Translations under genes and position numbers: made by a program | Shown: positions 1 through 64,000 of the stretch, piece after piece | Layout: each line of letters starts with the position of its first letter | Numbering within the stretch: position 1 is the first letter of the stretch | Source: Selaginella moellendorffii | Taxonomy: Eukaryota > Plantae > Lycopodiophyta | NCBI RefSeq assembly: GCF_000143415.4 | Contig: NW_003314283.1 | Span: 1,142,364 to 1,206,363, forward strand | DNA: 64,000 bases | Direction: 5' to 3' | The notes under the pieces: model-generated | What the model saw: the letters and a program-made list of their open reading frames with translations, nothing else | What the model was told of the DNA's origin: nothing | Database searches by the model: none

Positions 1-860
1 CTGTTCCCAATGTTGGGTGATGAGCTGCCCACTGGGAAGTCCAAGACTAAAGTGAACACGGACCGACAAGCGGGGTAGCTTGGTGAAGTGTTCAAGAGCC
101 GGCTTTAGTTCCCCTGGGAGATCAATTGGCCAATGCTCCCAGTCCAAGTGTGGGTGGCACTACCTACTTGGATACCTAGTGTGGCTCAACGGAACCTCAC
201 TCTAAGCCCACGGCTAGAGCACCCAAAGGCGGAAGGTGGGGAGAGTACCCACGAGGCCTATGGTATTCCGAAATGTTGCCCCAAGGTCTTAAACTGTGAA
301 AAGGAAAAGGAGCCGTCCTATAGTGTAGAGACCAAGGATGCAATCATGTGAGGAGGAAGTCCCAGACGACCGTGGGACTTAGTGGTTGGGCCTGTGAGCC
401 TTGATCCAGTGGCAGTGTTGGCGAACACGGCTATGGGCAAAAAGGGACTTGGTGGAGACCGGAAAAGGGATGTTGGGGAAGGCTATTCCCTATGTCTGTG
501 TGCATCCTAAGGACGCTAAAGAGTGGATTTGGGATGATCACTCATGGACGGATGGCCTAGTCTTTGAGAAACGGGACTGTAATGTAGGTGGTGTCAGACC
601 ACTGGTGTGACCAAGGTGATTGGGCATGGCCTCAACGTAATGGGCTGATATGTCGGTGGTACCTTGGGGTGTCGATCATGGGATCGGATACGTAGAGCAC
701 TTGGACCAAGTGCAAAAGTTGAGTGGCATGGATGCCATTCTTGGGGCTGGCAAGCCCCAAGTTCGGTATTGGACTTATGGAGGTTGTGAATGAGACTCCT
801 CCAAGTGGTCGGAGGTATGGTTAAGTGACTAAAGTAGAATGGAAAATTTAGTTGCTTACA
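1..860 (+). repeat. 5' LTR (truncated by the window edge)
   Basis: Direct repeat of 5735-6601 with scattered substitutions and one ~11-bp indel; ends in CA and is followed by the PBS. Confidence 0.92.
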
Positions 861-863
861 ATT

Positions 864-874
864 TGGTATCAGAG
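864..874 (+). other. Primer-binding site complementary to the 3' end of initiator tRNA-Met
   Basis: TGGTATCAGAG, 3 nt after the LTR end; canonical plant iMet PBS. Confidence 0.9.
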
Positions 875-3349
875 TTGTTCCTTAGTCCGGCTTTTATTGG
901 TGCTCAAGTATATCACTATTGATATTGGAAACGGAAGGTCCTAGAAGTGGGCCTATCCTTGAGGAGTAGCATGTTGAGAGGACATGGCTCTCCACTCAAG
1001 TTCATGCGTGAACATGGGCACGATGTGGTGGATAGAAAAGGGGCCAATAAGGGAATGACTTTGGGATCTTGGGAATAATATAAGGTTTCCCTCAGAGAGT
1101 TGAGGATGTGATCCGGATGAGCGGTTGACTCAGCAAACTGGCTAAGGTAGTTGTGGTAAACAACTATAGTTGGTATCACGGGAAAGATAGAGGCTCCAAA
1201 ACAATAAAGGAGTCACAAAATTATCCTCGCATAATTGAGGCTAGTGTTCATGAATTTGAGACCGAAATTGATGACCGTGAGAAGTGAAGTACGGATGAGG
1301 ACACGAGTCCTTGAAATGGTAGCCGAGGCTACCTTTTATAAATGCTGGAACAACCCAAGGAGTTGGGGGTGTACTTAGAGGATGAGTTGGTATTCTTATC
1401 ACATGGACAAGTGGTCTTAAAATGCAAAAGGTTGCCCCAAGAGAACAAATCAAGTGTCGGAGTAACAATTGGAAAGATGGTTCTTGTGAGTAGAACTTGA
1501 ATACAAGAAGTTGTATTTCAGTGAGCTGGCACCTTAAAGGTAGGACCTCATGGGTCATCAGATGACAAAGTCCAAAAAGCTAGATGACTCAAATAGAGTC
1601 AAGGAATAATACTAAAGGATTGATGGAAGCATTTGGATTGAGGTGTGTTGTACCCCACGAAGGATGGGGGGAATCATAAGATCCAAGTATGAGAACAGAG
1701 GGTATTTTATTGATGGCAGAATGTGCCATACTAAAGTCGTGGGAAAGGTGTTCCTAGAAAAAGCAACTTTGGTGCAGAGTTGTGTGCGAACACTATGGTG
1801 TAGTGCTAACGGATAGTTGACATGAGAAACAACTAGGTTAATTCTGGCAAAGACCTAGACACAAGTGCAAAGTGTCATAAAGGCAGACTCATGGAGCTGA
1901 TGGTGTAGAGACACCAAATGGGCCAAGGTGTGATACCTTGAGGTTATATTGATGGGTTCATAAGAACCCCTTGCCAAGGGAATCCCAATTTAAATGGGAA
2001 TGGCATAGTCTAAATTGAAAAGCATGTGGTAGAGTGTAGTAACCTAGATAATGATGAAAGTGTGGAAGCACCAACAATGAGTTGTAGGGCTTGACAACTA
2101 TGAGGCAACTAAGTAAGAGGTGCAAGATAATTGGTTAAACGGATAGAAGGTAGCTACCTAAAATTTCTTAATGGCATAAGGAAGTTAGATATACCCTTAC
2201 GGGGGATAAATTGCTTATGTTGCAATATAGTGAGTCAATGTTGTAAAAGGAAATGCTCATTGTCAAGAAGGCTATCATTGGGACACCCAAACACTCTAAA
2301 ACACCAGGAAGTGGTGTTTGGTGTTGCAAGGGCATTAGATAAGGCCCAAGGGACTAAGTCCCTAGCGAATGATGAATAGGAAGTGTTATCCAAATGTCTA
2401 AGGTTCTGGAGACGGGAGAAATCTGTCTACCCGATTTGGATAAAGCAAAAAATGGGATTTTGGCAAGGCTAGTGATGGGCATATAGAGGCCCATAAGTAG
2501 CAACATTAATCCCGGTGCGTGGGATTATGAGGTGAGCATGCCCAGATTAAGGAACCACTCCCTAAGCTATTGGGTAAATTCATCCCTATGAATACTTGCT
2601 AAGGCATAGTAGAAGGTGCAAAGCTATCTTTTTAGTTTGGAGGAGAATAAGCAAAGGAAACATATAAGGCCAAAAAGTAAGTAGTATTGAGATGGAATTG
2701 AACCATAAAAATTGAAGGGCATAACTGACAGTGGTTATGCAAGTTGGGAGTGGAGAATCAAGAGGGTGCTCGAGGATGTTGTTACTAGCAACCGCAGTGC
2801 TATGGAGAGTCTAAAATGTGAAATTATCCATGTTAGACGATATAGTGAGTAAGGAGCTTGCAAAGGAGAAGCCTTAGCAAGCTAAGGAACAGAGTTCCAT
2901 GAAGGTTCCCAAAGACAATTCTAAGTAGATAAGTACCTAGAAAGCTAAATGTAAATGGTTCCTAAAGTGCGCAAAATTAGAGTGGCGCAGCAGAAGCATG
3001 GTCTTGAAGCTGGCCATGAGGCGAGGCTATCAAAGTTGGGGAAGTATTTCCCAAGTGTTCAAAGAAAGGGCTTTGAATGAAAGTCGATGGTTAGGACTAT
3101 CACGCTTATGCATGAACTATGTTACGGTGGCCGGATGACTTACTAAGTGAGATTGGCAAGTCAGGGGAACAAATCCCTAGTCAAAGGTGCTAACTTCAAA
3201 AGGGATGGCCCATGGGGCCAAGCATGGAAGAATCTATGCATGATCACATACTTGTCTAGTGAGAGGGCTTGGCAGTGCGGAGGAACTAGGTTCCTAAGCT
3301 GTGATCTATAGTGCGCTTTAAATATAAATTGGTGCAACGACATGGGGAG

Positions 3350-3830
3350 TCACGCCAGGCATCTTGGATGATGCCTTCTGTAGATGCATATACGGAGGTT
3401 GGGTTCGAGTCCCGACCCTCTAGTGCTTGGGTTCAAGTCCCAAATCACTAGGGCGTGGTGATGGTTTGGAATATGAGGACATTCATTTTTCGGTGGTCAT
3501 GGACTCTCAATGAGGAGACTGGTTTGGGCACACTGCCAAGCGAGGGATGCCTTGGAGTCATGATGCACGGTTAGATTGCTTAGTATGGCTTGGCAATCTA
3601 ACTTGAACACTTTGGTGCGAGTGGCACCAAGGACGTGGTGAATGAGATAGGGATATCCAGTCTCAGTTGCTATGGACCCTTAGCCAGAAGGGCTGGCTTG
3701 GGTGCACCACCAAGTGTGGGGGATGCCCTCGGGGTCATAGTGAACAACTTCAAGGTCTGGAAGATCTAGTACCTATTGGCAAACCTGTTAAGGTGCCAAA
3801 GTTGGATCACTAGGTGGTCTTATGGCTAAA
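3350..3830 (+). ncRNA. Predicted structured RNA domain inside the retroelement (five-way junction, two four-way junctions, hairpins)
   Basis: Hand-folded abutting helices, detailed in findings; covariation between the two four-way copies. Confidence 0.6.
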
Positions 3831-5129
3831 AAAAAGGACAAGGTCCTTGCGAGGTTAAGAGATAAAGTTCCTAATTCAAAAGTGTTGATTTGAACTATTG
3901 ATGATGGTGTGGCTTAGTCAAGGTAACCAAGTGGGAAGAATACCTAAGGGAAAGAATTATGTTAATGTGATGGCATAATAAGTCTGAGAAAAGTAGTCTC
4001 TATAAGAGATCCAAGGGAGGGTCTCAAAAGTGGGGCCATGGATAAAGCCTACAGTAGAAAATGTTAAAGAAACATACTAAGGGTGAACACCCTCTGGACT
4101 TGGCAAAGTAAAGTGTTTGCTATGGAACCGAAAGGAAACCTCGAAAATGGAGGTAGTGATTCTATGTTGCTGGGGGCAACAATCAAGGATAGGAGCAAAA
4201 GACTAGTGGCTAAGAAAAGACCCATGGGAATCATGGGAAAGAATCTAAATGGCAAAGTTAGGCCGAGAACACTAATGTGTTGAGTGCTAATGGATTGTGA
4301 AAAATGCAATATTTCCCCAATGATGGATTCCCAACCACTCCGATTTGGCGAAAGTGGAAGCTTCAAGAGGGGCAGCGTCAAGGTAGCTAAATAATAAGGT
4401 CGGGGGCAGCCCTAGCACCAATTATGATAACTGGAACTTAGTGCCAAAAGTGGCACGATGTCGATGAGAGGATGATAGTGCCCTCAAGTAAAGAACTTCC
4501 TAGGATGGGGAAGTGGAGTTGCACCATGTGCAACGTAAGGTGTTGGAGACACTTAGGAAATTGACTCTGAGAAGTCAAAATTAAAAGTTCTAAAGTGCAA
4601 AGGTTATGTCGATGGAATCTAAGACTACACGAGAATGAGTAGTGGAATTGAGTTAGAAAAGGTGTCTCTAACGGGTTTAGCGAAAACTGAACCAATAAAA
4701 GGGAGTAAACCACCCCAGGTGGCCGAATGAGTCTCTATGTTGGAGAGACTATGCTCCTTAAAGGATGGATAAGGCATGATGAGCTTTCGCTATCAAACCA
4801 TAGACAAATATTAGCCAGGTGCCAAGGATGGAAACAGTAATAAAAGGGTTTACCGTTCAATGAGGACATCGAACTTTGTTTATGGGTGGTGGAGTTGTGA
4901 GACACAAAATCCTTAGGCCCCAAAGTGGAGCCAAAAGGGCGCCATGTGGTAGTGGCTGAAGCAAAAGCCAAACGAGCGTAACACGCTTGGACTAAAAGCT
5001 CCGACTTGAAAGGTCAAGAGCGAGAGTGGAACTCCCAATAAAGTGCTCGAGGAATGAGCACGAAGCAAGCAATAAAAGAGGCTCTAAAAAAGGGACCCAA
5101 AAGGACTAACACATGACATGTGGAAGTGT

Positions 5130-5607
5130 CTGAGATAGACTTGAGATGGAGTCTGAGATGGGGTCCAAGATGGAGTCCGAGATGGAGTCCGAGATGGAGT
5201 CCGAGATGGAGTCCGAGATGGAGTTCGAGATGGAGTCCAAGATGGACCGAGATGGAGTCTGAGATGGAGTTCGAGATGGATCCGAGATGGACCCGAGATG
5301 GACCCGAGATGGAGTCTGAGATGGACCCAAGATGGAGTCCGAGATGGACCGAGACAGAGTCCGAGATGAGGTCCGAGATGGACTCGAGATGGAATCTGAG
5401 ATGGAGTCTGAGAAGGACCCGAGATGGAGTCTGAGGTCAAGACCGAGACAAGGACCGAGACCGAGATCAAGACCCAGACCGAGACCGAGACCGAAATCGG
5501 GACCGAGACCGAGACCGAGGTTGAGGTCGAGACCGAGCCCGAGCCCAAGTCCGAGTCCGTGTCCGAGTCCGAGTCCGAGTCCGAGTCCGAGTCCGAGTTT
5601 GAGTCTG
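5130..5607. repeat. Minisatellite gradient: (GAGATGGAGTCC)n, then (CCGAGA)n, then (CCGAGT)n
   Basis: Directly visible tandem 12-mers followed by 6-mers, just upstream of the PPT. Confidence 0.95.
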
Positions 5608-5686
5608 AAAGGGTAAAAGCCCAAAGCGTTCATCTCCTAGACCCTAGGGGGTTTGGTGAGCTCCAAAAGTATAGTAGGGGGAGGAC

Positions 5687-6601
5687 TGCAGTGGAGCCAG
5701 TTTGGCCAAGAAAGGCCAGTTTGGCTTAGGAAGGCTGTACCCAGTGTTGGGTGATGAGCTGCCCACTGGGAAGTCCAAGACTAGAGTGAACACGGACCGA
5801 CAAGCGAGGTAGCTTGGTGAAGTGTTCAAAAGCCGGCTTTAGTTCCCCTGGGAGATCAATTGGCCGATGCTCCCAGTCAAAGTGTGGGTGGCACTACCTA
5901 CTTGGATACCTGGTGTGGCTCAACGGAACCTTGCTCTAAACCCACGGCTAGAGCACCCAAAGGCAGAAGGCAGGGAGAGTACCCATGAGGCTCGCGTAAG
6001 GCCACGGTGTTCCGAAATGTTGCCCCAAGGTCCCAGACTGTGAAAAGGAAGAGGAGCTGTCCTATAGTGTAGAGACCAAGGATGCAGTCATGTGAGGAGG
6101 AAGTCCCAGACGACCGTGGGACTTAGTGGTCGGGCTTGTGAGCCTCGATCCAATGGCAATATTGGCGAACACGGCTATGGGCAAAAAAGGACTTGGTGGA
6201 GACTGGAAAAAGGATGTTAGGGAAGGCTATTCCCCATGTCTGTGTGCATCCTAAGGATGCTAAGGAGTGGATCTGGGATGATCACTCATGGACAGATGGC
6301 CCAGTCTTTGAGAGACGGGATTGTAATGTAGGTGGTGTCAGACCACTGGTGTGACCAAGGTGATTGGGCATGGCCTCAGTGTAACAGGCTGATATGTCGG
6401 TGGTACCTTGGGGTGTCGATCATGGGATTGGACACGTAGAGCATTTGGACCAAGTGCAAAGGTTGAGTGGCATGGATGCCATTCTTGGGGCTGGCAAGCC
6501 CCAAATTTGGAATTGGACTTATAGTTGTGAATGAGATTCCTCCAAGTGGTCGGAAGTATGGTTAAGTGACTAAAGTAGAATGGAAAATTTAGTCACTTAC
6601 A
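5687..6601 (+). repeat. 3' LTR (~915 bp, TG...CA)
   Basis: Preceded by the PPT; matches 1-860. Confidence 0.9.
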
Positions 6602-6719
6602 CCCGAGAGGAAGTTTGAGGTCGAGTCCAAGATGGACCCAAGATCATCAATCATACACTGTGATCTTCCTTGGAAACCACAAAATAATCAAACTCCATCG
6701 ATCCAAAGCATTGACAGGC

Positions 6720-6920
6720 CTCTTTCAAATGACTTGAGTGGCTCAACGCTCTGTAAGAATGCTCATAAATGTTCGACTAACACCCTCCAATTGAGAATGT
6801 AAAGGAGAGTCTTGGAACATCCCTGAAGCAGTGAAGTCCACAACACAATGCTTTCGATTGGCACAGCGTCAAAGAGCTTCTTAGCATCGCATATGAGTGC
6901 TCCACAGTAGTTTAATCTGA
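6720..6920 (-). pseudogene. PLS-class PPR gene remnant
   Basis: Minus strand translates to YCGALICDAKKLFDAVPIESIVLWTSLLQG, a PPR-like motif (CG...AKKLFD.MP....SWT.LL.GY). Confidence 0.7.
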
Positions 6921-6929
6921 ATCATGCCT

Positions 6930-7195
6930 TAGTGTCAAACTCGATTTCCTTCTCCACTGGATTCGACGAATTCCCCTGGAAAGCCACACTAGTAGAGTTA
7001 GCGAAAAGAAAGAGAGAGAGAGGGATAGAGTGGGATTTTATCATGAAAGCGTGAACATCAGCCAGCAGAGCCTGTCACTTCCAAAAAGAGTAAACGAAAA
7101 TCGCAAGTTCACAGCAGCAATGTCCTGGATTGTTGCATTGCGCAATCGATCTCTTACAACCAGGTTACTAATCACTTGACTTGGATACCAGGAAT
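6930..7195 (-). pseudogene. Inverted, intron-containing fragment of the neighbouring PRMT10 gene
   Basis: Reverse complement of ~9765-10055. Translates YPSQVISNLVV...NATIQDIAAVNLRFSFTLFGSDRLC versus YPGQVIGDPVVV...NATLQDIAAVKSRFSFTLSGSDRLC. Retains the intron 3' end (ACTAGTGTGGCTTTCCAG). Confidence 0.88.
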
Positions 7196-7880
7196 GCCGC
7201 CACCGCCGCATGCTATCAAAAAGGTTCATTCACAAGTCCAGGTCTACCAAGAACATAAATCATGTCTGAAAACACAAAATAATCAAACTCCATTGAACCA
7301 AGCTGGAGTGGCTCAATGCTGTAAGAATGCACACATAAATGTTACTTAGTCCTGACTAACACCCTCCAAATTGAGAACGTAAAGGAGAGCCTTGGATGCC
7401 GCGAATGGGCATATGCTGTGTCTCTGGTGGGCATCAAATTCATTATGATTTGTCAAAAATGTTAGTTAAGGATGGCAAGCATGGCATTCCACATCACTCC
7501 GTAGCGATACGGCATCGATTCCAACAGCTTCCTTGTCGTCAACCAGGCGAGGGTGTGTCATGTTTGACACAATACCCCACGTGGAACATTAGTGCCTTGC
7601 TCGTGATATAAGATACCAGGTCATCTGGTCATGGAGATTCCCAGCCTGGGCATATGCTGTGAGCAGAATCGTCCATCTATGAGACCAAGTCCGCCTGTGG
7701 CATCTCTCTAAGTGTGCTGTCCAAAAACTCTATATTCTGGGGATGGGAATATGCTCTAAGCAATCTCATTCCAAGAGACAATGTTCTCTCATTCATTGCA
7801 TCAACGATCCCTTTGGCCGATGCCAGATGCCCATCCTGGGAATACCCCTGAAGCAGCTAAGTCCATGTGGGCATATGACT
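7195..7880 (-). pseudogene. Further PPR gene debris
   Basis: Minus-strand LFDSMRRWRHSW and TAYAHSRH motifs. 7265-7400 duplicates 6670-6820; 7648-7760 is an inverted match to 11545-11640. Confidence 0.6.
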
Positions 7881-8052
7881 GTATCTTATCCGCCACTGTG
7901 CCTTGGCACGTGTCTCAAGTACATTGCACGTCTCCTAGCCCACGTTATTCATGCTAATAGTATAAATATATGTCTTCCTCCACTCTATATACATACCACT
8001 CTCTGTAGCTATCTTTGCAGCAGCACAGTTTAGTCCCTGCGTAGCAAATCCC

Positions 8053-8349
8053 ATGGAGAAGGCAGCAAAGATTGCTTTTATTCTCACACTCATAGTTGCA
8101 ATTTCATTTGCCTCACTTGAGTTCACCAATGCTATTGAGATAGCTCCCAACACAAAGTTTGTGCCGGCTTCTTCTCTTCTCTCATACTTCAGGAACCTGA
8201 AAGAGATGGAGTGCATGCCGCACTCTCAATGCTGCCCCGACTCCAAGCCCTGCCCATCAGAGGACCAGGAGTGTAAGATCTGTGCCAAAATTTATCCTGC
8301 ACTGTGCTTCTGCACAGACAAATCTGGGCTTAACAAGCTGATGCTGTAA
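8053..8349 (+). CDS. Bowman-Birk-type serine protease inhibitor precursor (98 aa, 8 Cys)
   Basis: N-terminal signal peptide. CKICAKIYPALCFCTD matches the BBI inhibitory loop (compare soybean BBI second loop CICALSYPAQCFCVD); predicted P1 is Lys. TATAAAT at ~7961. Confidence 0.85.
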   Translation: MEKAAKIAFILTLIVAISFASLEFTNAIEIAPNTKFVPASSLLSYFRNLKEMECMPHSQCCPDSKPCPSEDQECKICAKIYPALCFCTDKSGLNKLML

Positions 8350-8736
8350 TCTGGAGGTATGACTTAATTCGTGTTTCTTTATACTCAGTGCTAATCATTT
8401 GTGTGTCCTAGAAGATGGACAACTTGATGCACACCTTCTGATCTAAAGAATGGAGTAATAAATGTCTTTATGTGCTAAAACTATGTGATTTTGGGCATTT
8501 TTCGCTTTGCAAGTGATCCATTAGTGGTTATTTCTTTGATAGCCACGACATGTACTGTGTAATTCGCTACTGGTAATAATAAAAAAACTCTCAAGCTTGT
8601 TTGAGAGTTGACAACGACAAGTCTTAACGGTGACGTGTCAGCACGGCATGATGACGTGTCTGTACGGTTTGGGTCTAGGGTTTTGGATTTTTTGTCTATG
8701 TCTTCTAGGGTTTTACAGGCAGCGGTGGCGGTGAGG

Positions 8737-10328
<1,592 letters not shown>

Positions 10329-10470
10329 AAACTAAGATTTTCCTGATTCTTTCAAGCAAAACTATAGACATTGACACTCACGAAAGGGTACCACCTCTTC
10401 ATGACTTAATATTAACTATTCCTTTTTCATACTATTCCTCCTGAGCTCCAGGTACTGCTGCGATCCAAAA

Positions 10471-10843
10471 ATGGCACTTTTAGGGGACAACACCCAGCCT
10501 TACACCATAGATCATCCTAAATCTTTCACGAAGAACAATGATATAGATATATCGTTGTTCTTTGTGAAAGGTTCAATGAAGTATGGTTACACCATAGATG
10601 ATCTAAACGTTGCTAGAAGTTTGAGGATCAAGCTTCCCTCTCGAACATACTTTCGAGTTGCGGCGCGTGAAAATGATGAAATTCCCACTGGTTTGCATCT
10701 GGATGTCAAGGACTTGGAGCCACAGCCAGCTCGCACTCCGTTCTATATCAGTGAAGACTGGTACTTTTTGTTTGACTGATGCTAATGACAATACAATCAA
10801 GTCAGGCCGGATGCTGCCAGACGAAAAGCTTGTTGTCAAGTGA
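10471..10843 (+). other. Small orphan ORF, possibly frameshifted
   Basis: ATG-initiated 102-aa ORF that continues ~22 codons in another frame after a T run at ~10764. No family recognised; part of it is duplicated at 12075-12152. Confidence 0.3.
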
Positions 10844-11076
10844 TTACAAGAGGGAAGTAGCAACAAAGACCAAACAGAGCGAGCGAGCTTGATTAAATGC
10901 CTTATACATAACTTTGAATGGAAGATATATAAAATATAAACGTCTGTATTGAAGCAGAAATTTCCCCGACTCTGAAACTCAAAAAAATAATAAAAAAATG
11001 CAAACATCCCAAAGGGAATCCCGCACACAAAGGAAAACAACAAAGAAACACGAGATAAGTTAAGCATACCTCCAGA

Positions 11077-11374
11077 TTACAGCATCAGCTTGTTAAGCCC
11101 AGATTTGTCCGTGCAGAAGCACAGTGCAGGATAAATTTTGGCACAGATCTTACACTCCTGGTCCTCTGATGGGCAGGGCTTGGAGTTGGGGCAGCATTGA
11201 GAGTGCGGCATGCACTCCATCTCTTTCAGGCTCCTGAAGTATGAGAGAAGAGAAGAAGCCGGCACAAACTTTGTGTTGGGAGCTATCTCAATAGCATTAA
11301 TGGACTCGGAGTGAAGCAAATGCAAATGCAACAGTGAGTGTGAGAACAAGAGTGATCTTTGCTGCCTTTTCCAT
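11077..11374 (-). pseudogene. Second Bowman-Birk inhibitor copy with a +1 frameshift in the signal-peptide region
   Basis: ATG at 11374; 298 bp versus 297 bp for copy 1. An extra base at ~11308 (ctcCgag) gives ...ASLRVH*. The mature region is nearly identical to copy 1. Confidence 0.85.
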
Positions 11375-11539
11375 GGGATTTGCTTTGCGAAGACTAAACT
11401 GTGCTGCTTGCAAAGATAACTAGAACCTAAAAATGGTCTGTCTATAGAGTGGAGGAAGACATGTATTTATGCTATTAGACAAGCCTTGCATGAATACCAT
11501 GGGCTGGCTGTTATTGTGATCGTGGGCTTCGCTTTTGAT

Positions 11540-11760
11540 GCAGCTTAGAGCATATGCCCATACACAGAATATAAAATCTTTGGACACCGATGCCACACGT
11601 CTCGTTTGTGGACGATTCTGCTCACAGCATATGGGTGCCTATAGCGAGGCTTGGACTGATTATGGTGTGGGCGTGGGGACGGCCATGGTGGCGGCATATG
11701 CCCATTCATGGCAGCCGGACTTCTTATTTGAGAACATGCCCTGACGGTCACTAGCGCCGC
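11540..11760 (+). pseudogene. PPR gene remnant
   Basis: [24 protein letters not shown] resembles the PLS-PPR consensus TAM.AAYA..GH....LF..MP.R. Confidence 0.7.
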
Positions 11761-11899
11761 GAAGAGCAGGAAGATTCCATACTTGAGATGGCACAGCAGC
11801 CATAGAAACGCCTGCGCGATCAGAAACGTGAACAAGAGATTGACCAACACCGTGATGCTCTGCCCCGCTGATCGCGTCTCGAGCGGGAAAATCTCGCTC

Positions 11900-12152
11900 A
11901 GACGCTAACAGGTGCTTCGAAGCTGTTTTCTCTCTTTGTGATCAACGGTTTTCCACTCGCTCCGAAAACCACCAGCTCGGTCAAGATCACGAGCTTCGAG
12001 AACAGACGAAGTTCTTCCTGATTACATTAAACACCCTTTCTAATTCCTCTTGACCTCAGTTTGCTCCAAAAGTTGTTAGAAGTTTAAGAACCAAGTTTCC
12101 CTCTCGAACTTGCTTTCATGGTGGCCCGTGAAAGTGATGAAATTCCCAGTGG
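11900..12152 (+). pseudogene. Deleted direct copy of the PRMT10 3' end and downstream DNA
   Basis: Colinear short matches to 10090-10120, 10220-10350, 10420-10470 and 10611-10690. Confidence 0.7.
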
Positions 12153-12228
12153 AAAAGAAAAATTTGCACGAGGTTAAACACTGCCTTTGTAAAAATTTGC
12201 ACGTAACAGTGATTTTGTCAAAAAGGCT

Positions 12229-12299
12229 TGCACTGCCCGGGAATCGAACCCGGGTCTGTACCGTGGCAGGGTACTATTCTACCACTAGACCAGCAGTGC
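12229..12299 (-). tRNA. tRNA-Gly(GCC)
   Basis: GCACTGCTGGTCTAGTGGTAGAATAGTACCCTGCCACGGTACAGACCCGGGTTCGATTCCCGGGCAGTGCA forms a full cloverleaf with A and B boxes; T5 Pol III terminator at 12220-12224. Confidence 0.97.
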
Positions 12300-12341
12300 A
12301 TCATGTTGGCAATGTGAGGTTTATTCTAACAAAACCGCGCT

Positions 12342-12389
12342 AAACCCTAAGCAGAGAATATACTCGAATATCCCAGCTTAAACCCTAGA
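12342..12389 (+). promoter_or_regulatory. Two telo-boxes (AAACCCTA) at the TOM9/snoRNA promoter
   Basis: AAACCCTAA at 12342 and AAACCCTAG at ~12381; typical of plant translation and ribosome-biogenesis genes. Confidence 0.55.
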
Positions 12390-12467
12390 GGCGGCGGCCA
12401 TGGACTTATAAGCGAGGGCGCCGCGTTTTCTTCAAGCCCAGGTATGCGGCGTTTTGCGTCTTTGGTA

Positions 12468-12553
12468 GCACAGTGATGAGAGAATTTGGGTTGATGAGCG
12501 GGGAAGAAACATCCCCCTTTGATTCTACACAACCTCCTACTCATACTGAGTGC
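12468..12553 (+). ncRNA. Intronic box C/D snoRNA guiding 25S rRNA 2'-O-methylation
   Basis: Terminal stem GCAC/GTGC; box C GTGATGA 12473-12479; box D CTGA 12546-12549. Guide CCTCCTACTCAT is complementary to plant 25S AUGAGUAGGAGG; the +5 rule points to the second A. Confidence 0.8.
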
Positions 12554-12589
12554 CCTCTTCCTCCATTTTTGCTGTCTTTGTTGTTGTTT

Positions 12590-12671
12590 GGGCAGAGGAT
12601 GATAGATTCTTGATGGGTAATTTGCGGCTGACCACATTGGTGTGATGCCTCACCTTGGAGACCTGATGCCC
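12590..12671 (+). ncRNA. Intronic double-guide box C/D snoRNA (U16 + U55 specificities; snoR15-like)
   Basis: Terminal stem GGGCA/TGCCC; box C-like AGGATGA; D' CTGA 12628-12631 preceded by GGGTAATTTGCG (antisense to 18S CGCAAAUUACCC); C' GTGATGC; D CTGA 12663-12666 preceded by TCACCTTGGAGAC (antisense to 25S GUCUCCAAGGUGA). Confidence 0.9.
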
Positions 12672-12764
12672 ATTTGAATGAATGAATCCTCTCGAGAGAG
12701 ACCCTATAAATCTTGATCGAAACGCTGTGAACTTTTGTCTTTCAGGGCTCTCTGATCTTTGGAG

Positions 12765-13034
12765 ATGGGCGATGGCTCTGTTTTGAGCCGAGTGAGCAGC
12801 GGCATTGCCGAATCGAGGCGCGCAGTGAGCAGCACTTGCGTGTTTGGAGGCCGAGTGCTGCGCAGCACGGGCAAGGCGGCATGGATTGCAGGCACAACCT
12901 TTTTGCTGCTGGTTGTGCCACTTATTTTTGAGGTGGACAGGGACCAGCAGCTGCAGGAGCTTGAGTCTCAACAAGCGACGCTGTTGGGTGGTGCGGCCCA
13001 GCCTGCTGCTGCTGCTGCGGCTGCGGCCAAATGA
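12765..13034 (+). CDS. TOM9: Mitochondrial import receptor TOM9 (plant TOM22)
   Basis: LRSTGKAAWIAGTTFLLLVVPLIFEVDR.QQ..ELE.QQATLLG matches plant TOM9; 5'-UTR intron 12442-12745 (GT-AG). Confidence 0.93.
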   Translation: MGDGSVLSRVSSGIAESRRAVSSTCVFGGRVLRSTGKAAWIAGTTFLLLVVPLIFEVDRDQQLQELESQQATLLGGAAQPAAAAAAAAK

Positions 13035-13779
13035 GGATATAACCATGATTTTGTTCTATCCTGATGATTCCTGAAGGTCCCGAGTATGGGCACTCATACG
13101 AACATAAAAACTGTTAATTGCCTTGGGATCAGAAAAAAAAAAACTAATATGAAAGAAATAAAAATAGTTGAATATTCATTTGGCTGTTTACAAGAAGCAT
13201 GAGACCAAGATATTAAGCTGTTTTGATGATCTCATGAGCCATTTGATGGATTATAGTAAAATCTGTTTTGATTCTGCCACCAAGTCTTTTGTCCATGCCC
13301 TGAGCTTCACTGATCTGCTTAATGCCCTTCATGAAGCTCAGATCTGCTTAATGCCCTTCTTATTGCATCTTAGGTTGCTTATGGCATCTTGGGTAATGTG
13401 ATCTTTCTTGAGCTTCACTCATGCTATTATTACATCTTGGGTTAATTTTGGGTTGGATGTCACTTGAAAAATTGATATTGTGAGTGTTTGGAATATGGAA
13501 AGGGAATACAAGAAAATGTGCATATCAATTAGCCCAAAAACCCTAGTTTATATATAGAAGCGAGTGGTCCGAATTGAAACCAATCCGACGGTTACTAAAA
13601 TCCCACTATGCTAATATTAATATAGTCGTACACTTGGCCTTCACATCATCCCCTCCTCTTGGAATAATGGAAGACCATTAGGGTTCTTTTGTAGATGGGC
13701 CGGGATCGGGAGGAACGTCAGGAGGAGGCATTGGTGGATTTGTAGGTGGTATTAAATCCTCCTAATCCCTTTGTACTAA

Positions 13780-14943
13780 GAGTTTTAGTTGCTGCACATG
13801 CACAATTTCTGGAGTATTGGCCTGTTAAATATCATGCCGAACCTTATAAACTTGTGGTCCAACTTGCCGCAACACTCGATACGGTCCTTTTTACTGCGCA
13901 AGAAGCCCTTTAGATAAACCATGTATTGTAAGATGGGGAAAACGGACTAACACAAAATCATCCACTTTGTACTCCGCAAGTGGATGATGATGGGAATTGT
14001 AGCGCCATTGTTGTCCCACTTGTACACAGCCTAAGTGTTCAACAGACTCTGTTCGGACAAGTGGAAGAATACTCGTCAAATACTGATCACATGACCTAGC
14101 ATCGATAGCTCGTGGCAACCGCAAAGGTAAACCCAACTCCGTTGGTAATATTGGATCATGACCATATAGGAGTTTATATGGTGAAGCACCAATAGAACTC
14201 TGCACCCCTGTGACATATGCATACCGAAGAGACGGCAAATAACCATCTCAATCCGAATGTTGAAAGTTCACATATTTCGCAATCATCTTTTTAAATGTCC
14301 GAATGAGCCGTTCTACCAGACCGTTTGATTGTGGATGATAAGCACTCGTGAAAGTGTGGCGTATCCCCAACCGAGACGTCAAGACATGAAATGCCTCAAC
14401 CATAAATGCAGGACCATTATCCGAAAGAATCCGCTCTGGACAAGAATACTGGAGCACCACTTGATTGAGGAGGAAGTATCCAACAGTAGTTGCAGAGGCG
14501 CTAGCAAGAGCACCAACTTCCACCCAACGAGTTATGTAGTCAGAAGCAATAATAACATACTCATTGTTAGCAGTCGACCGTGGAAAAGGTCCTATAAGAT
14601 CAAATGCCACCAACTCAAACGAACAGGAAACTGCAATTGACTCTAACCGTCCTTCCGCAACACGAGGGGGAGTATTACGAGCTTGGCACCAAACGCAGCT
14701 ACGCATATACCGGATAATATCACATCGCATCTCCAGCCAATTAAAAGACCGGCGCAGCTTCTCAGTTAGACAACAATGTCCCATATACCCACCTTGAATT
14801 GGAGAATCATGGTAGGCATGGAGAAACCGCAGAATAAAGATAGAAGGCACCACCAGCCATAAATGATCATCAGGATCCGTCCCCACAAAATAAAGAAGGC
14901 CATCTTCAAAGCGATATTGAGAATGTAAATGCAGGAAAGGCAA
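13780..14943 (-). pseudogene. Gypsy integrase (degenerate zinc finger, DDE core, GPY motif), disrupted
   Basis: YHDSP...C.WC, AFDLIGPFP, ILSDNG, AYHPQSNGLVER, KGPYRVLRQVG; in-frame stops. Confidence 0.9.
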
Positions 14944-14994
14944 GTCATCAGCAAGTGATGCAAGATTCTCAAACCCATCTCGAAGCCTTCAAAT

Positions 14995-17112
14995 TCATGG
15001 CTTAATTTTTTTAGCCTCGCAAACCTCATCAAGAGAAGGTAGATCTTGCTCTACGCCTTGTGGACACTGAACGTCAAGAACAGCAACTGTCGAGGGCATA
15101 GAATCCTCGTCTAGAAAATCCACAAATGCTGGAACAATAGGTTCATCAGAAACATGAGAAATGAGTGGAGAAGGAAGAGGAGCTCGAGAAAGGGCATTAG
15201 CATCAGCCATAGAACTCCCTGGGCGATGAACAAAATCATAAACATATATCTGAAACTTCAAAGCCCACTGAACAGTATGACCAACTAGGTTCTTCCGCTT
15301 CAATAATGAAGTAATAATAGCATGGTCACCTTCAAGTAACGTCCAAGAACCATGTAGATATGCATGAAGTTTCTTGAAGTTTTTAGACTGCTGCTAAACA
15401 CTCCTTCTCTGTCGTGGAGTAGTTTATCTCTGCTAGTTGTAATTTATGACTTATATATACAATGGGATGGCGGTGATCAGGCACACTCGAGCTCTCTTGC
15501 ATTAACACACCTCCAAGACCAATGTCAAAAGCATCCACGTGCAAAACAAAATGTCGAGTGTAGTTAGGATATGCCAAAACTGGAGGAGTTGTCAATAGCT
15601 CTTTGAAATCCCCGAATGCCCGCTCACAATCCGGAGACAAGATGAAAGATGACGTTGATGATTTCAGCAATGCTCGCAACGGTGCAGTACGATCAGAAAG
15701 ATGATCCATAAAACAACCGAGATACTGCACCTTGCCTAAGAAGCGTTGCACATCATTCACTTCGGAGTAGGGAACTTCAGAATAGCCACAAGTTTGTCAG
15801 GATCAACTTGCAAACCCTCACGAGAAATATGGTACCCAAGATAAGTTGTGTCCTTGGACCCAAACATGCACTTCGACCGCTTCAGCTTTAAACCAACGTC
15901 ACGTAGCCAATCCAACACTTTACAAACATCACAAAAGTGCTCCTCCTACGTCCCCTCTGAGTGGATCAAGACATTAGCAATGAAGTCAACAGTCACCTCC
16001 GGCATATTGCAAAGAACCTCGTCCATCATCTGCTGGAAAGTTGCTGAAGCATTGTTTAAACCAAACGGCATCACCAAAATCTCATACAAACTAAATGGTG
16101 TATGAAAAGCAGTCTTTGGAATATTTTCTTCGGCCATCGATACTTGCCAGTACCCAGAAGCAAGATTTAACTTGGTGAACCAACGACTTCGCCCCAAATG
16201 ATCCAAGAGATCAGCAGTGTGAGGAAGAGGGTACACATCTGGGATCGTCACTTCCTTTAACGGATGATAGTCGATACAGAAACGAATACTCGTATTAGGC
16301 TTCATCACAAGATGAGATTCACATGCCCAAGGATTCCACAACTTCTGAATAACACCCTTCTCCAACATCTCCTTGACGTTTGCACATAAAATCTTGATTT
16401 CCTTGGGCGACCGACAACGAACAAAAACCTTGATTGGATGAGCATCCCCGGTTGGAATCGGATGACGTGTGGCAATCTTGGCCCCAGATGATAGGTCAAA
16501 GTCAAAGAGATCAAAATACTCCTTCATGAGCCGGTCAACCATTGCAACACAAAGATCGTCGGAGGGATCGAAAAAGGGAAGAGCAGAATAAGATGGAAAT
16601 ATAAGAAGAAATAGTGGGGGAACAAAAGTAATGGAAGCAGAAGTAGAAGTAAAGGGACGAAGAGGTACGGAAGTGAGAGGAATGGATGAAATATAAGGAA
16701 GTATGAGAGAAGGGGGAGAAGCCTCAAAGTTATATTTGGCATGATTGCGTTGCAACCAATCTATACCAAGAATGAGGTCAAAAGCTTGACTCAACACCAC
16801 CCGCAACGACTGCAACTCAAGCTCGAGATCGCCCACACGTACAACCAGGTCCGCCTTATCCCATGCACATGCATGTGTATGGTTGTTGCCATAAAAAATG
16901 AAAATTGGTTCCACCGCACGACGCAAGTGTAAATGGTAACGTGTGGCAATAGGTCGAGCAATAGAAGATAAACTCAAACCTGTATCAACCAATACGAAGA
17001 GAATAATATGAAACCTCTTGTTATAAAAACGAGCTTGGAACATAAACACTAGATGAACCGGTGCCAAGTGAACCCCTTGATAATACTCCCGAAAGAAAGA
17101 TAGAAGGGTCAT
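14995..17112 (-). pseudogene. Gypsy protease-RT-RNase H, frameshifted
   Basis: LVDTG protease, LILGIDWL, RFCIDY, MPFGL.NA.ATFQ, catalytic Y/FxDD decayed to FIAN, HVDA.DIGLG.VL, NYSTTEKECLA, ADANALSR. Confidence 0.92.
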
Positions 17113-17116
17113 TGAC

Positions 17117-18068
17117 TTATTTGCGCAAGGTCCCTCCGTTACTTGCGCGACTCTTCATTTCCCGGATGCATTTTGGTGTCCAAACCTTCCACGGCAGCAG
17201 CACCAATGGGACGTTGCTGACGCCAAGGTCTCCAGCCAGGAAATGGAGGTCGCCAATCCAGAAAACGCCGACAATGCCGATAAGTATGACCAACTTCATC
17301 ACACGCCCAGTAACGAACATCACAGCTATGACCACGTCCTCGCCCTTGTCCTTGGACTCAAGTAGCAGCAGCATCAACCTCCATTGGAACAGGACCATCA
17401 CCCATAGGAAGTGGAGCTGAAGGACGTGTAGTGAGAAGTGGAAGAGGCGACGTCTCATAACGTTGTGCCAAGTGAAGAGCATCATCAAGGGTGGCGGGAG
17501 CAAGTGCATGCACAAGTCCGACAAGATCTTGATGAAGTGCTAGCCACAACATTCCTAGCTTGATCCGCTCCGACATATTTGGCTTCGCATGAAATAAAAG
17601 ACTTTGGAAACGAATGCCAAATTGCATCATCGACTCAGATGGCCCTTGGCGAAGACGATGCAATTGTTGGAAGGCATCATCACAGTCATCGGTATGTCCG
17701 AAGGTGCGTTTGAAAATGTCCGGAAGGACACTCCAATCCCCATGAGTGGCTGCGCTCAACCCATTGTACCACTGCGCCATCCCTTGAAGACACGTGGGAA
17801 ACTCACGCAAACGTTGAGCATCATCCCAAGAATAATATGTGGCAATCACTGTGAAGTGATCGAACCAATGGTACACATCATCCCCAGGATTCCCGCGAAA
17901 AAACTTTGGCTGAACGCAAGGATTAGCACCAAGAGTAGGAGGAGTTGTACCACGTGCCATGCATGCCGCCATCAATTGAGTTTGGTTGTTCAATTGCAAC
18001 TGCATAGCATCAAGCAATTGTACCAATTGCTGCTCCAGAGTCAAAGGAGGAGATTGCTGATCTGCCAT
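17117..18068 (-). pseudogene. Gypsy gag
   Basis: Capsid-like ORF 17358-18068 (PKFFRG, LRQG..ES, PMEVD) followed by a decayed Cys/His zinc knuckle. Confidence 0.85.
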
Positions 18069-21000
18069 GAAGACAAACGAAGAAAGAGCAAAAGAAGAGA
18101 AATGACAAAAAACTAGAAGGAAATGGTAGATCTAGACAATGCAAAAAGCTAGATTTAAACCAAAATCCTGAAAAGAAAGAACAAAAGAAAGGAAATGGAA
18201 AAAGTTAGATCTAAACAATGCAAAAATTAGATCTAAACCAAAATCCTAAATCCAAGCACTTCCTAAAGACAATCAAAAGTGCCTCTCACCTCCACCAATG
18301 TGAGTGTTTGGAATATGGAAAGGGAATACAGAAAATGTTCATATCAATACAGAAGTGAGTGGTCTGGATTGAAACTAATCCGACAGTTACCAAAATCCCA
18401 CTACGCTAATATTAGTATATGGCATCGTAGCCGTACACTTGGCCCTCACAATATAAAAATATATAATATATTTTTTAAAAATATATCCACTCCTATTGCC
18501 TAGATTGGTAATTTATTTTAGCCACCTTAACATATCTACTAGGCAAAAATACTCAATCCCTAGTTCAATTGCAAAATTCTGGAATGTGAAGGAGAAAGAA
18601 TTTATAGTAATCTACAATCTCAGCTATAGTGTGATCATGATCAGTAATCACTCAATTAAATCTACACTTCAAGGACCATGGTTGGCATGGAGCATAGGTT
18701 AGACATTTTTTCACCACATGCTTTATGTTGTAAACTTTTTCATAGCATGTGGAGCAAAAGCAAATATCATGTGGTAGCAAAGGTTTCAAATAGTATCTAT
18801 GTTTTATCATCAATCTTTAACATCCTTTTTTGCCTTAGTTTATAGGTGACTAAGATTTTTCAATTGGTAGGTGGTGAGGTCATCATAGATTTTCAAATTG
18901 AATTAGCACTTGGGGACTGATGGTGTTTGTGTAAATTCCAAAAAGGACAATATTTTTCATCTAGTCATCACATTGATGTTAGAGGGATTGTTATTCTAAA
19001 ACTTGAGTTGCTATATTAATTGTGTTGTCAGTGTGAAAAAGTTGTGGCCTTGGTGGTTGTCTATGAATCTGAACATTTCATATCAAAGTCTAAATTATAT
19101 TCAAATAAAGCCAAGAAAAAATGGTTAAAATTACATTGAAATATGTGTTTAATATCAATAGTATAAGAAATTACATTTCATTTTACAAGATATTAAGATA
19201 ATAAATTTATCAAAATCTAGTTGTAAACATTTTCCATGATTTATTTTAATGAATATGAACATAAAATCACTAAAATTTCTCTTCTTTAACAAACTTCTTA
19301 AATGATCTGTTTAATTATTAAACTTAACGTCTTGCTAGTTCCATTTAAAAGGTAATAAAATAAACACTATCTCTATTTAAACCATTTTTAAATAAATAAT
19401 AATAAATGAAATTTTTTTTTAGCTTTTCTTTGCTGGCTTATGAAATGTTATAATTCTAAAAAGATTTTACAAAATAATTAGATATGGAGAAATACGAAAA
19501 TTCTTCAGGTTTTTACAAATATTAAGTTTTTAATATATAATTTTATTAAGAAATAATACATAATTAATTATGAATTATTTGAAGCTTTAAAACTAAGTGT
19601 AATATTATAAAGTACAGGCATGCTATAATTCATCAATAATATAAAAATTATCATGGAATTTATAAGGGTTTAGTTTTGCTAAAAGATTTGAGAAATTAGT
19701 ATACTACTTCAAATGAATAAAATAATATATCAGAAAACAAATAATAATAATAAAATAAAACAAAATATTTAGTAAATTAATATTTTAAATAACTAAGAAT
19801 TACTAGAATTTATTCAATATTTGACTTTAATGTATAATGTTTTATAATCTCTTTTAAAAATGATTTTTTAAATTTGAACTAAGTTTAAAAGCATATTATA
19901 GTTGCAATTTTGTCAAATTTGATTACAAATATTTTACTATTGTATATATTTAAAATACATATAATAACACAATAATATCCAAGCATCTAACCTATAATAA
20001 AATTAAATGACCTTTTCTTTTGTGAACAAATACTCTTATAAAATAGTATAATATTTTTAAAATTTTTATTATTCTAAATATCTATATAAATATTTTCTCT
20101 TAAATAAGTATATGACTTATTTTTTTAATATATAATAAGAAAAAATCCATATGAATTAAATCATTTAAGGTTATTTAAGTTTTTATGTATTCTATAATTC
20201 CATTTGAAGATTCACCTTTTCAGTCAGTGTAATTTTTAAAGAAAACTGTATATAAGAATAAATAACTAATCTAGAGATCAATTATTTAATCTTTAAAAGT
20301 TTTAATAATTTTGTTTTTAGCTATATAAAAAACTTTAACATTAAACTAGCTAAAGAATAAGAAATTGAATTTTTATTTTGTAAGGCCTAATGCCTGCCTT
20401 AAATCAATCTTCACACCTATTGTACTTATAAGTAAGCAAGGAGAATGATGTCAAATCACTTTCCCCACTTATTATGCTTGTAAGCAATTAAAAAAAATGA
20501 CTTGAAATATGATCCATAAGAGTTTAGAGCAAAAGAACTTATAAGTAAAGTACACCCTTTTTCCTATTGGTTAAAAGAGTTAGAATACTTGGGGTTAAGA
20601 GTATTTTGATTTAAGTAGTATTGAGTTGGTTGACTCCTTAAGAAGTCTAGAGTTTAAATTTGAATAATATTGACTCTATTGGTTGGGAATCAGAGGAGTA
20701 TTAACTCTGATTCTATTGATTGGTTATAGGGGTTAATATATTTAGTTTCCTATTTGACTCTAGTGATGCCAATAACTCTATTGGTTGGTTAAAGACATTT
20801 AGTTTACCATTTGGCTTTAGTGATGCCAATATAAGTTTTAACTTAGAACCAACTTTTAGGTTATAAATGTTCTAGAGGTGGTGGTAAATAATTGTTCACA
20901 ACTGATAAACTATTTCAAAGTTTGAGCTCTATACATACCTTGATAATGTTTCATGACCACCTTCATCTGTTTTCAGGATTGTTAGGACAAGAACATCTCT

Positions 21001-22329
21001 AGATGCATTCATAACTCTGGATCGAACTATTTATACTAGCACCAAAGTGGCTCTTGATATATTGGGTCACATGAATATGTAGCTTTTGCATTTTTTCCAA
21101 CATGATGGAGTTTTAGAAGAATATACTATGGCAAATTTTTCACCAATAATACAATCATATAGGAGATAGAAATTCTTTAATGCCCTAAAGAACCACATGT
21201 GTGTCAAGTGTGTTAAGTTCTTGCAAAACATGGATATAGACATGGTGATAAATAGCTCATCTTTGCTATCAATTGACAGAGCTCCTTTTTGCAAGGAGGC
21301 AATAATGGAAATTGCCTATAGTGTCATCAAGCCTATAGTTCTTTAATCTCTTAATCAACCAATAATGTGGATTTATTTTAATTAACTTATAAGTTCTTTA
21401 TTATAAACATCAATCATATGGAGTACAAAACCTGGTGCAAAAGGTAATCAATGTTTAGAAGATTTGATAATATATAATGATTATTATTTATGATCATACA
21501 GATTAATTTGGATAAATTATTAGGTTTCTGTTTTATTATGTATTCAATGTAATTGTTTATGACTCAAATCATAAATAATTTTCTACCCAATGCATATAGC
21601 AATTTTGTTTGCTTAATAGTAGTGTTTATAATTATTAATAAAATTGATCATTTGGAAGTTTTTAATTATATTCATGTTTATAATTTATGAGTACATGATT
21701 AATCTTATTATATATCAACCATTAAAATAAACTAGAATATACTATAAGTGTTTAGGACAGTTTAAAAATTATAAACACAAGATTAATCTAAATGAATAAA
21801 AACTGTTGGATGATAAAATATCCTAGAATATCCAGGCTCCTTTCTTAGAATGGTGAAATCTTGTGTTTTGCTTTCAATATTGTTATTGTGCTCAAGAATT
21901 AGGTAAGACTACATCCCTGACTGCGTACCTCCGAATTTGGCATTGCCACAGTTAGTGTGCAGCATTTGATTCTAATAGCTCAAGTAGGAAATCTGCACAT
22001 ATGTGTGTGTGTGAGAGAGAGAAAGAGCGCCATGCCCCATACCAATATCATAATAACATTTTGCATAGGATTATAATATTATGTGAAACAAAAATGCAAA
22101 TAAAAATTCTCACACCTAAAATATGCTCTGGTGGAAATTCTGCACAAGAATGTGTTGATGGAAAGAACTATTCCATTAGAGTGGTTCCATACTGCCCATT
22201 TGAAGCAATTGTGCAACATTGTCCACTGCAGAAAAGTTAGAGCCCCTAGTGAGTTCCAGTAAAAAGATCACACCTACCAAGTTTGATTATCAGCCAAAGC
22301 TTGATTATTAGTTGCCAATGGCCTTGATC

Positions 22330-22470
22330 AGTGGCGCCTACATTATGGAGATTGAGCTGGGCACCTCACCCAAGAAATTCAAGGTGAATGGTGACACAGG
22401 TAGTGATCTCATGTGATTGAGAACTGTGCTTGTAGTGCTATAGTCAAAATGAGCAAGTTCTTCCTTCTCC
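22330..22470 (+). pseudogene. Fragment of an A1-family (nepenthesin-like) aspartic protease
   Basis: SGAYIMEIELGTSPKKFKVNGDTGSDLM* followed by CL*CYSQ; DTGS motif present, stops, no C-terminal lobe. Confidence 0.8.
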
Positions 22471-23282
22471 CAGATATCATACTCCACATCTAATTACTAG
22501 CTAAGCACACCAAGAATTTATATGTGGTGCTGATATGTAACATGCTCATGTATGCTCATGCCTTAGATAAAAAACGTTCAGTCTTAGCGTCATGCAAATT
22601 TAATCATAATTTGATTCCAATAGATATCTAGATAAAGAATAAAATATAATAAAACATACGACACATCATATTATCCTCATCCTCTAAAGCTAAACACTAT
22701 AAGATGATTTAAATGTCTGCAAATACAATGATGTTGTTAAGCTTTTGATCACCTTTGGATCAGCTTCTTTTCTCTAGATTTGAGGTCAGATATTCTCAAG
22801 CATAATATTCACCAGTCTTTATGCTCTTACCACGTTCATTCCTTCAACATCTAAACCATGTATGGAAAACTCCCATACTTTTAATGAACCAATTCTTTCA
22901 AAAGGGGGGTCAGACTTATTCACGTGACCAAATGAAAGTGGTAAAATTTTAGTACACGCCCCCCTTTTGCATAAATGCTTTTGGCCTTCGGCCGGCTCGC
23001 GCAATCCAAGCCCTCCATTCTTTGTGCTGACGGCGCAGATGCTAGCAAACCGACACAAGCAGGATCCTTGTGACCCACGTACGCCGTTGGATAGGGACGT
23101 GATCGGACGGCTAATGAGACGGCTAAACAGAGCCCAAATATTTTTCTCTGTAGGTCACATCGCAGGATCTTCTCACTGCGAGGAAGAATGTAGGTGCGAT
23201 TATCGATCGATCGATCGATCGAGCGAGCGATCACTTCGCACACGGCAATCGGTGGCGGCGCAGCAGCTCTCTCGCTCCAGCG

Positions 23283-24507
23283 ATGGGTCGGACTCCTTGC
23301 TGCGACAAAGCAGCTGTGAAGAAGGGGCCGTGGTCTCCCGACGAGGATGTCCGGCTGCGAGATTACATCCAGCGCCATGGCACGGGAGGCAACTGGATCA
23401 CTCTGCCTGGCAAAGCCGGTGAGTTCTTGGATTCTTGGAAGGGAGGGATTCCACGCTCGGGCCGCGCGATGGTCGCAAGAAAGCTCGAAATTTCGGTGGA
23501 GTCCGATGCAATGCGTGCTAATCGAGCTCGGGTTTCGTGGATCGCAGGCTTGAACCGCTGTGGGAAGAGCTGCCGGCTGCGATGGGTGAATTACCTCCGG
23601 CCGGATATCAAGCGCGGGAGTTTCACTCCCGAGGAAGAGAAGCGCATTTGCGATCTCCATGCCAGCATTGGCAGCAGGTACTCCCATCTCTTCTTGCTCG
23701 GGATTTCATGCTTCCATTTGCCTGAAACGTCTCTTCTTGTTTGATTTGAGAGGATTTGGGATTGATTGATCGAGAATTCGAACTGATCAATCTTTTTCTT
23801 TCTTTCTCCTTTGTAGATGGTCGGTGATTGCCGCTGAGCTCCCCGGTAGAACGGACAACGACATAAAGAATCACTGGAACACAAAGCTCAAGAAGAAAAA
23901 TCTCTCGCCTTTTCCGACTTCCACGAAGGCATCGCCCATGGCGGAGAGCTTGCAGAGAGCCATGGAGGCGGTGAAGAAACCGGAGGCAGCGATCAACGCC
24001 AAGAGCGACGATCCACCTCGCAAAACGCGATCGGGAAGAGCAAAACCACAGCCTGCCAGTGCCAGCGACGTTCTAGAAGATCATCAAGATCGACGAAGTT
24101 CTCACACTTCCAGTTCTTCCGCGATCACTCCTGACACCAAAACCAACAAAGCGAGCAGCAGCAACAGCAGTACCAGCAGCGGCATCACCACCGCTTTCCA
24201 CGAGGATTGGGCCGCCGAGAACTTCCATCTCCTTCTTCCCAAGATGGAGCTAGAAGAAGACTGTTCCAAGCACCAAGAACACGAGTTTGAGCGACGAGAC
24301 CACCTCCATCGCCAACTCAATCGCCGTGCTAGCACTGTCCGAGAGATCATCGACGCTGGCCACCTCGATGCTCTGGCGAGGAATCTCGCAGCGGTGGACG
24401 AGTCCTTCTTCGATCCAAATTGGTGGTCTTCCCTCGTGATCTCTCCCAAACTTCCAGGAGAGAGAGCTCTCGATTCGATCTTCGCTAGCAGCGGACACTG
24501 TTGTTAG
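23283..24507 (+). CDS. R2R3-MYB transcription factor, subgroup-14-like (RAX/MYB36 clade); exons 23283-23418, 23549-23678, 23817-24507
   Basis: [59 protein letters not shown]; canonical two-intron layout. Confidence 0.93.
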
Positions 24508-24685
24508 CTTTTGGAAGGAACCTCGCGTTCCATTTTTTTCCTCTCAATCTTAACAAATATCCACTTCTTTCTATCATGATCTTGATCATAGCTCTTATCC
24601 ATCATCGTTGTATTTACATTTGAGAAAACCATGAGAGTTCTGAGAGAGCCAATTCTCCCATGAACATCCACAACTCTACCACCTT

Positions 24686-27152
24686 TTAGATCGAGAATCT
24701 ATCGACGATGTCCCAAAGGACGCTCCTCATCTTGTCCAGCGACAGCGGCCTGTAGAGCACCGCCACAAATCCCAGCTTGAGAAGATGCTCTCTCGCGCTC
24801 GCGTCCGCGTCGGTGGTAAGCGCCACCAGCAGTGGCCTCTCGTTGATCGGGACCTCCTGGAGCTCCGCCAGGAGATCCAAGCTCTCCTGCTGCTGCCAAG
24901 GCGGGCTCGATGACAAGTCGAGCACTGCTACTCTGAACCGCGGCCCCGGAGGATGGCGGACGAGTTGCAAGCACTGCTGGATGGACATGGCCTCGGTAAC
25001 GTCGCAGCCCAGTCGGAGCATCACTCCTCTGGTCATGACGTTGCCGCCAGTTTCACTCACCAGGAGGAGTTTGAGTCCGCTCAAGCTCATCGATCCTTGC
25101 AGTTTGTGCTGCTGCTGCTGCTGCTGTAGTTGTAGTTGCTGTTGCTGATCGGGTTTGTCTGACTTTCCGAGTTTCACGAGGATTGTCACGGTCGATCCCT
25201 TGCCGAGGCCCTCGCTCTCGATCCAGATGTGGCCCCCCATCAAGCTTACAAACCTGGAAAGAGCGTGATGAGAAGCTTTTTCTTTATTCTAAAGAAGCTA
25301 GCAGCTTTTACCTTTTGCATAGTGCTAAGCCCAGGCCTGGACCGCTCCGCTTGTTGACTTGGACAAACTTTGTGAAGAGCTTGGGGATGTCTTGGGAGCG
25401 TAGGCCAATGCCAGTGTCCTTTACCTGCCGTTGCAAAGATGCCGCGGTTAAGAAAAAAGTTTTGTGTGGGTGGAGAGCTTACTTGTATTCTAATGTAAAA
25501 GTGAGAATCGCCCTGTGTTGGAAGGAACTCTGGTGCTCTAGGATCTCGCGAGTACTCCGGCCTCTCCATGCAAGCGGACACAGTGATACTTCCATCCTTC
25601 GTGAACTTGACGGCATTTCCTATGATGAATAGAACGATCTGCAAGAGACGCTTCTCGTCTCCAACAGCAAATTCCGGAAGGTCGGCAGCCAAATTCATGG
25701 TGATGTAAAGCTTCTTCACAGCAGCTATTGGCTTCACAAGGTTGTAGACCTGGACAACAACACAATTAAAAATTGAAACAACAAAAAGAGAGAGACCGGA
25801 GACAAACCTCTCGGAAGAGAAACAGAAGGTTGAATGGAGCAATCTCGAGTTGGAAGCTGCCATCTTCGAGCTTGGAGAGGTCCAAAACATCGTCTATAAG
25901 CTTGGCCAAAAGCCTGCTATTGCGTAGGATGGTCTCCACCATCGACCGTTGCTCCGCATTGAGCTGGCTGTCCTGGAGGAGCGACGAGAGAGTTATGATC
26001 GTATGCATGGGAACACGCATCTCGTGATTCATGACAGCCAGGAAATCGTTGCAAGCGGACACGGCAGTCTCTGCCTCCTGTCGAGCAGCGTCCAGCGCTA
26101 TGTTTTGCTCCACTAGCAAGTCTCGGGACCGTATGGATTCCTCCAATATTGCCGCGTGGGAGAGAGCGACGGCAACCTGCAAAGCAAATCACCAACTTAG
26201 AGGAAAAAGTAAAGAAAAAGGAATCAAATAAGAGACCACTTGCCTGGTCGGCGACGACTTCCACAAGCTCAAGCTCGTGAATGCGCCACCTTCGCGCGCT
26301 ATCTGACGGCAATATCAAAACCAGCAGCGCATACGGACCTTTGGCCGGCTCGGGCCAGTCGACGATTGGAAAGTTCACCATGCGCAAGAGCGGCACGCGC
26401 ACAGCAACAGCATCTCCAGAAATGTATTTCCCAGCGTGTGTTCTTGTCATGGCCACAGGGCTGCTGGACGGAATGACCACCGCGCGATTGCTGCTGAAAA
26501 CCTGTCGCAGCGTTGGGTGGTGTATCGGCACGATCCCAACGTTGGCCTTGCTCAGCTGGCGAAGCGAGTGTGTGAGCTGAAGCTCGAGACCGTTTCTAGT
26601 CGGCATCCACAGCGTGCATTCTTCCAGAGCCAAAGCCTTCCCGAGCTCGACCAGCGTGGAGTTGAGAATGGTGTGCCTGTCTAGCGTGCTCCGGATCTCC
26701 TGCGTGAGCATTCTTACGTGCCGGCCAGCCTCTTCCTGCGTCCGGATGATCCCCATCTCCCTGTCCAGCTCGTCCGCCTTGTTCTTGAGGAAGAGCTCGC
26801 GGGTCTTGACGCTGAGCAAGTCGGGGATGATATGGACGAGCATGAGCGCTGTGGCGCACGAAACCACCGCTGTGAGAATTTTCGCGACTGTCATCACGGT
26901 CGCCATTGTTCTCGAGTGAGAGCCCAGCGTCCAGAGGCTGATGAAATGCGTAGCTCCACACAGGACGATGAAGGCACCAAACTGTACGAGCACCCAGCGG
27001 TATGGAAACAAGGCGGATTTCTTGACGAAGTAGATGAGCTCGATCGGAATGGAGAAGTAGGCGAGCGCAATGAAGAAATCCGCGATGTACTGGTACCGGA
27101 TGTGGATGTCATCGGACGACCACTGCGGCTCGATGATGCAGTTGCAATCCAT
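24686..27152 (-). CDS. ETR1: Ethylene receptor, subfamily I (ETR1-like): 3 TM, GAF, His kinase, receiver domain
   Basis: [22 protein letters not shown] (copper ligands), [13 protein letters not shown]-box, GDEKRL...GNAVKFT, G boxes, C-terminal receiver. Confidence 0.95.
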
Positions 27153-27783
27153 CTTGCTCCTCCTCTTCCTCCTGCGCTACCTCCTAGGCCCTTGCCCCTA
27201 ATCCCTGGCTGTGATTCTCACTCCTGGCCGATCCAGACGCCATTGGAATGGAGAATTTCGGAATGACGAGGTGGAGATTACCGCAGAATCTCACTCTCCC
27301 GATTTCGAGCTGACAGGAGCTCCTAGCGGCGCGGCCGTGCTTACCTCGCGCTCGAGATTCCAGCGCCTCGATCGTGGCCAAAACCCTAGACGAAGAGACA
27401 GAGAGAGCTCCTCCACTAGCTGCATTCCGTGGAGCATATTGCTAGTAAAAGTCGAAAGCATTCACGGAAAGAGAAAAACTTCACGGACCAGGCATATAGA
27501 TGATCCCGGACCGTTGATCCTGTAAAATCGCATTCCCAGCCGTCGGATCAAAATCACAGTTTTACCCACTTTCCCGCGGGTCTCGAGCCGGCGACTTTCT
27601 CTCGAGGTATATTCTTTTTCCCCTTGAGGTATATGCTTTTTCTCTTGCTGAGGATTAGGGTTGAAGTGCTGCTCGATCGATCGATAGGCGCTGGCGCAGA
27701 TCCGGCGCTGCGCAATGCCGGTGTAGGAGGCGGCGAGAGGTTTGTGTGCCGGACGGGAATTTCGCGTCGCTGTGCAATGCGAA

Positions 27784-30700
27784 ATGGCGGATCCAGCAGC
27801 TTTCGATTTCTTCTTCCAGCAGGCCGATGTGGATCGGGATGGGAAGGTGAGTGGCGCCGAGGCAATCCACTTCTTCAAGGGATCGAATTTGCCTCAGCCT
27901 GTTCTTGCCAAGGTAATGTAAATAGCGATGTATTTTCCTTGTTTTTATTCTTTCTTTTGCTCTTTGTAGATTTGGCATGCTGCGGACAATGGCCATACCG
28001 GGTTTCTCTCGCGACCAGAGTTTTATAACGCCTTGAAGCTCGTCACGGTTGCTCAGTCTGGACGAGAGCTGACGCCGGAGATCATGAGAGCGGCGCTCGT
28101 CGGGCCGGCGTCGCTCAAGATTCCATCTCCAAAAATTCAGCTCCCCGCGGGCCAGCAGTCGCAAATCCCAGTTCCTGGACAACAGGCACCACCACCTCTT
28201 CCAGTTTCAACGACGCAAGTTACTGTTCAACCTGGTAGGACTTCGTTTAGCAGTGGACCGCCACCTCCACCACTTCAAGGCTCTCTACAACAAAATGCAT
28301 CGTTTAGCGTCGCACAGCCAGCTCCCGGTGCTTTACCAAGACCATCGTTTACCGGCGGCGGCGCGTCACAGCCACCATCGTATACCGGTGCTACCACGCT
28401 ACAACCACAGCAGGGACCATCTTTTCCCGGTGCTACCACGCCACAACCACAGCAAACACCATCGTTTGCCAGTGCTACCGCGTCACAGCCATCATCATCG
28501 TTTGCAAGCGCTCCTTTACCACAACCACAGCAAACACCGTCGTTTCCTACGCAACTGCAGCAAGCACCATCGTTTGCTACCAATGCAAACACGCCACAGC
28601 TTCAGCAAACACCATCGTTTGCCACTGCTCCTACACCACAGCCTCAGCAAACTCCTCGGGCACCGGTGTATCAACAGCAACCTCCAGTACAAAGCGTTCC
28701 AAGACCAGGTTCTTCCGGTGGACTTGGAGCAGAATCTTGGCGGCCAAGCAGTGTGCAAGGTCAGCTCTTTTCATCGGCAACCCCAGTGAGACCAACAACT
28801 TCAGCTATACCCAATCAAAGTTTTTCTGTCAACAATGGCCCGAGCACCAACTTTGCTTCCCAGCAAGGTCCTGGTGCTCCTCCGGGGTTGCGGGCTGGAG
28901 CTGGAGCTCCCGATGGAGCTAAAGCCTCTGGAGGATTTAGTCCCTTTGGCAACGACGCGTTTTCCGTGAGCTCTACTACAGCAAGACCGGCGATTGATCA
29001 GAACTTTGTTGCTTCATCTCCGTTGACACCGAGACAGCCGTCTCCTGGAATGTCCCCGCAAGCGCCGCCTCCTAAAGTCATGCACGGTTTCAGACCGCCA
29101 ATGGGGTCTGCATGGCCTAAGATGACAGCAAACGATGTACAGCGCTACTCTCGAGTTTTTACGGACGTTGACACAGATAAAGACGGGAAGATCACAGGCA
29201 TACAAGCACGGGATCTCTTCTTGAGCTGGAGACTTCCTAGAGGTATTTTATTTTGTCAGACGTGCATTGGCTCTTAACTTTCTCTCCAGACGTCTTGAAG
29301 CAGGTTTGGGACCTATCGGATCAAGATGGCGATAGCATGCTTTCTTTTCGGGAATTCTCTACGGCTTTATATCTGATGGAACGGCTCCGAGAAGGCCGCC
29401 CTTTACCTCCTGTTCTTCCAGCGGGCTTTCATTTTGACGATGGCACTCCTCAGTCTCATCTTGCTGCTGCACAAGGCTATAATCAACCTTCTTGGCAGCG
29501 CAATGCAAGTACGTTCATTCTTTCCTTTTCGTACTGGAGTATGAATTAACACAAACGAACAGGACCAGGTATGCCTCCAGGACTTGTTCCGCAAGAACAA
29601 TTCGGCATGCCAGGTGCATTTCAAGGACAACAGACAGGAAGACATGCTAGAGCCAGACCCAGGGGTGCGGAGTTTAATGGCAGTGACAAGGTAAATTAAT
29701 CAATAAAGACGTGGGGGCAACCTGACTTTCTGTTATTTGCAGCCAAATCAAAGTGAGGGGAAAGTTTTGGATTCAAAAGAAAAGCTTGAATATTATCGTA
29801 ACAAGCTACAGGAAATCGTAAGGACGTCGTCGAGTTTTCTTTTTTTTTTTCTCCTGTGGTAACATTCTGTATGCAGGTGTTATTCAAAAGAAAATGTGAC
29901 AACCGTTTATCGGAGATCACTGACAGAGCGGCTGCCGAAAAACGCGAGGTGGGAGGTCCTATTAGTTCTTTGTTTATCTGGTTGGGAACGTCGATTTTTG
30001 TGTGTAGGAGGAAATCATGGCGAAGAAGTATGAAGAGAAGTATAAGCAGGCACTGGAAGTGAATTCACGTTTGGTGTCTGAAGAAGCAGCCTTTCGCGAA
30101 ACACAGGTCTGCTTGTGCCTAAGATATGCATACTAAAAAATGGTCTCTTCAGACTCTCAAATCTGAGCTTCGGAGTGCGATTGCTGAAATTGAACGCGGG
30201 GGAAATCCAAATGCGCTGCTCCAGGTTACGCACAGAATTATTTATGCCTGCTCTGATTTTTTTTTCCCTCTCCAACAGACTCGTGCAGATCGTATTGCAA
30301 ATGACCTTGATGAACTTGAGAAGGCGTTGGTCCAGCGTGGTAACCTTCTTGGGCTTCAAGTTAGCGGGACAGCCAAAGTTGAGCTTCCATTTGGTAAGTG
30401 AAACAATCAGGACATTTATAGCTTATGCTGACGCGTGGATTGACAGGATGGCAGCCAGGGCTTCAAGAAAATGCCGTTGAATGGGATGAGGACTGGGATA
30501 AGTTTGATGACGAAGGTTGGCAATTGTTTATTTCCCATTCGCATATTTACTTATAATTCATGCAGGATACAACACGATTCAAGGGATTATGGACGAGCAA
30601 CCTGTATCTGGAACAGCCTCACATCCTGGCTGGGACGAGAATAGCATGTTTGCTGATGGCTTTGACTTTGCATCCGAGCCCATTCACGCGGAGGAAAACT

Positions 30701-31427
30701 TTGATAAAGGGCCTGCTGACTCGCCGCACGCAGAAAGCGAAACGAGCTCCATCAAAAGTGGTGTTGATAGCCCACAGTGGTCTCCAAAAGGTTATCCGTC
30801 CAAGAGAAGCATTCCTGGAAGTTCTCCTTTGTCAGCCAAAGCAGATCACAGGCAAGGACGTAAATTTCTGACTTTTTGTTTTTCTTCTAATATACGTCTT
30901 GTAGCTTTGAGTCGCACGAAGACGAGCCGCCCTTCCATTCTTCAAGGTTTGCTCTTCGATTTCATGGTAATGAACTTTTGTTTCGACTCGTTCTCTTTTG
31001 CAGCTTTGATCAAGATCCATCTTTTGACTCAACGGATCACTACGAAGAAACTCCTTGGACTAGCGCGTTCGGCAACCCAAACGAGGATGTGTGGGGTCTA
31101 GGGACCGACTCTCCATCTTCCTCTTTCCAGGTACTCTATAACTTGTTATTCTGATTTGGTGTCATCATAACACAGGCGTCTTTCCTTCAGCCTTTAGCGG
31201 TTAAAACCCGATCAGAAAGAGACTCTTTGGACTTGGGATCGATAAACATAAGCTCTCCTGCTCACAGCGAAGCCAAGAACGAAGGCGACTTCTTTGGCAA
31301 AAAGGAGTGGAACGATTGGCCTGGTGACACCAACAGCACTTCAGTGCCAAGCACTCCGTTGTTTAAGAGTGAGTCGCCAAAACATGAAGGCTCGTATTTC
31401 GGTCAACCGAGCCGGCTTGAGTTATGA
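27784..31427 (+). CDS. EH-domain protein (EH1/Pan1-like, TPLATE-complex type), multi-exon; 3' end approximate
   Basis: EH1 (ADVDRDGKVSGAEA..FF.GSNLP..VLAKIW...EFYNALKLVTVAQ), Pro/Gln linker, EH2 (WPKMT..DVQRY..VF..VDTDKDGKITG.QAR.LFLSWRLP), coiled coil, GWQPG.QE.A.EWDEDWDKF. Confidence 0.92.
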
Positions 31428-32103
31428 TATGATGCAACGCTTGTAGATTGAGGTACCTTTTGTTGTAATTGGTTTCTCCCACTCACTTTTGCAGTGGTTA
31501 TTTCTATACACATTTTTTCGATTGCGATTATAAGAGCAAGAAATGTGGATCTTAAGGGTACTGACTTATTCATTGCCTTTCCAGTGAAGCATAGAAACTT
31601 AAAGATTGGAGGTGTGCTAGAACCAAACAATCTCAGGTAGCATATCTCTTCCCCTCTCTTTGTGAGGTTCTTAGTATCATTTGTTCTTACAAGTGACGGG
31701 AAGTATTTGGCATTCAAGGTAGTTATGGACACCCTTTGGACAAAGATCATTCAAGTTTAAAGCACTCCTCAAAGCTCTTGTGGCGCAGTCCCAAAACATT
31801 CGACATGCGATCACAGAAGTGTGTAGTTACATTGTAGCAGGTTCTTTAGAATATTTTTTTTTTTTCCGTTTTTGTTTTTCTCTTCTTTTGTACACGTAAT
31901 TTACAGCGACGGGGGTTCAATACCCTTCCTAAGAACTTTCACTTTAAACCGAGGTGTCGTAACTACCGCCTCTTCACGTCTCGCGCGCTTCGTCTCCTTC
32001 GGTTTTCCAGCTTCTCATGTGTCTGATCTAAAGGTATGCGCCTTGTTCTTTCTGTGTTTGCCACAAAATTTTGTTTTCCTCTACCGCAGGAAAACCGCTT
32101 ATC

Positions 32104-33716
32104 ATGACGCGGGGGCTACTTTTCTTGCTGGTGCTGCTCTTCATGAGTAGCATCGTCAGCTGTAAGTTGTAGTTGCTGCAAATGAGTGCCCGAGATTATA
32201 TCTTTTTCTTCATAATGCAGGTGACTTGGAGTGCGAGGATTTGCCGGCGGAGGATTGTGCATTTGCGGTCTCGTCGTCGGGAGCCAGATGCATGCTTCAA
32301 AACGCAACCAACGAACTGAAATGCGAAGTATAAGTCTTTCGTAGCTGCTTGCTTTGAGCTCATCACAGCTGGATTTTTGTTGCAGACGTCCATGGTCATG
32401 TCGGACAAAAGAGTGGAATGGATTGAGAGTAGCGAGTGTATGCAGTCGTGTGGGGTCGACAGAATGACGGTTGGAATGTTCCCAGACGCGTTGCTAGACA
32501 AGTCTTTTCTTCCCAAGCTCTGCAGCCCGAGCTGTCAGATCAGCTGCCACAACGTTTTCGATCTTTACGTTAGTCTCGCCGTTGGCGAAGGTAACACTTT
32601 TCACTTGAGAGAAAAAGGCTTGAAGTTTTATCTCTTTCCTTACCAGGTTTCTACTTACCGAGTCTCTGCCAAACACAACCTGTGAGGGTGCACAGAAAGA
32701 TGAAGGTCGACTCGACTCCTCTTATCAAGCCTCCGGACGAGAGTCTTCCAGCTCCAGCTCCAGCGCCCGAATTATCAGCAGCTCAAGGAAGTGTCCCCGC
32801 GGGCTCGCCGTCGCCAACGTCAACTCCATCTATTCAAGCACCAGCAATTCAAGTACCAGTTCCAGCACCAGCACCAGCAATTCAAGCACCGGTTCCAGCA
32901 CCAGAACAGGCAGAAGCAGTGCAAGCACCAGTTCCAGCGCCGCAGCAAGTCCAAGCACCGGCTCCAGCACCAGAGCAGCCACCGGCACCAGCACCAGCTC
33001 TTCCAGTTTCAATCGCGGCTCCGGCACCAGAGCTAACTCTAGCTCCAGCCCCGGTTTTACCGGCGGAGGAGCCTGTTCCATTCTCGCCAACTTTGACACC
33101 AGCCGAGGAGCCTTTCCAGCCTTTCCCATCTCCGCCAACTTTCGGACCGGCAGAGGAGCCGTATCCATCGCCAGTGGTGGCAGCACCAGCGGAAGAGCCA
33201 GCTCTAGCGGAGGAGCCAGCTCCGGCTGAAGAGCCAGTCCAAGCTCCGGCCGAGCAACCAGCCGAAGCTCTTGCTCCATCTCTAGAAGACGGCGGCTGGT
33301 CTGAAGAAGTCGAAACTCCAGCGCCGGCTCCAGTGGCTGCCTTGGCCGAGGCGGAGGCTCCTTCGGCTGCTACACCGATTTACGAGTCACACTTTGAGCT
33401 CGAAGCCCCGCCTCCAAGCACGTACTACGACGAGGAGCCAGCAGCAGCACCATCGGAGGAATCTAGCGTCGCGGAGGCTCCAAGTTCTTCGAGTTCTTAC
33501 GAGGAAGCTGTCCCGCCAACTTTGTTTGATGGTGGTGCCGAGGGACCAGTGGAAGCACCGCATGCTTTGGAAGGACCGGCTCCCTCCCAGGAAGAAGAAG
33601 CTCCGCCGCCAGGTTTCTATGGCGAGGAAGAAGCTCCGGCCCCGGATTTGCTCGCGAGCGGAGAAGGCGGCGAAGCTCCATCTCCATACAGCGAAGAAGA
33701 AGCTCCATCTCCATGA
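32104..33716 (+). CDS. Secreted PAR1-domain protein with a long Pro/Ala/Glu-rich arabinogalactan-protein-like tail
   Basis: Signal peptide; LECEDLPAEDCAFAVSSSGARC...EWIES.EC..SCGVDR.TVG...LCSPSC...C.NV.DLY.SLA.GEG (PAR1 pattern); ~330 aa of AP/PA/SP-rich repeats. Confidence 0.85.
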
Positions 33717-33958
33717 GCAACCGGAAGGAGGAGCTGAAGCTCCATCGCCAGAGTCTGAGCAGCAACAAGGAGGAGGAGCTCCATCTCCAGCGATTGAGAA
33801 AGCTCCATCTCCGGCATTTGAGCAGCAACAAGGAGGAACTCCATCTCCATCTCCATCTCCAGCGTTTGAGAGGAGGAGCTCCACCACTACCTTTTTAAAT
33901 TTCTCTTAGTTTTGTTACAAGAGGTCATAACATAATATTAGGTCACTCGCGATGCGTG

Positions 33959-35616
33959 ATGGAAAGAGATTTCTCTTGCTGGAATCGTCAAGCGCCATTC
34001 GCGAATGCGGCTGCTATGATCCAAGATCCAAGCGATCGATCATCGGGCAATCTTCCCTCTCATGGAGCGGCATCCAATCCATTTCTTCGCGGAGCTCTTG
34101 GCAGCGTAATGCGTGTCCTCCCATTTTTTGCTCTATACACATTCGTTGTGGTCGCGATTATAGGTGGCAGTCGAGAGAGCGAGGAGCTAAAACAAGCCTG
34201 GATTCGTAGAGAGTCAAGGTTTACGTGACTGAATTTCTCAGCGAATTTTTTCTTTTTTTCTTGTTTCCAGTGAAGCACGGAAGCGTACTGCTCGTACTGG
34301 CCGGAGTGGAAACCAAGAACAACAATGATGGTGCACGGCATGGAGTCTGTGCGCGATAGCTCTCTGGAACAAACTTTACGAAAGCTATGGCCCCGGTCGC
34401 TTTCTCTTGCACACTGATGGATGGGCGTGGACGATTCGCACGGCACGCTCACGCTTCTGGCTCTTTCAGTGACAAGGTGGGATTTCTCTCTCCTTTGTCA
34501 GCGTTTTTGTTTCTAGGTGGAATCGAGCTTTTCCTCATCGTGTTTGCTCTCCAGGCGATGAACTACGACCAAGTGAAGCTCCGAGATGGGAGGTGTCTGG
34601 CCTACAAAGAATTCGGGGTCGACAGGAACTCGGCGAGATTCAAGGTGGTGGTCATTCATGGGCTTGGCAGTTCTCGCGACGCTCTTTTCCCGTGCTCACA
34701 GGTACGTAGTAGAGAGAATCCTTCCCTTTCGCAAGTTTGGCTAGCCTACTCGATCGCAGGAGCTTGCGGACGAGCTGGGACTTTACATGGTCGGATTCGA
34801 TCGAGCTGGCTATGGACACAGCGACCCTTTTCCGCAAAGATCTGTGAAGTCCGAAGCGCTCGACATCCAGGATTTGGCAGACCAGCTTCAACTCGGTGCG
34901 AAGTTCCACATCATAGCAATCTCGATTGGTGGCTACTCGGCATGGTCGTGTCTCAAATACATTCCACACAGGTACATCATCTCTTCTTTTCAAGCTCTCT
35001 CTCCTTCGCACTCAATCCTTTCTTTCTCTCCCAGGATTGCTGGAGCGGCACTTGTTGCTCCAGCCATCAACTACTGGTGGCCGTGCTTGCCACCATCTCT
35101 TTCTCACCAGGCTTTCAGCGCTCGATCGTTTCTAGACAAGTGTGGCCTTCGACTGGCTCACTACTTCCCCGGCCTCTACACCTGGTGGAGCAGCCAGAGA
35201 TGGCTAGAACCCGGCATTTCCAGGCTCGACAAGGTGGACCAGACCATCCTGGCCAGTCCCAGCATCCTCAAGGCAAGAAAAAAAACTCTTTTTTTCTCCT
35301 TCGCTTGATCGTTCTCTCGATTTCTCAGCACCGAAGCCAAGCCCAACGCCAGGGAGCCCAGGAATCCACCGCGAGAGACATCCTCGTCCAGTTTGCGAGC
35401 TGGGAATTCGATCCAAGCCAGGTGGAGCAGCCGGGAGAGGGAATTCGCGTGGATATCTGGCAGGGCGATCGAGATTACTTGGTTCCGGCGCTCCTCCAGC
35501 GTTGCATCCACGAAAGATTGCCCTGGACCGGCTATCACGAGCTCCCAGAAATGGGCCACTTGTTCTTCCTCCTCCCGGGGCGTGGCGAGGAGATTATCCG
35601 CACGCTGCTAATCTAA
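33959..35616 (+). CDS. Alpha/beta-fold hydrolase with an N-terminal membrane anchor (start uncertain)
   Basis: KLRDGR.LAYKEFG, HG.GSSR, FDRAGYG.SDP, nucleophile AISIGG, APAINYWWP, WQGDRD, GHLF. Confidence 0.88.
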
Positions 35617-36038
35617 CCACGCGTATTATTCTAATCTGATCTCGTTTAGTCTAAACTTGTATTAAGACAAGATTAGTTTTTAAAGTAATATTGATTAGTT
35701 TAAAATTACATAATATTGTTTACTCTAAAATTGGTTACGATAGTGACAAGTGGCGAGAATCCTACCGTGAAAATAAAACTGCCACGTGGAGTGTGGCCTG
35801 CCGCGCGATTTGAATTATATGTGGTTTAGGTTAGAAAGAACACGAAGAACACCTGAGCGGGGCCATGGCGTACGGGTATGACCTCGCGCTCGCGCTCTTT
35901 CTCGCGATGCGTGATTCCAGGTAGCACACAGGGAAGAAAGATTCGTCTACATGGGAAGATCGAGGCAGCGTTGCGGGGATAGATCCCTACCGGGCAGGAG
36001 CTGGGGCTGGATTTCGCCGTGAGCGCTGGAAGAATCCA

Positions 36039-37490
36039 ATGTGCGCGGCCAGATTATCGATCAAGGGAGCGGCGGCATCGTCGTGTTCTCCAGATCAGGG
36101 AAAGCCGCTCCTACTGCCGCCTTCTTCCGGCTCGCATCATCGCCGGGAGAGATTCAAGATCCTCGCGGCCGCGGGAATCAGCGCCTTCTTGCTGCTGTCG
36201 CTCACATTCTCCCCTCTCTGGAGCCTCCACGCCAGGCATCGCCCCATCCTCTCGCGGACGAGCTCTTCCATTTCCTCCTCCGCCGCGACGACGCAGCAGC
36301 CCCGGCGCTCGTACGATGTGCTCCACTACACCGCACTGGAGGCCAGCGATGGCGACGAGAGGGATAGAATCCGGCAGCTCCTGGACGAGCGATCGTCGGC
36401 CAAGTACTACTGGCACCACGGGCGGGGCGGGCGTGGCAGGGTGGAGCTGGAGCACAGCGATGGCTACGAGCGGCGCCGCCCCACTCCCATCCGGAGGCTG
36501 CGAGATCGTCGGTGGACGCCGGATCTCTCCAATCCCAGGTACGCTCCCTACACCGGAGAATTCCGCCAGATGCTCCAGAGCTGGGCTCGCCGCAAGCGCT
36601 ACGATCCAGAGATCATGGCCGAGCTCCTTCCAGCGATCAAAGAGCCCATCGACCGCCACTACAAGAACTTATCCACCACCACCACCACCGAGGACGAACT
36701 AGTGATCCAAGAGCAAGCCCACCATCGCCACCACCACCATCACACCAAGGAGGATGACCGAGAAGGACACTTTGGCGACCAAAGAAGATCATCATCGCCA
36801 TCGCCATCACCATACCCGACGTGTGCCGTGGTTGGAAACAGCGGCGTCCTCCTCAACCGGACTTACGGCGCGCTCATCGACAGCTACCAGATGGTGATGC
36901 GCCTCAACAACGCAAAGGTGGCGGGCTTCGAGCGCTGGGTGGGATCCAAGACCACCATCTCCTTCGTCAACAGCAACATCGTCCACTCGTGCGCTCGCCG
37001 CCACCGCTGCTCCTGCCCCTCCTACGGCGACGCCGTCCCCACCGTCTCCTACGTCTGCCAAGTTGCGCACTTCCTCGACTTGGCCTACTGCCGCGCGCAT
37101 CGCCGAGCTCCGCTGCTCGTCACCGATCCCCGCTTCGACAGCCTCGCCACCCGGATCGTCCGCTACTACTCGCTCCGCCACTTCTTCCACACCACCGGGA
37201 GATCTTACGACGACTGGAACAAGCTCCACGACGGGACGCTCTTCCACTACTCGTCCGGGATGCAAGCGGTGATGCTGGCGCTGGGGATCTGCGACGAGGT
37301 GGGCCTGTTTGGATTCGGGAAGCTGTCCAATTCCACTCACCACTATCATACCAACCAGAGGACCGAGCTCGCGCTTCACGACTACGAGGCCGAGTATATC
37401 TTATACCGTGATCTCGTCCATCGCCCAGGTATGGTTCCTTTTCTTAATGAGTCTGGCCTGGCGGTTCCTCCTGTGAAGATCTTCCTCTGA
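36039..37490 (+). CDS. GT29 (sialyltransferase-like) glycosyltransferase, GALT29A-like, intronless
   Basis: Type II TM segment; sialylmotif L CAVVGNSGVLL...G..ID....V.RLN; S motif YSSGMQAVMLALGICD.V..FGF; HHY; HDYEAEY. Confidence 0.92.
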   Translation: MCAARLSIKGAAASSCSPDQGKPLLLPPSSGSHHRRERFKILAAAGISAFLLLSLTFSPLWSLHARHRPILSRTSSSISSSAATTQQPRRSYDVLHYTALEASDGDERDRIRQLLDERSSAKYYWHHGRGGRGRVELEHSDGYERRRPTPIRRLRDRRWTPDLSNPRYAPYTGEFRQMLQSWARRKRYDPEIMAELLPAIKEPIDRHYKNLSTTTTTEDELVIQEQAHHRHHHHHTKEDDREGHFGDQRRSSSPSPSPYPTCAVVGNSGVLLNRTYGALIDSYQMVMRLNNAKVAGFERWVGSKTTISFVNSNIVHSCARRHRCSCPSYGDAVPTVSYVCQVAHFLDLAYCRAHRRAPLLVTDPRFDSLATRIVRYYSLRHFFHTTGRSYDDWNKLHDGTLFHYSSGMQAVMLALGICDEVGLFGFGKLSNSTHHYHTNQRTELALHDYEAEYILYRDLVHRPGMVPFLNESGLAVPPVKIFL

Positions 37491-37649
37491 GAAACTCAAA
37501 CACACTTTTTTTTCGTTCTTCTCCTGTTTCTTAGGAAGAAAAAGAGAGATCTTTCATCTTTTACCTGTACATTTTGCTCTTACGAAGAAAAAGTTTCCAT
37601 TCTTTTTTTTTCTTGAGTTTTCGTAGCGTTTTGGAAGATCGATCGAAGC

Positions 37650-38326
37650 TCAGTAGTAGTCCGTCTGCCTTTGTGCTACTTCGCTCTGCAAAATTCGTTA
37701 TTCGTTTGATCGACTGGAAACAAAGTATCGATTTTTCTTTCACAAACCTCGAATGCTCTCTTGAGATGCTCCAGCTCCTTGTCCAGGTCGCTGAGGGCCA
37801 GGTTGTACGCTTGAATCGGTGACGACTGGCTGGTGGTTTGCACCTATGGATCGATCAAAGTTTCATCCATCAGTGCTTAGAAGAAAACATGATGGAAAAA
37901 AGAGAAGCTTTCACCTTGACAATGATCTTGTATTGCAATGGATGTGGTAGCTTGTATCCAGCAAACAAAACATTGGGATCGCGGTGTAGCTGCCTGAAAG
38001 CCAAAGAAAAAAAAAGAAGAATCACTCCAGGAAGCTAAACAAAAGAGAGGATTTGATTTTCTAGCTTACATGCGGACAACGTTTCCAACAGTGTGATCTT
38101 CTCGCTGAATGGTGAAAGCGCCGGCATTCATTACCTTCATATCCCTCTCATACGCAACCCTACGCGCGATCAAGAGAAAAAAGAAAAATAAGAGAAAGGA
38201 CTTTTGAGCAGCCACGGCACTGGAAATCATCGCGCGCGCGGGCGCCCGCAATGCCGTAACATCCACAACTTACTTCTTGGTGCCCTCGGGAACGACGAAG
38301 CGCTCATAGCGATCCGGCGCGTTCAT
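37650..38326 (-). CDS. NRPB11: RNA polymerase II/IV/V subunit 11 (5 exons)
   Basis: [52 protein letters not shown], last exon [11 protein letters not shown]. Confidence 0.95.
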
Positions 38327-38854
38327 GGCGTCAAAAGAGAAGAAAGAAGAAAAACCCAACTTTAGGGTTTATGGGTTCCCTCGCTTCGGGGGTTCGAATC
38401 CTTTTCATCGCGATTTCCTCGCGCAAAATGCATGACACCACGAAAATCTCCACCACCGATTCCTTGCCGGCACCGAAATCGTGAAACCCAAACATCGATC
38501 GATCGAAAGAGCTGCCCAAGAACCCTAAAATCACAGCACACGCGTTCTTGGATCTCCCCTGTTTCTATTCTTTCAAAAGTAGGTACCAGCACTGTAAGTA
38601 CACTACATTGCTTTGGAAAATAAAGAGAGAAAAAAAAACCACAGTGATTCTTTCCTTGCTCGTCCTTTACATTGTGTTCTTTGGATCGGTCGATCGCTCC
38701 CTGTTTCGTTCTTGGCCCTCTCTCTCGATCGATCGATCGATCCAGAGGAGAAGAAGAAGAGTGTTGCTAGGAATTGTGATGAATCAAATCAAAACCACCA
38801 AAGCCCAGCCATGGATCATGCTCGCGGGCGCGCGCGCGCGAGACAGAGAGAGGC

Positions 38855-40333
38855 TCAGTGCCGCGTTGGAACGAACGCGAGGTGCTGGAGATGGTGGTGG
38901 TGGTGGTGGTGGTGTTGATGCGGGTGGATCGATCCACCGCCAAAGAAATCGTGCTGCTGGTGATGGCGCTGGAGCTGCGATGCTCGCGGATCAAACAATC
39001 CAAATTTCCCGGCCGCCAGCGCCGCCGCCACCGCGGTGGGCGACGATCCGGAGGAGCAAGACGAGAGCGGCGGCGAGGAGGCCGCCGCCGCCGCTACTCC
39101 CGCCGCCAGCGGCGATCCAGCGCCGCCACCGCTAGCGGCGGCGGCAGCGGCCGCCATGTAGCGCTGGACCTCCTTGGCTACCATGTCCTTCATCATCCCC
39201 AAGAGCCCATTGTTGCCACCATTGCCAGGAGGAGGAGAAGGAGCTCCTCCATCCAATCCTCCATCCAATCGCCCTTGCCGGGGCTGGAAGATCGGCGCGA
39301 GCGCTTGCGCCACCGCCGCCCGGATCGCGGCGCTCATCAATTCCACCGCGTCCTCGGCCCGGACGTAGCCGCTGGGCACGAACGCCGGGGCGGCATTCTG
39401 GAAGGAGGAAGGAGGAGGAGTGCTTGGCGGCGGCGGCGGAGGAGGAGCTGGAGCTCCAGGCTTGCTCGATTCCATGGTCGCCGCTGGGATTTGCCCCGGG
39501 AGAGAAAGGCTGAGCGATGTGAGTGGATCCGCCGCGCCGCCGGTGTTGGAGCTGGATTCCTCGCATGGATTGTAGCTGGCAAACGCGGACGCGCGGGGCA
39601 GGGGCTTGAAGATCCCATTGGCGGCAGCGGCGGCGGTGGTGGTGGTGGTGGCGGCGGTGGCGGTGGTGGTGGTGCTCGTGGTCGTGTTCTTGGGCGACAG
39701 CGCGTCCCCAAAATTCATCCTTTTCAAGCTCCGCGAATCCACCTCCCAATTGCTGCCATCCTCGTCGTCGTTGGACATGTCATTGCTGCTGCGCTTGAAG
39801 CTCGAGATCTCCTCCTCGTCGCTGTTCTTGACGAACTGGTGGATCTGGTGGTGCTGGCGATGATTGGCGTTCTCGTGCTCCATGCCGGCGGTGGCGGTGG
39901 CGGTAGCGTGGCTCTTCTCGCCACCGCTACCACCGCCACTGGCACAGCAGCGCCGCCGGAGAGTGGAGTTCCAGTGGTTCTTGATCGCGTTGTCTGTTCT
40001 TCCGGGCAAGAGGCGCGCGATGGTCGCCCACTTGTTCCCGTGCTGCGAATGCGCCTTGATGATGGTGGCGTCCTCGGCGGCGGTGAAGGGGCGGTGCTCC
40101 ACCTGGGGGCTCAGCTGGTTGCACCACCGCAGCCGGCACGATTTGCCCGATCGCCCAGCAATCCCCTTGCTGATGAGCGACCAATTCCTCGCGCCATACT
40201 TGTCCACCAGCTTCTGGAGCGCCGCGTCCTCCTCGGGGCTCCACGGCCCCTTGATCCTGTCCAGCTCCTCCGCCGATGCTCCGCCACTCCCACCACCGCT
40301 CTTGCCAAGCGCCATCGTGCACATCGCTCGCAT
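38855..40333 (-). CDS. Intronless R2R3-MYB, subgroup-22-like (MYB44/73/77 clade)
   Basis: [12 protein letters not shown]...[33 protein letters not shown]; S22 motifs [11 protein letters not shown] and MM.DMV.KEVQRYM. Confidence 0.94.
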
Positions 40334-42464
40334 CTACGCAAATCTCCCCCGAAATACCGCTCGATTCAGCCGATGCGCGCCAAGAATCCCAGGATTCTTG
40401 CCCAGAACAATGGCGCCATTGATCGAATCGATCCGATCGAGCTGGAATCGTCGCTTGGATCGAGAGAGGAGAAGAGAGAAGAGGAGCGCTGCCCAAAAAC
40501 CCTAAACTCAAGAACAAAAAGAGTGAAGCTCAAGGCACACACACACACCCTCTCTCTCTCGCCCCTACATATGGCCACAACGGCCAATGGCCATGGCCAT
40601 AATAACCATAACGCAAACTCTAACCACCACTCCACATCATGCCATACATGCCATGGTCCCCCATGGCATCAGCAACCATGACGTCAGGCGCCCTCCATTT
40701 GCATACGCATACACAGTACTGCTGACTGGGCGCACGCGGCCGTACGCAGCCGCCAGAGCCCTACGTGTTGACGTGTCGCGCAGAGGCTGGAGAGGAATCG
40801 CCCGCTTGTGGCCCATGGCCACTCCCCTGTACGGCTCGGCCCACCAAACGGATAAGACCGGCCAGGGGTTAACGTCGGAAAACAGGCCCCAATTTTCCCG
40901 GCCGGCGAACTTGTCGCTTGGCCGCCAGCCGAGCCGGCTGCAGCCAATGCAGCCTGGATCGGCCGGTCGGCCGGTCGGGGGTGCCGGCAAAATTTCCCGG
41001 CCGCCGGGAACTTGATTTTTACTACTAACCTTCTATTTCTCTTTTCTCCCTTTTTTGTAACAACGGAACAATACAAATAACCGCTGTGCCACCCAGAGAT
41101 GGGCTTCTTCTTGCTTTTGTTTGCCAATCATGAGCCTAGCTTCCGGAGACATCCTCCCACGCCATCAACATGTTGGAGATGGGTGACAAGGGAACCAAAT
41201 GTAGGGCCGCCTCCTTTTCCTTTCGCGCTGGGGCCTCCCCTTTCCTCTTTCCTCCTGTGAGTGACAAAAACCACCACCACCACCACCACCACCAGACCTA
41301 GTGCCAAAACAAAGCCTCGCAAAAAACAATGCCCAAGATACCCCTGGCAAAGCAAGACCCCACGGCCAATCCCAATTTGCCCAGTTAGGGCAAAAGTATA
41401 TTTGTTTATGGTTTCTCGGTTAAAGCCACTCCAGCCATGTTTGACAGAGACATGGATGCATCGAATGGGAAGAAAACCCTATTCTCTTTCACAACACACA
41501 CTCCATCACCTCATTATCATAAGGAATCCTTCAACTCCACACTCTTCTCCAGAAGTAGTATTCAGTGAAAGAGCATCAAAAAGTTACCACCACCGGGATC
41601 GTGGCATCTGTCTGTACTGTGGCTGTACACATACATGATAGACCAGTAGTGTATAAACGAATCAATCTTATATTTATACCACTCGCGCCTTAAGATATGT
41701 GCCTACGTACCCCAGCTTTTGCCCAACCAAGCCAAAAGATTCCTGCCCCTCATTCATTTCGATCATTTTCAAGGGCTTTTCTTTTTCGCTCTCGCATCGC
41801 TTAGAGGGACCTGACCGGACCCGGTCAAAATATCAATCTAGAAGGCAAAAAAACTGTATCGCCTTTAGCTGCTCTGCTCCCTAGGAATGATGCAATCCAT
41901 CTTTAATCGCCCAGAATCTTTTTTTAATTCCCTAAAGCTTTCCTCCACTTCGAAAGCCAAACCATGTTCCAATGTACAAACTATACAAAATCGTGAGATT
42001 AATTTCGTGACCCCGGCTTTAGTTTACGTGCAAGTTGCGCTACAAGCCAGCAATCATATCGCCGCTCTTTACTGGGATCCAGTAAGACAGGCTCGTGATT
42101 AGCGAGCGAGCGAGCGAGCGAGGGGATCAAAGGGAATCTTTTTTCTTTGTTTCACCGGTCAGTTCTTCGCTAGTGGTGTTAGGTCAATCAAGTGGTAAGA
42201 CACCAAGCTGGCTCTAGCTTGCAATGCAAGCGAGGAAACAAAACAAAATGCCCCCTGCGACCTTGGGATCCAAACTCAAGCCATACAAAGCATATAAAAT
42301 AAGGTGGTAACACGTGCAATGGCGATCGGGCATTTGCATGGCGCCCTAATTTGCAAACTCCAACAAGAGAAGAGAAAAATTTTGCCCGGTGCTCGCGCTG
42401 TGTCCGGCAGAATCAGACACAACCCACAAATGGTTAAAACTTAAAAGCAGCCCTAAAAAGCAAC

Positions 42465-42720
42465 AGATTTAACGGCAAGCCGGTTAGCGATTTAACGTGC
42501 TAAAACGGTTTTTAAAACCGGGCGCCGGTTTTAACGGGCACAACTGGGGCCGGTCCAGCTAGAAATGCGGCCGCCCACGTGTCTAAATTGCCAGCCTGTG
42601 CGGCAGTTCACGTGAATAAAAAGTTAAATGCGCCACGCGTCCGGCCAACGGACGCTCCAGATGTGGAGAGCTAGCGGCACGTGGGCCGTTGGATCTGGGA
42701 GACAGCCTGGCCGTTAGAAG
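42465..42720. promoter_or_regulatory. Cluster of AACGG/AACTG (MYB-core, MSA-like) elements and G-boxes
   Basis: About eight AACNG cores in ~250 bp on both strands, including TCCAACGGCC and TCTAACGGCC, plus CACGTG x3. Confidence 0.5.
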
Positions 42721-45700
42721 TGGGTGGTTTCGCTTTTTTTTTTTTTCTTTTTATCGCTTTCCACATGCCAGAAATGCGTTGACTGCGCCACTGACCGTGG
42801 ACCTGCCCCAACTACTTCGCCTTTGGGGATTAAAAAACCAGTAGAAATGATTTTTTTCGGCCAGTCCGTGTACGGCGGAATGGGACATGCGTACGGCAAC
42901 AAACGGGCCATAGTCCAATGGAACTTGGGTAACTTGGAACTCTGGAACTCCTGGCTGGCTCTGGATGTATGGGCCCTAGATTTTAAAACCACCTTTCGCG
43001 CGGTTTTAAAAAATTTATTTTGTCTCCCGATCTGATCTGCCAGATCCAAACCCAGTCGCTCCATCTCTCTCGAATTCTTGTTTTTCGACCAGGTGCACAC
43101 TTGTCTGGTGTTTGTCTCCGCGAATTATCGAGGAAAGGGGAGAAAAGGGCTGGGCGAGCGCTTAAAGAAACGCTTCCCAGCAGCCCATTCCATCCACGGG
43201 AGGAACAGATCCCGGTAAGCATCAACTTACGTGTGTAGGAAAACGATCGATCGCGGGATCGATCTGGACAAAAATGGACGCCAAACCGAGACAAAGAGAG
43301 AGAGAGTAAGAGGAGAAAAAATAGAGGCCAATGCATACAATGCAGTGTTAGACTCACTAACTTACGTGGGGGAGATTTTTGTAGCTTTGTTATGGTCTTG
43401 GAGGTTGTTACTTGCAACAACTTTACTCGACCAGGAAAAAATTTTCGTTTGTGTCGGCCACCATCTCTCCTCGTATGTTGAAACAAATCTTTGGCGTGTT
43501 ATAGGGTTCCACCACCACCTTTTCTTCCTTTCTAAAAACCCTAAAAGAGCGCATGCCCATTTTGTCGCCAAACATCACATTCACGTTTTATCCTTGCAGA
43601 TCCGCCCAGATCGCGGAATCAATGGTTGGTTGGGTGGGCCAGAGAGGCATAAGCGCAAGCCTCAAGCCCTAGCATTTCGCGGAAGCTTCCTCCGCGTGGA
43701 TCCAAGCTGGCGCTGACTTGACTTGACTGGCCTTGACGCCGCTGCCCGTCCAGGAACAGTGGACTGGTGGACTGGACCACAAACCTTTTCCTTATTTCTT
43801 GCTCCTCTCTCCGCGTAGCAGGGCTGTGGAGTAGCCAAAGAAAGTTATAGAGGTAGCGTCGTAGCTGCCAAGGGATGGAATGAAATCCAGTGGCAGTATC
43901 AGAAAAAGACGGTGGCGGGCGGGCGGGCGGGCAGTTGGTGGGTGGCGGTGACGTGCTCGTCCGCCCATTCCTTTGTGTGTGGGATGAGGTAAGATTTTGC
44001 GCATAAGGTGCGTGACGTCCACCTGTCTGTCCGTTTGATGCGATCCCCCTCGTCCGGCCGCCATAATTGAAGGACGGACGGATGGATCGATACAACAATG
44101 TTACAATAGCAACAGAAAAAAAAAAGAGGAAAGGAAAAAGAGAGAAAATAAAGTGAAAAAAAAGAAGTTGTGTTGATGAATTGAATCGAATTGAAGTGAT
44201 GTAAGTTTTCCACAAGTTGATTGATTGATCGATTGCCTTCAACGACCAGGACAGCATGAGGCAACTTATAAACTTTCAGACAGGTGCAAATTTTTTTTTC
44301 AAAAGCTTAAAACCGGTGGAATGTTCCCATGGGATATGCTCGCAACAGGGCATGGGCATGGCCCATTGCCCATGATTGCTATGCCTATGATGTCAGCATG
44401 CATGACGTCATGTCATCCCGGCCATGGATGAGGACAATGCCATGCATAGAGGATAACAACACTGCATGGTGGCGTGGCGTGTTTCTGTCCAGTGATTGAA
44501 AATACACCCAGGCAGTAAATGTGTGTGTGACTTCTCCAGCTAATCAACAGCTGGGGTCCGTTAGTTCTTCTATATATTTTTCTACCGGCAAGTTAGTTTA
44601 ACCTTCTACTTGGGTAAACCTTGTTTGTTTGTTTTGAAAAAAGCTCGCACGTCCGCGTCCGCGTGATTTAAGAATCGAATCGCTTGGCTTAGAAAATCTA
44701 GACATTGACTGATTATTTCTTAGCCCAAACACACAAGAGGCATGAAATGAAACTTGGTGGTGGAGGCCCCATTCTAATGTGAGGGGCAAAGGGGACATTC
44801 GAGCCATTGTTAAATTGGTCAGCTCACACGTCCAAAGCTCGCCACCTTTCTTTTTTACAAGGCTAGGGCTCCTCCTGTTAGTTTAAACCCCCGCATTTAA
44901 GCGAGTGTCGGTTGGGGAGCCAGTTGACAAAACAGAAAACCGAAAAAAGTGCGGGCGGGAAGGATGATGGGAAGTTTCGGTGCCTTTAAAATGTCTTCTT
45001 TTTTATCTTTTATACAAGGGCGTGTCACTTTCGTGATGAGAAACCAAGAGGGGGAGAAGTTCTTTGTCCAAATCTCACAGGCATCTTGATGACGTCCAAC
45101 TATCATATCGATATCCCAACGCTCTTTAGCTGCGCGATTTCTTTCGTGGCGCTCTATCTTCTGGGATGAGATGAGATGATCCTTCCAATCTCCTCCTATA
45201 ATTACGGCGATGTGAATATGGTCGTCAATCACGGCGCGAGAAATATCAACGATCCAGCTTGTCCCAGCCAAGATCAAGGGACCAAGGATTGAATGCTCGC
45301 CCCGGTCCAAATCACAATGAAAGTAAAGGGAAGGGGGAACGCCCTAGAAGAGTGCAAACAAAGGCGATTCGATGCTGATCTTGGAAGTTGACATGACTGG
45401 AAAGCTCCACACACACGAATTTGTAGCGGGCGAGGATCGAACCCACGACTTCTTTCTTGCGAGTGGTGTTAGGCGGGACACCTGGATAGGAAAACAGTTA
45501 AATTACCAACCCGACAGGCGACCAGACGCGGCTGCGAGACAGCCGTCCGATGGCTCCCTGTTAACGGTGGCAGTTAGATGTCTTTGCACGCAATTGACAA
45601 CCAGATAAAGCCCGTACCGCGAATATCCCGCGAAGATATCGCGGACAACTGTGTCTAACTGCCGGCTATCTAGGAGCATCCAACGGCCTCAGCGCCACCA

Positions 45701-45816
45701 CGCTTAAACAGAAGATCCGCTCCTACAATGGTGGTCAATAGCTTTGGTCAATGGTCATATATGGTCATATACAATGTAAAGTTAAAGAAGCGCCATTTTC
45801 ACTCAAAACCCTAGGG

Positions 45817-48310
45817 ATGGGGTTTCTCTACGCCTACGCGCTCGTCTTCTATGCGCTGTTCGTCTGGCGCTCGATCGATCTCTCCTCAGGTATATGCGAT
45901 GAACGCGATCGATCCAAGCTCACAGATTTCGGGAAATGCGAGGGCAGGGAAGGAGGCTTGGGGTCTGCGGGGATTGAGAAGGGGCTGGATTTTGGAGCGC
46001 AATGTGGTAATCCAGAGTCTTTCCCCTTTTCGCGTTGTTCTTGCTGAAATCTTCTTGCTATAGGATCTGTCTGATGCGCAATGGCGGAATTTTCGAGCAA
46101 ATCTCCCAGCCCTGACGATCGTCCTGGGAGGTTTCACGGTTTTAAGCTTGATCCTTACGCATGGTTTGAGGTTTGGAGGCAAAGGAATGTCGCGCTATTG
46201 GCTTGTAGTTTCGACCATCTTTCTGGCGTACATGCACGAATGCTGGTGAGTTTTTTGGTTCCTTCTCTTTGTCTCTCTTTTCTTATGAGCTTTCGAATGC
46301 CAGTATTGTATTTATAGTTGCTATAGCGGCTGGAAACTTCGCCCTCACAAAGGTCGTTTATTGCTCTTTTTCTTCGATCTTTTTTTCTCAAAGGTTGTGA
46401 TCTCGTTTGTGCTAGATTGCAGGTGGAAGGTCCTTCTTTCCGATTCTTCTTTGGAGCTACAACTTGGCATTTCTCATACTAAATAGAGTCTACGAGGGCT
46501 ACTCCTTTACGTCTCTTGGGTATGTTAGTGCTCGTTTTTCCTTGACTTGAATTTATCATTTCTTGCATAGAGAGGCTTTTGCAAGGCTTGACAAACATCG
46601 GGGTGCAATGCGGTGGCATATCAGTTTCAATTTTGGTATGAGAAGAGTTTCTTTTTTCCCTTCTATTTTTTTTATTCTAAATTCTCTATTTTAGTTATGC
46701 TACGAATGGTGAGCTTTGGCCTAGATTACCATTGGACTCGTTGTTGTCGACCGTCGGCTATTAATTGGGAGGTTTGTTTGCTCCTTGTTTGGGTTTCCTC
46801 TTCTCATGTTGTAAAACTTTTTAGAAGCACAACGCTACTTGCAGTGAGTGCCAAACTGGTAACCCGTGCTACCTCTCGCGTCAGGTAATGTTTTTGATGC
46901 AGCTTTTGAGCCAGCACTACTTACTGTAGCTTTAGGAGAAAGTCTTACCGGCAAATGCCTATGGCTTGACAGCGTACTTCAGCTATTTGTTCTATGCACC
47001 GCTCTACATCGCTGGCCCGGTTGTTAGCTTCAACTCGTTTTCTTCACAGGCAAGTTCTTTTCGCCCTTTGAGTTTTGATGTTTAAAGATCTCTAATGCAG
47101 ATTGAGAATCCGCGGATAGGCTACAAGCAGGCTGGTGCCTACGGTATCAGGTGGCTTGCTTGCCTGCTACTTATGGAACTTATGACACACTATTTTTACT
47201 ATAACGCATTTGCTACGAGCAGGGTTTGGCCAAAGCTGTCACCCGTGCAAATCTTTATCGTTGGCTATGGAGTAAGTGCGAGCAGTTTTTGTACGTTGTT
47301 GAGTAACTTTTGTTCTTTTTGCAGGTGCTCAACTTCATGTGGCTAAAGTTTCTTTTGATCTGGAGGTTCTTCCGATTCTGGGCCCTGGTATGACGTACTT
47401 TCTCGCTTGTGATGTGTTTTTAAGCTCTTTGATAGATGTCCGGTGTAGAGTCACCCGAAAACATGCTACGCTGTGTGAACAACTGCTATGACCTAGAGGG
47501 GTTTTGGAAGAGCTGGCATGCATCTTACAATCGCTGGCTCGTAAGGTGTGAAATTTGTCGTGCTTTCCCTTTCAAAACATCCTCGTAAACTTCTTTTCTT
47601 TTTGTTGAAGATATATTTACATTCCTCTTGGCGGCTCTAGATGGAAACTTCTCAACGTATGGATTATCTTCACGTTTGTTGCATTGTGGCACGACTTAGA
47701 ATGGTAAGTAACAACCGAACTCTTTATCCTCATTAACGCTTGCTAACTTGTCGATACTACAGGAAACTTCTCTCCTGGGCCTGGATGACGTGTTTACTCT
47801 GGTTGCCAGAAGGCTTGATGAAGCTTTCTCTTCGCTTGAAACAGGTATCTTGTTTTTATTTCCGTTTTAGCGTGACACGAGTTTTTTAGATGCAAAAACT
47901 GCAAAAGAATTCGCCAGCGTTATTCACTGAAGGCTGTGCCATTGCCAGTGCCCTCAACATAACCGGCTTGATGGTATGAATCACTTTAGATTCATAGTTC
48001 TTACTAGTGCTGAGACTGGCAGATGGCAAACCTCATCGGATTCGTTGTTGGCCCGGCGGGATTTAAAGAGCTCATTAGTAAGCTCTTTGTGAAGCAAAGT
48101 ATGCTCTCTCTATTTTCCTGTTTTTGGAATGGTTTTAACGAGACTGTTTTGCAGATGCTTGGCTTTGTCTCGGGATTTTCTTCTCTTTCTACGTGGGTGC
48201 CAAGGTGAGGATTGGAACGTTTTTTCTTCCTTTTCTCTTATTCTTCATGCATTGTGCAGCTTATGTTTCGAGTGAGGGAGGCCGAGGCTTATAAAGATAA
48301 AAAACGGTGA
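45817..48310 (+). CDS. MBOAT O-acyltransferase, GUP1/HHAT-like, multi-exon
   Basis: [63 protein letters not shown], catalytic FVALWHDL. Confidence 0.92.
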
Positions 48311-48809
48311 CTATTTCGCTTTATCCTTTATCTAGACAACGCTTGGTTCGGGATAAACTTTCGAGCCAAGACGAAAAATGTTTCACCCCTCTGTATTCTC
48401 GACGGGAACCATCTGGAATATATGCCTTTTACATTTTTTTCGTTCGTATTTCAGTCAGATTATCAACCAACGCAAGCTGTTCAGTTACTTCTAACTTTCA
48501 TGCAAGCAAATGCAGCAGCAAGTTCTTCACAGCCTGTCAATCAATGGACTTGTGAGTTTGCTTTCGATTTAGTTCTTAAGTCCTTGACAAAAATTTCTTT
48601 TTTCACAGGTGTTGAATTTGATGCATCGATTCTGGGCCCTGGTATGTGTAGCCTACTTTCTAGCTTCTGATGCGTTAAGTGCGGCATTGGTGTGTGTTGC
48701 GTGAACAACTGCTGCCAGTTTCAGCTCGTCAGGCATGAACTTTTATCACTTGCGATGCAACGCTATCACGAGTGGCTGTTGGTTGTAGATCTTTCGGCTG
48801 CTCTCAATA

Positions 48810-49390
48810 GAAACACGTTAACGTGTGGATGATTCTTTCGCATTGCGTCACGACTTGGAATGGTAAGTGAGAGCCAGACTCTTGCGTTCCTATCCAAGCT
48901 TGCTAACTTGTAAACACGACAGGACAGGTCGTGTCTACTCTGGTTGCCAGAAGGCTTTGATGAAGCAAGCTTGTTGGCTTCAAACAGGTAGCCTTTTTTC
49001 TTGCTCATAGTTTGACACACTTTGCAGATACAAAGTCTGCAAAAGTAGTGTGAATCACTTTCACTGATGGCCTTATCGGTTCTCGTTGTTGGCTCAGCGG
49101 GATCCAAAGCGACTCTCTTTCTGAGACAAACGTGCTCTTATTCTATCTCTCTGTTATTTAGTTTTGCTTGCTGGTTTACTGTTTTTTTTTCCTTTTTGGT
49201 CATCTCAAGCAAGACCGCGCTTTGTCCCGGTATTATTTCTCTCTTTCTACGTGGGAGCCAAGGTGACCATTCCTTTTCTAGCAGATGATATTTCTTTGTT
49301 CGCTCTTGGAATAACATTTGACGCATTGTCCAGCTTATGTTTCGAGTCAGGGAAGCCAAATGTCATAACGATAAAAAGTGGCGACTGCGG
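48810..49390 (+). pseudogene. Decayed tandem duplicate of the MBOAT 3' exons and introns
   Basis: Colinear matches to ~47645-48310 (CACGACTTGGAATGGTAAGT, ACTCTGGTTGCCAGAAGGCTT, TCTACGTGGGAGCCAAGGTGA, CAGCTTATGTTTCGAGT) with deletions. Confidence 0.85.
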
Positions 49391-51903
49391 CTGGAAAGCT
49401 GGTTTGTTTCACATCCATTTATCCTTTGGTCTGTGACGAGATGATCGGTTTTTTTTTACTAGGAATCCACAACACTACCTTGGCTGGATTGCAAAGTTTT
49501 TGATCCAGAGAAAGATCGCGGGTCAAGTCAAGAGAAGAAAGAATCAAAGCTTTTGACAAAGAGAGTGAGGTACTTATCATCCGTGAGGAATTCTTTTCTC
49601 TTCCTTTTTTTTTTCTCAGTCCCATCAACAAGTTCTCGATGACGAATATGAAATCGCAAAGGTCTCATCGATTCTCCAAGTTCTTGGACCAGTCAAGCCA
49701 TAAGAAATCTCCTTTCGGGTCACCAGGTGTGTTTCCACTTGAGTTTTTTAATGGCTCCCTTGACAATGATCCATGTCTCCGTGAATAAACTTTTGCTTGC
49801 TTGCTTTGTTTGAATCGAGCACCAAGATCTTGAGTGGAGTTGAATACAAGCGCCATTGTTTTAATATTCTTCCTCTCATCCTTACGTAGGTACTTGGTGG
49901 AGTAATCAAACGTTGAAAGCAATGATAAAAAGCTGGATAGTGGTACCCGAAATTTCTCGAGCATGGAGCCGGGGGAATCTTTTCGTTTCTTGACAAAGTG
50001 ATTCTTTCTCTAGGCAGCAGGGAATGGAGCATCTCACGAACAAAGCCCTTAAAGCTGGGAAAAAAAGAAGGCCGGATTTAAGTATCAAAGCACTAGCGAG
50101 CGACCCTCTTTGCTTTTAGGCAGTGGTGTTTGAGGTCACCATGCAAGCAAAGCAAAAGTTGGCGAGATATTGGTAATCTACGCAAAAAGAAGGATCGGAC
50201 TGGAACCCACACGCTATAAAGACAAAGCACGCTCAAGAAGAATGGAAGAATTCCATGCAACTAGAGGAAAGAATGGAAGTACTCATACCTATGGTTGCTG
50301 ATCAAAGAAAGGTTTGGATGCGTCTATGAGGTTCCATCATCAGTTTTGATTGCCAGGCGTGCGCAAACATGTATTTGATATGGTTTCCAGTTTAATCTAT
50401 TATTAATAAGAATATATAAACAGTTATATTAATAATTAAAAAAGTTGCATTAGATGTCAATCGCTTCTTAACATATTTGACGCGCTTCAGCTTTTGGAAT
50501 GGAGCCCAGTGACAGTATAGCAAACGTATCCACGGCGTATAAAGAGGAAAGTCCTAGCCTAGCGTACTTTCTCTTTTCTCTGTCTGGATAATTTCTTTTT
50601 ACTTACTAAATTATCATTAGTAATAACTAGAATAATTAAGTTTATCTCAGAGGCTTGTTTTATAGAATTTAGGTTTGAAAAACTGGCGGGAAAAGCAGCC
50701 GTTTAAATTGCTGGGGTTTTTGTTGCTCAAGAACCCTAATCGCGCCTGGGGACAAGACGTAAGATCGGCGAACAGCGAGCGCAGCAGCAGCGCCCTGGCT
50801 CTCTCTGGCGCTCGCATTAATCTAGTACTCGCACTGGTAAGCGCCTCGTTCGTCTCTTCTTGGCTTCTTGTTGGCCAATGGCTGTGTGCGATTCATACGG
50901 CTCCATTTGGTGGTACATATCTGATTCGCATTCAAATCGAGTCAAGTCCACCTCTTTTTTCCCCAGCGCCAGGCCTCCAGTGTGGAGCGAAATAGAAAGG
51001 CCATAGATTTGCTACGGGATTCCTTGTTTTCCCACCCCACCTCCTCGGTTCTCCAAGTTTTCTCCCAATTTTTTTTTCGCCCCCTTGCATGCTTTTATCT
51101 TTGTTTTTTTCGTGTTGGTGGAGCTCTGCCTGATTCTCTTAAGTATGAATCTCTCTTTTTCCTTTTTTTTTTTTTTCCTCTCTTCTCGTTGGTGTTGTTG
51201 CTAAGCGTGCTGTGGAGCCTGGTCTTGTTCTTTTGGTGCTGGTGGTGCTCTGATCCTTCTTTCCTTCTTTCGTTGCTTGCTTTCGTGGGTCTCTTCTATA
51301 TATGTGTACATATCTCTGGCAAGGATAGGACTTGGCATCTTCCATATGTATGCGTCGTAGGACAGACCCAACATCTGGTGCAGAGCTGAGGAGTCCTTGC
51401 AAATGCACAGACGCGGGCAGTAGCGGCAGCAAACCAACTACCATACAAATATGCTGCGAGCGATGCGATGATATCAAAACAAAGAGGGGGAAAAATCCAT
51501 CCAAAAAGCCTGGCTTCGGCAATTACAACCTCGCGAGCTGGACAGAGAAGGTGCCGCTTCATCTTCATACCATTTTGACATCAATCAGGCTCACCAGGTG
51601 TGTGTATGCTGCTCTAAGTATCTTTGCTCCTTTCGCTTCTCAACTTGGCTTGATTGTTGGTACTTGCATTACCCATTTTCGTAAGCTGTGGTGGGATTCT
51701 TTCTCGTAGTTACTGTCGGGGCTTTGCGTGTGATTGTTCCATCTTTTCTCGTTTTAGCTAAAGCTGTACAGGCGGCTTTCTCTGTGAGTGCTGTTTCTTT
51801 CCTTTAGTTTACTTTTTCGGTCTTTTGCGTCGTCACTTTGCGTAGCTCCTCTGGTACAGTATGGGGGCGCATTCTGCATAATTCTGTGCATCTTGTAGAG
51901 CTA

Positions 51904-51941
51904 CTAGTAGTAGTAGTAGTAGTAGAAGGAAGTAGTAGTAG
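51904..51941. repeat. (TAG)n microsatellite
   Basis: Directly visible. Confidence 0.9.
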
Positions 51942-52419
51942 AAATCGTAGTCGAATGCTTTGCTGATACGATTCTTTCATACTAGTGCGTCTCTGCGTGT
52001 ACTGTCTAGTAGCTATGACATTGAAATGGATGGCAGCAGCAATACGTACAAGGCTCTGATCCATTTTATCTTTTCAGTGAATCAGGAAGGGAGCGAGCGC
52101 TTGGCTACTGCTACTTATACTACGTTGTACAAGTCCTTAGAGCTTAACCAGGTTCCAGCGACTGTACACTGTAAACAAGCAACTTGGAGTTTCCCAGACT
52201 TACAAGAGGACGACGACTCTACTCACAGGGAAAACCAGGACTCGAGGGTATATCAGACGAGGACAAAGGTTTTGATGCTGCTGGGCTCGTAGTGGAAACA
52301 AGGCTTCTCAACAAGTCAAGTGGTGGTGGCACTGGAGGAGGTACCTTTTAGCTAAGCTAAGAAGGAGCTCTATACTCGGAAGAGGTAGAAGTCTAGAAGG
52401 CCGGAATTCGAGACAGGGC

Positions 52420-55400
52420 ATGGGGACGAATACGAACTCGACGAGCATTACACCGGAAAAACGGAAGACAGAGCAGGGAATGCTCCGGACTTCAGCAGCT
52501 ACGCTGGTGGTTTTGGCTCTCCTTCTCCTCCAACAGGCTCAACTTTCCTCTTCTCAAGCCTCTCAGGATGCTGTCAATCTCCTGGCATTGAAACTGGACA
52601 TCGTGGATGGGCTGGGATATCTATCGGACTGGAAAGATTCTACGACAACGCCATGCAGCTGGACGGGTGTGACTTGCGACGACGAGCACCAGATATCCAG
52701 CTTGAATCTCGCCTCCATGAACCTGACAGGTAGAGTCAATGAAAACATTGGTCTGCTCAGCTCGCTTTCAGTGCTCAACCTCAGCGACAACTCCCTCAGC
52801 GGCGATCTTCCGCTGGCGATGACAAGCCTCACGAATCTCGACACCCTGGACATCAGTGAGAATCAATTCACCGGTCGTCTCACCAATGCGATTGCCAATT
52901 TACATCTCTTGACGTTCTTCTCGGCTCATGACAACAACTTCACGGGACCGCTGCCGTCGCAGATGGCTCGTCTGGTCGACTTGGAGCTGCTCGACTTGGC
53001 TGGAAGCTATTTCTCTGGGAGCATCCCTCCGGAGTATGGGAATCTGACCAAGCTCAAGACGCTCAAGCTCTCTGGGAACTTGCTCACTGGGGAGATACCG
53101 GCAGAGTTGGGGAACTTGGTAGAGTTGAACCACTTGGAACTTGGCTACAACAATTACAGCGGAGGAATTCCAAGAGAGTTTGGGAAGCTCGTCCAGCTCG
53201 AGTACCTGGATATGTCGCTGACAGGCCTCTCCGGAAGCATACCAGCAGAGATGGGAAACTTGGTCCAGTGCCACACCGTTTTTCTCTACAAGAACAGGCT
53301 CTCCGGGATTCTACCTCCAGAGATTGGCAACATGAGCGGACTTATGTCACTGGATATCTCGGACAATCAACTCAGCGGGCCAATTCCGGAAAGCTTCTCG
53401 AGGCTGGCCAGGCTCACTCTCCTCCATCTCATGATGAACAACTTAAACGGTTCCATTCCCGAGCAGCTGGGAGAGCTAGAAAATCTGGAGACTCTATCCG
53501 TGTGGAATAATCTCATCACCGGGACGATTCCTCCTCGACTCGGCCATACGAGGAGCTTGAGCTGGATCGACGTCTCGTCCAATCTTATATCGGGGGAGAT
53601 CCCTCGCGGGATCTGCAAAGGTGGCTCTTTGATCAAGCTGGAGCTCTTCTCCAATTCTCTCACCGGTACCATCCCCGACATGACTAACTGTAAGTGGCTC
53701 TTTCGAGCTCGGTTCCACGACAACCATCTCTCGGGCCCGATACCAGCGGCATTCGGGGCCATGCCGAATCTCACGCGGCTGGAACTCTCCAAGAACTGGC
53801 TCAACGGAAGCATTCCGGAAGATATCTCGGCCGCTCCACGCCTGGCTTTCATCGACATCTCCAGCAACAGGCTGGAAGGCAGTATACCGCCGCGAGTGTG
53901 GAGCATACCGCAGCTGCAAGAGCTCCATGCAGCCGGGAACGCGCTCTCCGGGGAGCTCACCCCGTCTGTAGCCAATGCAACGAGAATGCTGGTGCTGGAC
54001 CTGTCCGAGAACAAGCTCCAGGGGCCGATACCACCCGAGATCGTCTACTGCTCTAAGTTGGTCACGCTCAACCTCCGGAAGAACACGCTGAGCGGACAAA
54101 TCCCGGTGGCTCTAGCTTTGCTCCCGGTCCTCTCCGTCTTGGACCTGTCGTGGAACTCTCTCCAAGGGAGAATCCCAGCACAGTTTTCGCAGTCCCGGAG
54201 CTTGGAGGACTTCAACGTCTCATACAATAGTTTGTCCGGACAGCTCCCGACGTCCGGACTATTCTCGTCTGCGAACCAGAGTGTCTTTGCCGGGAACCTC
54301 GGGCTGTGTGGAGGAATTCTTCCACCCTGCGGCTCAAGAGGGAGCTCCTCCAATTCAGCTGGTGCCTCGTCGAGAAGAACGGGACAGTGGCTCATGGCAA
54401 TCTTCTTCGGGCTGTCATTCGTCATACTCTTGGTCGGAGTGAGGTATCTCCACAAGCGCTACGGATGGAACTTCCCGTGTGGATACCGGAGCAAGCATTG
54501 CGTCCGAGATTCGGCCGGTTCCTGCGAGTGGCCGTGGAAGATGACGGCCTTCCAGCGGCTGGGCTTCACGGTGGAGGAGCTTCTCGAGTGCATCCGTGAC
54601 AAGAACATCATCGGCAAAGGCGGGATGGGGGTGGTGTACAAGGCCGAGATGGCGAGCGGCGAGGTGGTGGCGCTCAAGCAGCTTTGCAACAACAAAGAGA
54701 GCTACTACACCGACCAGGGGTTCCTGTCCGAGGTGAAAGTTCTGGGGGGGATAAGGCACAGGAACATCGTCCGGCTGCTGGGATACTGCTCCAATCACCA
54801 CACCGACATGCTGCTCTACGAGTACATGCCGAATGGAAGCTTGAGTGATCTTCTCCACGGACAGAAGAACTCTTCCAGCCTCTTGGCGGACTGGGTTGCG
54901 AGGTACAACATCGCAATGGGAGTGGCGCAGGGGCTGGCTTACTTGCACCACGACTGCTTCCCTCACGTCATAATTCACAGGGATGTCAAGTCGAGCAACA
55001 TTCTCCTGGATCACAACATGGACGCCAGAGTTGCGGACTTTGGTCTTGCAAAGCTGATCGAGGCGCGAGAATCCATGTCCGTTGTTGCTGGCTCGTATGG
55101 TTACATCGCTCCAGGTATGAGCTACTCGTTCCTTGGTTTGTTTGTTTGCTCATTCCTAGCTTGTTTGTTTGCTCATTCCTCCAGACAGTTTTTAGATCTG
55201 CTTAGATGAAAACAAATGCTTGAGTAGCTCTCACTTGTTTCCTTCTTCTTTTCTATTTGGTTTTTCTATCGCTCTGCTACTCGTTCGTCTATTTATTCAT
55301 TCACGCTTGTATCTTTTTTCTTTATTTTTTCTTTTCTTCCGTGATAGATATCGGTCATTCATTGCTTGAAAGAGTTGGTTCTGCTTTCCTGTTGGTTTGT

Positions 55401-56149
55401 ACCAGGCCTTTTTTTTCGGCCTTGTAATAATCTATATGCACTCTTTGCGATAGGATATGTTTGCTTGAGAGGTCTTGCTGTTTGGCTGCTTGTCCTGTTG
55501 GTTTCTTACAGGCTTTTTTCTTCCTTGTGCTTACGTTCCAGGCTTTTCTTTGTTTTACGTGCATGTTTTGGTCGTGGGTTGCAACTTTGTTCGTTTCACT
55601 CGATCTAAAAGTCGAAAACTTTGGGTTTTTGTGATTCCAGAGTACGCGTACACGATGAAAGTGAGAGAGAAAGGTGACATATACAGCTACGGCGTGGTGC
55701 TGCTGGAGCTCCTCACTGGCAAGCGGCCAATCGAGCCAGAGTTTGGAGAAGGCAGCAACATCGTCGACTGGGTCCACTCCAAGCTGCGAAAGGGGCGGCT
55801 GGTGGAAGTTCTCGACTGGAGCATTGGCGGCTGTGAGAGCGTCCGTGAGGAGATGCTGCTGGTGCTCAGAGTGGCGATGCTGTGCACAAGCAGGGCCCCT
55901 CGCGACAGGCCAACGATGCGAGACGTGGTGTCCATGCTCATCGAGGCGCAGCCCAGGAGAAAGCAACTCAGCGCCATCTCTAGCAGCAAAGCTAGCAGTG
56001 GCAAGAGGAGGAGCAATGATCAAGACGATGACGAAGAGGCTAAAGAAAAGGAGGAGCAAGAGGAGGAAAGCTCACAGCAGCAGCAAAAGAAGAAGAATAA
56101 GAAGATGAAGAAGCACGAACTGGAAGAACTCCAAGAATCTCTATCATAG
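52420..56149 (+). CDS. LRR-RLK subfamily XI, PXY/TDR-like CLE-peptide receptor; intron 55115-55640
   Basis: Signal peptide, ~21 LRRs, GNLGLCG, TM, WKMTAFQRLGFT, YLHHDC.P..IHRDVKSSNILLD, ESMSVVAGSYGYIAP|EYAYT. Confidence 0.93.
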
Positions 56150-58259
56150 TTATAAATAACATTAATATTGAATGCAACAATGTTATGATAATCGATAAGG
56201 CAAAGTAATGTATTTCATTCCAGCTTCCACAAAAATGAGAAGGAAAATTTGCAAGTGTATCTAGCCTTACCGCTAAAATGCTGCCAGGTACCTCGGGACA
56301 ATAACAACACAGCTAATACGTCCTTGCTTCTCACAATCCCCCAACTAGGCAGCAAGAAAGAAGGCATCTTGGCATACCCATCCAATCCTCACAGCACAAT
56401 TGGTGGCGAAATCCATCTCCCCATGGCATACCAAACACTCTTGGATTCCAATAGCAATGCATGTGAGGTTGTGATGTCCAGTTATTTTCATCAATTTGTC
56501 TTGAGAGAATAGAAAGCAACACCACCACGTACATACTCTTGTTAATAGCCGTGCTAATTGATATCATTTTTCTTCACTGATTAAGATCATGAGAGAAATG
56601 TTGGAAATTCTCCATTGCTCTCTATTATTGCTGCCGATCACACAGCATATGTGATATAATACATGTTTTTGAAGTCTTGCATTGCCCAATTGGAGGCATG
56701 AGACTACAATGCTGAAGCATTATACCAAGATTCATGTTTTGTTTGTTATGCTAACAAATTTTCATGTTTAGAGAACTATCTCATATCTCATATCCCTCTA
56801 CTTTGGCCAGTGCCAATATATACAAAAAGAAACAGAAAGAAACACTAAAGCAGCACTCTTTTAGTTTTCATAATTCTTCATAACAATTTTGCTCCTTTCA
56901 CCCTCCTCTCCACTACTTTTTTAAACTCTATTTTAACTATAACCTCTTCAGTTTTTTTCTCATTAAAAAAAGGTATGATAAATAAGTCCACTTCATTTCA
57001 CATATTCTTATTTTTCAATACATAGAAGTCAAAATAAAATATAAAGAGCAACATAACTCTACTTCCTTTGGGATTGTGATATTTAAGCTAGTGTATAGAT
57101 ATTCAAATTTGGCATGATGGGATATATGGTTTTTTTCAATGCTTACAACCCTTTATTGAGTATAATGTTAAGTTGGACAAGCAAAAGTGGCAAAGAATGT
57201 ATTTATTCAAAATTGAAGACTAAAGGGACCAAAGAGTGATAAGGTTTTCAATTTAAAGCTATTATTGAAGCCATAATTATTTTCAGGATTACTAGTCTTC
57301 TCATTAAGTTTTTATATTTTTAAATGGAAATATACATACTTTCTATAATTGTTATTTATAAACCAGACTTAAATGAAAGTAATTTTAGCCATAATATTCT
57401 GGTTTTGAACATAGGATAGGATACAACTTTCCATGTCTGATTAGGGCAAATAGGAACCTTTTATTGAATATTTCTATATTTAGAATTCACAATGATAATT
57501 TGTATAGTTCTATTACAATAAAGCTTCACTAAGAAAAAAACTATTGTGGATTCTAGAAATTGCAGTCTTTCTTATCAATTATTTTCAGTTGAAAAAGAAA
57601 AATTAATCCATCCTTAATGACATTTGTAGGTATATATAAATGAATATTATATGGAGAATAAATTTAAATTTTAGTATTTATTTTGTATTTCACTTACGTA
57701 CAAATCATTGTTATTCTCCAAGAATAAGTACTCGCTTATTCTATAAAATGGTGTAAAGAATATATATTAGGTTAAAAGTAAAAATTAATAATTGCCACTA
57801 TAAAAGTAATTTTATTAAAAAATTGTTTATTTAAAAGAACACATCATAGATTAGATTTTAATTAATAGTTATTAAGATAACCTAAAGTATAAAAGAAATT
57901 ATAGATATTTATATTTTTAATTATATAAAACTCAAATTGTGGAATAATGATTATTAAAACAAGTAATATGGATATTTTTAATTAGAATTTGTTATTTATA
58001 AAAACTTATAAATTTATTGTACAATTTAACTAATTTAATATACTTACCAAAATCCAAATAATACTTATTTTCCTAGGCATAAGTAATGTTTACATCTGTC
58101 TTTTCATTACAAAGAAGAGATGGCATAGCCCCTGCATGGAAGAACAAGCAATTTTAATGCTAAAACTCTTCCTTTTCTCACCTTCCTTTCTTTTGTTCCT
58201 CAAGTCCCTCTCCTTCCCCTTTGTTTTCTTTCATTTCCTCTTTGATTCGCTCTTCTTCT

Positions 58260-58862
58260 TCATCGTGGCTGCCCCGCAGCACTACTCCCGCCTTGCATCC
58301 AGTAAGATTGCTGGCTGCTCCCACCATACCTGGACGACGATCCTCCAGGCGCATAGCCTTGTGATTGCTGCTGCTGCTGGATCAGCGATCCCATTGCCAT
58401 CATCCCACCACCACCATTTTGATTCTGAAACTGCTGGAAATCACCACCACCACCACCAGCGCCACCACCACCACCACCTTGCTGCTTCACGTTGGCCTTC
58501 TCTCCCTCAGTCTCTCGATACCTCTGGAGATAGAGCTTGAGTGGATCGATGTAGTCCTCGAATCCCAGCGTCCCCATCGCCCAGAGGAGATCATCGCCAT
58601 TGATGGTCTTGCGCTTCTCGCGCTTGCACTTGTCCGAGGCCTCGCCGGTGATGAAGCTGATAAACTCGGACACGCACTCCTGGACGGTCTCCTTGGCGTC
58701 CTTGGAGATCTTGGCATTGCCGGGCAGGACCTTCTTCATGATCCGGCTCACGTTGGCGATGGGGAGGAATCGCTCCTGCTCTTTCACCGAGGAGTAATTC
58801 CCCCCACCGGATTCGTTGTCCGAGTGTGGGCTGCTCTCCGGCGTGCCTGGGTAATCCGCCAT
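58260..58862 (-). CDS. Nuclear factor Y subunit B (non-LEC1 type), intronless
   Basis: [72 protein letters not shown]. Confidence 0.96.
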
Positions 58863-59558
58863 GGCGCTGCGCTACAATCCTTCTCCTCCTCCCTCCGCGG
58901 ATCGCTGGATGGAGGGATGGACAATCGACGCTCCCCTGACACGAAATTCCGAGAGAAATCAGCGCAAAGAAGAAAAAGGAGCTGGGATTTCTGGAAGATC
59001 TCCCTCTACGGTCTCTCACGAGCCCTAATTCCCCGGCAGAGAGAAGAATGCGCGCTTGACTCAATCCAATCCAAGCCAATCCCATGCTCCAATTCCAAGA
59101 GAGATTGCTCTCCTTCTTACCTAGATAGCGATGGCGATGGGAGAATCCCGCACCGCCAGCTCCTCGCCGCTCGATCGCACCGGCACCGCCGCCACCCAGC
59201 GCCGCCGCCGCCACATTCTTGCTCCTCTTCGCCACGCCGATACCTAGAAGCAACGAAAAGGAGGAAAGAACACACCACCAAATGTGGAACAAGATAGAAA
59301 GAAAGAAAGAAGAAAAAAATTAACTTTTTTTTTTCTGGAGTCAAAAAAAATTGGGAGGATTTATCTATTCATCGCCTGCCTGGATAAAAAGAAAAGATGA
59401 AAACGTGTCGCCGGTTCGATTCCCACCAAGCCCTCTTTTCTCTCTTTTCTCTTCTCTCACACCAACGTTTGTGTTCTTAGTTTGTTCTTCGTGTTCTTCG
59501 ATTGTTCTTCGTGAATCCTGGATGGATTTTTTTCCTCTTTTTTTGTTCTTGCTTGGGC

Positions 59559-60882
59559 TCATGTGTGCGAGGCGGTTGATGCGACCCAAATCGGATACAG
59601 CTGCTGCCCGACTTTGCAATCCACCCTCCCAAACAGGAAGGACCACAAAACGTTGACGATGCCGGTGCCATAGTCCATGCTGTTGCCACAGAGCTCGTTT
59701 AGCTCGTCGGCAACGCGCTGAGCGTCACTGGACACGTCGCCTAATGCCCACGCTAGTGATATGTGAGGCCGAGGAGTCTGCCAAAGGAAAGAGAAACGGA
59801 GAAGAAATCCTCAAAACCAAACGAAGATGGAAAAGCAAAGGCTTACATCGTAGAATGGTGGGAGGCCGTGGAGCTTGTAAGCCTCAGTAACCAGCGCTAT
59901 TTGCCTGCGAATCTACAACCACAAAGCAAATGAAACTGTCAAGAGAAACGAAACCAAACGAGGACACCTTACGTCGGATAATCCTCCAGACACAACTTCC
60001 AATCCGAGAAACGTTCTCGATCGATCATCGTTCAAGTAAATCTCCCATCTCCCAAACTCGATCCAGAACCTAGCTAAACGTGCAATGTCAGCGAAAAGAA
60101 ACCGTGAGAAAACAAAGCTAACTCACCGTTTCTGGCTTTCAAACTTGTGTCTCAGCAGGGGGATGAGCGTGTCAATCTGGTGGACTCTAATCGGGACTGT
60201 TCTCGAGAGACTGATGTGGAACTCTTTGGCGAGCTGTATGCCGGAGTCGGCGTTTGAGCGAGAAGTTGTGTCTCTGCGCTTGAAACTCACGACAATGTCG
60301 TCGTCCATCCCACGCAACTGGGGCATCATACTCGATGCTTTACCAAGTAGTGACTCCAAGACATTCCGTGCTCCAAGCGTGACAGGAACTAGAAATCAAG
60401 AACACTACAACTTAGATATGGATATAAGAACAGATCACACAGCTTACCAGGAATGTTTACGTAGGATGGAAAATTCCCTTCGACATGTGGGAATGTGCGT
60501 TTTCGTCCAGCATGACTGGGTGGTATCACTGCAAGAAGAAAACAATGGTAAGAACACCGAAAAAAAAAAAGGCATAAGCGAGAAGAAGAAAAATACAATG
60601 CTAAGAACAAGAAGCTCTTTTGGAAAGAAAAAAAGTACGAGCGAAACGAAATGAAGAAGAACAAAGATCAAAGGAGCTCTTTTCCAGAGACTTACGAGCA
60701 TCTGGAATTTGGTCCAGCTCCGATGGAGGTGGCGGCAACGGGTTAAGGTTGTAGATCGAGTAGCGCGCCTTGGTGCGTACTTTTTGCTTTCTCTTTGGAG
60801 GGCTGCTGGCGGTGGAAAATCGAGAATCGTCCGTGTCGGAGCCCGACGGAGATGTGTTGTAGAACATTTGTATTTCTTCCAT
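59559..60882 (-). CDS. USB1: U6 snRNA phosphodiesterase (2H family), multi-exon
   Basis: GR.RTFPHVEGN, EFHISLSRT, WE.Y.NDD.SRTFL.LEV, LP.FY..PRPHISLAW, VDCKVG; both HxS catalytic motifs are intact. Confidence 0.92.
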
Positions 60883-61214
60883 GACCCTCTAGCAAAAATC
60901 GAAAATCCCTCTCTGTCCAACTATTTCCACTCCTCGTCCATGGCATTATCCCTCATTTCACCTTGGCAAAGTGCCTCATCGGTGGAAAGACCATAAACCC
61001 TGTACCTTGCGGGAGAGTGGTGCCCCTAGAATCACTGCGCGGCTAAATCTGTGGCGCCATACCTGGGGCAACGAGGGCGCCACGTGGCGCCCGTTGTCGA
61101 TCGTGTTTCCCGGAGCGCGATTGTGACGGATCAGCCTCTCCTCCGCTCAAGGGACGCAATGCTTGGAAAACGAAAGGAGGAGGAACCCTAAAATTGCCAA
61201 AAATGTAACATTTG

Positions 61215-62120
61215 CTAAGGAAAACGCCTTAATATTTTATTGTCGTTTGAACTAATTATGTATACAAATCCATCATCGTCCACAGAAAGTGTTGTTGATT
61301 TACATGTTGGACAATTAAAATTTATAAACCATATTTCTATATCTCGAAAATCCTTTATAGTTAATTTTCCAGTCTCTAAAAGCAACCAACAGTCAATACC
61401 TTTGTTAGAAGTCCCATTTTCCCATAAAACATGTATTCTTTTCCAAGTTATAGCTAGATTACAATTTTGCTTTAGATTTAATTCATATTCTCCATTTGGA
61501 GAAATTAAAGTATTAGAATTCAGTAGATAAGATCCAAAATCATGTTTTTCACCACTCACAAGTGAAGATCTGTAAATCCAACAGTTATTAACAGCTGTAT
61601 TTATAGGATTTATATTTTTCACCATGATAAAATTGTTAGTATTCTTAGATCCATATTTTCTAGCATTTAGTAGTTTATATTTGATGCCCACATAGTTTAA
61701 AGTAGCAATCATAAAACCATAGTTTCCTACTCGAGCTTCTCTTAAAACATCAAGTAGAAGCTCAGTAAGTTTTCCAATAATTTCTTCCCCTGATGCTCCT
61801 CCTCCTGTTCCTGTTTGAGCTAAATTACACATTCCACCAGGCCTTTTACTATAAATCCAGATGGTAACTTCAATAACTTTATCTGATAAGTAAAGATAAT
61901 CAGTCCAAGTAAATGCATTATAGTATTTATATGTTTCTTCTATTTGTGTGTCCATGAGCTTTACTAAGGATTTTCCAATTTCATTAATATCATTTTTAGT
62001 AATAAAATTGTAAAGTGAAATAGCATCCCAATTTACATCATCTTGAATGGTCAGATTTTTTAATTGGGAAAATATTATGAGAAGAGTAGAAATCCTCACC
62101 CTCATAAGAAAATAAGACAT
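61215..62120 (-). CDS. Intronless AT-rich gene: unknown N-terminal domain plus a C-terminal bulb-type (GNA-like) lectin domain
   Basis: 301-codon ORF in very AT-rich DNA. LISPNGEYELNLKQNCNL....VLWENGT.....C.LLL.TGKLTI.D....IW...LSVDDDG.V.I fits the B-lectin beta-prism II pattern. Confidence 0.75.
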   Translation of the reverse strand: MSYFLMRVRISTLLIIFSQLKNLTIQDDVNWDAISLYNFITKNDINEIGKSLVKLMDTQIEETYKYYNAFTWTDYLYLSDKVIEVTIWIYSKRPGGMCNLAQTGTGGGASGEEIIGKLTELLLDVLREARVGNYGFMIATLNYVGIKYKLLNARKYGSKNTNNFIMVKNINPINTAVNNCWIYRSSLVSGEKHDFGSYLLNSNTLISPNGEYELNLKQNCNLAITWKRIHVLWENGTSNKGIDCWLLLETGKLTIKDFRDIEIWFINFNCPTCKSTTLSVDDDGFVYIISSNDNKILRRFP

Positions 62121-62207
62121 TAAGTTCCTAATGAAATAATTATCTTAAGGAACAAAGCCACATTTCATCAATTATGTCACCAAAAGCTGTCGTTGGTGTA
62201 GAACACG

Positions 62208-62490
62208 ACTTGGTTGCGTATTTTTTGCTTTCTCTTTGGAGGGCTGCTGGCGGTGGAAAAATCGAGATTCGTCCATGTAAGAGCCCAATGGAGACGTGTT
62301 GTACAACATTCTCTAGCAATAATCAAAGAATCCCTCTGTGTCCAACTATTCCTCATTTGCCTTGGCAGGTACCTCATCGGTGAGAAAGACTATAAACCCT
62401 GTACATTGAATCACTGCGCAGCTAAATCTGCGGCACCTGGGGCCACGCCATGGTACCTGTTGTCAATTTTGTTTCTCAGAGCGTGATTGA
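62208..62490 (-). pseudogene. Duplicate of USB1 exon 1 and promoter (direct repeat of ~60768-61123)
   Basis: Shared TTTTTGCTTTCTCTTTGGAGGGCTGCTGGCGGTGGAAAA and FSTASSPPKRKQK; start region deleted. Confidence 0.9.
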
Positions 62491-62699
62491 GCCTATAGGA
62501 AACAGATTGACGTGGTAGTTGAGGTGGGCAAAACTCAACCACATGGCAGATTCTAGGAACTTTTCAAATTAATGGGAGAATCATGAGACTAAATGCTCCA
62601 CTAACAAAGTATGGAGGTGGCAGAAATCCATAGTAGCAACATAGAAGATATGAGTTCAAGAGCAGCCAAAGCAAGAGAAAGAAGAAGAGAGGAGCCAAG

Positions 62700-64000
62700 T
62701 TGGACATCTTTGTTATGCCATGTGAGTTAGAAAACTTAGATTGTTGCACTCACCCCTTGGCAAAAGTTGGCAGTCCAACAAATTTGTGTTAATTTTGATA
62801 GTTAAGATTCTGTTTTGGATTCTTTATAATCTTTTGAAGATGTTACATAGCAAGTGGGAATTCTTTCCTAAGGTAAGAGGATGGTTCTTGAAGGTATGCG
62901 AGGCAAACTTAGAAGAGCATGTTGGGAAGAGCTCCAATAGCAAAATCTCAAGGTGGCACTACTGATGCATGGCCTTAAGAGGTGAGTGGAAGTTGTCCCA
63001 AAGCCAGTGGACAAGCAACACTAGAGGAGTTCACAATTTAGCTATCTGAGAATCTTAAGGGGAATTTAAATCTTTCTTACAACTCCTGGATGAGAACAGG
63101 GATTCTCTTCTACATCCAAATACCATGCCCAATAAATATTAACTTACAACATGCCACTAGAAGGTTTGGCATCAAGAATGGTTATCTATTTGATGTGAAA
63201 TAAGGTGGTGATAGTGGTTTGGAGGTTGACCTAAAGGTCTTCACCCTTTAGTGATCTATCAAGATAGCAATATTCCCTAAGAAAGGAATCTAAGTGGAAA
63301 AGAAACATCAGGAAGTCAAGGTTGGAAAAAATTTACAAGGCTAAAGACTAATAAATGAGGAGCATTCTTTTTAATATAATTCAAAACCAGGTACCCAAGT
63401 ATTTCATTATGAGGAGGATATATATGTTCCAATGGTGTATAACTCCATGTTTGGACCAATAATTCACAAGTAAGAGTCTTTTGGGGGTATAGAGGATCTA
63501 AATTTTTGCAAGATTCCTCAATTTTGGGAAAACTCAAGTTTCCCATGTTTAAAAGCGATGATTTAATAGATGAGAACCAAGACTAGTTGTTTACTCTCTT
63601 TACAACCAAAGAAATGAATGAATGGTTCATATATACTATGATTCTATAGGAAGGATCTACTATATCTATTGGTCTTGCTTGAGTTTAATGGAATATAAAC
63701 AAGGATGAGTTCTTATTCCATCTTGGAGAATATGAGCTTGGTTTGGAGAATGATAGACAATTTTATAGATCAAATTATATTCAATCTAGGTTGATTAGTA
63801 AGTATAGAGTTAAAAATTTCTTTTCCACAAAGTTGAAAAGAATATAGTGCAAGAGTTAATATACTTAAGCCAATAAAGAGTATATAGAATTAAAAGTAAT
63901 TATAGTGCATGTGATTATGGGATGAGATTTCAATATACTATCAACATGGATCCTTAGAACTTGGGAAATAAATGAGGATAAAATAGCCACTAAGGTTTGT
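62700..64000 (-). mobile_element. Possible highly decayed LINE reverse-transcriptase 3' remnant
   Basis: Minus strand MKYLG at ~63395 followed by an SLKG-like segment; otherwise stop-riddled. Weak evidence. Confidence 0.3.

Follow-up and report, generated by a model that had tools for sequence, protein, structure and literature searches.

The locus and its host element

The window, a 64,000-nucleotide stretch of the Selaginella moellendorffii genome, carries at its left end an LTR retrotransposon of about 6.6 kb, and the RNA-like module under consideration lies in the interior of this element (Table 1). Beyond it lie TOM22, with a tRNA gene and a C/D box snoRNA just upstream, and, further along, the ethylene-receptor-like, GT29, R2R3-MYB and LRR kinase loci, which are ordinary plant genes. 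An exact match to the TOM22 protein (encoded at 12765-13031) led to scaffold GL377587.1 of assembly GCA_000143415.2, where the locus shows 100% identity to 2765-23034 of the window; this assembly is S. moellendorffii v1.0 in Kojima 2024. A degenerate Ty3/Gypsy element occupies the minus strand at 13891-18068, with a gag domain (PF03732), a reverse transcriptase ORF and an integrase (PF17921, PF00665); at the DNA level it does not resemble the first element, and there is no room for a 3' LTR before TOM22. A PRMT10-like gene lies between inverted repeats at 6938-8361 and 9819-11478, in which stretches of up to 243 nt match at 98%, and the 6.6-11.5 kb portion of the window has a 90-95% similar counterpart in the 9.5-kb scaffold GL377908.1, from which the retrotransposon is absent.

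The two LTRs were recognized as direct repeats in the same orientation. The 5' LTR is followed by TGGTATCAGAG, which we take to be the usual plant primer-binding site for the initiator tRNA-Met (compare TGGTATCAGAGC), and a purine tract precedes the likely start of the 3' LTR. The interior between them has no open reading frame longer than 115 amino acids outside a 12-nt tandem array at its 3' end, and a Pfam search with 34 stop-to-stop pieces detected no gag or pol families in it. Thus, the two LTRs, the primer-binding site, the purine tract and the gag/pol-free interior together identify a LARD-type non-autonomous element, in agreement with the original prediction that the module sits in a non-coding retroelement of this kind. 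The alternative raised in that prediction, namely that the region is decayed pol coding sequence, is ruled out by the silence of Pfam over the same 34 pieces. A repeat of the GAGATGGAGTCC type resumes right after the 3' LTR (6603-6648), as if the element sits in or beside the array of another copy.

Table 1. Features of the LARD, of its structured module and of the rest of the window
Feature	Positions	Strand	Remarks
5' LTR	1-860	+	truncated by the window start; ends ...TTACA; 92% identity to 5735-6601
Primer-binding site TGGTATCAGAG	863-873	+	complementary to the 3' end of initiator tRNA-Met
Non-coding interior, chain of short hairpins, purine-rich plus strand	861-5686	+	no Pfam gag/pol; GC skew +0.27
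Decayed upstream arm	3339-3344	+	GACATG here, GGCGTG in the majority; pairs with CACGCC 3351-3356
Closing stem, 5' strand TCACGCC	3350-3356	+	sequence, RNAfold
Hairpin 1, AGGCATC/GATGCCT	3357-3376	+	7-bp stem, loop TTGGAT (majority TTGGGT); -10.6 kcal/mol
Hairpin 2, TCTGTA/TACGGA	3377-3396	+	6-bp stem, 8-nt loop; U.G pair 3379/3394 is C-G in the family majority
Hairpin 3, T-arm-like, GGTTGGG[TTCGAGT]CCCGACC	3397-3417	+	loop TTCGAGT
Tandem 28-nt units	3399-3454 (3399-3426, 3427-3454)	+	abutting, 79% identity; give the twin T-arms
Hairpin 4, CTAGTG.TTGGG[TTCAAGT]CCCAA..CACTAG	3420-3451	+	T-arm-like inner stem within outer stem CTAGTG/CACTAG; loop TTCAAGT here, TTCGAGT in the family majority
Closing stem, 3' strand GGCGTGG	3452-3458	+	part of motif AGGGCGTGGTGA, repeated at 3630-3641
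TTTTT run	3486-3490	+	one of only two in the interior on the plus strand; 28 nt after the module
12-nt tandem array (GAGATGGAGTCC-like)	5129-5614	+	3' end of the interior
Purine tract AGTAGGGGGAGGA	5673-5685	+	precedes likely 3' LTR start at 5687
3' LTR	5687-6601	+	start inferred from the purine tract; homology with the 5' LTR from 5735 on
tRNA-Gly(GCC) gene	12228-12300	-	just upstream of TOM22
snoZ101-type C/D box snoRNA	12587-12674	+	66 bits; just upstream of TOM22
TOM22 gene	12765-13034	+	single exon
Ethylene-receptor-like gene	25917-27152	-	
GT29 sialyltransferase-like gene	36039-37490	+	
R2R3-MYB gene	38855-40333	-	
LRR receptor kinase gene	52420-55209	+	

A chain of short hairpins fills the interior

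The interior shows a characteristic structural pattern: counting perfect Watson-Crick stems with loops of 3-10 nt, we found 36 hairpins with stems of at least 6 bp in its 4.26 kb, against 6.5 in dinucleotide shuffles, and 72 against 21.4 when stems of at least 5 bp are admitted. Counts in the flank and in two control regions are at chance. Sliding windows of 110 nt point in the same direction, with a mean z of -1.04 on the plus strand and -1.31 on the minus strand of the interior and of 0 in the flank. The strongest fold signal of the interior spans 3350-3760, and the module at its 5' end is the densest patch of a hairpin-filled sequence, not an island in it. The hairpin chain as a whole is of greater note than the five-way junction that drew attention to the locus. 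Such a chain could originate from template-switch mutation or from selection for a compact, packageable RNA. Two further stretches deserve mention in their own right: 3466-3760, just 3' of the module, is folded as strongly as the module and carries internal repeats, and no other 110-nt window of the interior has, on either strand, a z as extreme as that at 2806-2915 (-4.7 and -5.7).

The fold of the module

The module was originally described as a closing stem that encloses four abutting hairpins, and all of these stems were found in the sequence where they had been placed. Folding of the 109 nucleotides with RNAfold reproduces the five-way junction of this copy exactly, as both the minimum-energy and the centroid structure (-53.2 kcal/mol), and the fold is unlike that of shuffled sequence (z -5.45, with 0 of 200 shuffles as good). 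The junction is retained in a 561-nt context (fold z -5.9), and five of the seven pairs of the closing stem, itself worth -11.5 kcal/mol, have probabilities of 0.92-0.97. The observation as such is confirmed as real and statistically strong.

The further claim that the G:U pairs favour the plus strand, i.e. that of the genomic RNA, had to be rejected. The reverse complement of the module folds with a z of -5.08, so that both strands fold equally well, and one of the three G:U pairs on the plus strand (3379/3394) results from a private C>T change of this copy. Across the interior the hairpin excess is equal on the two strands, and allowing G:U pairs adds none on either. The purine-rich character of the plus strand (GC skew +0.27) leads to a lower absolute energy there, for which selection at the RNA level need not be invoked.

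Twin T-arms and a tandem duplication

Both 7-nt loops match the T-loop/B-box pattern GGTTCRANNCC, as their original reading as tRNA T-loops had implied, and this pattern occurs seven times in the window against 0.8 expected. A T-arm with a 5-bp stem closed by G-C and a TTCRANN loop is present twice, as TTGGG-TTCGAGT-CCCGA and TTGGG-TTCAAGT-CCCAA. The presence of two such arms is explained by a 28-nt head-to-tail duplication, and in the family majority (see below) the loop of the second unit also reads TTCGAGT, by an A>G difference at 3435. The tails of the two units, CTCTAGTG and CACTAGGG, can be read from the sequence to pair with each other and so form the outer stem of hairpin 4; they look like two decayed copies of a palindrome, CACTAGTG, which we infer to be the ancestral form. 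In a minority of the family contigs a different spacer (about AAAGCAAGGC) lies between the T-arm units at 3424-3428, and the spacing of the twin arms hence differs among subfamilies.

A search for the twin T-arm pattern in metagenomes yielded 50 loci, all of them unrelated to the module and without homology past the pattern itself; they represent duplications of bacterial tRNA 3' ends and T-arm-like satellites or tandem arrays. Some metagenomic contigs contain arrays in which the T-arm core GGGTTCRAGTCCC recurs in as many as 15 units of 21-30 nt, and in many other matches a bacterial tRNA gene is followed by a second copy of its own 3' end. T-arm segments appear, from these examples, to be often duplicated in tandem.

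The family and the closing stem

Members of the family were sought as contig pieces with at least 80% likeness to positions 3000-3900 (901 nt), and the majority was described site by site. Each of two DNA runs of one sample contributed about 12,000 pieces, making the family very abundant, and the run of a second organism a further 231. Where this copy and the majority differ, the majority mostly has G for A (34 places) or C for T (15 places), which indicates decay of this copy through G>A and C>T changes, in line with the 8% divergence of its LTRs. Among the best-supported sites listed, beside which the stretch has 82 weaker ones, those within the module are 3368 in the loop of hairpin 1, 3379 in hairpin 2 and 3435 in the loop of hairpin 4, and T>C at 3379 converts the U.G pair of hairpin 2 to C-G. 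The majority sequence would thereby have cleaner hairpins and identical T-loops, which favours a role. The hairpins belong to the family and not to this copy alone.

The status of the closing stem is different. Its 5' strand has a second potential partner in the arm immediately upstream, which is decayed in this copy; in this arm and just before it, the majority letters are C at 3337 and G at both 3340 and 3342. A 30-nt sequence from other copies forms an 8-bp local hairpin of -13.0 kcal/mol, as against -11.5 for the closing stem, and this 8-bp version is present in some copies. In most copies the array can, to judge from the majority, be read as five abutting hairpins, and the five-way junction is favoured in this copy only through the two G>A changes that disrupted that hairpin. 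A closing helix of at least 7 bp is found by chance in 0.9% of random flank pairs (per block), which is not compelling, given the many hairpin blocks that might have been so enclosed.

Summed contig depth, a crude measure, is likewise uneven over the module. It is lowest at 3310-3371, which includes the 5' closing strand and hairpin 1 (8-10 thousand in run X2), and highest at 3372-3495, which includes hairpins 2-4, the 3' closing strand and about 40 nt more (120-327 thousand in X2); the latter values are 3 to 30 times those of the neighbours, and runs X1 and X4 show the same trend. Thus, the junction is not carried as one unit, its 3' two-thirds being present in more copies or families than the sequence around them, and the depth suggests that 3372-3495 may be shared more widely than neutral filler would be. 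Of our results, this is the one that speaks for a special status of the T-arm hairpins. Judged by the family data, the closing stem is not a secure feature of the family, and its five-way closure most likely arose by accident in this one decayed copy. The original prediction of a functional RNA module therefore divides into two: a strongly structured, non-coding sequence with family-wide hairpins is upheld, but a discrete five-way functional unit is not supported, in view of the competing local hairpin, the low depth of the 5' third, the duplication, the folding of both strands and the similar hairpins throughout the interior.

Searches for known RNA families, further copies and expression

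As originally stated, the module does not belong to a recognized family: a search of Rfam over it returned no family at the gathering score or E 10, and in particular no tRNA (RF00005). The sole near-match was BMV UPD-PK1 (E = 9), and no Rfam ribozyme model, including the hammerheads of retrozymes, matched the module. ARAGORN reported no tRNA at its default settings and made only weak calls at an 80% threshold; deletion of either T-arm did not expose a tRNA detectable by this program. A pattern search found no B box in the LTRs. In about 12% of one RNA-seq run (9.2 million records), from a type of library that would miss small RNAs, a single read pair of less than 90% likeness was recovered. 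Searches for further copies with the spurious ORFs of the interior gave no homologues and no exact entries, and those for Selaginella retroelements with the reverse transcriptase and gag of the Gypsy element of the window had their top matches in other organisms. When TOM22 and the PRMT-like proteins were used to locate LARD copies, only the window itself and the LARD-free paralogous or allelic scaffold were found.

Mechanistic interpretation

The above observations lead to the proposal, which we prefer and hold with middling confidence, that the module is the densest stretch of a hairpin chain filling the non-coding interior of an abundant LARD, that its T-arm was doubled, that its closure is due to decay and that any role of the hairpins is a collective one. 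Under this proposal, the 28-nt head-to-tail duplication doubled a single T-arm-like hairpin, which may be a piece of a captured tRNA or resemble one by chance, and the remnants of the CACTAGTG palindrome in the unit tails pair to create the outer stem of hairpin 4. With its local partner destroyed by the two G>A changes, TCACGCC would have become available to the downstream GGCGTGG repeat. If functional at all, the hairpins may act collectively by keeping a protein-less genomic RNA compact and recognizable for packaging and reverse transcription by a helper. We do not think that they constitute a tRNA-docking junction or a ribozyme. Two things count against the preferred reading: the greater contig depth over 3372-3495, and the identity of a 13-mer to the generic tRNA T-arm, which is unlikely to be due to chance.

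The most serious competitor, although we consider it somewhat unlikely, is that hairpins 2-4 with their twin T-arm loops are a selected cis-acting RNA common to the LARD and its autonomous helper, such as a packaging signal for Gag/nucleocapsid or a tRNA mimic that recruits a tRNA-binding protein of the host or the element, with the five-way closure being dispensable. It would account for the peak of summed depth exactly over 3372-3495 in three runs, for the cleaner pairs and identical T-loops of the majority and for the location of the strongest fold signal of the interior at 3350-3760; however, the twin arms are explained by plain duplication, both strands fold equally well, similar hairpins occur along the whole interior and the RNA run offers just the one poorly matching read pair in the portion searched. 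A discrete five-way junction that works by docking of its two T-loops, either with a tRNA elbow or with one another, or that acts as a ribozyme, is very improbable: the fold is indeed very stable in this copy, but a local hairpin rivals the closing stem in others, the junction is not conserved as a unit, it matches no ribozyme or RNA family and its architecture is unlike that of known interdigitated T-loops.

The T-arms also raise the prospect that the module is what is left, inside the LARD, of a Pol III-type unit of tRNA origin, whether SINE-like or Helenus-like. Its two perfect B boxes could, at the DNA level, bind TFIIIC or even drive a small transcript, about 140 nt long and terminated by the TTTTT run. 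In its favour are two exact B-box matches, a cloverleaf-like order of arms behind a 7-bp acceptor-like stem, the position of one of the interior's only two T5 runs 28 nt downstream and the occurrence of tRNA-derived non-autonomous LTR elements in S. moellendorffii (Helenus-1_SMo, PMC10886601). There is also an A-box-like sequence, AGGCATCTTGG, 45 nt upstream of the first B box, but its two mismatches fall at usually invariant positions and the interior has 130 sites of equal quality. Further, neither the lengths of the arms nor the spacers between them resemble those of a tRNA, Helenus-1_SMo has a different T-arm, the would-be 5' half falls in the part matched by the fewest copies, and no tRNA is recognized by Rfam, even at E 10, or by ARAGORN at its default settings, in the latter case even with one T-arm removed. 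We hence regard a Pol III relic as improbable.

A bolder version of the cis-acting alternative, which we advance with considerable doubt, is that the twin T-arm array (approximately 3372-3495) is a tRNA mimic or packaging element common to a chromovirus and the parasitic LARDs of Selaginella, kept by selection across families, and that the success of the LARD, with its thousands of copies, depends on it. How helpers recognize LTR retrotransposons devoid of proteins is largely unknown, and a short RNA common to helper and parasite, if true, would provide a testable handle on this question. A mimic of the tRNA T-arm, if true, would also enlarge the short list of retroelements known to imitate tRNAs.

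Comparison with known systems

Two kinds of RNA present themselves for comparison with the T-arms. Interdigitated double T-loops, as in RNase P and stem I of T-box RNAs, form when a bulge and a loop of one helix interlock as a stacking platform; they come from a single helix, whereas the two loops of the module cap separate hairpins. tRNA mimics, such as the tRNA-like element of HIV-1 and the 3' tRNA-like structures of plant viruses, are experimentally supported and copy either the anticodon arm or the complete L-shape. The module resembles them in being part of a parasitic RNA that imitates a portion of a tRNA; it differs in being a putative mimic, and of the T-arm only, twice.

Among retroelements, the Helenus or TRIMp3 group, including Helenus-1_SMo, comprises non-autonomous LTR retrotransposons with a tRNA-like sequence and a B box (Kojima 2024, PMC10886601), features that recur in the element described here. 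In Helenus, however, a whole tRNA-like unit with A and B boxes lies in the 120-bp LTR of a 325-bp element (PMC10886601), whereas here there are only T-arm-like hairpins, which lie between the LTRs of an element of about 6.6 kb, and the LTRs themselves have no B box; the module is thus not a member of this group. Kinship with Helenus-1_SMo was also rejected directly: apart from the difference in the T-arm, the window contains no match to a 22-nt piece of its tRNA-like LTR.

For the hairpin chain, a precedent is presented by template-switch mutations, which create and keep hairpins during replication (PMC8794818, PMC5453318). As in the hairpins ascribed to this process, the interior has many short, perfect and strand-symmetric inverted repeats free of coding constraint. 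Accounts of the mechanism concern DNA replication, both in rRNA and in genomes at large, and its extension to the reverse transcription of a LARD would be our own. A further parallel is with other LARDs (large retrotransposon derivatives), for example Sukkula, which are said in PMC7215508, citing Kalendar et al. 2004, to specify conserved RNA folds. LARDs have in common with this element the LTRs, a primer-binding site for tRNA-Met, a purine tract, a non-coding interior of several kb, a high copy number and a predicted conserved RNA secondary structure. The present element differs from them in its lycophyte host, in an interior formed as a chain of dozens of short perfect hairpins and in its two look-alikes of the T-arm.
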